From Hemiscyllium ocellatum (lineage: Eukaryota): 64,000 nt of DNA. The stretch is from the NCBI RefSeq assembly GCF_020745735.1, contig NC_083417.1, forward strand, positions 64,294,001 to 64,358,000. The letters run 5' to 3'. This document shows, in pieces, positions 1 through 64,000 of the stretch. A program made the translations under genes and the position numbers. Within the stretch, counting starts at the first letter, position 1; every line of letters starts with the position of its first letter. The notes below the pieces were generated by a model that was not told where the DNA came from, did no database searches, and saw nothing but the letters and a program-made list of their open reading frames with translations.

Positions 1-3000
1 GAGCATGGGGGTGTGATAGATGGCATCAGTAGGAAGGGAGAGAAGTTTCAGATACAGTCACATAGATGGGGTAATTCCAGGAAAGGTAAGAGAGTGTTGG
101 AAAATATGGGGGGTGATGGATTCTCAGGGGGGCGTAGCATGAACAGACGTATTTCTGGTATTGAGACTGGCTCTATTGCAATGAGGGGTAAGTCGGGTTC
201 CAAGAGATCAATTGTATTAAGGGACTCTCTAGTCCGATGTACAAAGAAATGTTTCTGTGGCCAGCAGTGAAAAATCAGAATGGTGTGTTGCTTCCCTGAT
301 TCTATCATCAAGGATGTCAGAGAGGGTGCAGAATGTTTTCAAGGGGAGGAGGACCAGCAGGACGTCATTATATACAATAGAACCAATGACATAGGAAGGG
401 AAAAGGTTGAGATTTTGAGGGGAGATTACAGAGAGTAAGGCAGGAATTTAAAAAGGAAGTCCTCGGGAGGAGTAATATCTTGATTAGTCCTGGGGCTACG
501 AGGTAGTAAGGGCAGGAATAGGAGGATAGAGCAGATGCATGCATGGCTGAGCAGCTCGTATATGGGAGAAGGATTCACATTTTTGGATCATTGGATTCTC
601 TTTTGGCGTTGAAGTGACCTGTACAAAAAGGACGGATTGACTAATTTGGAAGGGGACTAATATACTGGCAGGGTGATTTGTTAGAGCTACTTGGGTAAAT
701 TTAAGCTGGTAAATTGACAGGATGGGCTCCAGGGAGATAGTGAAGAAAGAGATCAATCTGAGACTCGTACAGTTGAGAACAGAAGCGAGTAAAACAGTCA
801 GTGCAGGTAGGAACAAAGCGGAGAACAAGGGAGGACTGATAAATTAAACAGCATTTATTTCAGTGCAAGGGGCCTAACAGGGAAGGCAGATGAACTCAGG
901 GCATGGTTGGGAACATGGGACTGGGATATCGTAGCAATTACAGAAACATGGCTGAGAGATGGACAGGCCTGGCAGCTTAACTTTGAAGGATACATATGCT
1001 AAAGGGAGGATAGAAAGGGAGGCAAGAGAGGAGGGGAGTGGTGTTTTTCATAAGGGATAGCATTACAGAGAGGATATTTCCAGAAATATATCCAGGGAAG
1101 TTATTTGTGTGGAACTGAGAAATAAAAAGAGGATGACCACCTTACTAGGATAGTGTTATAGACCTCCTAAATAGTCAGGGGAAATTGAGAAACAAATTTG
1201 TAAGGAGATCTCAGTTATCTGTAAGAATAATGGAGTGGTTATCGTAGAGGTTTTTAACTTTCCAAAAAGAGACTGGGACTGCCAAAGTGAAGGGCTTAGA
1301 TGGAGAGGAATTTATTAAGTGTGTACAAGAAAATTTTCTGATTCAGTTTGTGGATGTACCTGCTAGAGAAGATGCAAAACTTGACCAACTCTTGGGAACT
1401 AAGGCAGGGCAGGTGATTGAGGTGTCAGTGGGCACCACTTTTGGGCCGGCGATCAAATTCTATTAATTTTAAAATATTGATGGAAAAGGATAGACCAGAT
1501 CTAAAAGTTGAAGTTCTAAACTGGAGAATGGCCAACTTTGACGGCATTAGGCAAGAGCCTTCAAAAGCTGATTGGGGCAAATTGCTCACAGGTAAAATGA
1601 TGGCTGGAAATTGGGAAGCCTTCAGACATGAGATAATGAGAGTCCAGAGAAAGTATATTCCTGCTAGGGTAAAAGGATAGACGAGTAGTTATAGGGAATG
1701 CTGGATGACTAAAGAAATTGAGGGTTTGGTTAAACAAAAGAAGGAAGCATATGTCAGGTATAGGCAGGATCGATCGAGTAAATCCTTAGAAGACAATAGG
1801 AGTATACTTAAGAGGGAAATCAGGAGGGCAAAAAGGGGACATGAGATCGCTTTGGCAAATAAAGTTAAAGAGAATCCAAAGCGTTTTTACAAATACATTA
1901 AGCACAAAAGGGTAACTCGGGAGAGAATAGGGCCCCTCAAAGATCAGAAAGGCAGCCTTTGTGTGGAGCCGCAGAAAATTGGGGAGACACTAAACGAGTA
2001 TTGTGCATCAGCATTTATTGTGGAAAATGATATGGAAGAGAAAGAATGCAGGGAAATAGATGGTGACTGCTTGAAAAATGTCCATATTTCAGAGGAAGAA
2101 GTGCTAGATGACTTGAAATGCATAGATATGACGAAATACAGGAATGACTAGCCAATTGGATGCAGAACTGTCTTCAAGGTAGATGACAGAGGGTGGGGTG
2201 GAGGGTTGTTTTTCATAGTGGAAGCCTATGACCAGTGGAGTGCCAAAAGGATCGGTGCTGGGTACCCTACCTTTTGTGATTTGGATGAGCGCTAAAGAGG
2301 TATGCTTAGCAAGTTTGCAGATCACACCAAAATTGGAGGTGTAATGGACAGCGAAGAAGGTTACCTCAGATTAAAATGGGATCTTGAGCAGATGGACCAA
2401 TGGGCTGAGAAATAGCAGATAGAGTATAATTTAGATAAATGCGAGGTGCTGCATGTTGGGAAAGCAAATCTTAGCAGGACTTATACACTTAATTGTAAGG
2501 TCCTAGGGAGTGTTGCTGAACAAAGAGACCTTGGAGTGCAGGTTCATAGCTCCTTGAAAGTGAAGTCACAGGTGAATAAAACTGTGAAGAAGGCAGTTGG
2601 TATGCTTTCTTTTACTGGTCAGAGTGTTGAGTACATGAGTTGGGAGGTCAAGTTACAGCAGTACAGGGCATTGGTTATGCCATTGTGGGAATATTGTGTG
2701 TAATTCTGGACTCCTTCCTATTGGAAAGATGTTTAAGAACTTGAAAGGTTTCAATAAAGATTTGCAAGGATGTTGCCAGATTTGGAGGATTTGAGCTATT
2801 GGGAGAGGCTGAACAGGCTGGGGCAGCATCCCCGGAGCATCAGAGGTTCAGGGGTGACCTTATAGAGATCTACAAAATCATGAGAGACAAGGATAGGATA
2901 TGTAGACTTTTCCCTGGGGTGGGAGTGTTCCAAACTAGAGGATATAGGTTTAGAGTGACAGTGGAAAGATATAAAAGAGATCTGAGGGACAGCTTTTTCA

Positions 3001-3226
3001 TGCAGAGGGTGGTATGTTAAGGAATGAGCTGCCATAGGAGGTGCTGGAGGCTGGTACAATTGCAACATTTGAAAGGTATTTGGATGGGTATATGAATAGG
3101 AAGGTTTTGGAGGAATATGGGCCAGGTGCTGGCAAGTGAGACTAGATTGGGTTGGGATATCCTGTCAGTATGGACGGATTGGACCGAAGGTCTGTTTTTG
3201 TTCTGTACATCTCTATGACTCTATCT
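1..3226 (+). mobile_element. Degenerate CR1 LINE (ORF1 esterase remnant, ORF2 with internal deletion, tail)
   Basis: Fragments RDSLVR (about GDSIVR), KENPKRFYKY, DLGVQVH and RGDLIE, with a TCTATGACTCTAT tail at about 3212-3224. Confidence 0.9.
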
Positions 3227-4119
3227 GAATTTGTCTCTTTAACAAAGATGTAAAGAATATTTGAAATATAATTTATCTTAGCAAAAAGTCGTAAAGTGAA
3301 AATGACAAAATTTAATTAAGTAGATGGCCTCTGGGATAATTGACAACCTAAAGAATCAGTAAAGAGACAGTGGGAGGTGATAACTTTCAAATTCCATAAT
3401 CCTTAAGAGCCAAGTAGAAATTGAGTTTGCATCCATCTAGATAAGAAACTTGAAAGGTAGAAGCAGCAGTTGGCCATGTGAAGCTGCATCACCATTCAAT
3501 TTTATCGTGACTGGTAATCAAGCCTAGTCCCTTGATCCTCCCCTCCCCTCCATCCTAAGCCACGGCAGCTATGTCTACCTCCTGATTGAAAGTGCATGAT
3601 GTTTTCATCTCAACCATTTTCTGTGGTATCAAATTCCATAGGGTCAACACTCTCCGGGTGAACAAATTTATCTTCATCTCAGTTACTTCTACTCATCTCA
3701 TTTTTGTCTATTCTCATCGCTTAAGCCAATTCGTAATAGGTCTCGCTCATCCGAGGCCAATCAGAATACAACGACGGAATTGAGCATGCTGTATGTTTTT
3801 TTTTGTGGCTTGGAAACGGTTATAAAACTAAAGCTTTTGAAGTAAAGGCACGCATGAGAGTTTCAAATTATACTGCTTCGAGTTGGGCATGTTCTTAAGG
3901 CATTGGAGAGACACTGAGAAACCAAGTGTCAAAGTGCACCATAAGCAGAATCAGAGATCAAGAGCCCAAATATCTGTAAAGTCACTGTCCAGCTTTAATA
4001 GGTATTATTTATAACCTAAGTCAAAGTTACCTGAGTTATTGCACAAAACTGTCTCTTGTTTCCTTATTTGAGTGAAAAGCCCTTGAAACTTGCAAAACAT
4101 CTGCCAGTGGTATACAATT

Positions 4120-4790
4120 TCAGACGTTTAGGTGAACACAAGACCAGGGGGAATCGCTTCAGTGGTCAAAGGCATTCAACCTCGGATCTTTAGGTGAACA
4201 TCCTCCAAGGCAGACTTCAGGACATGTGGCAATGCAGACTTGCTGAATAGAGGCTGACAATCATGTTCAGTATCCATGAGGGCAGCGTCAACCCGGATAT
4301 TAAGTTCATATCACACTACAGATTACCTGACCACAATATACACAAAATGATATGCACCGGCACATGCACACGCACACTCTCACACAAACACACGCATACG
4401 GACCCTCTCTCATACACACAACACATTCACACTCGCGCTTTCTCACACACACATACTCCCACACACTTACTCACGCTCTGTGGCAAGAACACGCACACTC
4501 ACGTGCATACTCTCACAAAAGATATACTCCCACACAGTTACACACACTCCATCTCTCAAGCACACACTCTCTCAAGAGCATGTCCACATGCTCCTACACA
4601 AACACACACATGCACACCTGCACTCTCTCCATCAACCACACCCTCTCACCAACAAGTTCTCTCTCTCTTTCTCTCTGTCACACACACATGCATTCACAGA
4701 TATAAATCTATGGGGTGAATTTGCATTGGCAGATTTGTATTTGTAGATGCACTCTATTTTGTTCAAAAACCACGCAAAGAAGGAGTCAGG
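4120..4790 (+). mobile_element. Penelope-like 3' fragment with decayed CA/CT-rich tract
   Basis: Resembles the GIY-YIG C-terminal region followed by low-complexity CA repeats. Duplicate at about 53150-53790 and a related tract at about 32590-32700. Confidence 0.6.
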
Positions 4791-6200
4791 AAGTTTGATG
4801 AGGGCAGAGCGGTAGATATCATCTATATGGATTTCAGTAAGGCCTTTGATAAGATTCCGAGTGGCAGGCTGCTTTGGAAGAATAGTTTATATGGAATCCA
4901 GGGGGAGTTGGAAAATGAGATACTCAATTGACTTGATGGTAGGAAGCACAGGATAATAGTGGAAGGATGTTTGTTGGACTGGAGGCCTGTAACTAGTGGT
5001 GTGCCTCAGGTGGCGGTGCTGGGCCCATTAGTTTTGTTCACTATATTAATGATTGGGTGAGAATGTACAAGGCATGATTAATAAGTTTGTAGATGACATT
5101 AAAATAAGTGTTATTATGCACAGGGTGGAAGGTTATCAGAAAATGCAACAGGATATTGATCAGCTGGGGAAGTGGGTCAAGAAATGGCAAATGAAGTTTA
5201 ATATAGATAAGTGTGAGGCGTTGCATTTTGGAAAGTCAGATCAAGTTACGAGTTTCATGGTGAATGGTTGAGCCTTAAGGAGTGTAGTGGAACCGGGGGA
5301 GATTGGAACTCAAGTTTCACAGTTCCCTGAAAATGAAGTCATGGGGAGACAGGGTAATGAAGAATGCTTTTGGCACACTGGCCTTCATCAGTCAAATCAT
5401 TGAATATAGAGGTTGGGAAGTTATGTTGCAGTTGTGTAGGACATTGGTGAGACTGTGTTTGGAGTATTGTGTTCAGAATTGGTTACCTTGCTGTAGGAAG
5501 GATGCTATTAAACTGGAAATAGTGTAGAAGAAATTTATGAGGACGTTTCTACGACTCAACTGTCTGAGTTATAGGGAGAGATGAGACAAGGAATGGCATT
5601 TTTCTTTCAAGCACAGGAGACCAAGGGGCAATCTTTTAGAAGTGCATAAGGTTATGCGAGGCATGGGTAGGGTGAATGTATTCAGTCTTTTTTTTTCCAG
5701 GGTTGGACAGTCGAGGACTACAGAGCATCACTTTAAGTTTAGAGGAGAGAGAATAAAAGGGAACCTGAGGGGCAACATTTTTACACAGAGGGTAGTAAGC
5801 ATATGGAATGAGCTGCCAGTGAAAGTTGTTGAGGTGGATACATTAACAAAATTTAAAAGGTAGTTAGATAAAAACATGGATAGGAAAGGTGTACAAGGAT
5901 ACTGTACTCTGGGGAGTGAAATCCACTGATTCATGATCTTTAGAGAGAAATAAAAAGGGACATTTAAACAACTCTTGGATAGGTATATGGAAGATAGTAC
6001 AATGAAGGGCATATATTAAACTAGGATAAAAGGTCAGCACACCATCGAGGGCTGAATGGTCTTTACTGTGTCGTACAGTTCTATTTCCTATAAGGATACA
6101 GGTCAAGTGCGAGGAAGTGGAGTTAGTGTAGATGGACATTTTTTTGTGGCATGGACCAGTTTGGACCAAAGGGCCTGTCTCCATGTTGTAGGACACTGTA
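4790..6200 (+). mobile_element. 5'-truncated CR1 fragment(s)
   Basis: RT remnants (DFSKAFD, FVDD about FADD, FTQRVV). Duplicate at 53790-53864 plus 58165-59490. Confidence 0.85.
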
Positions 6201-9200
6201 ACTATCTATAGACAGTCAGTCAGTGTGGCATTTTATAAATTCCCACTTTGGAAATTAAACCAATCTGGCTCCAAATTGAAATACAAACAGACTTGAAACG
6301 TAGCCTCACACCTGAAATGTACTGTCTGACTTGATGTATGACCTTTATTCAGATCAAGTCTGAATTTATCTTGGAGTAGTAACTTAAAAGAAATTCTGGG
6401 ACTTCCATATTAATCAATCAAAAGCTGCATCTCCATTCTAACTGATTAAAGACTTTATCGCCATCTCGGTTTGTTCAATATATTCACACAAACTATGTGA
6501 CCCTTTGACCTTTTACTTCTAAATTCTGCGCCCGATGTATTCTCTCTTCCCAGCTGCCTGAGGAAGGAGCTGCGGCTCTGAAAGTGTGTGGTTTCAAATA
6601 AACCTGTTGGAATACAACCCAGTGTCATGTGATTTTTTTTTGCTTTCGAGAAGCGACTACTGGAATTGCTTTGAAGTATTGGCCCACAAACAGTTACACG
6701 GAGACGGTAATGTTTGCTAATCACAACTCCAAACTTTTATTGACAGTTCAAACATCAAAATGTAAGTGTATTTTGATATTGTTTGTTATTTGCAGCGCTG
6801 TCACTTTCAGATGATGTACCTCCCAATGAAAAATCAACGTGATTAACTAAGTATCAACATGAGCAGCAGTACAACTACGATGGACTGAATGTGAAACTTT
6901 GCTTTTGTTGCTTGTGTTCTTTCACGCTTCCATGACTTGTACTTAAGTTTGTCTAAGCGACAGTTTTTTTGTGCCAAATGTGCTATGAAGTGATGTGATC
7001 CAAATATGACTAGTAGACTGTGTAGGCTGCATACATATCGTTAACCTATAGCAAACAAGACATTAATAAGGTAAAGGCATACAACTGCAACAATGATCCA
7101 AACGCAAGAAGAAGGGAAGCTTAGTTGGAATTGAACAGCCTGGAGAGCTTTCACAGTAAAATATATTTACACTTGGTAAGTGTCAAAAGAATATTACATT
7201 TTTCAACTCAAGGCAAGAGAATTATAATCTAGACAGAGAGACAACGGCAAATTGTTCCACCACTCTTCCTTGCTAACACTTTCCTAAAATGAGTGAGTTT
7301 GTAAACTCATCAAATATCACGTTCACCACACAAAAGTGTTCCTGAATAGGATTTTCTCGGAATCTACGTCATTATAAAAATAACTAGGATTCAAAAAAAC
7401 TGCAGATGATCTAAGACAATACTCTGTTCCATAAATTTCTGTGTGTGCGTGTGTGTGTCTGCATATGTATTGAGTGTTTTCTGAATAAGAACAGTAAATG
7501 GGGCAAGTTATGATTTAGTATGCTTTATTTTTCCTTGAACTGTTACTTGGGCAAAGTGTGTTAAAATTAATACACTGCAGAATTTTCATTTTTCTTGTTT
7601 CTCCTCATTTAGTAGGTTTATTAAGAATGTATATTTGCATACAATCTGACACTTATCAATACCTGCTTCTTGTTTAAAGTAAATTCTCCTGGGCATAAAG
7701 CATCAATTTGTTGTTGAGTAAAGGAGAATTGCGATCTTGTTCTTAGTGCTGAACATTTTACTGTCTATAAATTATATAATTGATGAAATCCAAACATTGG
7801 TGCATTTAAAATGGTATACACATTGGAAGATTATGATTTGTAAAAGAAAATAGTTCACTTCTCCACAATCAGTCAGGACAATTTGAACAAGAAAATGTTT
7901 CGACTGAAAATGGAAATTGGTGCTATAAGATGAAGCGTTTACACATTCTCATCTATATCAGGAAAGCATTTCGAAAATTTCACAAAGACAAATGCAAAAT
8001 GGAATGTCTGTCGGATGGAACTGCAAGTGTGTTTCTAATAACACCGAAGTGTAGATGAGACAAGATTGCTACTATTCATCACTAGACACATTTTCACTAT
8101 TCTGCAACACACAAAATTAAATTTAGCATAATGTATTGGTGCTTTTAAGCTGAATGACTGAACCGCATCCGTTGTTTCGCTTGATTAGCAACTCACAATT
8201 TTCAATATTAATTCTGTGGGTGGTTAAGGCAATAAGGTTAAAATGATGCAACCTTCTGTAGAGCTAATAGTTCGCCCACACATTGACCTTTTATGTGCTT
8301 TGTTGTTTTTAAAGATGCACCACCACTTCAGTTAATCAATTGTCACGTTGCTTCGATATTGCAACAGTAAACTACCATTGGAAAATCTACTGTGGCGAAA
8401 TTAAAAAAAACAATACCATTGGTAGACAGCTGTGCAAATTCTGTTGAAAGCCTCATGGGCTCAAAAGGGATTGTATTTTATTCTTTCTGGTTGTATCTTT
8501 AAATAAACAGCAGTTTAAATAGGTGCTTAATATTCCACCGATTCTTGATAAAGGCAAATGACCTCAAATTTACTGTCTGTTGCAAGCGGAATACATGAAG
8601 AATTATTTATAAGTTGAAAATGAGAAAACTACTGTTGAGGATATAGCACAGCTGAGACTATTTGAGGAGGTCTTTACAAATGTCTGAACCCATAAAATAT
8701 TTAATATTTTGTGATGCCACGTGGATAGTTGTCAACTCAGTGGCTGTATAACATTAGCTAAAAGGAAATTGGCATCTCCATTCAGGAAATACATGGATTA
8801 TTCCAACGACTTAACCTTCAACAATTTCATATTCAATAACGTGAACGAGATTGACAATCATAATACAGCAAAGCACCACAGAACTCAAAATACTCACGTG
8901 GGAACATCACTCACCAAGAGAAAACAGCCAATGTTGATTTGTAGTAGGCAGTATGGATTCTGTATTTACTGAATTTAGACCTATGCACAATAGATCTAAT
9001 GTTGTAGCATTACACAGTCACACTTAGAGAAACGTATTGGCTGAATATAAGTTATAATAGATTCGGTAAGGTTTGGTTCAGAAAGACAGTTAAAGCAATT
9101 TTAGACAAATACTTGATTTTTATACTGTAGATAACATTCTGTGTTACGATATCACTGCATTGTTACATCGAGTAGAATCATACGGTATGCAGAAGCCTGA

Positions 9201-9694
9201 GTTGACATTACAGATAAATAAAAGCAAAATTTCTTGTGGATGGGTGGGAGGTTTCCTACCGCTGTGCAAGGAGGTTGGAGTCGGGTCCCAACTGTTTCAG
9301 TGGATGTGTAGTGCCATTTTGGAAGAACTTGATTATAAAATATCTACACCAATCTCATAACGTTTGTATCTAAATATTTGTTTCCGATAATTTTGTTTCT
9401 ATGTAGACCGTGTGTTTCTTTCTACAAATGGGCATATTCTGAAATGCATTCTTCATTTTTCTACATTCACGTTTTCTCTGTGCAATCATCTCATCAAAGG
9501 CTAGTACTCGTTCAGTCTGCAAATCCAATGTTTGACAATGTCACTTATGTATCATTTTATGCGGTAATTCAAAGTAATTACCACAAAAGCTACCAAACGC
9601 CGATTTTCTAAACAGCGTTAAAGTCCACAAAAACGCATTTCCTTCGTTATTACATGAATGTTAATGGTACTTTGGTGATATAAGTCAGTAAGGC

Positions 9695-9803
9695 CTACCT
9701 TGGCGGATATATAATTTCCTTTTGACATTTGTGTCGTAACGATTTCTTGCCTCTGCTCAAGTCCAACGCAGCACAATGTGTCAGAATCCAAGTACTTGGT
9801 TTC
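9695..9803 (-). pseudogene. Pseudogene paralog exon 6 (decayed ITIM tail)
   Basis: HCAALDLSRGKK..IIY aligns with intact QYTAVEFSRGKR..STY at DNA level (shared tcttgcctctgct on the + strand). The ITIM Tyr has become Cys and the acceptor AG has become TG. Confidence 0.7.
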
Positions 9804-10798
9804 CACCAAATTGTGACTAGTAAACAACAGTTGACCAGGATTCAAGATGAGGTGCAGAAACTATATATGTTTGCACAATTGGTCTTATTGGAGCATTGTG
9901 ATCCCTGCAGTTAATACATCATTCTGTCAATGCTCATGCCACAGGCTGATATTATTGACATGAGCAGCAGATTTACAACATTAAGAAATTTTCTTTCCTC
10001 ACAACTGAAGCATGGATGTATCTACAATCAGTTGTCACCTGAACATATCTTTCAGCAACCTGGCAATATTCCTTGAATGATTAAAGGATCATCAGTTATC
10101 AGGTACATTCCTCATCATGGTTTTAAAGAGTCACTGACAGCTGGCCAATACTGAGAGAATAGACATGAACTGTTCTGGCATGATTTTGATATACTATTTC
10201 CGTTAAAGCATTTCTTTTCTTTACCATTTCAACATCTACCTAAAGGAATGAATGAACGTAGCTCTTCTGTGTATTTTGGCCCATTTGTACATTTGTTTGT
10301 CTGCAGCAAACAAAACGTAATAATATTTTAAATGTTTATTTAGTTCCCATATTCGTGATTGCAAATATACATTCATTGTTAAGGCAATGTGAAGAGTAGC
10401 TTACGAGTTTGGACTGCACAAAGGTATTTGAAATGCCGCACCGTATACAAACTAGCAGTAACGTTTTCTTTGCATTTTTCTTGAAATATTAGGGAATATT
10501 TTTGGAGATTAAGGGAAACCATCTCACTCTTTAAAATTCTTTATTGCATAGACTTCTGGCATTGGTATCCTGCCTGATCTTTATATGACTCAAGGGAAAG
10601 ATTCGCTTAGTTCTCTCTTAAACATAGCAAAGCAAGTGGTTAGAACTGGATAGTAGTAAGTGGATAATAGGCCCCGAAGTCAGCTCGACCACTCAATATT
10701 CTAATTTTCCGCCTCAGCTGCATATTCTTCCATGCAGTACATATTCCTTAATTTTTGAGACACTAAAATCTATCTATTTTACCATTCAACATACTCAC

Positions 10799-10837
10799 AG
10801 CTCGCTGGGGCTGGTCAGTGCAAAGGTTCTCAAGTTT
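10799..10837 (-). pseudogene. Pseudogene paralog exon 5 (KLENLCTDQPQRA)
   Basis: Donor GCT|GTGAGT. CTDQPQR aligns with CTRQPDR of intact exon 5. Confidence 0.6.
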
Positions 10838-11573
10838 CTGCTTAACGTAGTTGTAGGTGATCGACTGACACTCTGCTGAGAAACTACCTTTCTATTCAAA
10901 ATTGTCCTGGCTACCACAAACAATCTCCAGTGTGTACCCTATCGTGCCCAGTCAGCGCATCGCCAATTTCTCAAAGGTGAATAGAAACAAAGAATAAATA
11001 TTGAACTTTTTCACAAAGCCCACGGCAGGAGAATGAATAAAATGGCTTTGATACAGGGATGGGGGAGCTGTTATAGAAACTCAGCCATATGGATTTTGTA
11101 AACTGCATCAGGTTGAGATGTTGTATTGTTTCCTGTTGCTCTTTGTCCTTACAGTCTATTTCGGCCACAGACTCGCCCCCGCTCACTTTCCTGATCGAAC
11201 CTCAACAGAATGGGTTAGTTAGTGATTCTTCAGGAGTGAGCCTTTCATTTAACATCTTTGAACAGGCACGTTTACATCTAAGCAATAATACATATCATTA
11301 TGACCTTGTTTTAACGTTTTGTAATCATACCAATTTCATAAACTGCATTTCAAAATAATCGGCATTCGCTCATGACAAAAAACAATGTCAGTCGCGGTCT
11401 CCTGATGGAAGTTTTTTTTCGTCCGAAACGTCGATTCTCCTGCTCCTCGGATACTGCCTGACCTGCTGTGCTTTTCCAATACCACACTCTCTACTTTCCC
11501 TCCCCGTCGAGTTATGAAGTAGTCAGTAACATCGAGGTTTGCATTTAAATAGTTAGCGTATAGTAGATCTTAC

Positions 11574-11728
11574 CATTGTTATATCCCAACTGGTAGCACG
11601 TTCGAGCAAAGTTCCCGAACGCCAGGAACATCGCTTCAGTAGCCACACACCCAATAACTGCAAAGTGAAATGGTATTTCGACACGAGCTACAAGGTTGAA
11701 ACAATGATTACATTATGGCGAATGTTGA
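11574..11728 (-). pseudogene. Pseudogene paralog exon 4 (probable TM exon, disabled)
   Basis: Acceptor gccttttcAG, donor ATG|GTAAGA. Translation NIRHNVIIVSTL*..LLGVWLLKRCSWRS has an in-frame stop, and its KR..RS ending resembles the intact TM exon. Confidence 0.55.
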
Positions 11729-12227
11729 CTGAAAAGGCCTTAGCGTTGATTAGCAAATCTGCTGCTTTCAGTATATCTGTTCAAATTGCATTAAGACTAG
11801 ACAGAAAAACACAGGTAATATTTGAAGTAACGTCTTCATAAAATAAACTAGACATTCGGGATTAATCTATGAAAGAGATTGTTGTTTAAGCAATTTCATA
11901 ATATTAGCAGAGTGAATTCAATGAGAGAGGGACAGATTGTATGTAATCAGATGATTTAATCAGTTTCTTCTCTTTTTATAGATATATGTCTTTATGTAAT
12001 TTTCCGGTAATGAGCAGTATTACTTCTTGAAGCATAACTTCACTCATTGTGTGTTCTATACTGGGAGATATTCGAGTGCAAGCATCGGGATAGCAACTCT
12101 TTATAACTGCCTTGGTGTAAAGATAGCAGGCAATGGGAACAAAAACAAAACAGAAAAGTATGAACAATAAATAGATGCGCAAGTATATTTATGTCGAATA
12201 TAAAGCATTTATTAACACACTTACTTT

Positions 12228-12760
12228 CATTGCTCGCACCTTTGAATATGGGGGTTGAGAGGTCATGTTCAGGTTATTTGACGTTGGCGAGGGGTCTTCT
12301 GGAATACTGTGTCCAGTTCTGGTCGCCCTGTTAGATGGAGGATATCATCAAACTGGAGAGGGTTCAGAAACGATTTACGAGGCTGTTGCCAGGAATAGAA
12401 TGTTTGAGTTACAGGAAGAGGCTGGATAGACTGGGACGTTTTTCACAGGAATATAGGAGGTTGAGGGATGGCATGACAGCGGGTTTTTTCCTAATCATGA
12501 GGGGTAAACATACGGTAATTGGTAGGTGACCTTTTCCTATGGTGGGGGATTTCAAGACTTGGAGGCATTTTCTAAGGTGTCAGGCGAAAAATTTTAAAAG
12601 GAATGTGGGGGCACACTGTTACACAGAGAAGATTTCGTGTGTGAAATGAGTTTCCAGGGGAAGTGGTGAACTGAGGTACAGTTACAATGATTAAAAGACA
12701 TGAATCAGAAATGTTTGGAGCGATATGAGCCAAGAGCAGGCGGGTGCGGCTACTATAATT
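12228..12760 (+). mobile_element. CR1 3' fragment in the pseudogene C1-TM intron
   Basis: LERVQKRFTRLLPG motif. Confidence 0.85.
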
Positions 12761-13049
12761 TGGGATTATGTCTTTTATAGGCTGGCTGTAGTCTGTTTAC
12801 CTGCTGTATGACTTTTGCTGTTATTGACCTGGTGTATAAAAGGAAAGAATGTTTGTGGAGAATGACTAATAGTCGGTGATTTAAAGTATTGAGAAGAAAT
12901 TGCCTTCAATTTTAATGTTTGCCTTAATATATTACAAAGGATTTCCGTGAACACTCTTCCTGAACAGTAATAGCCACAAAGTTTACGCTGGAAATCTATA
13001 CAAATTGTACAGGAAGATGGCTCTCTTTCTTGCACTGTTAGCTTCCTAC

Positions 13050-13352
13050 TTCAGGGATTATGTGTCACAGCACCTGAAATCTGCAGTGAGCTAGGAAAGG
13101 TGAACATATATATATATCTGTTGTTACTTAGGATAGGTTGGATCTCAACCAAAGAGTTGGAAACTCCATACAGCCCATCGGGGTTCTTCACATTAGTTAT
13201 ACGTATTACTATTGCGTTCTCAATGTCATTTTTATATCAGGTGATCGTGAGTTCCGACGGATGAAATACAGCTGTTTCACATGCGGGAATCAGAGAATCA
13301 GTGGAATTCATTTCGAGTGGCCTGCAGGCAATCCACAGTGAGCTTGGTGTCG
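13050..13352 (-). pseudogene. Pseudogene paralog exon 3 (C1 domain, disabled)
   Basis: Acceptor ctacacctcAG|CG. Translation ..CETAVFHPSELTIT*YKND..DGLYGVSNSLVEIQP aligns with the intact CETVPFYPDDFTLAWYING..GLYEVSSSLVVSQP. The Trp codon has become TGA. Confidence 0.85.
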
Positions 13353-14329
13353 CTGAGGTGTAGAAAACAAAATTATTACCGGATTTCAATGTGGAAAATT
13401 GAATATAATTCAGATTAATATTTGGTAGTTTTACGATTAGAACACCATTCGAAAGTGATACTTCTGTCATTTTAATGTTTCTCACATCATCTGCACCTAT
13501 GAATTCAATGGACACGCCAGCATGCGATGAATTTCATGAGATCTGCATTTTCCTAGATGTCAATTCGGAACAAGGATCAATGGTATCGATAAGTTAATTC
13601 TGTTTTCTCTACACTGACACTACCAGACTGCCTGAGTTTCTCCAGCAACTTCTGCTTTTGCTTCAGATTTCCAGCATGCATAACTCTTTGTTTTAAATTT
13701 TGATAGCGCTGGGGTTAGGCAGAGAATCAAAATGGACCAACAGTCGTCTCTACACTGGGGGAAGCACATTATTACAGATGATTTTCAATTATGATATGTT
13801 TACAACTTGTCCAGAATTTCCTCAGTCGGGTACATACTACACAATGTACATAATGTAAGTAATAAGTATGTTACATTTGGAGGTCTAATTAATCTGATTA
13901 AACGTCATTTGTTTTCGAGTTTCGAGAAGATTTGTAGCTCAGGTTGAGTTTCTGGATGTAGGTTTGCTCGCTGAGCTGGAAGCCTCATTTTCATTTGTTT
14001 GTAGTGCGCTGAGTCCGGTTTTATTTGTCTACCGCGACACCACGAAAGATGAAAGTACAACTTATCTGAAAATGTGCTGATTGTCATGCTTTTACTGACA
14101 AAACAAACGCAACACAATAATCATAAAAGCAAAACATAATACTGCGGTTGCTGGTATCCGAAACTAGCATGGAAATGGCTGGAGAAATTCAGCAGGTCTG
14201 GCGGCATTTGTGGAAATAAGCAGATATGACTCTTTGTCAGTACTCAACTCTGCTTCTCCCTCCACAGATACACCATTTAAATCACAAAAGAAAGCTAATT
14301 GCCTTTGATGCATTATCAACTGTTCGTAA

Positions 14330-14647
14330 TCCTGGTGATTGTCACCTACCATTCCCGCATCAGTGTGATCCGATACTTCTTGGAATACTGTACAGTAATG
14401 AAGTCCAAAATCTTAGATAGTCGCTTGCAGCAAGCATAGGAGAGCACTCCCTTCATGGCTAACACTAAATGGCTTTCTGCTATTGCCGGGGATTAGGAAT
14501 CAATTCTCGTTCTGTTTCCACCAATGCTCATTTATCAAAGAATCCTCCCCAGAGGTGGGGAAGAAGCTGATCAAGGCGATATTCTTCCTCTGGATGAAAA
14601 TACTTCTTTAGGTTTTTGAATAACACCGAAAACAGCGTGTTCCTCAG
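14330..14647 (-). pseudogene. Pseudogene paralog exon 2 (VJ-type V domain, disabled)
   Basis: Acceptor ttttctggcAG|CT. Translation AEEHAVFGVIQKPKEV..(frameshift)..IALISFFPTSG..HWWKQNEN*..ALLCLLQATI*DFGLHYC. Shares WWKQ, FP and YC with the intact V domain. The first Cys is mutated and there are stops. The 3' end is approximate. Confidence 0.8.
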
Positions 14648-14801
14648 CTGCCAGAAAATAGGGTCATAGATAATTTAATTGTACTGGGCAAAGCATGCAG
14701 ATCGAAGATGGAGAAAAGATGTTATATTGCGGAATTATATTTCCGTAAATAAATATGCGAAAAATTTATTTAGGTAGGGTGATGATCAAAGAGGTATTTA
14801 T

Positions 14802-14857
14802 CTGTGCAAATAATATCCCTGAGAATCAAGCATCGGAAAACCAATCGAGCTTTTCAT
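14802..14857 (-). pseudogene. Pseudogene paralog exon 1 (leader)
   Basis: agaATGAAAAGCTCG..TTGATTCT..ACAG aligns with the intact leader. It is 56 nt (+1 frameshift) and the donor is mutated to ATAAAT. The downstream intron is 154 nt versus 159 nt in the intact gene. Confidence 0.7.
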
Positions 14858-14923
14858 TCTGAACACTAAATTTAATTGATACCTGTCAACACGAGCTGCG
14901 AGACTGCAACATTGAAAGATAAC

Positions 14924-14964
14924 TTCCGGTTAGAGTTCCATCGCTTGTGAGGCTTATGACGTTT
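14924..14964 (-). promoter_or_regulatory. Promoter remnant of the pseudogene (ETS plus CRE-like)
   Basis: TTCCGGTT starts at 14924, 67 nt from the ATG as in the intact gene. ATGACGTTT is at 14956-14964. Confidence 0.45.
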
Positions 14965-15929
14965 GTCTTACTGTAACTGCGGCTTCTGCAAATTGGCTTC
15001 ATTTGTTAGGCCTAATCTTTGCATTGACACTGAAAGACATGTGTTCTTGACAGAACGGGGAAGATGCGACCTTTTCAAATGTCACATTTCTCAACACTTT
15101 TAAGAGATCAGTAACTAAACATGGTGTGTCACATTAGTGCAACCAATTGAACATTTTGTTGAGCGTGTCAAACGATGCAGAGAAATTCAGAACACGAAGC
15201 AATTAGACGCCACTCTTAATTCTTTAAGATAAACAAAGAGAAAGTAGGAGACTATACATGCGACAGAAGTCAGGTGAATTACTGAATTAAGAGTCAGGTC
15301 GATATAGATTCGAAAAGGAACTGAAAAGACAGATTAGAGAAGCTGAAAGAAAGATTATGAGTGGTGAAAAAGCACACCAAAGTGCTTTTCCTGGCATTCA
15401 CTGACTTAAGAGCCGCTAAGAAATGGATTGTGGCCGATCAGGGTCCAAAACGTGGATTTAACAACGGTTGGCATGGCTGAACCGTTGTAAATGTCTCCTT
15501 GAAGAGAGTGCTGACCTGCTCATGGCGAAATGATGTCTATTTCGTGTGTTGAAGGTGTCTAAAATTGATATCAACAAAGCACTGAAGAGACTTCTTATGT
15601 TACGTTGATAAGGAATAGGGACTAGATGTGATGTAAGCAATGTTACCAGGCCAAAGAGTGGCAATTGTGGACTCACTGGCTGTTGTGCGATAACTAAGGA
15701 GACTCGATACAAATTAATTGCAAACTGACGTAGGGAATTGATAGAATGGAAACATGCCTCAGAAAGCTTCAAGAGACAGCTCAAAAATTTGACTGACCTT
15801 CAGATATACATACCAGTTCTTGCACAATCAAAAATGCCCACAATTGCGTCAGTGCATCTACGCATTTTGTTCCTAATACTCTTCTGAAAAAAGTAAGCAT
15901 AACCTGGCTTTTGCTTCTTCATTTTGGCT

Positions 15930-16230
15930 GGCACAGTGGTGAGCACAGTTGCCACACAGTGCCAGAGACCTGGGTTCAATTCCCGCCTTAGGCAACTGTC
16001 CGTGTGGAGTTTGCACGTCCTCCCCGTGTCTGTGTGGGTTTCCTTCGGGTGCTCCGGTTTCCTCCCACAGTCCAGAAATGTACAGGTTAGATGAATTGGC
16101 CATGCTAAATTGCTCGTAGTGTTCGGTGAAGAGATAAATGTAGGGGGATGGGTCTGGTTGGGTTGGTCTTCGGAGTGTCGTTGTGGACTTGTTACGCTGA
16201 AGGGCCTGTTTCCGTACTGTAAGTAATCTA
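15930..16230 (+). mobile_element. tRNA-derived V-SINE (HE1-like)
   Basis: A-box-like GCACAGTGGTGA, B-box GGGTTCAATTCCC, V-domain gtgtggagtttgcac..ctccggtttcctcccaca and a CR1-like tail. Confidence 0.85.
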
Positions 16231-16639
16231 AAAATAGTTTTTAAAAATTCTCTCCACATCAAAATACCTGGACCCTTGCCTTCTCTGACAGAATCCATTT
16301 CCCATCTTCTTCATTTGTCCTGTTCGATTGCAAGACAACTGATGTCATATTGCATTTAACCTGTTATCTGTTATTATCAGGAAAACTATTCCCTCCTAAG
16401 ATGGCATACACATTAAAAAGTCGTTGGTCCTAAAACGTTTTGCAACACCAGCAAGGCTAAGTAAAGTTTAAATACCATGTATCCATGTATTCAAGCATGA
16501 ACCTATTCCGTTTTCCTTCTTTAGTCCAACAGAACAATGTTCTTCCACTGCCGCCATAAAAACATCCAGCCCCAACTGAAATGTCAGTGCTAAGTCTGGC
16601 TTCTCGCAAAGAGCAGTGTGACGGACTTCCCTTTGGTCC

Positions 16640-17150
16640 AACTCGTCTACGCTGACTGATTAGCCTAAACTAATCTCGGCCTAAATGCCAGCATTTGGCC
16701 CATGTCCCTCTAAACTCGGCCTCTTCCTGTACCCACCCAGATGCATTTTACGTGTTGTAATGATATCAGCTTCCACTACTCCCTCTGGCAGCTTGTTCCA
16801 TGTACACACCATTCTCTGTGTTAAAACATTGCCCCTTAGTCCACTTTTAAACCTTGCCCCTTTCACCCCGAACCAAGGGCGTCTAGTTTTGGCCTTCCCT
16901 CACCTGGGCATTCATCCATTGTAGCCCCTCATGATTTTATAAATCTCTGTAAGGTCAACCCTCAGCCTCCGAAGGTCCAGGGGAAAATCCGCTGCCTATT
17001 CAGCCTCATCCTGTAGCTCAATCCCTCCAATCCTGGCAACATGCTTATGAATCCTGTCAGCACCTTTTAACAACATCTCTCCTAATCAGAATTTAATGCA
17101 GTATTCTATATGTGGAAGAACCAGTGTCCTTTATAGTATGTTGCTCCCTC
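16640..17150 (-). mobile_element. CR1 3' fragment
   Basis: LTQRMVCTWNKLPE remnant on the minus strand. Confidence 0.8.
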
Positions 17151-17459
17151 GTCAAAGACTGAATACTATTGGCGAGTTTCCTTTGAAGGTTAAGAGGCTC
17201 AAGCGGACGACACTAAAAGTGAACCACGTTAGAAAGTTCGGTCTACCATGAAAAGTAGAAATTCATGAGCAGATAAGGCAGCAAAGTGGGCAGCAGGATT
17301 CGAATTCCAAGGAAAGTAGCAACATATGCGAAAGGTCAAAAGGAGAACAATAGGCAGAAAATACTTAAGGAGACACCCAGAGTCAAATTGGAGCAACAGG
17401 AGAAATCAGAAGATGAAAAAAGTTAAATATAGGGACTGCTTCCAACAGGACAACTTTGG

Positions 17460-17880
17460 TCAACTCCTCCTCCACTCCAAATACTCCCCACTCCCGCATG
17501 GCACCTTCCCTTGCAGTCACAGAACATAGGCAGTCACCTGCCTATTTATATCTTCCCTCCTCACTTTCCAACTCACCAGAGTCACCTTCCATGAGAGGCA
17601 GTGACTTACCTGCACTGCACTCACTTTAGCCTAATAAATTCACTGCTCACAATGTGGTCTCATCTAGTTTGGGGAGACAAAATACAGACTGCGCAGCTAC
17701 TCTGTGTAACACCTATGTTGTGTCTGTTAACAATTTTCTAAGCTGTTGGCAATTCAACACTTGACCATATTCCCTGGGCAATATCTATGCCTTAAGCTTT
17801 TTGCAGTGCTCACTAAGACTCGGCAAAAGCAAGAACAACTACTGGGGACTCAATATCGAGTTCAATAATTTTCATGAGTT
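17460..17880 (+). mobile_element. Penelope-like GIY-YIG endonuclease remnant
   Basis: Decayed sequence corresponding to FTC..NL.YCI.C..CGL.YIGETK.RL. Confidence 0.55.
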
Positions 17881-18129
17881 ACTTGCACGTCCTTTACCCA
17901 TTCCCAGGTTTCAAGCCATTTCATGACATGCTTGATTTCAGCATAACAATCTATTTTCTTTTTTGTTAATTGTACAAATGATTCTAATCAACCTGTTCCT
18001 AGATGCCATTGCACACCTCTGGAGCAGGTGGACTTGAATCTGGGTCTCCAGGTCCAGGGGTTGAGACATTATCATTTTTCCACAAGGGGACACCCGACCA
18101 CACCTATTTTCACCTATTTAAGTTCTTCA

Positions 18130-21100
18130 TTATCAGCTTTCTCCATTTCTGGCATAACATTGGGGCCAGTTGTGGGAGAGGTGGAACCTTGGAAATTGGA
18201 TGGTCTGCACCTGGGCTGGACTAGAACCAACGTTCTTGAGGGTGCTTTTGCTCATGCTGTTGCGGGAAGTTTAAACTAATGTAACAATGGGATGTGAACC
18301 AAATGCGGAGGTTAGTGGAAAATAAGGAGGTACTAACTGAAGCCAAGAAGAATCTAGATAATGAAGTCTGGACGATTAAGGGTAAGAGTAGACAGGGAGC
18401 AGATGATGAATGCAAAGGGAATGGTAGTCCGAGATGCTTTGGTTTTAGTGCGAGAAGTATAGTGGGTAAGGCAGATGATCCAGGGTTTGGCTTCATACCT
18501 GGGAGTATGATATTATTGATATGACTGAGACTTGGTTGAGGGAAGGACATGAATGGCAACTAAATATCACAGGATATCAATGCTTCAGGTGGGATATAGA
18601 GGGAGTTATAAAGGGTGCAAGGATTGCATTCCTGGTCAGAGACGATGTCACAGCTGTGCTGATGGAGGGCACTGTGGAGGACTCGAGCATTGAGGCAATA
18701 TGGACAGAGTTCAGAAATAGGAAGAGTGCAGTAACAATATTGGGGTTGTACTGCAGCCCTCCCAACAGTGAGTGTGAGATGGAGGTACAAATATGTAAAC
18801 AGATGATGGAAAGATGTAGGAGCAACAGGGTGGAGGTGATAGGAGATTTTAATTTTCCCAACATTGACTGTGATCCACTTCGTGTTGGAGTTAATGATTG
18901 AGCAGAATTTGTAAGGAGCATCCAACTTAATGGAGTTCTTCGAGGAACTGACCAAGTTGTTAAATGAAGGAAGGGCTGTTGATGTCATATACATAGACTT
19001 TAGTAAGGCGTTTGATGTATTTCCCCATTGTAGACCAATGGAAAAAGCGAAGTCACATGGTATGCAGGATGTTCTAGCTAAGTGGATAAGAACTGGTTGA
19101 GCAAACAGGAGACAGAGAGTAGTAGTTGAAGGGAGTTTCTTGAAATGGAGAAAGGTGACCAGTGGTGCTCCAAAGGGGTCAGTATTGAGGCCACTATTGT
19201 TTATACTATAGATAAATGATCTAGAAGAGGGCACTGTTGGTATGATCAGCAGTTTGCAGTTGACACAAAGATTGGTGAAGTAGTAGAAAGCATAAGGGAC
19301 TGTCCGAGAATTCAGGAGTATATAGATAGATTGGAGAGTTGGTCGGAAAAGTGGCAGATGGCTTTCAATCCAGACGAATGTGAGGCAAGTATAATTCTAG
19401 AATGAATTACACAATGAATGGAAGAGCCTTTTGAAAAGTTGATGGGCAAAGAGATCTGGGAGTGCAGGTCCATTGAACACTGAATGTTGCTGCACAGGTG
19501 GATAGAGTGGTCACGAAGGTATATAGTTTGCTTTCATTTGAGGGAGTATTGAGTATAAGAGTAGGCAAGTCCTGCTAAAACTGTACAAGACATTGGTTCG
19601 GCCACATTTAGAATACAGTGTACAGTTTTGGTCGCCACATCTCCAAAAGGAGGTGGACACATTGGAGTGTGTGCAGAGAAGTTTTACGAGAATGTTGCCT
19701 AGTATGGACGGTGCTAGCTATGAAGAGAGGTTGAGTAGGTTAGGTTTATTTTCATGAGAAAAATGGAGATTGAGGGGAGACCTGATTGAGGTTTACAAAA
19801 CCATGAAGGGGATAGAGAGGGTGGATAGAGACAAGCTTTTACCCAAGGTGTAGGATTCAATAGCGAGAGGTCATGCTGTCAAGGTGAGAGGTGGAAAGTT
19901 TAAGGAGGATAGACGTGGCAAATACTTCACACACAGGGCAGTGGGCGTTTGAAAAGCGTTGCCAGCAGAGGTGGTAGAGGTAGGCACGGTAGATTCATTT
20001 AAGATGCATCTGAACAGATCAAGTGGAGGTGGGGAGCAAAGGGATACAAATGCTGAGGAATTGACCGTAAGGTTAAGACAGTACATTTGGATTTGCATGG
20101 CTGGGAGGGCCGAAGGGCCCGTACCTGGGCTGAAAATTTTCTTTGTTCTTTGTTCTTTGTTCATCCGGAAGCATTTCTCAAGCAGTATGTAAATAATCCA
20201 ACTCGGGAAGGGAATGGCCCTGGCCAGGTGATTGAAGTTTCAGTCAGGGATTACTTTGGGAACAGTGATCACAATTCCGTAAGTTTTAGAATACTCATGG
20301 ACAAAGACGAGAGTGTTCCCAAAGGAAGAGTTCTAAATTGGGGTGAGGCCAACTATACCAAAATTTTGCAGAAGCTGGGGAATGTGGATCGGAAGCAGCT
20401 GTTTGAAGGTAAATCCACATTTGGCATGTGGCAGACTTTTAAAGGAAGGAAGTTTAGAGTAAAGGGGATACATGTTCCCTTGAAAATGCGGGGTAGAAAT
20501 GCCAAGATTAGGGAACCATGGATGATAGGTGAAGTTGTGAGACTAGCTACGTCAAAACAGGAAGCATCCATAGACGACTAAAGACGGACAAAGCTTTGGA
20601 AGAATATTAGGAATGTAGGACCAATTGAAATGAGGGATTAAGAGGGCTAAATGGGGGTATGAGATATCTTTAGCAAATTGGGTTAAGGAAAATCGCAAAG
20701 CCTTTTATTCATATATTACGACCAAGAGGGTGACTAGAGAAAGGGTTGGTCCTCTCAAGGACAACTGAGAAATGTTATGTGTGGAGTGAGGGAAAATGGG
20801 TGAGATTCTTAATGAGCAATTTGTATCAGCATCCACTGAGGAGAGGAACATGACAGATGTTGAGATTAGGCATAGATGTTTAATTATTCTAGGTCACGTT
20901 AGCATAAGGAGGGTTGAAATTTTGGGTATTCGAAAATGCAGTAAGGTGGACAAGTCCCTAGGTCCGGATAGGATCTATCTCAGGTTCTGGAGGGAAGTGA
21001 AATGGAAATAACTGGGCCTTAACAGATATCTTTACAGAATCCTTGAACATGGGTGAGGTCTTGGACGAATGGAGAATTGCTAATGTTGTCCTCTTGTGTA

Positions 21101-22508
21101 AGAAGTGCAACAAGGATAATCCAGATAATTATAGACTGGTGAGCTGACTTTAGTGATAGGAAAGCTGCTGGAGAAGATACTAAGGTATAGGACCTATTCC
21201 TATTTGGAAGAAAATGGGCTTACCAGTGATAGGCAACATGGTTTTGTGCTTGGAACATCATGCCTTACCTACTTTATTGAATGCTTTGACGAAATAACAA
21301 AGTTGATTGATGAGGGAAGGGCTGTAGATTTTACATACATGGACTCCAGTAAGGCATTTGATAATGTTCCCCATAGTAGGCTGATGGAGAAAGTGAAATC
21401 ACATGGGCTCCATGGTGTACTAGCTAAATGGATGAAGAACTGGCTGGGAAACAGGAGACAGAGAGTAGTAGCAGAGGGGACTTTGTCAAAAAGGAGAACT
21501 GTGACCAATGTGTTCCATAGGGATTCATGCTGGGACCACTGTTGTTTGTGATATACACAAAATGAGCTGGAGGAAGATACAGGTGTTCTGATCAGCAAGT
21601 TTGCAGATCACATTCAGATTGGTGGAGTATCAGATAGTTAAAAGGCTTGCCTGATAATGCAGCAGAGTATACAAATTGGACAGTTGTGTGGAGAAATGGC
21701 AGTTGGATTCAATCCGGGAAAATGTGAGGTGATGCATTTTTGAAGATCCAATTCAAAAGCAAACTACACAGGAAATGGAAAAGTCCTCGGGAATATTGAT
21801 GTAAAGAGAGATCTATTTGTTCAGGTCCTCTGTATCCTTCAAGTGGCAATGCAGTTCAATAGAGTGGTCAAGAAGGAATACAGTATGCTTTCCTTCATTG
21901 GACGTGGTATTGAGTACAACAGTTAGCAGAGCATATTACAATTGTATAAGACATTAGTTTGGCCACATTTGGAATACTGCGGATAGTTCTGTTCGCCACA
22001 TTACCAAAAAGATACGGATGCTTTGCAGAGAATGCACAGGAGATTCACTGTGATGTTGCCTGGTATGGAGAACACGAGCTATGAAGAGTGGTTGAGTAGA
22101 TAGTATTATTTTTATTAAAAGGACGGACATCGAGTGGACCTGACTGAGGTCTACAAAATCATGAGATGTATAGACAGATTGGAAAGCAAGAAGCTTTTTC
22201 CCAGAGTGGTGGACTCAATTACAAGGGGTCATGTGTTAAAAATGCGAGGGGAAATATTTAGGGAGATATGCATGGAAAGTTCTTTACATAGAAGGTGATG
22301 AGTGCCTGGAACACGTTGCCAGCAGAAATGGTAGGGGCAGGCATAGTACCATCATTTAAAATGTATCTAGAAAAACGAATGGACAGGGTGCAGGGGGATA
22401 CAGATCCTTAGAAAATAGGTGACAGGTTTATCGGAGGATCTGGATCAGGCTTGGAGGGCTGAAGTGCCTATTCCTGTGCTGTAATATTATTTGTTCTTTG
22501 TTCTTTGT
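18130..22508 (+). mobile_element. Degenerate CR1 interrupted by a nested 5'-truncated CR1 (18924-20161)
   Basis: The APE region breaks at 18923 and resumes at 20162. CATCC is duplicated at both junctions, and (TTCTTTG)n tails are at about 20142-20160 and 22492-22508. Confidence 0.88.
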
Positions 22509-22646
22509 CTCTTTGCATGTCTAACTGTCATACAGCTCCCATTGGCATCCACCTGGGAGAAAGTGAGGACTGCAGGTACTGGAGGTCAGTGTCAGAAAGT
22601 TTGATGCTGGAAAAGCACAGACGGTCAGGCAGCATAGGAATCATTC

Positions 22647-22674
22647 CTGATGAAGAGCTTATGCTCGAAACGTC
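22647..22674 (+). ncRNA. Minimal hammerhead ribozyme core in a Penelope-derived repeat
   Basis: CTGATGA-a-GAGC ttat GCTC-GAAA-C-GTC: intact core boxes, 4-bp helix II, palindromic ACGT helix III and GUC triplet. Confidence 0.55.
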
Positions 22675-25109
22675 GATTCTCTTGATCCACCTTGCTTTTC
22701 CAGCACCAGACTTTTTTCACTCTGGGATCCACCTGTCGAAGACCACGCCCTAACTTCGGCAATATGTACTTTCCCATTTTCTATGACTCATGAAGAACGA
22801 TCGTTGGATCCGAAAAATTAACTCTGCTTTCTTTCCAAAGATGCTGCCAGACCTGCTGAATTTCTTCGGGTATTTCCGCGTTTGTTCGGGCAGTTACTTT
22901 CTTTATTCTGTCATTGACGTTCGTCATAAGCATTAACCCGTCGCTTAACCAATTAGTTTGCTTTTGCTTGTGGTATTTGTTAGATTTATTTTCTTGGAAA
23001 CGAGCGGCCGGAACTCTAATGCATGTTTGAATTGGAAAGCCTGGCATTTTCTACATGTTGGTCGCAGCCGACATCTCTTTCTCGACTTCAGTTTAGGTTA
23101 CAGCGGCATCTTCTGGTCAATTTGAATTCCTGACGTTTGCAAATTCTACTCCAATCTTCTGCAACCTGTCAGAATTATCAGACTGGGCATCCAAGTGGTT
23201 CAAAGAGAGATAGAGTCACAGAGATGTACAGAACGGAAACAAACTCTTTAGTCCAACTCGTCTATGCTGACCAGTCATCCTAAATTAATCTTGTCCTATT
23301 TGCCAGCCCTACGTATTCATATACCCATCCAGATGCCTTTTAAATATTGGAACTGTACCAGGTCACTCCATTTCTTCTGGCAGTTCATTCTGTTGAAATG
23401 ATTTAATGTGGAGACGTCATTTTCTGAATAGTACAGGTGTAATTTTGAACAGAATGGATATGAATAAAAAAAATAGAAAATATAATTAAAGTATCTATGG
23501 AAGTTTTTAATGTAATCGAAGTAATAATTGTTGCAATACTACAGAGTATGCTATTATACGAGGAAATGTGATCAATGAAGGCTGAGCATTGCTGAATCAA
23601 GAAGATTAGCATTTCAATGATCTGTCAACAGCACGGGTAAAGACATATTTACATATAAGCTAGTTCTGGAAAACAGGTTCTCCAGCTTTATATCGATTCT
23701 ATAAATACTACTCAAGTACATAGTTATACAATAAAACTGGCCCATGCATCTTCGGTTTTTAGCTGTTTGACGGTGACGGTCCAGATATGGTAGAGTAATT
23801 TTATTCAGTAATAGCGTCAAACACATAACAGCAAATTCCAGCCAGTGTCATACCGCGCCTGAAATGTTTTCAGGAAAAGGTAAATTCAGAATCAAGCGTT
23901 AAACACAATTCAAAATTCCGATTCAATCACCCAACATTGGGGGGAAATAGTTTTAAAGAATAGTCAAACTGTTTGTTCGTGATTAAGATGAAATCTCCCT
24001 TGGAACAATATTTCTTCCTACTTCAATCTGTATTTCCGAAGTTAGCAAAACTGTTGAGGTGCTTTTTCCTTGTTTTAGCAGTATGTTTGTGTCGTAGTAT
24101 CAGTGAATGATTGAAATAGTAATTCGGGTTCAGTAATATTGTTATTAGACAAATGTCTGGAAAAATCATAAAGTCATTAGAGTTATACAGTTCGGAAACG
24201 GACACTTCAGTCCATGCCAAACATAACTCTAAACTGAACTAATCCCTCTACTTACTCCTCGTCTATGTATCTCTAAACTATTCTTAATCATGTATTTATC
24301 CAAACGTTTTTAACGTTGTAACTATACCCACAATTCGTCGCTTCCTCAAGAAGATCATTCCACACACTTAACAATGCTCTGTGGAAACAAAAAACTTGCC
24401 CTCCATGTAATTTTTAAATCTTCCTCCTCTCACCTTAAAAATGTGCCTCCTAGTTTTGAAATCCCCCACCCGAGAGAAAAGACACCTGTCATTAACGCTA
24501 TCCATATCCCTCATTATTTTGTTTTTCTTTTCTGACAGTGTTTGGAACCCCAGCTCCTGCAACAAGAAATAAATGTTGCCACATCACCTCAAAGCATTAG
24601 ATCATTGTGAACTGGCAACAGACTGGTTTGAAAGTGAATGTGTTTGAACAGCTGTTCAGGACTTGCTGCAAAGCACAGTTTTTCAGATGCAGTTATACAG
24701 AAAGCCAAACGAATTTGTCATTTGAGTCTGAAGTATTCTTGTGTTTTGAAAAGCAGAATGTGTTGCTATTTAAAACATTCAGATGACCTTGAATGGAGGA
24801 CGTTCTCAATGCAATAGAACTCTCTATACCAATGGTAAATTTGTACAGCTTTCCCTCACTGTCAAAATTGTGTTATAAAACGTCGATGTAATACACAAAT
24901 TGCTGTGCCACTGCCAGAGGTTACTGCGTAAAAAACATCACTTGTTAATAAAGCATCTTTGAACGTCTTGGAATTCGGAAAGGCATGATTGAAAGCTCGA
25001 ATTTTTTTATTAGTCTCCTGCGTAAGTCTCCCATTTTTGTCTTTAACTAAAGGGCAAAGATTCTAACTGTCCTGTTATATAAGTAAATGGTCATAAATGA
25101 CAAAACAAA

Positions 25110-25410
25110 ACTTAATGAATATTTGATTACCTGTAGTGTGGAAACAAGCCCTTTGGCAAAACAAGTCAACACCGACCCTCCAAAGAGTAACCCACCCGCT
25201 CTGACTAATGCACCTGACACGATGGACAATTTAGCATGGCCAATTCACGTGACTTGCACGTTTTCAGAACGTGGGAGGAAACGGGAGCACCAGAAGAAAA
25301 TTCAGACAGACACGGGGAGAATGTGGAAAGTCCACACAGATAGTCACCCAAGGCTGCAACTGAACCGGGGAGCGTGGCACTGTGAGGCAACAGTCCTAAT
25401 CACTGAGCCA
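25110..25410 (-). mobile_element. HE1-like V-SINE
   Basis: Reverse complement of the 15930 family. Confidence 0.8.
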
Positions 25411-25419
25411 CTGTGCTGC

Positions 25420-26395
25420 CCCATGGAGCTATGGCTGATTGGGTTGCTGGGTTCACTGATTTTTGTCATTTATATACATGATTTATATGTGAACATAGGA
25501 GGCATAGTTAGTGGGTTTGCAGATGGCACCAAAATTTGTGGTGCGTTGGAGAGCTAAGAAGGCTATGTCAAAGGATCAGGTGGGCTGATGGGCCACGGAA
25601 TGGTCGATGGTGTTTAATTTAGCTAAACGTGAGGTGCTACATTTTGGAAATACAAATCAGGTCAGGACGTATGTACTTAATGGTAAGGTCCTGAAGAATG
25701 TTGCTAAACAAAGAGACCTTAGAGTGCAGTTTCATAGTTCTTTGAAAGTGGAGTTGCATGTACACAGATTAGTGAAGAGAGTGTTTGGCATGCTTGCCTT
25801 TACTGGTCACTGCACTGAGTATAGAAGCTGGGAGGTCATGTTGCAGCTGTGCAGGACATTAATTAAGACACCCTTTTGAAATATTTCATTCAGTTCTGGA
25901 TTCCCTGATAAAGGAAGGATGTTGTGAAATTTGAAAGAGTGCACAAAAGATGTGTATAAAGATTTTGCCAGTGTTGGCGAGTTTGAGCTGTAGGGAGAAG
26001 CTGGATTGACTGAGCTATATTCCCTGGAACATCGGATGATGAGGGGTGACCTTATAGAAGTTTATAAAATTATGAGGGGCATGGATAAGGTGAGTAGCCA
26101 AGATCATTGCCAAAGGGTATGGGAGTCCAAAACTAGAGGGCATAGTCCAAAACTAAGGTGGAGGGGAAAGATTTAAAAGGGGCCTAAGAGGAAACATTTT
26201 GGCACAGAGGGTGGTGCGTGTGTGGAATGCGCTGCCAGAGGAAGTGTAGAGGGTGGAAATATTACAATATTTAAAAGACATCTCGATCGGTACATGAATA
26301 GGATGGGTTGAGAGAGATATGGTTAAAATGCTGACAAATGGGACTAGTTATCTGATTGGCATGGGTGAGTTGGAACGAACTGTCTGTTCCATGCC
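25420..26395 (+). mobile_element. CR1 3' fragment
   Basis: FADGTK and DLRVQFH remnants. Confidence 0.85.
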
Positions 26396-27088
26396 TCGAT
26401 GACATCTCAAGGAAGCAGTCAGGAGATCATTGGGGGAACATCAATCAATATTCACCACCTTTGGGAGACAAAAGACATTGGCTCACAAATCATATGTCCT
26501 TTATACAATTAGCAATAGGTCCTGCCTAGCCGAAGTTAATCAGAATGGAATTGATCATGCTATGAGTTCTGGCCTGAAAGAGTTGATAAACATCAGCTTT
26601 TGGCCATGGAGGCACGAATGAGAAAATGTTTGAAATTATCCTGCTTCCACTGGCAATGGAATGCCCTCAAGGCATTGGAGAGAGACTGAGAAAACAAGGG
26701 TCATCCTGTGACTTAAGCTGGACCGAAATACAATAGCAGAATAATACCCTTGAATTCACAGCCTGATTTGATACGTATTATTCATACTATAAATTATATT
26801 TCCTGTTTACTGAACTAGATTTTCTCCTGTTGCCTAATTGGTTGCAATCTCAAATGAACGTTTTAATATTGAGTATAAGACCACTAAAATGTATAAAACT
26901 GTACATCATGATATTATAAAGACAGAATGGGAACATCTGGTTTGTGCAACGAATCATATTGCCTTGCCAACAGCGGTATCAAGGTGGGGAAGGCTAAAGT
27001 TTGTAGGTTTTTTGAGAACCAGCCAGTGACTCAGACAATATTATATGAATGATTTGGAGATGCTGGTGTAGGACTGGGGTGTACAAAG

Positions 27089-27255
27089 TTAAAAATCACA
27101 AAACACCAGGCTATACTCCAACAGGTTTAATTGGAAGCAAACCAACTTTTGAAGCAACGCTTCTTCATCAGGTGATGAAGGAGCATCGTTCCGAAAGCTA
27201 GTCTGCTTCCAATTAACCTGTTGGACTATAACCTGGTGTTGTGTGATTTTTAAAT
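27089..27255. repeat. Head-to-head palindromic Penelope-derived terminal repeat
   Basis: ttaaaaatcacaaaacaccagg..cttcatca gg tgatgaag..cctggtgttgtgtgatttttaa: imperfect inverted arms of about 80 bp each. Confidence 0.75.
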
Positions 27256-27899
27256 ATATATGAAGTGAGAGTAGACGAGGGGTATAGCAAAGGAGTATGA
27301 ACATGCTTACAGAAAGTTTGGATGTAGGGTACTGAGTTCTGTTTAAAGAAAAATGTTGCGTTTATCCATAGCTGTTTGGATTAGATAAAGTTAAAAGCTG
27401 ATACATTATTGACTCTTTTGGCTTATGTAACGTACCATCATGCTCAGAAAGCTCATGAGTTTCGGAAAAAGAATCATGAAGAGATGGAGAAGTTGAAAAA
27501 CAATTGCAGCAATTGCAGAAAGAATGAGAGATAAATGGTTTAAAGAGGCTGATTCATACTTTATTATTATGAGCAAAACAATCAGTTACTGCAATGCAAT
27601 AACAGAGTGATTCCAACTTGCAGGCTGAAACTGTTGTGGTTGAGATGTAGCAACTTAAAACTTGCTGAGCAAAACAAGATAGATGAGAGTCTCCCACAGG
27701 AGCAAAAGGTATCACAGAAAAATAAGCTCACACAGAAATGTATTATTTCTGTTTGAATTTAGGATGTTGGCAAAAAGGGAAATTTTGCAAACAACAGGAA
27801 TTTGTCACAGCCAAGACGAATGGAAGCAACGTCCTGTATCACAATAAGCGTATTTTTAGTTGATGTTTCTGATTCCAAATATAATTATTTCTGTACCTC

Positions 27900-28680
27900 T
27901 CACACCAACTATGGGAGTCATCCAGCCATCCCTACACCTACCAGCCTTTCCTTTCACCGGAATAGGAATATACATTCTCGGGATTCTCGTTATCTCATTT
28001 CTGAAGGTTTCCCAATTTCCAGCCATCCCTTTACCTGGGAACATCTGCCTTCAATCAGCTTTTGAAAGTTCTTGCCCAAACACCGTCAAAATTGGCCTTT
28101 CTACAATTTAGAACTTCAACTTGTGGATATTTTACCAACACTATTTTAAATCTAACAGAATTATGGTGGCTTGATCCAAAGTGCTGCCCCACTGACAACT
28201 CAGTCACCTGCCCTGCCTTATTTCCGAAGAGCAAGTCACGTTTTGCACACTCTCTAGCAGGTACACCGACATACTGAATCAGAAAATTTTCTTGTACACA
28301 CTTCACAAATTCCTTTCCATCTAAACCCTGAACATTGTGGTCGTCCCCTACCATAACTACCCTATTATTCATACAGATGGCTGAGCTCTCCTTACAAGTT
28401 TGCTTCTCAATTTCCCTCTGACTATTAGGAGGTCTGTAATACAATCCCAAGAAGGTGCTCATACCCTTCTTATTTCTCAGTTCCACCCAAATTACTTCCC
28501 TGGATGCATTTCCAGGAGTATGCTCCCACAACACAACTGTAATGCTATCCCTTATCTAAAACGCTAACCCCACTCCTCCTCTCTAGCCTTCCTTTCTATC
28601 CAACCTCTAGCATTTGTAACCTGGAACATTAAGCTACCAGTTCTGCCCATCCCTGAGTCATGTTAATAAAACTTGTAAAA
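27900..28680 (-). mobile_element. CR1 APE-region fragment
   Basis: GLYYRPPNSQREIEKQ remnant. Confidence 0.85.
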
Positions 28681-29419
28681 CCTTTATCCATGCACTCCAA
28701 TTTGATTGACTAATTTCACCTCTGGCACCTTATCAAAGGCCTTCTGAAACTCCAAAAACATCATATCCACTTGTTGTCCTTCATGCATGCCACTATACAA
28801 TCCTCAAAACACTCCAACAGCTTTTTCAAACGTGCTATGCCTATCATCATTCCATTGTGACAATGTTCTCTTGTACCATTTTTTTCTAATCTCCAGAGAT
28901 GACAAACAAATATATTAAATAGGAGAAGAAATAGATCATTCAGTTCTTTTGAATCATTAAATAATCAGTTTGTGCTTCAAATTCTGCATTCCATAATACT
29001 CCCATTTCCCTTTAATTCTTCTGCCTGAAGTCAATCCATCTATTTCTGTGTTAAGAATAGTCACTGATCTCACCTCCACCACCTTCTGACGGATACGAAA
29101 TTCCACAAACTTCTGAGACAAAGAAATTCTCTCATCTCTGGTTTGAAAAACAACCCCCAATTTTAAAGCAACATCCCTCGTTTCAGATTCCATCACAAGA
29201 GGAAACATCCCCTTCATATTCAACTTATCAAGAAAATGTGTGATCTATCCACCAAATGATGTCTACAGGGTCTCCTCTATCCAAAGCACGCATTACTCCT
29301 TCAAAGAATTCTGGAAAACTAATTACTCATGAGTTCTCTTTGATATTACCATTCTGACTCTTCCTGATGGCCAAGAATTTCTGTTCACAACTGTACAAGA
29401 CAATCATTGGCCTTATATG

Positions 29420-30120
29420 TCACCAAAGTATCTTGATGTGTGAAAAGAGGAATTAGAACAATGCTGCATAATGACACACAGTAAATTCAAGCACACTTTT
29501 CCATACTTCAGACAAAGGAAGTTTCCAAGCTGAAGGCAGTTTGGAACTTTTAACTGTCATATATTTTTGAGACAAGCTGCAAAAAAAGTTCAACCAGTAC
29601 TAATGCATCATTTCGAGTTTGCCATCATCTGGAAAAACAGAAGAAATTTAACAATTAATGCCTGTTTCACTGACTCTTTAGTCAAAGAGGTTTAGAACAA
29701 CTAATAATAATAATGACAATCTGCAGCATGTCAATTGTTGTTTCCACAATAGCAAGGAAAGTGGAATATTTGTCCAAAGACATCAATCGGCAACGACACA
29801 AGGACCTGAAGGACTGTAAATACTTCACATTACAATTCCATGAATCCATCACTATGACGGACTTATATCAACTCATCACTTTTTTGCACATGGTTTTTAA
29901 AGTCATAACAAGTAAAGACGATATTCTCAATATTTTGCCCAATGGAGAGAGAATAAGGAACGAGAATATTGATAACAAATTCAGAAAGTACAAGCTTGAG
30001 AAAATCATTCCAATCAATAAACCTGTTTCCATCTCAATGGATGGTGTGCCATCCAAACATGGCGCTTGTTGGATTTTGCAGATTTGTTCTTGATTTTGCT
30101 TCTTTTGTTGATTGTAACTG
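29420..30120 (+). mobile_element. hAT (Charlie/SPIN/GTF2IRD2-type) transposase remnant
   Basis: STIARKVEYLSKDI..DCKYFTLQFHES..YQL..VSISMDGVPS resembles the TVARRI..YFSLQLDESTD..AQL..ITTDGAP pattern. The catalytic motifs are decayed. Confidence 0.7.
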
Positions 30121-31439
30121 TGTATCACATTCAGCTCAGGTGGCTGGTTTGCATTGCAGAGTGATACCAACAGTCTGGATTCAATCACTGCACTGGCTGA
30201 GGTTACCAGGAAGGATTCTCCTCCACAACCTTCCCCTAGGCCCAAAGTGTGATGATCCTCAGGTAAAATCAGCACTAAATATCTCTCTATAAGGAAGGAG
30301 AAGACCTATGGGCTGTTAAGAATGCAATGATTTCTGTATATCACATTCAACTTAATATGAAATTCTTTCATATTATGACCACTATTTCTCAAAGGCCAGG
30401 TGATTAATTGAGTGCTTCTTCGTTACATAGTATTCAATCCAAAATAGGCCAAATCAGGGAGAGGAATATAAAAACCAGTTTTTTAACACAGTTTTGAGCA
30501 TGGGAAATCATCTCTCACAAATTTGATTTATCTATTTTAAGAAGTGACAAAAAAGACTGATGAGGGCAGAGTGGTGGTGGTTATGTATAGAGCTCTTCAG
30601 CAAGGCATTTAACATGGTTCCTCATACTACAATAGTAAGCAAGATTACTTCACATGGAACTCAGGGAGAGCTAGCCATGCAAATACACAATTGGCTTGAA
30701 GATAGAAGACAAAGGGTCATGGTGGAGAATTGTTTTTCAGACTGGAGGCCTGCGAGCAGTTGTGTGCTGCAAGGATTGGTGCTGGGTCCATTGCATTTTA
30801 TTATTTAAATGAATGATTTGGATGTGAATATAAAGTAATGAGCAGTAAGTCTGACAACGAAATTACTGGCATTTACAGTGAAAAAGGTTATAGTGGACCG
30901 TGAAGAAGATCATCTCCTTTTTGAAAGATTTTGAACTGCTAGGAGCAAAATCAGAAAGCAAAACGTCCATGTAACATTTACAAAACCAAACAAATGTGAA
31001 TGTTGGAATTTAGAAACAAAAGTAGAAGTTTCTGGATAAAAATCAGCGATTTACCTGCACTTCACTCAATCTAGTCAATTGTATTCATTGCTCACAATGT
31101 CTAACAATGAGGCATATTGGTGGCATATAGATAACTCCCATCCATGACTTCATTACAATGCTCTTTGTTGTTACCACTCAAACTGAATCCACTTCAGGAT
31201 GCATTTCATTGGAAATCTCACCTGTCACTATCACTCTGATATTTGCCTTTATTAAAACTGCCTCATCTCCTCTTCTAATTTGTCTATTCTTCGAGATCAT
31301 TGAATACCCTTGAATATAAAACACACAACACCGGTTATGATGTAAAAGGTTTATTTGCTCCTTCATCTGGCAGTTTTGGAGAAGGACCATAAGACTCAGA
31401 AAGCATGGCAAAAGGTTACAGTGTAATGCAACTGAAATG

Positions 31440-33135
31440 ACATCTTGAACCCACTTAGATTACTGTAAAATCTTTCAATTTTTAGAATGGGTTGCAGGTT
31501 TCGGTTCATTAGCATGTAACTCCCAGAACTTCTTGTAGGATAAATTCACGAAATAACTTAAGGTTTTATTTTTAGAAAGGTGATATCTCAGCTCAGACAA
31601 GGCATTAAAGATGTAACGTTAGAGTCTGTCTGCATGCTAATGTTGAGTCGGATTAGTTCTAGCTTATGAGATAGTCGACATTGGCCAAGTCACAAGAGTG
31701 CCTGCTGCATACATGGCAGATGGTGTCCCCACATGTAATGGTAGTATCTGTGTCGACATTCAGACACTTTGGCAGTGGTTGCCATGACAGAGTAGTACGG
31801 TGTTGTGGTCGATGTTGTTCTGAAAACTGGGCAGTTTGCTACGCACAATGATATGCTTTAGGTTTAGGGTTTGTTTAAGGTGTGAATTGGAGGCAAAAGG
31901 GAAGGTTTCGGTGAGGTGCTCATCCTCATCGAAAATGTTTTGCAAGCTGTGAAGAACATGGTGTAGTTTTCCCCCTCTGGGAAGTACTGGACAACGAAGG
32001 GTACCTTGCCAGTTGCATCCCATGTCTGTCTCTTGAGGAGGTCATTACAGTTTCTCACTGTGGCACGTCAGATCTAGCGATCAATGAGATGAGCATCTGT
32101 TCTTATGAGGGTACCCTTGAACACCTTCAGGCATCTGCCATGCTTCTCCTCATCTGTGCAGAACCTGTGTACCTGTTGGGCTTGTCAATAGAGGATGGTT
32201 GTTTAAATAGGGTGAATAGCTTCTAGGGTGGAAGCTGGACAAGTGTAACATCATGAGGCTATCCATGAGTTTGCAGTAGAATGAGATTCTGAGGTGCCCA
32301 CCTTTGATGAAGATGCATGTATCCAAGAATGAAACTCATGCTGAAGAGTAGTCCATGGTAACTCTGATGGAGGGATGAAACTCGTTGTAGTTGTTTCTGT
32401 GATAGCTTGCCATGGGTCCAGAGGATGTCATTATCATATCAGAAAATGGGACGAAGTCTGATTATGTCAAAGGCAACTTGAAATCCATTGTACTGGGGAC
32501 TCCAGCTCCAATTGCAACACTACAGATTTGTAACCGAAACTCAGCACCCACAGACGAGTCGAACCAGGAGCTTTGTGAGAGTATGTCACATGCACACAGT
32601 CACTTCTCTCTCCCTCGCTCGCTCGTGCACGTGCACACACATATAATTCTACATGGTGATGTTGCATTTGCAAAATTTTATTTGCAGATACTTTCCATTT
32701 TTCTCAAAGAAATCACAACTTGCATACAGTCAATGGAGACAGTCAATCTAGACCATACTTTGGAAGTGGAACCAGTCTGATTCAAGATTGGGATGCAGAT
32801 GGATCTTTATACCTTTAATGAATCGGCTGAATTGCGATATCCCCTTTTAAAAAAAAGGATATCTCGAGAATTTAACTTAAAATAAGTTCTGGAATTTACA
32901 TATGTATGAACTGAAACCTGAAACCATTCTAAATGATGAAAGACTTCAATGCAATCTGGATTTGCTCAAGATATCATTTTACTTGCATTACAATGCAACC
33001 TTAAGTTATAAATTCTGAGTCTAATGGTCTTGCTCCACAATTACCGGATGAAGGAGCAGTGCCCTGAAAGCTCGTGCTTCCAAATACAGCTAAACCTGTT
33101 GGATATAACCTGGTGTTGCGTGATTTTTAACTTTG
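31440..33135. mobile_element. Degenerate Penelope-like element with inverted ends
   Basis: PFVVQYFP RT-C-terminal remnant on the minus strand. About 31480-31560 is inverted relative to about 32880-32940. A decayed hammerhead-like tail is at about 33045-33130. Confidence 0.6.
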
Positions 33136-33689
33136 TCCACCCCAGTCCAATACTGGCTCCTCCACATCATAGCCTTGAATTTGGATTTGTCAAACTTGGA
33201 CACTCTGCAAGCACGTCCCTGTCAGGGCTATCAGCTCATTTTATGCTTTCAACATTTTTCTCTTCTTAGTTTAGCTTTCTGTTAACCTGCCTGATTGTCA
33301 GATTCATCAGCTATGGTAAAGTCCTCGCTAGAACTAAATCAGCTACTCATGTGTGAGTTCAAATTGGAATATGACTTCAAGTTGAAGATCCATTATCTGC
33401 TTTCATTCTATTTGACTTTACCGATGCATGTTGTCTGTTTTGTTGTCCTGTATCATTAATTTCATGGTCAACTTTTTCTTCCTTTTTTCAAGCTATCTGA
33501 AAATTTTCTTTTTCTAGGATTTTTTTAATGTGGTCATGAAGCTGCTGTCCACTGAAAATTCTGAAATTGTCCCAGTTGGCCAGATTATCGCATTCATCGC
33601 CACCTGCTGGATACCCTTTGCAATTGTGATTTTATTTTGGAGCTACAACGTTTGGTCAATATGTCAGACAGTCAGAGAGATGGACAGCA

Positions 33690-34760
33690 CAAAAACAGAT
33701 CTTTCTTTCCAACTCATCCATGCTGCCCAGATATCGCAAATTAATCTATTTCGACTTGCCAACGTTTGGCAAGTTCCACCAAATCCTTCCAGTTCATATA
33801 TCTATCTAGATGCCTTTTAAATGTTGTAATGGTACCAGTCTCCACCACTTGCTCTGGCAGCTCATTCCAGATATGCATTACCCCCTGCATGAAAAAACTG
33901 CCACTTAGGTCCCTGTTAAATATTCCCCCTCTCCCCTTTAATCTATGACTAACAGTTTTGAACTCCTCTACCTAGAGGAAAGGATCTTCACTATTCACCC
34001 TATCCAAGCTCCTCATGATTTTCCAAACTTCTATAAGGAAATCCCTCAGCCTCCAACGTCCCAGAGAAAGCAATCACAGTCTATTCGACTTTTTCTTTTA
34101 GCTCAAGCCCATCAACCCTGGCAACATCCTTCTGAATGTTTTCTGAACCATTTCACTTTTAACAAAGCTTGTCCTACAACATGGAGACCAGAACTCAATA
34201 TAGTATTCAACGATGCCAAACTTATGTCCCATAACTTCCAACTCTTATTCTCAATGAACTGACCAATAAATGCATGTGTACTAAACACGCTGTCTACCTG
34301 TGACTCCACTTTCAAGGAGCTACAAATCTTTGATCCAAGGTCACTCTTTTAGGGAATATTCTGCCAGGGCCAATACCATTAAGTATTTACATCCTGCCCT
34401 GATTTGCCATGACGAAAGATCGTAGCTCACATTTATCAAGAGTAAACTCCATCGGCCACACATCAGCTCATCGAGCCAACTGGTTAAGACTTCTTTGTAC
34501 TCTAAAGAAACCTTCTTGGCTGTCCACTACGCCATCACTTTGGTGTAATCTTCAAATGTACTAACTATGCCTTCTATATTCATATGCAAATCGTTTATAG
34601 GGATGCAGAAAAACACTGAACCCAACACCAATCACGGTGGCACAAAGCTGGTCGCAGGCCTCCAGTCTGAAATGAAAGCCTTCACCAGCATCATCTGTCT
34701 CCTACTTTCCAGTCCATTTTGTGTCCAAATGGCTAGTTCTTCCTGTATTCCATGTGTTAT
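33690..34760 (-). mobile_element. CR1 3' fragment
   Basis: KVESQVD and 3' UTR remnants. Confidence 0.8.
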
Positions 34761-34789
34761 AACCTTGTTACTTAACGTTGGCATGAACA

Positions 34790-35400
34790 TTTGTAGCTCA
34801 GGTGCTGTTTATTGTGGTTGTGGGTATGTTGACCGAGCTGGGAAGTTGATTTGCTAATGTTTCGGCCCCTGTCTCACTCACATATTCAGTGCTTTGGAGC
34901 CTCCTGTGAAACACTGCTGTATTGTGTCTTCCAGAATTTATTTGATTCCATTAATGCTGCTCCTGGATGCTGGTTACTATCGTTTGTTGACGTGGCCAGT
35001 TTATTTTGTCTGGAACTACGTGATTTTTGATGCTGTCTGTGAATGAGTGCCATGATTCCACAAATTCTCTGGTTGTCCTCTATTTAGCTTGTCCTATGGT
35101 CGTTGTGTTGTCCCAGTCGAATGGGTGGTACTTGTCATCTGTGTGTATGGCTACGAGGGACAGATGGTCATGGCATTTAGTGGCTAGTTGGTGTTCGTAG
35201 ATGTGAACTGCTAACTGTCTGCCTGTTTGTGTTAGATAGTGCTTCAGGCAATCGTTTCATGGAATGCTGTAAATTATGTGAGTCTTGTAGGTAATGGGCA
35301 TTGGGTCTTTTGTTCTGGTGAATTGTTGTCTGAGCGTGGCTATTAGATTATATGCTGCCATGAAACCAAGTGGTAGGACAAGTCTGGCTGTTAATTTTAG
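34790..35400 (-). mobile_element. Penelope-like GIY-YIG remnant
   Basis: Same family as 50643-51629 (ggagcctcctgtgaa and ttcgactgggacaacac motifs). Confidence 0.6.
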
Positions 35401-38400
35401 TGAGGCAGGAATAGGAGGATTGAGCAGATGACTGGATGGCTCAGGAGCTGGTGCATGGGAGACGGATTCTCATTTTTGGATCATTGGAGTCTCTTTAAGG
35501 ATAGAAGTGACCTGTACAAGAAGGACAGATTGAACGTATATTGAAACGGGACTAATACGCTGACAGGGAAATTTGCTAGTACTGCTTGGGAGTTCTAGTC
35601 ATGTGGTGTGTGGGGGGCGGGGGGAAGTAGGGAGATAGTGAGGAAAGAGATCGATCTGAGATGGGTACAGCTGAGAACAGAAGTGAGTCAAAAACTCAGG
35701 GCAGACAGGGACAAGGTATGACTAATAAATTAAACTGCATTTGTTTCAATGCTAGGGACCTCACAGGGAAGGCAGATGAACTCAGGGCATAGTTAGGAAC
35801 ATGAGACTGGGATATCATAGCAATTATGTAAACATCGCTCAGGGATGGACAGGACTGGCAGCTGAATGTTACGGGATACAAATGTTAGGAAGGAGAGAAA
35901 GGGAGTCAAGGGAGGAGGAGGAGTGGCATTTTTGATCAGGGAATAGCATTACAGCTGTGCTGAGCTGAGGGAGGATGTTTTCAGAAATACATCCAGGGAA
36001 GTTATTTGGGCGGAACTGAGAAATAAGAAAGTAATGATCACCTTTTTGGCATTGTATTATAAAGCCTCCAATAGTCAGAGGGAAATTGAGAAACAAACTT
36101 TTAAGGAGATCTCGGCTATCTGAAAGAATAATAGGGTAGTTATGGTCGGGGATTTTAACATTCCAAACATCGATTGGGACTGCCATAGTGTTAAGGGTTT
36201 AGATTGAGAGGAATTTCTTAAGTATGTACAAGACAATTTCCTTATTCAGAATGCTACGTATCTACTAGAGAAGGTGAAAAACTCGACCTACTCTTGGGAG
36301 CACTTTGTCAGTGGGGGAGCAGTTTGGGGCCAGCGACCTTAATTCTATTCGTTTAAAAATAGTGATGGAAAAGAATAGACCAGGTCTAAAAGTTGAAGTT
36401 CTAAATTGGAGAAAGGCCAATTTTCATGGTATTACACAAGAACTTTCGAAAGCTGATTGGAGGCAGATGTTCGCAGGTACAGGGACAGCTGGAAAATGGG
36501 AAGCCTTCAGTAATGAGATAACAAAAATCCAGAGAAAGGATATTCCTGTCAGGGTGAAAGGGAAGGCTGGTAGGTATAGGGAATGCTGGATGACTAAAGA
36601 AATTGAGGGTTTGTTTAAGAAAATGAAGGTAGCATATGTCAGGTACAGTGAATCCTTCGAAGGATAAAAAGGAAGGAGGAATATACTTCAGAGGGAAATT
36701 AGGAGGGCAAAACGGGGACATGAGATAGCTTTGGCAAATAGACTTAAGGAGAATCCAAAGGATTTTTACAAATATATTAAGAACAAAAGGGTAACTAGGG
36801 AGAGAATAGGTCTACTTAAAGATCAGCAAGGCAGCTTTTGTGTGGAGCCACAGAAAATTGGGAGATATTAAATGAACATTTTGCATCAGTATTTACTGTG
36901 GAAAAGGATATGGAAGTTATAGACTGTAGGGAAATAAATGGTGACATCTTGAAAAATGTCCAAATTGCAGAGGAGGCAGTGCTGGATGTCTTGAAAAGGT
37001 TAAAAGTGGATAACACCTCAGGACCTGATCAGGTGTACCCAACAACTCTGTGGGAATTAAGAGAAGTGATTGCTGGGCTTCCGACTGAGATATTTATATC
37101 ATTGATAGTCACACGTGAGGTACCGGAAGACTGATGGTTGGCAAATGTGGTGCCACTGTTTAAGAAGGGTGGTAAAGACAAGCCAGGGAACTATAGACCA
37201 GTGAGCCTGACCTCGTTGGTGGGCAAGTTGTTGGAGAGAATCCTGGGGGACAGGATGTACACGTATTTGGAAAGGCAAGGACTGACTAGTGATAGTCAAC
37301 ATGGCTTTGTGTGTGGGAAATCATGTCTCATAAATTTGATAGAGTTTTTTGAAGAAGTAACAAAGATGATTGCTGAAGGCAAAGCAGTAGATGTGATCTA
37401 TATGGACTTCAGTAATGCGTTCGACAAGGTTTCCCATGGGAGACTGATTAGCAAGGTGACGACATGGAATACAGGGAGAACTAGCCATTTGGATACAGAA
37501 CTGGCTCAAAGGTAGAAGACAGAGGGTGATGGTGGATGGTTGTTTTTCAGACTGGAGGTCTGTGATCAGTGGAGTTCCACAAGGATCGGTGTTGGGTCAT
37601 CTACGTTTTGTCATTTACATAACTGATTTGAATGTGAGTATAAGAGGTTCAGTTATTAAGTTTGCAGATGATACTAAAATTGGAGGTGTAGTGAACAGCG
37701 AAGACGGTTACCTCAGATTACAAAAGGATCAGGACCAGATGGGCCAATGGGCTGAGAAGTGGCAGACGGAGTTGAATTCAGATAAATGCGAGATGCTGCA
37801 TTTTTGGGAAAGCAAATACTAGCAGGACTTAAACACTTAATGGTAACGTCCTAGGGAGTGTTGCCGAACAAAGAGACCTTGGAGTGCAGGTTCATGGCTC
37901 CTTGAAAGTGGCGTTGTAGGTAGATAGGATAGTGAAGAAGGCGTTTGGTATGCTTTCCTTTCTTGGTCAGAGTATTGGATATAGGAGTTGAGAGGTCGTG
38001 TTGCTGCTGTACAGGACATTGGTTTGGCCACTATTGGAATATTGCGTGCAATTCTGTTCTCCTTCCTGTTGGAAAGATGCTGTGAAACGTGAAAGGGTTC
38101 ATAAATGACTTACAGATGTTGCCAGGGTTGGAAGATTTGAGCTTTAGGGACAGGCTCAACAGGTTCGGGCTGTTCTTCTTGGAACATCGGAGGCTAAGGG
38201 GTGACCTTATAGAAGTTAACTAGATTATGAGGGGCATGGATTGTGTAAATAGGCAAAGTCTTTTCCCTGGGGTCGGGGTGTCCTGAACTAGAGGGCACAG
38301 ATTTATTGTGAGAGGGAAAAGATAAAAAAGAGACAAAAGTGGCAACTTTTTCAGACAGCGGGCGATACGGGTATGGAATGAGCTGCCAGAGGAAGTGGTA

Positions 38401-38582
38401 GATGTTGGTACAATTGCAACATTTTAGAGGCATCTGGATGGTGATTTGAATACGAAGGGTTTGGAGGGATATGGGCTGGGAGCTGGCAGGTGGGACTAGA
38501 TTGGGTTGTGATATCTAGACAGCATGGACGGGTTGGACCAAAGTGTCTGTTTCCATGCTGTGCATCTCTATGACTCTATGAC
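35400..38582 (+). mobile_element. Near-full-length degenerate CR1
   Basis: ORF1 end, APE, NYRPVSLTS, DFSNAFD, FADD, and a TCTATGACTCTATGACT tail. Multiple stops. Confidence 0.92.
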
Positions 38583-40059
38583 TTTGTTTAGATATTGCAA
38601 CGAGAGATTGTTATTGAAAAATCTATTGTGAGGAAATAAAACACAATACCATTTCTATAGAGCTGTAATCGTTCTATTGAATGCTTCATAGCTTGAAGAA
38701 AAATACATTGGGTTTTACCATAGTAACTTTGAAGTAACAACAGTTTAGAAAAGATGAAAAGATGACATAAGTCGGTTTGATTGATTCTTTACTTAAAGGG
38801 TAGAGGAACTATAAATGCTAATCGCTGTTGGAAGCAGAATATGTGAAGAATTATTATAAATTCAAAATTGGAAACTGGTTGACGAAAGAGGATGGCTGAG
38901 ATGATTTGAAATATTCCTTAAAAATGTCAGGTCCCAGAATATATTTGATATTTTATGATTCCACACAGATAGATGTGAGCTCGGTTACTGTAATATTTGC
39001 AATAAGGACATGAGAGATTCAGGAGGTTGATGGACTATTACACAGACTGAACTGTCCATGATTTCATATCATTAACATAAACAAGACTGGCAATTACAAG
39101 ACAACAAAACAACACAGAACTCTATTCAGTAACCTCGGATTATAAAACAGGATATGCTGATTTGTAGTAGACAGTATGGCCTATAGACCAAACTTACATA
39201 TTTGTGTTTATGGTTCATGCACAAGAATGCCCAGATCCCTTGACTTTGCATTTTTTTTTATGTTGTGCTCATTTGATAAATGTACTTCCCACAACAGATA
39301 AATAATCTCACAATTTCTTACATTTAATTCAAAAGGGCAGATATGTGCTCATGCCTTTGACTAATCTAGATCCTTTCTAAGATTCCATAAGTCCTATTGC
39401 AACAGGTCCTCCCATTTTTTTTTGTGGCATCAGCAAATTTGGATACATTGCACTTCGCTCAATACCGGAAGAATCTTTAAAAATATTCTTCACTCAAGGT
39501 ATATGGACATCATTGATTGAATCAGCATTCGTTGCCCAATGCGAGCTGCCCTTGAAAACGTACTGGAAGCTTCCTTCTTTAACTGCTGTGGCCCATTTTA
39601 AGTACACTTTGAAAGTATTTTCTTTACAGTTTTTTGTTTCTTAATCCTGCAGAATAAAATGAGAAAGATTAGTTTTGAAACACAGAGATTGACTAGGATT
39701 ACTGCATCTTTAGCAAGGAAGGAATTTTAAGCCATGGGGTTGCTTACACGTGAAGCTGATTAGTTTGTGAACGAGAGACTATTCAATGACAAATGCCCTT
39801 CGCCTGCCAACCACAAGGGTATCGGCTGTCAGTCAGCACATAGGCTTCATCTGTGAGTCTGATCAAAAGAGAAACCAGCACAGCAGATGCAGACAGAAAC
39901 TTTGTCTCTCTATTCTCTGCAGTAGATCTCTTTTATCCAAAATAAATCGAGGCTGTCTTTACTTCAGAAGATGCTACAATTTGTGATTTTTAATTGGAGA
40001 GGATGAGTGACTCAACAGGTCACTTTGATACATGGAGACATTCAAGTGAGTGAATGAAG

Positions 40060-40330
40060 GAAAAATGTAGTACAAATAGGGCACAATATGATCAGGGGAA
40101 TAGAAACTGTTCTCTGCACCAAGAGGAAGAGACGCAAAAACTGTGCTGCCTATCCGATGGAAAGGTTAAAGACATTTCATTTGGAGTGGAACAAAACTTG
40201 CAGAGGGACGGGAAGGATCCAGGTGCTGATATTTATGCTGGAAGCAGTGACACTGATAGGACAAGAAAGAATGCTTTTTCTGAAATATTTTGAACAGTTA
40301 GGAGTTGATTAGAAATCAGTACCTCAATGT
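40060..40330 (+). mobile_element. CR1 ORF1 esterase remnant
   Basis: MIRGIETVLC and CCLSDGKVKDI resemble IVRGTD..CCLPGARVRD of the intact ORF1. Confidence 0.6.
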
Positions 40331-40698
40331 AACAACACAGAACCGCCGAGTAGTTGAACTCGATACTGAATCGGGAAGACTGCAGGTTCCCCAAGCTGAG
40401 AATGAAATGCCATTCTTCTAGCTTGCACTAACTTTCACTGGAGTGCTGCAACAAGCCTGCTTCAAAGATGTTGGCCTAAGAACACAATGGTAAATTGAAG
40501 TTGCAGGCAACACGGAGCTCAAGATCATTTTTTTGCAGATACAATGTAGGTGTTCTCTAAAGCGGTCCCCCAGTCTGAGCATGATCACTTGTATAGGCGT
40601 GTAAAAACTGAGGTCTGCAGATGCTGGAGATCACAGCTGAAAATGTGTTGCTGGTCAAAGCACAGCAGGCCAGGCAGCATCTCAGGAATAGAGAATTC

Positions 40699-40726
40699 GA
40701 CGTTTCGAGCATAAGCCCTTCATCAG
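40699..40726 (-). ncRNA. Minimal hammerhead ribozyme core in a Penelope-derived repeat (about 40600-40950)
   Basis: Minus strand CTGATGA-a-GGGC ttat GCTC-GAAA-C-GTC. Confidence 0.55.
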
Positions 40727-41224
40727 GAATGAGAGAGAGTAGCCAAGCAGGCTAAGATAAAAGGTAGGGAGGAGGGACTTGGGGGAGGGGCGATGGAGGT
40801 GAGATAGGTGGAAGGAGGTCAAGGTGAGCGTGATAGGCCAGAGTGGGGTGGGGGCGGAGAGGTCAGGAAGAAGATTGCTGGTTTGGAGGGCGGTGCTGTG
40901 TTGAGGGAACCGACTGAGACAAGGTGGGGGGAGGGGCAATGAGGAAACTGGATTCAGATTTCTCCAGTTTCCTCATTATGAATTCAGATTTCTCCAGTTT
41001 CCTCATTTCCAGAAGGCAGCCTTCTTTGGGATTATGGCACTTCTCCGGTTTCATTGGACTACTCAACGTTAGTGCAATATATGTCACCTTATTAGCGACA
41101 GCGTCTTGTGCGACCTGTAAAGGCAGCATTTAGAAATATTGTTGAAATAATATGGAACAGGATGTCTGCAAAGTGGTCATCAGAAGGACGTGGAAATGAT
41201 TTTCTGTATCTCACATGATCAATG

Positions 41225-41413
41225 TCAACTGAGGCAAAAAGCCTTCACTGACATCCTGAATCTCGATTTCACCTTAATAATGTAAATTCTTCTTTGTTTA
41301 TTCAGTTTTACCTCAGCGTATGTGCTTCTCTCTACTTCAAATATACGTCTTGGAGTTCTCTTGCCTCTGCTGAATTCTACCGCAGTGTATTGCACACCCT
41401 CCGACTGTGCTTC
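41225..41413 (-). CDS. IgSF receptor gene exon 6: cytoplasmic tail with ITIM (VQYTAV) and ITIM/ITSM-like motif (STYAEV)
   Basis: Acceptor tgtccctcgcAG|GAA, phase 0. Translation EAQSEGVQYTAVEFSRGKRTPRRIFEVERSTYAEVK.. runs to TGA at 41225-41227. Confidence 0.8.
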   Translation of the reverse strand, partial: EAQSEGVQYTAVEFSRGKRTPRRIFEVERSTYAEVKLNKQRRIYIIKVKSRFRMSVKAFCLS

Positions 41414-41917
41414 CTGCGAGGGACAGATGCAAAATAGTTCATTAAGTCCCTATTGCATGCCTTCAACAATTCGTTCGCCAAGCAGGGAACAAATGTATCC
41501 TTGGCCCGACATCACTTGCAGAATCCACGTTTCAGATATATTCACGTGATTACAAACATTACTGCATTGTGGGCAATTTTACAAGCTAAACTTTTCTTCA
41601 CGTGCATTTCGTAACACAATGTTTCAATGTCAAAAAGTGTCGGCATTGGAGAGGATTCATTTTCAATCGAAATAATGACTGAAAGTGTAAAGTGTTATGA
41701 GCTGGAAACATTCTCATAAATATGACCAGATTTTAAAAATCCAATTAACACTATTTATCAAAAAGAGCATTGCACCAACTGTATTTCAAAAGTCGTTGAG
41801 TGAGCATATACTTCAATAAGTAACCTTAAAGCGTTCAGAAGTGATTAGCATATTTCTGTCATTATTGTATGTTTCCCGGATTTGCAAATCCCGATGGTGA
41901 TGAAGGCATGAACTCAC

Positions 41918-41961
41918 CACCTTGTCAAGACGATCCGGTTGCCTTGTGCATTCTCCATCAT
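41918..41961 (-). CDS. IgSF receptor gene exon 5: short cytoplasmic exon (NDGECTRQPDRLDKV)
   Basis: Acceptor ggtattcAG, donor GGTG|GTGAGT, 44 nt, phase 1-0. The frame fits the flanking exons, and a homologous CTDQPQR exon is present in the pseudogene. Confidence 0.75.
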
Positions 41962-42193
41962 CTGAATACCAATGAAATATAATTACACTGTGAGATGGAA
42001 TTATTAACTCAGTTTCTGTATGGAAAATGAAGCGTCACATTTCTGAATCAAAGCGATAGAAAAAGACTGTCAATGTTCAGTTGATACACAACAATAATGA
42101 AGAAGGGAGAATATGACATGGTCAACATCAGTTTCTAATCTTCCCGTTCTTAAAGGAAGAATCATTACTCGGAAGAATAATCACATTGCCAGC

Positions 42194-42369
42194 TTCATTT
42201 CTGGCAGGGTACAATTCATGAGTTATGTTCAAAAGTGACGTTTTCTTTGGAAACTAATACTCCTGAGAAATATTAACATTCTAATGAATTGTACCCTGCC
42301 AGAAATGAATCTTGTAATGTTCAAAAGTGACGTTTTTCCTTGGAAATTAATACTCCTGAGAATTATTAA
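42194..42369. repeat. Interleaved 26-bp perfect inverted repeat and about 52-bp direct repeat
   Basis: Inverted repeat 42194-42219 / 42284-42309. Direct repeat 42225-42276 / 42317-42369. Confidence 0.85.
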
Positions 42370-42493
42370 TAGTCTAACAACAAAATTATTACTATTTCTG
42401 CGTTATGAAATTGGTCTGAAACAATTACGTTTCCACCGTTAAATCATTTGGCTTTCTCCGGAACATGCTAATTCTCCTTCAACCCCTTTTTTA

Positions 42494-42800
42494 GATTAGA
42501 TTAGATTAAAGTGTGGAAACAGGCCCTTCGGCCTAACAAGTCCACACTGACGTGCCGAAACGCAACACACCCATACCCCTATATTTACCCCTTACCTAAC
42601 ACTACGGGCAATTTATCATGGCCAATTCACCTGACCCGCACATCTTTGGACGGTGGGAGGAAACCGGAGCACCCAGAGGAAACCCACACAGATACGGGGA
42701 GAACGTGCAAACTCCACACAGTCAGTCGCCTGAGTCGGGAAATGAACCGGGTCTCAGGCGCTGTGAGGCAGCAGTGCTAACCACTGTGCCACCGTGCCGC
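42494..42800 (-). mobile_element. HE1-like V-SINE in intron 4 of the IgSF gene
   Basis: tRNA head near 42800, V-domain, and a (TCTAA)n tail at 42494-42509. Confidence 0.88.
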
Positions 42801-42859
42801 CCTTTATTATTCTCAGATGTCAACTGGATGGATAATTAAGAGTTGACAGTATTTCTTAC

Positions 42860-42973
42860 TTCTGTTAGATCGAAGTCCATGTCGCTTTACAATTATGGTC
42901 ACAAGCACGAGAAACGAAAATCCAAGTGCCGCACAAATTGGAGTCCAAAAGATGAGTGAACTGTTGATACTGT
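42860..42973 (-). CDS. IgSF receptor gene exon 4: transmembrane exon (SINSSLIFWTPICAALGFSFLVLVTIIVKRHGLRSNR)
   Basis: Acceptor aattttgcAG, donor AGAA|GTAAGA, 114 nt, phase 1-1. About 23 hydrophobic residues with no charged residue, followed by a KRH stop-transfer. Confidence 0.85.
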
Positions 42974-43933
42974 CTGCAAAATTAAGAGGACATTAATTGC
43001 TGGTGGTGCTTGGATAGGAACTACTAAGAACTGTAAGAGCCGCATTATTGAAGGGCAGTGAAAAAGCAGAAGTGCCAAGAATTCTTTCAGTTGAATGTCG
43101 AAGTCACTTCCATTTCCAATAGATGGCAAATTTGGAATTAGTTTCTGGAATGGATTGTTGGTTTGTACATCACAAAGGACTGTTTTGCAAAGGTAAGGAC
43201 ACAAAACTGGGCGATTACCCTTGGACTAAAATACTGTTCTTGACTTTATTACGGATTAACACACGTTTTCTTGAAATTAGAGTCATGACTTCACAAGCAT
43301 TTCCTTCGCTGGTCACATCAAATTCTAAAATGGGGCGATCGGATTATGAACCTTTTGCAAATAAGTGAACTGTCTTTTTGATATTCATTTTATAAAAAGA
43401 CATCTACTGCTTTGTAAAATGTCGTTTTAAGACAGGACAATATATTGTCAAAGTTAATGCATTAACTTTGCCGCACCATAGACAAGTCTCGTCTTCACAT
43501 AAGCTTTGTGTTAAGTGTGAGCGCGATCCCGATTAAACATGCCATGGATAGTTGAGAGATAATACAGTACTTGGTAAGGGATGACTTCAAAATTCTGCCC
43601 TGGACACAACCAATGGGGAATGCAGGTTGGGCGAAACCAAACAAAACAAAGACCACCCTGCAACAGTATAGGGAAAGTAGGCAGTCGACAGGAATGAAGG
43701 ATTTTTACACGTAAACAAAACTGATGAATGAGATGAAGGCAGAAACGGATAGAATAGCTCATGTCTCAACATTATTACTACGACAAAAATAAAGGAAATA
43801 GAATTCAAATAAGGTTTTGTTGCTTTCAACACAAATGCCAACTGAATGTAAGGAATTAAAATATGGCATTTACCACGAAAACACTGCAGATTAGCTCCAT
43901 AATATGCATACATTATGCGATGCATTTCGTTAC

Positions 43934-44278
43934 ATACTATAACAATCGTTAACCCGCTTTGTTGGTCTCCAGAAAGTGTGAAAATAGTGTGGACGACGAC
44001 AGCAGGAGTCTTTAGGGAGACGTGAGATACTGAACAGGTATAAATGGTATGACTCGAAGGAGGTTGAGACACAACCAAAGAACTGGATACTTCATACAGC
44101 CCCTCGCCGTTCTGCACCTTATTAGTATTTATTCCGACTGTAGTTTCGGAGCCGTTTATGTACCAGGCGAGAGTGAAATCGTCCGGATAAAATGGAACTG
44201 TTTCACACAGAAGGGTCAAAGAAACTGGTGAAGTTTCTTTATCTAACTTGGGCGTAATTTTCAGTGGTACTGGGGAAA
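43934..44278 (-). CDS. IgSF receptor gene exon 3: Ig C1-set domain (3' splice donor uncertain)
   Basis: Acceptor ttcatgcAG|TT at 44278, phase 1. Translation ..LTLLCETVPFYPDDFTLAWYING..GLYEVSSSLVV..YTCSVSHVSL shows C1-set hallmarks (CxxxxFYP, W, YxCxVxH). In-frame phase-1 GT donors exist at 43933 and 43873. Confidence 0.88.
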
Positions 44279-45277
44279 CTGCATGAAGAGAATTGAAAAA
44301 GCCATGTTATTGGACAAAACCGGAGAATGTTAAATTTGAGAATGTTTTTCAACCGCTCTGTTTTATCACAATCTCAGCATTCAAAGACGCAGCTTATTGT
44401 TTACGTAACTTTATATGCAAGCTTTCGAACTGTGGCATTTATTCACCTTTACTTGAAGTATCAGCTCCAATTCTTGCTTTTTTCTCAGCAGAAGATAGCT
44501 TCAAGTTGTTCAGAAATGTTTGTCTCTAGCATTTGAATAAATTAATTCAATTGAACCAGGGCAGTGGAAAGGACAAAGAAAGTAATGTTCATCGGCCCTT
44601 TTGCTTTGACTCTCACATGAAGAGTAACGATGAAATTGCTGCTTGTCGTTCAAATGACGATTATTACGTTAGCCAAATTTCAAAACCAAAGTTTTGAAAA
44701 TTCAAGAAATATATTAAATCTGTTGAATCCCAGGAGCTACAGATTATCTGTATTGTTTTAGATACTGATTGGGGGGCACTGATTCTACTGCGTTGTATGC
44801 TTCAAAATATGACTTCTTTTGAATTGCTCCCGTTCATCAGTAAGTAACTTCACTCTGATTTTCAAAACATGACGCGAAAATTATGTAAGAGCAAATTTCG
44901 GTATGCTTTAACTTCAGAAGGAGTAATTGGGGATAGTCAGGACATCAATGTCACACCACAGACTAGCTGGATTGTTGTGCTCGCATTGACATAATTTGCT
45001 TGTTGTCGAGTATATGCATCGGAAATTCTGCTGGTAAACACCTGGTATTTAAGGTGCCTTTGGAATGATGATGGTTAATAGTCATAAAAGTTTCGGTTTT
45101 CTGCCTGTGATATTGATTGTCCAATTACAATACTTTCAAGACAAACGAATTACTAAGTGGAGGCCGCTGCTCAAATGATCAGTCCCCATGATTAAACTGC
45201 ACACGTTCATGAAATAAGCGATCAGAAAATATCTTGTTACTTCGAAATATTTCACACAGTATCACGCTCTCAATTAC

Positions 45278-45592
45278 CGTGCACAAATAAATGAGAACCA
45301 GTTCCATTTATTTGACCTATTCCTTCATAAATCACACCGCAGTGGTAGACTCCAGAATATTGAATGGTAACGCTCAGCAAGTTACAGAAAGCTGATGTTC
45401 CATTGGCAGCACCAACTCGTTTTCTGAAACACTTCTGAAAATCATCATTTCCAACCTGCTTCCACCAAATAAGCTTTGGTTCTGAACCGGGCCAAGAGCT
45501 GGGGAATCTGCATTCGAATGGAACATCCTCCCCTTGGTTCACAGTTATTTCTTTGGGCGTTTGAGTAACACTGAGCGAAGTGTGATCCGCAG
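45278..45592 (-). CDS. IgSF receptor gene exon 2: VJ-type Ig V-set domain
   Basis: Acceptor tttctaacAG|CT, donor CACG|GTAATT, 315 nt, phase 1-1. Translation ADHTSLSVTQTPKEITVNQGEDVPFEC..LIWWKQ..SGVYHC..INGTGSHLFVH has the B-strand Cys, C-strand Trp, F-strand YxC and a J-like GxG(S/T)xLxV in the same exon. Confidence 0.92.
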
Positions 45593-45751
45593 CTGTTAGA
45601 AACAAAGTAAGATAAAGATAACTGTCGTATCAAGATAGAAGAATTCAATAGTTCAACAGAGAGATGCATTAATATTCTATAAAAGAACGAGGAGCTGCTT
45701 CAAAAGCATTTAATTAATTAAAGCAGATCTTTCAATTAAATAATCAAGTAC

Positions 45752-45806
45752 CGGTAAGAATAGATTCAAGTAGAATCAAACAGAGAAAATTCATCCTCAC
45801 GGTCAT
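45752..45806 (-). CDS. IgSF receptor gene exon 1: signal peptide MTVRMNFLCLILLESILT(A)
   Basis: ATG at 45806. 55-nt exon ending in phase 1 at ACCG|GTACTT. Hydrophobic leader that joins in frame to the V exon across a 159-nt intron. Confidence 0.8.
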
Positions 45807-45872
45807 TCTAAGAAATGGATTCAACTGACGACTCTATCCAGTTAGTGCGAGTTGGTAACTGCTGAGATCCGT

Positions 45873-45912
45873 TTCCGGTTTGTTTTCTGCGATGTATGTC
45901 GCAATGACGTTT
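45873..45912 (-). promoter_or_regulatory. Proximal promoter module: ETS-type site (ACCGGAAA) plus CRE-like TGACGT
   Basis: TTCCGGTT starts at 45873, 67 nt from the ATG, and ATGACGTTT is at 45904-45912. Both motifs recur at near-identical spacing upstream of the pseudogene. Confidence 0.5.
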
Positions 45913-46034
45913 AACATTCTGAGAGTGCAGTTGTTATTTTGAGCCTCATATGTTCAACGTTACTCTGTAGTTTCTGTGTTTATTTCACGTCTGAAATCAC
46001 ATGTACCACTGGAAGCAAAGTTTCGGAAAAGTCA

Positions 46035-46044
46035 TTTCATTTTC
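46035..46044 (-). promoter_or_regulatory. IRF-E/ISRE-like motif GAAAATGAAA
   Basis: Matches GAAANNGAAA about 230 nt upstream of the ATG. Motif match only. Confidence 0.25.
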
Positions 46045-49000
46045 AAATGCGAAGTTTACTCACACTGCTGATGTTCATACTATTTCTAACCACGAGCTGA
46101 TCTGACTCCATCGTTCTCCTGGTCAGTGTGTCCAGATCTTAACCACAATTTTGGGCACATGGCATTTGTTTTGACTTTTACCATAATGGAAGACTGTGGT
46201 TCTTCTCACTTCTTTAATGTTGTCAGTAGGCTCTAATCCATTCCCTTCGGAGTTCTTACAATATGAACAAGTGCATCAAATCTCCTCTCAACTTTCTCTT
46301 CATAAATGGAGATTGCCCAAGTTTCTGCACTAAACTCCGTCCTCCGTCCATGTAATCAGGCATGTTTTGTGTCAGTCATCTCTCAGTGAGTTGGGATGTC
46401 CTTCCTGTGCTAGAATATTCTGGGTGCAAATTACACTTCAAGAAGAGAACACAAAAACCAAGACAGTCAGTAATGGAACATAAAGCAATGGCAGGGGTGC
46501 CGCCTTTCAAATGGATGTTAAATAAACCTTGCAGATCTTTTTTACAAAGAAGTGCTCTGGAATTATTGGTGTTCTTGCCAATATTTGCGCTTCTTTCAGG
46601 ATAAAAACGTAGATTTTTTTTAAACGGATTGCCGTTTGCCGAGGTTGGCAGGGTATGATGTCTGCTACTTTTTTTTCATGACAATGAATGCACTTGTAAA
46701 ATAATTCATTGAGTGCAACGTGGTGTCAGATTTACAGCCGCCCTACAAAAAGTATGAAATGAACGCTTTGATTCTTTCTTACAACTTGTTTCAACTCAAT
46801 TTCAACATGTATTCATACCGTTCCGGACGGGCAAACCCCAGAAATCAATGCAATGCAACAGGTCAGTCCGAGCCGTGTTTCGCAAATCTGCACCAGAATT
46901 TCTTTGCCTTAGTAGAATATGATCATACTTATAATGGCAAGGACTGGGGAAGAATTATTCATTATTTGCTCTACTTCCTTTGTCACTTTCACCATTCTTG
47001 TGCACAAATATGCCTGGTCCCTCTACTCTGGAACTCAAAGTAAGACTGATCCTTTCATTTGATATTGTCTGCTCGTGTTTTTCGCTGGTTGCTATCTTTG
47101 CTACAAGTGCAGCAACTTCGATTTGACTCTGTGCGCATTAGGTTTGATATCTGCCTTGCTTCCTGAGACATGATGAAAATGTTTTCGAAGTACCATGTAT
47201 CAGAACATCCACATTCTCTATTATTTAGGAAAATCATAATCAAGTTAGTGAGACATGCTTTGCCTTTCGGAAATGCGGATTGATTCCAGACAGGGGCAGG
47301 AGTTGGCCATTTGGCCCCTCAAACCTGCTCCAATGTTTAATATGGTCATGGCTAATCATCCAACTCACACCCTGTTTTTGCTTTCTCCCCACACCCTTTG
47401 ATCTCTTTATCTCTCAGAACAGGATCAAACTCCTTCATGAAAACATTCAACCGCTTTCTGTGACAAAGAATTAATTTGTTTTTTTTATGACAGAGGACGG
47501 AAAGAGAGCAGTAAAGAGAAAACCAAGTGGTGACATGCGACAAAGGTTGTCGAGGTAATAGGGAAAAGGAAGACCAAGATGCAGCAGCACATTGCAAGTT
47601 GAGCGCACAAACAACTGTATCAACTTTGACAAGCTGTGTTGAGTCAAATACGGGTTGTTGTCAGTTTGGATGTTCACTTATTTGAAATAATCGCTAAATT
47701 ATGAACCCATGAAGGCAAGTGAATCCAATTTGAATACTGCCTGACTCTCACACACCCACCATAGTAAAACGCTTGCCAGTACTAAATTGGCTACTCATGT
47801 GTGAGTTTAAATTATATTGTGACTTCAAGTTGATGGTCCATTCACTCCTTTCATTCTTTTTGACTTGAGATAGGAACGCTGACTTTTTAGCTATATTGTA
47901 TCACTATTTTCTTGGACGTATTCTTGTTTTCCATTTTTTTCTTCAACGTATCTGCCAATTTTATTTTTCAAGGATTTCGTTCATTGGGGTTAGGAAGTTG
48001 CTGTTAGATCATATTATATCTTAAACTGTCTCAGTTGGCCAGATTTACTCCATTCAGCTCCAGCCCGTGGGCATGCTTTTCACTTGTGATTTTTGTTTGG
48101 AAGTTGGTAACACCATTTCGGTATTACACATGGGCCACATCCAGACATTTACAAACTTCTCTTTGGAATTTGAAACTTCATGCTCCATGAACCAAATGAC
48201 TTGCACCAGAATTAGTGTTTTTCATGGCATCAAAATTCATAGAAACGTTCAAAACTTTAATTGTTCTACCAGTGCCTGTGCAAAGCAGTTTGAATGTCCA
48301 GTTCACCTTATGCCACTTCATTTCTCTTGTTAACTTCTCAATTGATGTGTTAATACCTCCGCATTATTTTCCTCCTAATGGATAAGACGAGCCTTTCCAA
48401 AGTTAAACCTTTCCTTACTGGATTTCATGACCATGATTCCCCCATTTTCTGCAACTGCCATATATTCATGTTACGTCAGTATTTGATATCACTCTTATGA
48501 AATACTTTTTGCCACTTTTCTTCAAGCTCAAAACATTATGTTACAATTCCCTTTGCATCTTCTTTCCGGCTTCCACTCCATTCATCCCACACTCTATCAC
48601 AAGCTTATGTAAGAACATAAAACATGGGAGCAGAATTAAACCATTGAAAAGATAAACGTCAACTTCGTTGTTCTGCCTTTTTCCTACATGTGTTGATACA
48701 CTTACTGATTTTCAAACCTGCCCATATCAGTTTTGAATCTGCTTCAGCAATTGTCTGGCATACAAGTCCAAGGATTCATACCAACCAGGAGAAGAAATTC
48801 ACCCTAATCTCAGTCTTAAGTGAGCATCCCTTTACTCTGAGATTATGCCCACTGGCACCATATTCTCTCAAGATATGAAACAGCATCACAGGATGTACCC
48901 TGTAAAGTTCCTAAAGAATCATTCGTTATCATAAGGTGTTCTTCCAACTTCCAAAGAGTGAGTAGGGTCTGTACTCAATCCCCCCTCATAATATAGTCCC

Positions 49001-49544
49001 TCCAAACCTCGAATCATGATGGACAACCTTGACTGATTGCCTCAACGTGGCAAATCCTTCCCTAGATCAGGAGACCAAAACTGTTCACGGTCTTCCAGCT
49101 ATTGTTTAACTCTTGCTTTAATATTTTTAGCATGAACTCCTTCTTCTTCATATTTCATTCCCTAGAACGTTGCTGTGTATTCTCTCTTGTTCAAGCAGGT
49201 TTAACTGTCACTCAATCTTAACTGACTCCAATATCTCCACTGGAATAACAGTTCTTTCTTGTATTCTAGAAAGCCCAAATGCGGGCCGAGCAAATCAATT
49301 ATCTTTGTCTTCCTGGCGCTGGAGGGAAATACATTTGCTAATTCTATCAGGCTGTCTTTTGTTATCTCTAGAAAATTTGTCAAGGATTTCTCTGCTTACA
49401 AAGCCATCTTATTATCGAATGCTCAGGCTGGTATCTGCCCTTGATGACTTACCCTATCTCCACATGCAATGTTACATTATCATCATCCAAAGTATGCTAG
49501 TGGGAAGCCCCCAGACCTTTGTCACAGCTGAACAGGAAAAAGTG

Positions 49545-52225
49545 CCAATTTCGACAGCATTAGGCAAGAGCTTTCAAAAGCTGATCAGGGCAAAATTGTT
49601 GACAGGTAAAAGGATGGCTCGAAAATGAGAAGCCTTCAGACATGAGATAATGAGAGTCCAGAGAAAGTACATTTCTATTAGGATGAAAGGATAGAGTGGT
49701 AGGTACAGGGAATGCTGATGACTAAAGAAATTGAAGGTTTGGTGAAAAAAGAGAAGGAAACATATGTCAGGTATAGACAGGATCGATCGAGTGAACCCTT
49801 AGAAGACAGTAGGAGTATAGTTAAGAGGGTAACCAGGAGTGCAAAAAGGGGACATGAGATCGCTTTGGCAAATAAAGTTAAAGAGAATCCAAAGCGTTTT
49901 TACAAATACGTTAAGGACAAAGGGGTAACTCGGGAGAGAATAGGGCCCCTCAAAAATCAGCAAGGCAGCCTTTGTGTGGAGCTGCAGAAAATGGGGGACA
50001 TAGCAAACGAGTATTCTGCATCAGTATTTATTGTGGAAAATGTCATGGAAGGTGTAGAATGTAAGGGAATAGATAGTGACAGTTTGAAAAAATGTCCATA
50101 TAACAGAGAAGGAAGTGTTGAAATGCGCAGATCTAACGAAATAGAGGGAGAACTAGCCAATTGCATACAGAACTGTCTCAAAGGTGGAAGACAGAGGGTG
50201 GGCTGTAGGGTTGTTTTTCATACTGGAAGCCTGTGACCAGTGGAGTGCCACAAGGATCAGTGCTGGGTACACTACTTTTTGTGATTTGGATGTGAGTATA
50301 AGAGGTACAGTTCGTAAGTTTGCAGATCACACCAAAATTGGAGGTGTAATTGACAACGAAGAAGGTTACCTCACATTACAACGGGATCTTGATCAGATGG
50401 GCCAATGGGCTGAGAAGTGGCAGATGGAGTTTAATTTAGATAAATGTGAGATGCTGCATTTGAGAAAGCAACTCTTAGCAGGAATTATACACTTAATGTT
50501 AAGGTCCTAGGGAATGTTGCTGAAAAAAGAGACCTTGAAGTGCAGATTCATAGCTCCTTGAAAGTGGAGTCACAGGAAAATAAGACTGTGAAGAGGGCGT
50601 TTGTTATGCGTCCCTTTGCTGGTCAGAGTATTGAGTACAGGATGGGAATTTGTGTTGCAGACATTTCGTCCTCTGTCTAGGTGACATCCTCAGTGCTCGG
50701 GAGCCTCCTGTGAAGCGCTTCTGTGATCTTTCCTCCAGCATTTGTCGTGGTTTGAATCTGTCGCTTCCGGTTGTCAGTTCCAGCTGTCTTCCTGTTTGTC
50801 CTATGTAGTGTTTTGTGCAGTGCATGCATGGGATTTTGTACACTACGTTGGTTTTGCTCCTGCTGGGTGTCGGGTCCTTTGTCCTGGTGAGTTGTTGTCT
50901 GAGAGTGGCTGTTGGCTTGTGTGCTGTTATGAGTCCTAGTGGTCGCAGTGGTCCGACTGTCAGTTTGGAAATGCTCTTGATGTATGGCAGTGTGGCTAGT
51001 CCTTTGGGTTGCAGCATGTCCTCGTTCCGTTGTCTTTTCCTTAGGCATCTATTAATGAAATTGTAGGGGTATCCGTTTTTGGTGATTACATTGTAGAGGT
51101 GTTCTTCTTCCTCTTTTTGCACTTCTGGTGTGCCGCAATGTGTTGTGGTCCTTTTGAACAGTGTTGTTGCCCTTTTGAACAGGACAAACAGGAAGATAGC
51201 TAACGATCCACAACCATGAACACCAACTGGCCACGAAACGACACGACCAGCTATCCTTATTAGCCACACGCTCAGATATCAAGCAACATGAATTCGACGG
51301 GGACAACACTACTATTATAGGACAAGCCAAACAGAACAGCCAGGGAATTCCTGGAGGCATGGCACTCATCCACGGATACAATCAATGAGCACATCGATCT
51401 GGACCCAATATACCGGCTACTGCAATGGACAGCTGGAACTGACACCCAGAAGCGACAGATTCAAACCACTACAAATGCCGGAAGAAAGATCACAGAAGCG
51501 CTTCACAGCAGGATCCCAAGCACTGAGGATGCCACCTACACAGGGTACGTGACGTCTGCAACACAAATTCCCAGCTCGGCGAACAGAACCACAACAATGA
51601 GCACCCGAGCTACAAATCTTCTCACAAACATTGAGTGCAGGAGTTGAGAGGTCATGTTTCGGCTTTACAGGACATTGGTTATGTCACTGTTGGAATATTG
51701 CGTATAATTCTGCTCTCCTTCCTATTGGAAAGATGTTTAGGAACTTGAAAGGGTTCAGAAAAGATATCCAAGGATTTGAGCTTTAGGGAGAGGCTGAACA
51801 GGCTCGGGAAGCTTTCCAGGTGCATCAGAGGCTGGGGGGTTGGGGGGGTGACCTTATAGAGATTCACAAAATCATCAGAGGAAAGGACAGGATAAGTAGA
51901 CAAAGTCTTTTCCCAGAAGTGGGAGTGTCCCGAACTAGAAGATATAGGTTTAGGATGAGAGAGAAAAGACATAAAAGAGACCTAAGGGACACCTTTTCCA
52001 TGCGAAGGGTGGTATGTGTAAGGACTCAGCTCCCAGAGGATGTCGTGGAGTTTGGTACAATTGCAACATTTAAAAGGCATTTGGATGGGTATATGAATAG
52101 GAAGGGTTTGGAGGGATATGGGCCAGGCGCTGGCAAGTGAGATTAGATTGAGTTGGGATATCCGGTCAGCGTGGATGGGTTGGACCGAAGGTCTGTTTCC
52201 ATGCTGTACATCTCTGTGACTCTAT
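49545..52225 (+). mobile_element. Degenerate CR1 (duplicate of 1530-3226) interrupted by a Penelope-like insertion
   Basis: KENPKRFYKY and FADH remnants, and the same internal deletion as the first copy. Confidence 0.88.
50643..51629. mobile_element. Penelope-like element, inverted (two-orientation) structure, 13-bp TSD
   Basis: Minus arm NGYPYNFINRCL..TLPYI..VVYKIPC..YIGQTGRQL. The plus arm restarts at GQTG. TSD ATTGAGT(A/G)CAGGA at 50630-50642 and 51630-51642. Confidence 0.88.
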
Positions 52226-53954
52226 CTGAATTTGTCTCTTTTGCAATGATGTAAAGAATACTTGTATATAATTTATCTTAGCAAAAAGGCATAAAGTGAT
52301 AATAACAAAATTTAATTAAGAAGATGGGCTCTTGGATAATTGACAAGTTAAAGAATCAGAAAAGAGACAGTGGGAGGTAATAACTTCCAAATTCCATAAT
52401 CCTTAAGAGCTAATTAGAAATTGAGTTTGCATCCATAGAGATAAGAAACATGAAAGGTAGAAGGAGCAGTCGGCAATTTGACTCCTGGAATCTGCAACAT
52501 CATTCAATTTTATCATGACTCGTCCCTTGATCCTTCCCTCCCCTCCATCCCTTGATCCCCTTAATCACAAGGGCTATGTCTAATTCCTTCTTGAAAATGC
52601 ATGATGTTTTCACCTGGAGCATTTTCTGTGGTCGCAAATTCCACAGGGTCAACACTCTCCGGGTGAACAAATTTAACTTCATCTCAGTTATTTCTACTCA
52701 ACTCATGTTTGTCTATTCTCATCGCTTAGGGCAATTTGTAATAGGTCTTGCTCATCCGAGGCCAATAAGAAAATAGCGATGGAATTGAGCATGCTGTATG
52801 TTTTATTTGTGGCTTGGAAACAGTTTAAAAAACTAGAGCTTTTGAAGTAAAGGCACGCATGAGGGTTTCATATTATGCTGCTTCTAGTTGGACATGACAT
52901 GTTCATAAGGTATTGGAGAGAAACTGAGAAACAAGTGTCAACCTGCAGCATAAGCAGAATCAGATATCAAGAGCCAAAATATCTGTGAAGTCACTGTCCT
53001 GCTTTAAAAGGTAATATTTATAACCTGAGCAAAGTTACCTGAGTTATTGCACAAAACTGTCTCTTGTTTCCTTGTTTGAGTGGAAGACTCCGAAACTTGC
53101 AAAACACCTGCCAGTGGGATACAGTTTCAGAAGTTTACGTTAACACAGGTTCAGGGGGAGCACTTCAGTGGTCAAGGACATTCAACCTCGGATCTTCAGG
53201 TTGAACATCCTCCTAGGCAGACTTCAGGACACAGGAGAATACAGAGTTGCCGAATAGAGGCTGATAATCATGTTCTATGAGGGCAGCCGCAACCCGGACA
53301 TTACGTTCATGTCATACTACAGATGACCCAACCACACTATACACATATTGATATGCACCGGCACATGTACACACATACCCTCACACAAATACGGACCCTA
53401 TCTCATACACACAACACATTCACACTCACGCTCTCTCATACGCACACACTCCTTCACACTCACTCACACTCTCTCAAGCACATGCAAACTCATATGCATG
53501 CTCTCACAAACATATACTTCCACACAGTTACACACACTTACTGTCTCAAGCAACACATTCTCTGAAGAGCATGTGCACACACACACAAACACACCACACT
53601 CGCTCCATCAAACATGCCCTCTCATACATAAGTTCTCTCTCTCTCTCTCTCTCTCTTTCCGTGTCTCTCTCTCTCTCTCCCACACATACACATGCACACA
53701 CAAATATATAGATCTATGGGGTGAAGTTGCATTTGCAGACTTGTATTTGCAGATGCATTCTATTTTGTTCAAAAACCACACAATGACGGAGTCAGGAATG
53801 TTGATGAGGGCAGAGCGGTAGACCTCATCCATATGGATTTCAGTAAGGCCTTTGATAAGATTCCAAATAGAACATAGAACATAGAACATAGAAAGATACA
53901 GCGCAGTACAGGCCGTTCGGCCCTCGATGTTGCGCCGACCGAATCCTACCTAAC

Positions 53955-56858
53955 CTACACTAGCCCAATAACTTCCAAATGCCTATCCAATGCCCGGTTA
54001 AATGACCATAAAGAAGGAGAGTTCACCACTGCTACTGGCAGGGCATTCCATGAACTCACAACCCGCTGTGTAAAGAATCTACCCCTAACATCTGTCCTAT
54101 ACCTACCACCCCTTAATTTAAAGCTGTGTCCCCTAGTAACACCTGACTCCATTAGCGGTAAAAGGTTCTCAGTGTCGACCCTATCTAAACCCCTAATCAT
54201 CTTATACACCTCTATCAAATCTCCCCTAAACCTTCTCTTCTCCAATGAGAACAGCCCCAAGTGCCTCAGCCTTTCCTCATAAGATTTTCCTACCATTCCA
54301 GGCAACATCCTGGTAAACCTCCTCTGCACTCGTTCCAATGCCTCCACATCCTTCCTATAGTATGGCGACCAAAACTGCACACAATACTCCAGATGAGGCC
54401 GCACCAGAGTCTTATACAGTTGCAACATGACCTCAGGACTCCGGAACTCAATTCCTCTACCAATAAAGCCCAGTACACCATATGCCTTCCTCACAGCACT
54501 ATTTACCTGGGTGGCAACTTTCAGAGATCTGTGTACATGGACACCAAGATCCCTCTGCTCATCCACACTACCAAGTAGCCTACCATTAGCCCAGTAATCC
54601 ATCTTCTTGTTACTCCTACCAAAGTGAATGACTTCACAATTAGTTACATTGAATTCCATTTGCCACATTTCTGCCCAGCTCTGCAACTTATCTATATCCC
54701 GCTGTAACCTACCACTTCCTTCCTCACTATCCACAACTCCACCGACTTTTGTGTCATCCGCAAACTTGCTTACCCAGCTTTCAAGCCCTTCCTCTAGATC
54801 ATTTATAAAGATAACAAAAAGCAATGGTCCCAAAACATATCCTTGTGGTACACCGCTAGTAACTGCACTCCAAGATGAACATAGTCCATCAACTACTACC
54901 CTCTGTCTACTTCCAGCCAGCCAATTCCTAATCCAAACCTCTAATGCATCCTCAATGCCATACCTCCGTAGTTTTAGCATTAGCCTACCATGGGGAACCT
55001 TATCGAACGCCTTACTAAAATCCATATACACAACATCTACTGCTTTACCCTCGTCCACTTCCTTAGTCACCTTCTCAAAGAACTCAATAAGGTTTGTGAG
55101 GCACGACCTGCCCTTCACAAAACCATGCTGGCTATCCTTGATCACGTTATTCCTATCCAGATGTTCATAAATCTTATCCCTTACCATTCTCTCTAAGACT
55201 TTGCCCACCACTGAAGTCAGACTCACAGGCCTATAGTTACTAGGGCTATCCCTACTCCCTTTCTTGAACAAGGGGACCACATTCGCTATCCTCCAGTCCT
55301 CTGGTACTATTCCCGTTGACAATGACGACATAAAAATCCAGGCCAATGGCTCTGCTATCTCCTCCCTAGCTTCCCATAGGATCTTAGGGTAAATGCCATC
55401 AGGCCCAGGAGACTTATCTATTTTCATCCTCTCCAATATTTCCAGAACCTCTTCCCTGCATATTTCCAGGCCATCCATTCTAATCATTTGTGACTCCATA
55501 TTCACATCAGCAACAGTGTCCTGTTCCTGAGTGAATACTGATGAAAAGTATTGATTTAGTGTCTCTCCAATCTCCTCCGCCTCCACACACAACTTCCCAC
55601 TACTATCCTTGACTGGACCGATACCTACCCTAGTCATCCTTTTATTCCTGACATACCTATAGAAAGCCTTTGGGTTTTCCCTAATCCTACCAGCTAAAGA
55701 CTTTTCATGTCCCCTTCTCGCTTCTCTTAGCTCTCTCTTTAGATTCTTCCTGGCTACCTTATAACTCTCTATCGCCCCAACTGAACCTTCACGCCTCATC
55801 TTTACATATGCCGCCTTCTTCCCTTTCACAAGGGATTCCAATTCCTTACTAAACCACGGCTGCCTCACAAGGCCCTTTACACCATGCCTGACTGGTACAT
55901 ACTTATCGAGGACACGTAGTAGATGCTCCTTGAACAATCCCCACATCTCATTAGTGTTCTTCTCTTGAAGCCTGTTTTTCCAATCCACACATCCTAAGTC
56001 ATGCTTCACTGCATCATAATTTCCCTGCCCCCAGCTATAACTCTTGCCCTGCAGCGCACACTTATCCCTCTCCATCACTAAAGTAAAAGTCACCGAGTTG
56101 TGGTCACTGTCCCCGAAGTGCTCACCAACCTCCAAATCTAACACCTGGCCTGGTTCATTACCTAGAACCAAATCCAGTATAGCCTCACCTCTTGTTGGCC
56201 TGTCTACATATTGTGTCAGGAAACACTCCTGCACACATTGGACAAACACCGACCCATCTAATGAACTCGAGCTATAGCTCTCCCAGTCAATATCTGGGAA
56301 GTTAAAGTCCCCCATAACAACCACCCTGCTACCTTCACTCTTTTCCTGAATCATCCTCGCAATATTATCCTCTACTTCTCTAGGACTATTAGGAGGCCTG
56401 TAGAAAACACCTAACAGGGTGACCTTACCTTTCCTATTTCTAACCTCAGCCCAAACTACCTCAGATGGCAAGTCCTCTTCCATCGTCCATTCCACTGCTG
56501 TGATACTATCTTTGACAAGTAATGCCACGCCTCCCCCTTTTTTACCCCCATGTCTGATTCTACTAAAACATTTGAACCCTGGAACGTGCAACAGCCATTC
56601 TTGTCCCTGTTCTACCCACGTCTCTGTAATGGCCACAGCATCGAAGTCCCAGGTACCAACCCACGCTGCAAGTTCACCTACCTTATTTCTTATACATCTG
56701 GCATTGAAGTATACACACTTCAATCCACCCTTCTGTTTACAGGCACCCTCCTTCGAGATCGCTGCATTATTCATAACCTCCCTACACTCAAGGTCCTGTA
56801 CACTAAAGCTACAGTCCAGGTTCCCATGCCCCTGCAGAGTTAGTTTAAACCCTCCCAA
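53955..56858 (-). CDS. CR1 ORF2p: APE endonuclease plus reverse transcriptase
   Basis: 967-codon open frame with APE motifs (YFNAR, ITETW, YRPP, GDFN, SDH) and RT motifs (NYRPVSL, DFSKAFD, GVPQG, FADD). The first in-frame ATG is at 56774. Confidence 0.96.
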   Translation of the reverse strand: MGGFKLTLQGHGNLDCSFSVQDLECREVMNNAAISKEGACKQKGGLKCVYFNARCIRNKVGELAAWVGTWDFDAVAITETWVEQGQEWLLHVPGFKCFSRIRHGGKKGGGVALLVKDSITAVEWTMEEDLPSEVVWAEVRNRKGKVTLLGVFYRPPNSPREVEDNIARMIQEKSEGSRVVVMGDFNFPDIDWESYSSSSLDGSVFVQCVQECFLTQYVDRPTRGEAILDLVLGNEPGQVLDLEVGEHFGDSDHNSVTFTLVMERDKCALQGKSYSWGQGNYDAVKHDLGCVDWKNRLQEKNTNEMWGLFKEHLLRVLDKYVPVRHGVKGLVRQPWFSKELESLVKGKKAAYVKMRREGSVGAIESYKVARKNLKRELREARRGHEKSLAGRIRENPKAFYRYVRNKRMTRVGIGPVKDSSGKLCVEAEEIGETLNQYFSSVFTQEQDTVADVNMESQMIRMDGLEICREEVLEILERMKIDKSPGPDGIYPKILWEAREEIAEPLAWIFMSSLSTGIVPEDWRIANVVPLFKKGSRDSPSNYRPVSLTSVVGKVLERMVRDKIYEHLDRNNVIKDSQHGFVKGRSCLTNLIEFFEKVTKEVDEGKAVDVVYMDFSKAFDKVPHGRLMLKLRRYGIEDALEVWIRNWLAGSRQRVVVDGLCSSWSAVTSGVPQGYVLGPLLFVIFINDLEEGLESWVSKFADDTKVGGVVDSEEGSGRLQRDIDKLQSWAEMWQMEFNVTNCEVIHFGRSNKKMDYWANGRLLGSVDEQRDLGVHVHRSLKVATQVNSAVRKAYGVLGFIGRGIEFRSPEVMLQLYKTLVRPHLEYCVQFWSPYYRKDVEALERVQRRFTRMLPGMVGKSYEERLRHLGLFSLEKRRFRGDLIEVYKMIRGLDRVDTENLLPLMESGVTRGHSFKLRGGRYRTDVRGRFFTQRVVSSWNALPVAVVNSPSLWSFNRALDRHLEVIGLV

Positions 56859-57766
56859 AGAGCACTAGCAAACCTCCCCCCAAGGATACTGGTGCCCCTC
56901 AGGTTCAGGTGTAGACCATCCTTTTTATAGAGGTCCCACCTTCCCCAGAAAGAACCCCAGTTGTCCAGAAACCTGAATCCCTCCCTCCTGCACCATCCCT
57001 GTAGCCACGCATTTAACTGCTCTCTCTCCCTATTCCTCGACTCTCTATCACGTGGCACGGGTAACAAACCAGAGACTACAACTCTGTTTGTTCTAACTCT
57101 GAGCTTCCAACCTAGCTCCCTGAAAGCCTGTCTGACATCCTCACCCCTCTTCCTACCTATATCGTTGGTGCCAACGTGGACCACGATCTGGGGCTGCTCC
57201 CCCTCCCCCATAAGGACCCGGAAAACACGATCAGCGACATCACGTACCCTTGCACCTGGGAGGCAACATACCAAACGTGAGTCACTGTCGCCCCCACAAA
57301 ACCGTCTGTCTGTACCCCTCACTATCGAGTCCCCAAGAAATATCGCTCTACCTTTCTCAACCCTTCCCTTCTGAGCAACGGGGCCAGGCTCCGTGCCAGA
57401 GGCCTGAACCTCGTTGCTTGCCCCTGGTAAGTCATCCCCCCCACAAGTATCCAAAACGGTATACTTGTTCTTGAGGGGAATGACCGTAGGGGGTCCCTGC
57501 ACTGGCTTCCTCCTCCCACTCACCCTCACTGTCACCCATCGATCTTGAACTTTCGGAGTAACTACTTCCCTGAAGCTCTGATCTATGACCCTCTCTGCCT
57601 CCCGAATGATCCGCAGTTCATCCATATCCAGCTCCAGTTCCCTAACACGGGCTTGGAGGAGCTGGAGATGGGTGCACTTCTTGCAAGTGTACTCAGCAGG
57701 GACGCTATTGGCTTCCCTCACCTCATACATGTTGCAAGAGGAACATTGCACTGCCTGCACTGCCAT
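56840..57766 (-). CDS. CR1 ORF1p: N-terminal CxxC..CxxC zinc finger, coiled coil, SGNH esterase domain
   Basis: 308-aa ORF with CSSC/CKKC, the heptad LQARVRELEL and SGNH motifs GDS, GTND, DGLH. Confidence 0.93.
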   Translation of the reverse strand: MAVQAVQCSSCNMYEVREANSVPAEYTCKKCTHLQLLQARVRELELDMDELRIIREAERVIDQSFREVVTPKVQDRWVTVRVSGRRKPVQGPPTVIPLKNKYTVLDTCGGDDLPGASNEVQASGTEPGPVAQKGRVEKGRAIFLGDSIVRGTDRRFCGGDSDSRLVCCLPGARVRDVADRVFRVLMGEGEQPQIVVHVGTNDIGRKRGEDVRQAFRELGWKLRVRTNRVVVSGLLPVPRDRESRNREREQLNAWLQGWCRREGFRFLDNWGSFWGRWDLYKKDGLHLNLRGTSILGGRFASALWEGLN

Positions 57767-60700
57767 CCCTCTAAAAAGCTAGCTTTCTTTAAAAAAAAAC
57801 TAAATGTAAAGAAACCAAACAAGCAAAACGCAGCACTTACCTGCTTGCCGCAACGGGTCTTATTATTTAGGTTAGAGGAGGAGGGCGGGTGGGAGGCTCT
57901 TCTGCCGAAGTGCCTCGGGTTACTCGCCTGCGCGTTTAAATAGAGAAAAAACCCTACCCAGGTAACCTAGCAACACAAGCCTCCGGGTCTACCCGGCGTT
58001 TTTTTTAAAAAAACTTTTTAAGTTTTTAGTTTAATAAAGTTAAAAAAAAAGTTAAGTACTGAAACTTACAACTTAAATTTTTAGTTTTTAAAACAAAATA
58101 AGAAAAACTAAGAACTGGAACTCACCCTGGACTTCGAACCGGACAAACAGCCGTCACGTGATCCTCCGATGGTAGGCTGCTCTGTAAGGTTAGATCACAT
58201 GGAATCCAGGGGGAGTTGGCAAATGAGGTACTCAATTGACTTGATGGTAGGAAGCACAGGGTAATAGTGGAAGGATGTTTGTTGGACTGGAGGCCTGTAA
58301 CTAGTGGTGTGCCTCAGGTGTCGGTGCTGGGCCCATTGCTTTTGTTGATTATATTAATGATTTGGATGAGAATTTACTAGGCATGATTAATAAGTTTGTA
58401 GATGACATTAAAATAAGTGTTATTATGGCAGGGAGGAAGGAAGGTTATCAGAAAATGCAGCAGGATATTGATCAAATGAGGAAGTGGACCAAGAAATGAC
58501 AAATGAAGTTTAATATAGATAAGTGTGAGGTGTTGCATTTTGGAAAGTCAAATCAAGGTAGGAGTTTCATGGTGAATGGTTGAGCCTTAAGGAGTCTAGT
58601 GGAACAGGGGGACTTTGGAGCTCAGGTTCACAGTTCTCTGAAAATGAAGTCGCAGGGGGACAAGGTAATGAAAAAAATTTTGGCACATCTGGCCATTAGT
58701 CAGATCATTGAATATTGAAGATGAGAAGTTATGTTGCAGTTGTCTAGGACATTGGTGAGACTGCGCTTGGAATATTGTGTTTAGAATTGGTTACCTTGCT
58801 ATAGGAAGGATGTTATTAAACTGTAAATAGTGCAGCACGAGGATGTTTCCAGGACTAAACTGTCTGAGTTATAGGGAGAGATTAGACAAGGTAGGACATT
58901 TTTCTTTCGAGCATAGGAGACTGAGAGGCAATCTTTTAAAGTGTATCAGATTGTGTGAGGCATGGATAGGGTGAAGGCACTCAGTCTTTTTTCCAGGATT
59001 GGACAATCGAGAACTACAGGGCACCAGTCTAAGTTTAGAGGAGATAGAACAAAAGGGAACCTGAAGGGCAACATTTTTGCACAGAGTGTAGTAAGTATAT
59101 GGAATGAGCTGCCAGTGGAAGTTGTTGAGGTGGATACAATAACAACATTTAAAAGGCAGTTGGATGAACACATGGATAGGAAAGGAATGGAAGGATCTAC
59201 TGTACTCTGGCAAAGTGAATTACACTGATTCATGATCTTTAGAGAGAAGTAAAAAGGGACATTTAAGCAACTCTTGGATAGATACATGGAAGAGAGTACA
59301 ATGAAGGGCATATATTAAAATAGGATAAAGGGCCGGCACAACATTGAGGGCCAAACAGCCTGGACTGTATTGTACTGTTCTATGTTTTATAAGAACAGGT
59401 GTCAAGAGCAGGGAACTGGAATTAGTGTAGATGGACACTTTTTGTGACATGGACCAGTTTGGACCAAACAGCCTGTCTCCATGTTGTAGGACGCTATGAC
59501 TATCTATAGACAGTCAGTCGGTGTGGCATTTTATAAATTCCCACTTTGGAAATAAAACCAATCTGGCTCCAAGTTGAAATACAAACAAACTTGAAACATT
59601 GCCTCACATCTAAAATGTATTGCCTGACTTGAGGTATGACCATTATTCTGAGAAAGCCTGAAGTTATCTTGGAGTAGTGACTTAAAAGAAATTCTGGTAT
59701 TTCCATATTAATCAATTGAAAACTGCACCTCCATTCTAACTGATTAAAGACTCCATGACCACCTAGGTTTGTTCAATATATTCACATAAACTGTGTGACC
59801 CTTTGACCTTTAACTTCTGAGTTCTGTTGCCGATGTATTCTCTCTTCCTAGCTGCCTGAGGAAGGGCCTGGGGCTCTGAAAGCGTATGATTTCAAATAAA
59901 CCTGTTGGAATACAACCCAGTGTCATTTTTTTTTGCTTTTGCGAAGGGACTACTGGAATTGCTTTGAAGTATTGGCCCATAAACATTGACACTGAGATAG
60001 TAATGTTTGCTAATCACAACCCCAAACTTTTATTGACAGTTCAAAAATCAGAATGTTAGTGTAAGTTAATTTTGTTTGTTATTGCAGCCCTGTCACTTTC
60101 AGCTGATGTACATCGCAAGGCAAAATCAACGTGATTAACTAAGTATCAACATGAGCAGCAGTACAATAGCGATGGACTGAATGTGAATCTTTGCTTTCAT
60201 TGCTTGTGTTCTTCCATGCTTCAAAGCCTTGTAATTAAGTTTGTCTAATCGACAGCTCTTTTATACCAAGTGTGTGATGAAGTGATGTGATTCAAATATT
60301 ACGAGCAGGCTGAGCAGGCCACATATATATCTTTAACCTACAGCAAATAACACATGAATAAAGTAAAGTTATACAAATGCAACAAGGAGTCCAAATGCAA
60401 GAACAAGGGAAGCTTAGCTGGAATGATACACTCTGAAGAACTTTCACAGTCAAAAATATGAGCATTTGGTAAATGGGAAAAGAATATTACATTTTTGAAT
60501 TCAAGGAGAGAGAATTATCATCTGGGCAGAGAGACAACAGCTAATTATTCCACCATTCTTCCTTTGTAACTCTTTTGCATAATGAATGAGTTGGTAAACT
60601 CATCAGATACATGTTCGCCACACAAAACTGTTTGAATAGGAATTTATTGGAATCTACGCCAGTATAAAAGTAACTAGAAATCAAAAAACTACAGATGTTC

Positions 60701-62955
60701 GGAGAAGACACTCAGTTCCAGAAATGTGTGCGTGCGTGTGTGTGTGTTGAATGTTTTCTGAATCAGAATAGTAAATGGGACAAGTTGTGATTTAGTATGT
60801 TTTTTGTCTTGAACTGTCACTTGGACAAAGTGTGTTAAAATTAATACACTGCAGAATTTTCATTGTTCTTTTTTCTCCTCATTGTGTTTGCTGTTTCTTT
60901 AATAGGTTTATTAAGGTTGGATATTTGCATACAATCTGACACTTGACAATACCTGCTTCTTTATTAAGGTAATTTGTCCTGGGTGTAATATATCAATTTG
61001 TTGTTGAGTAAAGGAGCTTTGCTGACTTGTTCTCAATGCCGAACATTTTACAGTCAGTAAATTATATAATTGATGAAATCCAAACATGGGTGCACTTAAA
61101 AATGGTATACACATTGGAAGATTAGGATTAGTAAAATAAAATAGTTCACATCTCCACTATCAGTCAGAACAATTTGAACTAGAAAATGCTTCAACTAAAA
61201 ATGGAAATTGGTGATATAAGTTGAAGCGTTCACACGTTCTCATTTATATCAGGAAAGCATTTCGAAAATTTCACAAAGACAAATGCAAAATGCAATGTCT
61301 GTCGGATGTGAATTGTAAATGTGTTTCTAATAACACAGAAATGTAGATGAGACAAGATTGCTACTATTCATCTCTGGACACATTTTCAGGATACTGCAAT
61401 ACTCAAAATTAAATTTGCAATGCACAAAATTATTTTTAGAACGATGTGTTGGTGCTCTTGAGCTGAATGACTGAGCCACATCCGTTATTTTGCTTGATTA
61501 GCAACTCACAACTTTCAACATTAATTCTGTGGGTGGTTAAGGCAATAAGGTTAAATGATGCAGCCTTCTGTAGAACTAATAGTTCACCAACACATTGACT
61601 TTTTATTTGCTTTGTTGTTTTTTTTTAAATGTTCACCACCACTTCAGTTAATGCATTATCACCTTTTCGATGTTGCAACAGTAAACTCCTACTGGAAAAT
61701 CTATTGTGGCAAAACAAAATACCATTGTAGAGAGCTGTGCAAATTCTGTTCAAAGCCTCATGGACTCAAAACGGATTGTAGTTTATTCTCTCTAGTAGTA
61801 TCTTTAAATTAACACCAGATTAAATACATACATAACATCGGTCGATTCCAACAATTATTTATAATGACAAGTGACCTCAAATTTACTGGCTTTTGCAAGC
61901 AGAATACATGAGGAATTATGTATGAGTTGAAAATGAGAAAAATCGAGGAACAGCACAGCTGAGACTATTTGAGTAGTTCTTTAAAAATGTCAGAACCCAT
62001 GAAATATTTAATATTTTGTGATGCAACATGGATAGTTGTGAGCTCGGTGGCTGTTAATATTAGCAAAAAGGAAATTGGCATCCCCATTCAGGAAATGCAT
62101 GGATTATTCTAACGACTTAACCTTCAACAATTTCATATTCAATAACATGAATGAGATTGGCAATCCCAATACAGCAAAGCACCACAGAACTCAAAACACT
62201 CACGTGAGAACATCACTCACCAAGTGAAAACAGCCAATGTTGATTTGTAGTAGGCCTTATGGATTCTGTATTTATTGAATTTAGACCTATGACCAATAGA
62301 GCTAATGTTGTAGCATTACAAAGTCACAATTAGATAAAACGTATCGGCTGAATATAAATTATAACAGACTCGGTGAAGTTTTGTTCAGAAAAACAGTTGA
62401 AAGAATTTTAACCAAATATTTGACTTCTTTTTTTACTGTAGATAACATTCCATGTTACGATATCAGTGTATTGTTACATCTCTGGTGGGTAGCATCACAT
62501 GGTATGCAGAAGCCTGAGTTGACATAACAGATAAATGAAAGCAAAATTTCTTGTGGATGGGTGGTAGTTTTCCTACCGCTGTGCAAGAAAGTTGGAGTCG
62601 GATCCCCACTACTTCAATAGATGTCCATTTCGGAAAAGCTTGATTACAAAATATGGACACCAATCTCATGACGCTATCAAAATGTATGTTCCCGATGCGT
62701 ATTATTTCTATGTAGACCGTGCATTTCTTTCTATAAATGGACGTATTCTGAAATTCATTCTTCGTTTTTCTACATCCACGTTTTCTCTGTGCATACCATC
62801 TCATCAAAGGCTAGTACTCATTCAGTCTGCAAATCCAATGTTTGACAATATCACCAATTTATTACTTTAGGCGGTATTTCAAAATAATTACCAGAAAAGC
62901 TACCAAACGCCGATTTTCTGAACAGTGTTCTGAAAAATTCTGAATTTCCGATTTC

Positions 62956-63224
62956 CTGCAGTGAGCTAGGAAAGGTGAACAGATAAACCTGGTGTTACTT
63001 AGGCTAGGTTGCATCTCAACCAAAGAGTTGGAAACTCCATACAGCCCATTGGGGTTCTTCGCATTAGTTGTACATATCACTATTGCGTTCTCAATGTCAT
63101 TTTTGTATCAGGTGATCGTGAGTTCCGACGGATGAAATTAAGCTGTTTCACATGCGAGAATCAGAGACAACAGTGGGATTCATTTCAAGTGGCCTGCAGG
63201 CAATCTACATTGAGCTTGGGGTCG
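62956..63224 (-). pseudogene. Second copy of the pseudogene C1 exon (3'-truncated)
   Basis: Same acceptor and the same ACC TGA stop as 13050-13352. Translation ..KNPNGLYGVSNSLVEMQPSLSNTRFICS retains the second Cys and has an extra stop and a frameshift. Confidence 0.85.
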
Positions 63225-64000
63225 CTGAGGTGTAGAAAACAAACATTGTTGTTACTGGATTTTGGTATGAAAATTAAATATAATTCGAGTTTATACTGGG
63301 CAGTTTTATGATTAGAACACCATTCGAAAGGGATACTTCTGTCATTTTAATGTTTCTCACATCATCTGCACCTATGAATTCAACATAAACACCAGCATGC
63401 GATGAATTTCATGACAGCTGCATTTTCCTATCTGCTATCAATTCTGAACAGGGATCGCTGGAGTCAATATTTTAATTGTTTTCTCTACATCGACACTGCT
63501 GGACTTTCTGAGTTACTCCAGCAACTTCTGCTTTTGCTTCAGATTTCCAGCAAGCATAATTCTTTGTTTTAAATTTTGATAGCATCAAAATGGGCCAACT
63601 GGGAGAAGCACATTATTATAGATGATTTTCAATTACCATATGTTTGCAGTTTGTCCAGAATTTCCTCAATCGAGTACATATTACATAATTTACATAATAA
63701 GTATGTTATGTTTGGAGTTCTAATCAATCTGATTAAACTTCATTTGTTTTCGAGTTTTTTGAAGATTTGTAGCTCAGATTGAATTTCTGGATGTAGGTTT
63801 GCTCGCTGAGCTGGAAGGTTCGTTTTCATTTGTTTGTAGTGCTCTGAGTCCGGCTTTATTTGTCAACCACGACAGCACGGAAGATGAAAGTGCAATTTGT
63901 CTGAAAATGTGCTGATAGTCATGCTTTTACTGACAAAAAAAAACGCAACACAATAATCACAAAAGCAAAACATAGTACAGCGATTGCTGGAAATCTGAAA

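What the first reader, a model, noticed from the sequence alone, without database searches (positions are those of the whole stretch)
41225..45806. Apparently intact non-rearranging antigen-receptor-like gene: leader-VJ-C1-TM-ITIM/ITSM
Seen: six minus-strand exons with GT-AG boundaries and compatible phases (1,1,1,1,0), giving about 353 aa with the 43933 donor. V and J-like (GTGSHLFV) segments sit in one exon. They are followed by one C1-set domain, an uncharged TM and two tyrosine motifs (VQYTAV, STYAEV). Established: C1-set domains are largely confined to Ig, TCR, MHC, tapasin, SIRP and B7H6-type proteins. VJ-type V domains occur in NKp30/NCR3, SIRP and NITR. Germline VJ-C1 genes are discussed as models of the pre-RAG antigen receptor ancestor. 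Inference: this is a shark inhibitory receptor with a TCR/Ig-light-chain-like ectodomain. It may be an undescribed family, or related to PRARP/SIRP/NCR3-like genes. The ORF track shows only fragments of it.
Basis: partly seen in the sequence, partly recalled or inferred. Interest (0 to 1): 0.88.

Follow-up and report, generated by a model that had tools for sequence, protein, structure and literature searches.

The report
Shark SIRP-like inhibitory V-C1 receptor gene
This is a real, apparently intact shark gene for a cell-surface receptor with an antibody-like outer part and an inhibitory tail; it belongs to a large receptor family found in all sharks, rays and chimaeras, which databases name inconsistently and no paper I could search describes.

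Summary
Six minus-strand exons (45806-41225) join through GT-AG sites with phases 1,1,1,1,0 into a 353-aa type I membrane protein. It has a split leader, a V-set domain with a fused J-like strand, one C1-set domain, an uncharged TM and two ITIM-type tyrosine motifs.

I add a seventh exon (41114-40863). It is homologous to the tails of relatives and carries a third ITIM (VTYIAL), giving a 408-aa alternative product.

The gene is not one of a kind. It belongs to a family with at least 60 clusters (50% identity) at E<=1e-30. All members whose source I looked up are chondrichthyan, from about 19 species. RefSeq names them inconsistently: SIRP-alpha-like, SIRP-beta-like, tapasin-related-like, MHC II beta-like, Ig lambda-like.

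The family has inhibitory forms (uncharged TM, 1-4 ITIM/ITSM) and activating-type forms (Arg in the TM, short tail). SIRP is the nearest known family in architecture, but orthology is not shown.

Against its Chiloscyllium ortholog the V exon has dN/dS about 2.8.

Cautions:
- There is no expression evidence.
- A near-invariant Asp in the V domain is replaced (D78Y).
- No matching annotated protein was found.

The scan's first readers flagged similar genes in several other windows of this genome. Verdict: a new member of a known kind, of moderate interest.

The parts
45752..45806 (-). Exon 1: start codon (ATG 45806-45804) and most of the signal peptide. This is the split leader, ending in phase 1.
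   Evidence: The leader is 61% identical to Stegostoma copies at the colinear position. It fits the family leader pattern.
45278..45592 (-). Exon 2: end of the leader plus a V-set domain with a fused J-like G strand (NGTGSHLFV). Phase 1 to 1.
   Evidence: Pfam V-set E 1.1e-8. Family alignment A2 shows Q10, C27, W42 and C84 invariant and present here, but D78Y at a 44/45 conserved Asp. AlphaFold model pLDDT 86.6. Foldseek matches CD8 beta, CD79b, TCR V, NCR3, vNAR, PD-1 and SIRP-alpha d1. No RSS.
43934..44278 (-). Exon 3: C1-set domain plus membrane-proximal stalk. Phase 1 to 1, with the donor GT at 43933-43932.
   Evidence: Pfam C1-set E 6e-12. PDB sequence hits are IgA1 CH, UrIg2 (9dmx) at 2.8e-15 and MHC II beta2. 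The model has pLDDT 85.5 with a D strand. Foldseek gives MHC II beta2 at 28-32% identity. Identity to Stegostoma is 73%. The donor position is colinear with the Stegostoma exon end.
42860..42973 (-). Exon 4: end of the stalk, an uncharged transmembrane helix and a basic stop-transfer stretch (KRHGLRSNR). Phase 1 to 1.
   Evidence: mean hydropathy 2.2 over 21 residues, no core charge. It is homologous to the TM of Heterodontus and Mustelus relatives. The colinear Stegostoma exon carries an Arg instead.
41918..41961 (-). Exon 5: short cytoplasmic exon (DGECTRQPDRLDKV). Phase 1 to 0.
   Evidence: The colinear Stegostoma exon has ECTRQSD and intact splice sites.
41312..41413 (-). Exon 6: cytoplasmic exon with ITIM-type motifs VQYTAV and STYAE(V).
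   Evidence: It is homologous to the tails of Heptranchias relatives (E 1e-5).
40863..41114 (-). It encodes AQDAVANK-VTYIAL (a third ITIM). The family's fourth motif (TEYAEI) has degenerated here to EGCLLE. An in-frame 30-nt tandem duplication lies at 41006-40947. The stop is at 40865-40863. The product is then 408 aa.
   Evidence: tblastn of family tails matches here: Callorhinchus P0026 at E 0.002, P0016 at 0.004, and Heptranchias P0191 at 0.012.

Best explanation
The locus encodes an inhibitory-type member of a multigene family of non-rearranging V(J)-C1 immunoglobulin-superfamily receptors found across cartilaginous fishes. The family resembles SIRPs in architecture. What the sequence shows: a signal peptide on a split leader, one V domain whose J-like strand is encoded in the same exon, one C1-set domain, a short stalk, an uncharged TM helix, and a tail with two ITIM-type tyrosines (three if exon 7 is used). 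What I infer: the V domain binds a ligand at the cell surface. Src-family kinases then phosphorylate the ITIM tyrosines, which lie 23 residues apart. The tandem SH2 domains of SHP-1/SHP-2 dock on them and dampen activation of the leukocyte that carries the receptor. Relatives with an Arg in the TM and a short tail would signal the opposite way through an acidic-TM adaptor. That would make a paired inhibitory/activating system like SIRP-alpha/beta, KIR or NITR. The excess of amino-acid changes in the V exon suggests a rapidly changing ligand, either from a pathogen or a polymorphic self molecule.
For: - Gene model and domains.
- Full-length homology to annotated shark proteins with the same layout: Heterodontus P0189 48% over 319 aa at E 1.5e-98; Heptranchias P0003 47% over 328 aa.
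- Family size and spread: 60 representatives at E<=1e-30. All 30 whose source I looked up or already knew are chondrichthyan, and so are the 32 word-search hits at E<=1e-10.
- Two tail/TM classes in the family. Inhibitory examples: Mustelus LIYSRV+TEYAQL and Callorhinchus VSYATL+TEYAQL. Activating-type examples carry Arg in the TM with tails of 5-40 residues.
- The four Stegostoma copies have colinear exons, but with an Arg in the TM and a frameshifted tail without tyrosines.
- In the tree the gene sits with Stegostoma (SH-aLRT 100), inside a shark subgroup with Heptranchias, Heterodontus, Mustelus and Scyliorhinus (SH-aLRT 91).
- The orthologous Chiloscyllium punctatum contig is 90.5% identical over 1.1 kb. 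The V exon has 3.5 synonymous against 32.5 non-synonymous differences, dN/dS 2.8. The non-synonymous rate exceeds the non-coding rate at p 0.02.
Against: - There is no transcript or protein evidence.
- No matching protein turned up in three searches, although Hemiscyllium ocellatum RefSeq proteins are in the database. The gene may be unannotated, or called a pseudogene.
- Tyr replaces an Asp conserved in 44 of 45 relatives, including the Chiloscyllium ortholog.
- The family's fourth tail motif is lost and exon 7 runs on into unrelated sequence.
- Two decayed paralogues lie in the same window.
- The dN/dS test rests on 36 differences and is only marginally significant.
- ITIM function, the ligand and the cell type are all inferred.
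Confidence: 0.7

Rival explanations
1. The copy is a recently silenced or unexpressed pseudogene in a birth-and-death cluster. It still looks intact but no longer makes a working receptor.
For: - D78Y at a near-invariant V-domain Asp.
- Loss of the fourth tail motif, and a 30-nt duplication in exon 7.
- No matching annotated protein was found.
- Decayed copies lie at 9.7-14.9 kb and 62.9-64 kb of the same window.
- An excess of replacement changes is also expected in part from relaxed constraint.
Against: - All seven exons are open and all splice sites are canonical.
- All other invariant Ig residues are kept.
- dN/dS is well above 1 rather than near 1, and dN exceeds the non-coding divergence.
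Confidence: 0.2
2. It is a true ortholog of tetrapod SIRP-alpha, the CD47 receptor, so the family is simply the shark SIRP family.
For: - The most frequent automatic RefSeq name is 'tyrosine-protein phosphatase non-receptor type substrate 1-like'.
- Pig SIRP-beta is hit colinearly over V+C1 at E 3.6e-16.
- hhalign of the V profile against the SIRP V domain gives 2e-9. The C1 profile against SIRP d2 gives 1-3e-12.
- Both families have paired inhibitory and activating forms.
- From my memory only: SIRP-alpha's tail alternates xTYADL and TEYASI-type motifs, much like the family's LTYAxL and TEYAxL.
Against: - There is one C1 domain, not two.
- The C1 profile matches an Ig lambda C domain equally well (2e-12). 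The V profile matches a turtle 4xV receptor better (5e-12) and IgNAR V nearly as well (5e-8).
- In the Foldseek search SIRP-alpha d1 ranks 42nd, behind vNAR, TCR V, CD79b and PD-1.
- No bony-vertebrate protein appears among the family-level hits.
- Synteny was not obtained.
Confidence: 0.15
3. It is a direct relic of the non-rearranging VJ-C1 precursor of Ig and TCR, in the sense proposed for UrIg/UrIg2.
For: - V and J are in one exon, followed by a C1 domain, with the split leader typical of antigen-receptor genes (leader point from PMC12227049).
- The C1 domain hits UrIg2 (9dmx) at 2.8e-15.
- The V fold is nearest to vNAR and TCR V.
Against: - The same V architecture is shared by CD79, CD8, NKp30, SIRP, NITR and PRARP (PMC11599192).
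- Similarity to Ig domains is not higher than to SIRP.
- The ITIM tail and the lineage-specific expansions fit an innate paired-receptor family.
- Earlier notes of this scan place the MHC-type genes on other pieces of the assembly (unchecked).
Confidence: 0.08
4. The main product is a secreted V-C1 protein, made by reading through the C1-exon donor as in the Stegostoma gene models. The TM and tail exons would then be unused.
For: The RefSeq models of the closest relatives (Stegostoma, 247 and 276 aa) end a few codons after the C1 exon. The C1 donor here (TAT|gtaacg) lacks the +5 G.
Against: Read-through here stays open for about 125 further codons of unrelated sequence instead of ending quickly. 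The TM and tail exons are intact and conserved with Heptranchias, Heterodontus and Mustelus full-length models. In Stegostoma the donor itself has changed.
Confidence: 0.07

Closest known systems
SIRP family (SIRP-alpha/beta/gamma; PTPNS1)
   Same: Both have an N-terminal V domain with a J-like strand followed by C1-set domain(s). Both have an uncharged TM with a multi-ITIM tail in the inhibitory member, and paired members with a basic TM residue and short tail. Profile similarity covers both domains. This is the name that automatic annotation gives most often.
   Different: This gene has one C1 domain rather than two. Identity is only 22-27%. The match to SIRP is no better than to Ig lambda C or IgNAR V. 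The family forms large tandem clusters, and every member I looked up is from a cartilaginous fish. Orthology, synteny and CD47 binding are untested.
UrIg and UrIg2 (elasmobranch non-rearranging VJ-C1 genes; PMC12227049)
   Same: Both are non-rearranging, with V and J in one exon, a split leader and C1-type constant domains, and both occur in elasmobranchs. The C1 domain here hits the UrIg2 crystal structure chain at 2.8e-15.
   Different: UrIg has three C domains and is secreted. UrIg2 has 9-11 C domains plus a TM. Neither is described with an ITIM tail. A multi-C1 'titin-like' Carcharodon protein, which I only guess to be UrIg2-like, shows no V match to this family's profile and C1 matches at 3e-10.
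NKp30 / NCR3
   Same: Both have a VJ-type V domain with a G-strand GxG motif followed by an N-glycosylation sequon. NCR3 is among the best structural matches, at 23-24% identity.
   Different: Mammalian NCR3 has no C1 domain and has a basic TM residue (established knowledge).
Teleost NITR, and mammalian KIR/LILR-type paired receptors
   Same: They share the same logic: multigene tandem clusters, inhibitory ITIM forms alongside activating forms with a charged TM, and fast-evolving ligand-binding domains.
   Different: NITRs have V or V-I ectodomains without C1 and are confined to bony fish. KIR and LILR use C2/I-type domains. These statements rest on established knowledge and were not tested here.
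Ig light chains and TCR chains
   Same: They share the V-C1 ectodomain plan and fold.
   Different: There is no RSS and V and J are fused in the germline. The gene also has its own TM and a signalling tail.

Membership tests
Chondrichthyan V(J)-C1 receptor family (no curated name; RefSeq 'SIRP-alpha-like', 'tapasin-related-like' and others) | Colinear full-length similarity, from leader through V, C1 and TM to the tail, with annotated members | tested here: met
   E 1.5e-98 to Heterodontus P0189 and 7e-95 to Heptranchias P0003, over 319-328 aa. The gene nests within a shark subgroup in the tree.
Chondrichthyan V(J)-C1 receptor family (no curated name; RefSeq 'SIRP-alpha-like', 'tapasin-related-like' and others) | Family signature residues: V domain Q10, C27, W42-W-K, D78-x-G-x-Y-x-C84 and NGTGSxLxV; C1 domain FYP...W, GLYEVSS and YTCxVSH | tested here: met
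   All are present except D78, which is Tyr here.
SIRP family | V-C1-C1 ectodomain (three Ig domains) | tested here: not met
   There is only one C1 exon between the V and TM exons. No further C1-like exon lies in the 41-46 kb interval.
SIRP family | Closer in sequence to SIRP than to other V-C1 families | tested here: inconclusive
   Family V profile: SIRP-beta V 2e-9, IgNAR V 5e-8, Ig lambda V 1.7e-6, turtle 4xV receptor 5e-12. Family C1 profile: SIRP d2 1-3e-12, Ig lambda C 2e-12. No curated NCR3, TCR or tapasin sequences were available.
SIRP family | Conserved synteny with the SIRP region; binding of CD47 | not tested
   The 10-kb flanks of the Callorhinchus and Stegostoma loci showed no other genes. 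Binding needs an experiment.
ITIM-bearing inhibitory receptors | Uncharged TM plus at least one cytoplasmic [SIVL]xYxx[ILV] motif | tested here: met
   VQYTAV and STYAEV, with VTYIAL in exon 7. The TM core carries no charge.
ITIM-bearing inhibitory receptors | Phosphotyrosine-dependent recruitment of SHP-1, SHP-2 or SHIP | not testable with these tools
   This needs biochemistry.
NCR3 / NKp30 | Single V domain without a C domain; basic residue in the TM; MHC class III location | tested here: not met
   A C1 domain is present and the TM is uncharged. The location was not tested by me.
UrIg / UrIg2 | VJ domain followed by three or more C1-type domains; no ITIM tail described | tested here: not met
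   There is one C1 domain and an ITIM tail. The family definition is from PMC12227049.
Rearranging antigen receptors (Ig, TCR) | V and J separated in the germline and flanked by recombination signal sequences | tested here: not met
   V and the J-like strand are contiguous in one exon. No heptamer-spacer-nonamer site occurs in 40800-46000 on either strand.
PRARP (Fu et al. 2019) | Sequence relationship to the chicken PRARP genes | not testable with these tools
   The paper is not held and no PRARP sequence was returned by any tool. No bird or teleost protein appears among the family-level hits.
C1-set Ig domain | Pfam C1-set above the gathering score; a seven-strand constant fold with a D strand | tested here: met
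   46.2 bits against a cut-off of 21, while C2-set_2 at 19.4 is below its cut-off of 21. The model has strands A, B, C, C', D, E, F and G. Best structural matches are MHC II beta2 and Ig kappa C.

The most novel reading that the evidence does not exclude
The gene is one member of a family that has not been formally described. Under this reading the family is a cartilaginous-fish-wide, fast-evolving paired inhibitory/activating receptor system built on a germline VJ-C1 ectodomain. It would be the shark counterpart of KIR, NITR and SIRP systems. It could also be the closest living relative of the V-C1 stock from which SIRPs arose, and it would fill the largely empty picture of innate leukocyte receptors in sharks.
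Probability: 0.35. Interest if true: 0.65.

Novelty: new member of a known kind. Interest (0 to 1): 0.45.

Why it matters
Little is known about innate leukocyte receptors of the KIR, LILR or NITR type in cartilaginous fishes. This gene shows that an epaulette-shark-like genome carries intact ITIM-bearing V(J)-C1 receptors. They belong to a family shared by sharks, rays and chimaeras, so the family is older than the split of those groups.

The family has the hallmarks of a paired receptor system: tandem clusters, inhibitory and activating-type forms, decaying copies, and an excess of amino-acid change in the V domain. Its inconsistent database names (SIRP, tapasin-related, MHC II beta, Ig lambda, TCR beta, CD276) hide that these proteins are one family. 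That can mislead gene-family counts in comparative genomics.

For the debate on antigen-receptor origins it adds another germline VJ-C1 lineage, but no specific link to Ig or TCR. This single gene is one of many, and the interest lies in the family.

Tried and rejected
- **PDB profile search.** A search with the V alignment was swamped by multi-domain Ig proteins such as titin and Robo, so it could not rank families.
- **Foldseek.** Searches with both domain models returned generic VJ-type V domains and MHC II/Ig C1 domains without a clear nearest family.
- **Literature.** PRARP, NKp30 with shark, SIRP with cartilaginous fish, and non-rearranging with ITIM found no description of this family. 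Five key papers are not held: the UrIg paper of 2023, the Ohta and Flajnik review of 2015, the B7H6/NKp30 paper of 2012, the 'primordial immune complex' paper of 2019, and the PRARP paper of 2019.
- **Synteny.** The 10-kb flanks in Stegostoma and Callorhinchus showed no neighbouring genes.
- **SIRP-alpha tail.** No tool returned a SIRP-alpha tail sequence. The tail-motif resemblance to SIRP-alpha therefore rests on my memory alone.
- **RSS scan.** Negative.
- **Whole spliced protein.** It could not be given to the remote tools as one reference, so domains were searched exon by exon and the spliced model was used only in local scripts.
- **Rejected: a chance ORF chain.** Homology at E about 1e-95 rules it out.
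- **Rejected: a rearranging Ig/TCR segment.** V and J are fused and there is no RSS.
- **Rejected: NCR3 or UrIg membership.** The domain count and the tail do not fit.

Full report
**1. The observation**

I read 41000-46100 on the minus strand and spliced the six stated exons in a script. They join into 1062 nt with no internal stop, giving 353 aa. Every internal boundary is AG|exon|GT. The acceptors have pyrimidine-rich tracts, and the donors are gtactt, gtaatt, gtaacg, gtaaga and gtgagt.

- The mechanical ORF list shows the gene only as fragments.
- Pfam calls exon 2 a V-set domain (E 1.1e-8) and exon 3 a C1-set domain (E 6e-12, 46 bits against a cut-off of 21). C2-set_2 stays below its cut-off.
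- The J-like strand NGTGSHLFV is the last part of the V exon.
- No heptamer-spacer-nonamer signal exists in 40800-46000 on either strand. The V domain is therefore germline-joined.
- The TM core has no charged residue.
- VQYTAV and STYAEV both fit the ITIM consensus.

**2. A correction to the 3' end**

Relatives with long tails continue after the second motif with a segment of the form ...K-LTYATL...TEYAxL.... In the window, the codons STYAE are followed by gtaaaa (donor at 41312). About 200 nt downstream an acceptor (ctttacag|GTC, exon start 41114) opens a frame. That frame supplies the Val of STYAEV and then AQDAVANK-VTYIAL.

tblastn of family tails hits exactly this stretch: Callorhinchus P0026 at E 0.002, P0016 at 0.004, and Heptranchias P0191 at 0.012.

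- The family's fourth motif (TEYAEI in P0026) aligns here with EGCLLE, so that tyrosine is lost.
- An in-frame 30-nt tandem duplication follows.
- The frame runs on to a stop at 40863.
- With exon 7 the product is 408 aa and has three ITIM-type motifs.
- Which end is used needs transcripts.

**3. What it belongs to**

- *Closest proteins.* A word-indexed search with the C1 part found two Stegostoma tigrinum proteins at 72-73% identity, automatically named 'H-2 class II beta chain-like'. They are encoded at least four times within 9.19-9.54 Mb of one chromosome.
- *Family size.* A profile of V+C1 scored against 1.84 billion representatives gave 882 hits, 60 of them at E<=1e-30. Most are 230-420 aa with one colinear V+C1 match.
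- *Taxa.* All 30 of those 60 representatives whose source I looked up or already knew are chondrichthyan, and so are the 32 word-search hits at E<=1e-10. The species are Callorhinchus, Heptranchias, Heterodontus, Scyliorhinus (two species), Mustelus, Stegostoma, Chiloscyllium (two species), Hemiscyllium, Rhincodon, Cetorhinus, Pristis, Amblyraja, Hypanus, Hemitrygon, Mobula (two species) and Narcine.
- *Names.* The automatic names disagree: SIRP-alpha-like (the commonest), SIRP-beta-1-like, SIRP-gamma-like, tapasin-related-like, MHC II beta-like, Ig lambda-like, TCR beta-like, CD276 homolog and NCR3 ligand-like. This shows that no curated family stands behind them.
- *Full-length matches.* The spliced model aligns over nearly its whole length with Heterodontus P0189 (48%, E 1.5e-98) and Heptranchias P0003 (47%, E 7e-95).
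- *Tree.* In a quick maximum-likelihood tree of the ectodomains, the gene groups with the Stegostoma copies (SH-aLRT 100). That pair sits inside a shark subgroup with Heptranchias, Heterodontus, Mustelus and Scyliorhinus (SH-aLRT 91). A separate, well conserved lineage with one sequence per shark species in this sample also exists.

**4. Two signalling classes**

I scanned the region after the C1 F strand in about 65 members.

- One class has an uncharged TM and a tail of 70-150 residues with one to four motifs. These are typically [LV]xYAx[LV] alternating with TEYAx[LIV].
- The other class has an Arg (rarely Lys) in the outer third of the TM and a short tail.
- The Stegostoma copies have colinear TM and tail exons with intact splice sites. 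Their TM carries an Arg, and a small indel shifts the frame of the exon-6 equivalent to an early stop, so neither tyrosine is kept.
- The gene in this window is of the inhibitory class.

This is the usual pattern of paired receptor families. Adaptor pairing and phosphatase recruitment are inferred, not shown.

**5. Comparison with known families**

*Sequence.* The C1 exon's best solved relatives are IgA1 CH, UrIg2 (9dmx, 2.8e-15) and MHC II beta2.

*Structure.* The AlphaFold models are confident, with pLDDT 86.6 and 85.5.

- The V model matches CD8 beta, CD79b, TCR V, NCR3, shark vNAR, PD-1 and, lower down, SIRP-alpha d1. That is essentially the published list of joined-VJ IgSF members (PMC11599192).
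- The C1 model matches MHC II beta2 at 28-32% identity, then B7H6 and Ig kappa C.

*Outside cartilaginous fishes.* The best hits are heterogeneous: a Xenopus B7H6-like V-C1 repeat protein, a turtle 4xV ITIM receptor, Ig lambda, and pig SIRP-beta at E 3.6e-16. An IgNAR-like sequence of unlisted source ranks with them.

*Profile comparisons*:

| Family profile | Target | E-value |
|---|---|---|
| V | turtle 4xV receptor | 5e-12 |
| V | pig SIRP-beta V | 2e-9 |
| V | IgNAR V | 5e-8 |
| V | Ig lambda V | 1.7e-6 |
| C1 | SIRP d2 | 1-3e-12 |
| C1 | Ig lambda C | 2e-12 |
| C1 | multi-C1 Carcharodon protein | 3e-10 |

SIRP is therefore the nearest known family in architecture, and marginally in sequence, but membership is not shown. 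There is one C1 domain instead of two, the sequence margin is not decisive, and synteny was not obtained.

UrIg and UrIg2 differ in domain number and lack an ITIM tail (PMC12227049). NCR3 lacks a C1 domain. PRARP could not be tested.

**6. Signs of selection and of decay**

A 1250-bp Chiloscyllium punctatum contig is 90.5% identical to 46300-45200 of the window. The match runs across the upstream region, leader, intron and V exon, so the contig is the ortholog.

- Within the V exon there are 3.5 synonymous and 32.5 non-synonymous differences. This gives dS 0.053, dN 0.147 and dN/dS 2.8.
- So few synonymous changes have a binomial probability of 0.03.
- The non-synonymous rate exceeds the flanking non-coding divergence (0.08) at p 0.02.
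- This suggests diversifying selection on the ligand-binding domain, but the counts are small.

Other signs point the opposite way.

- The window's copy has Tyr in place of an Asp kept in 44 of 45 relatives, including the ortholog.
- It has lost the fourth tail motif.
- It was not found as an annotated protein.
- Two decayed copies lie in the same window. They have V-like and C1-like exons with stops at 14592-14377, 13296-13114 and 63170-62976, and an exon-6 equivalent at 9784-9707 whose motif reads HCAAL in place of HYAAL.
- These decayed copies lie within a segmental duplication of about 50 kb at 85-88% identity.

**7. Context from the scan**

First readers flagged similar VJ-C1-ITIM genes 494 kb, 184 kb and 64 kb before this window and 73 kb after it, and on other pieces of the assembly. 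A follow-up note names the genome as the epaulette shark and places MHC-type and NKp30-type genes on other pieces.

I did not verify those notes. They agree with what I see in Stegostoma (at least four copies over 350 kb) and Callorhinchus (members spread over at least 370 kb).

**8. Verdict**

The gene is real, intact by sequence, and correctly read as a non-rearranging inhibitory-type V(J)-C1 receptor, with one extra exon. It is one member of a large, cartilaginous-fish-wide, SIRP-like paired receptor family. That family is already in public annotation, but I found no curated name and no description of it in the papers I could search. The interest lies in the family, not in this copy.

Noticed in passing
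window 9695-14857 (-): A decayed paralogue of the same gene. It has a V-like exon with stops (14592-14377) and a C1-like exon with two in-frame stops (13296-13114). Its exon-6 equivalent has the ITIM tyrosine replaced (HCAAL, 9784-9707).
   Followed up: partly
window 1516-14163 versus 49528-64000: A segmental duplication of about 50 kb at 83-88% identity, broken into blocks. The second copy also carries a C1-like exon with stops (63170-62976). The stretch 9619-13081 of copy 1 has no counterpart in copy 2.
   Followed up: partly
L002-L004 (Stegostoma CM060524.1, 9.29-9.54 Mb), locus coordinates 13700-15720: Three identical Stegostoma copies have unannotated colinear TM and tail exons, with an Arg in the TM and a frameshifted tail without tyrosines. 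The RefSeq models stop after the C1 exon and may miss an activating-type membrane form.
   Followed up: partly
window 53955-57766 (-): A LINE-like element with long open ORFs: ORF2 of 967 aa and an upstream ORF of 308 aa.
   Followed up: no
window 42500-42800 (-), intron 4 of the gene: An interspersed-repeat insertion (my guess: a tRNA-derived SINE) ending in a (TCTAA)n tail, inside the intron between the TM exon and exon 5.
   Followed up: no
window 40947-41006 (-): An in-frame 30-nt tandem duplication (MRKLEKSE twice) in the proposed exon 7, just after the degenerated fourth tail motif.
   Followed up: partly
proteins P0199, P0200, P0201, P0205, P0206, P0064: A distinct, well conserved subfamily with one sequence per shark species in this sample (Cetorhinus, Heterodontus, Rhincodon, Chiloscyllium, Hemiscyllium, Heptranchias). 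It has a PWWIY...CKFC transmembrane segment. It is about 30% identical to this gene and seems to evolve much more slowly than the rest of the family.
   Followed up: partly
proteins P0015, P0024, P0033, P0039, P0047, P0072: Family members share a transmembrane motif with an Arg near the outer end and IVDH at the inner end. Such a conserved charged pair might mark a particular adaptor partner.
   Followed up: no
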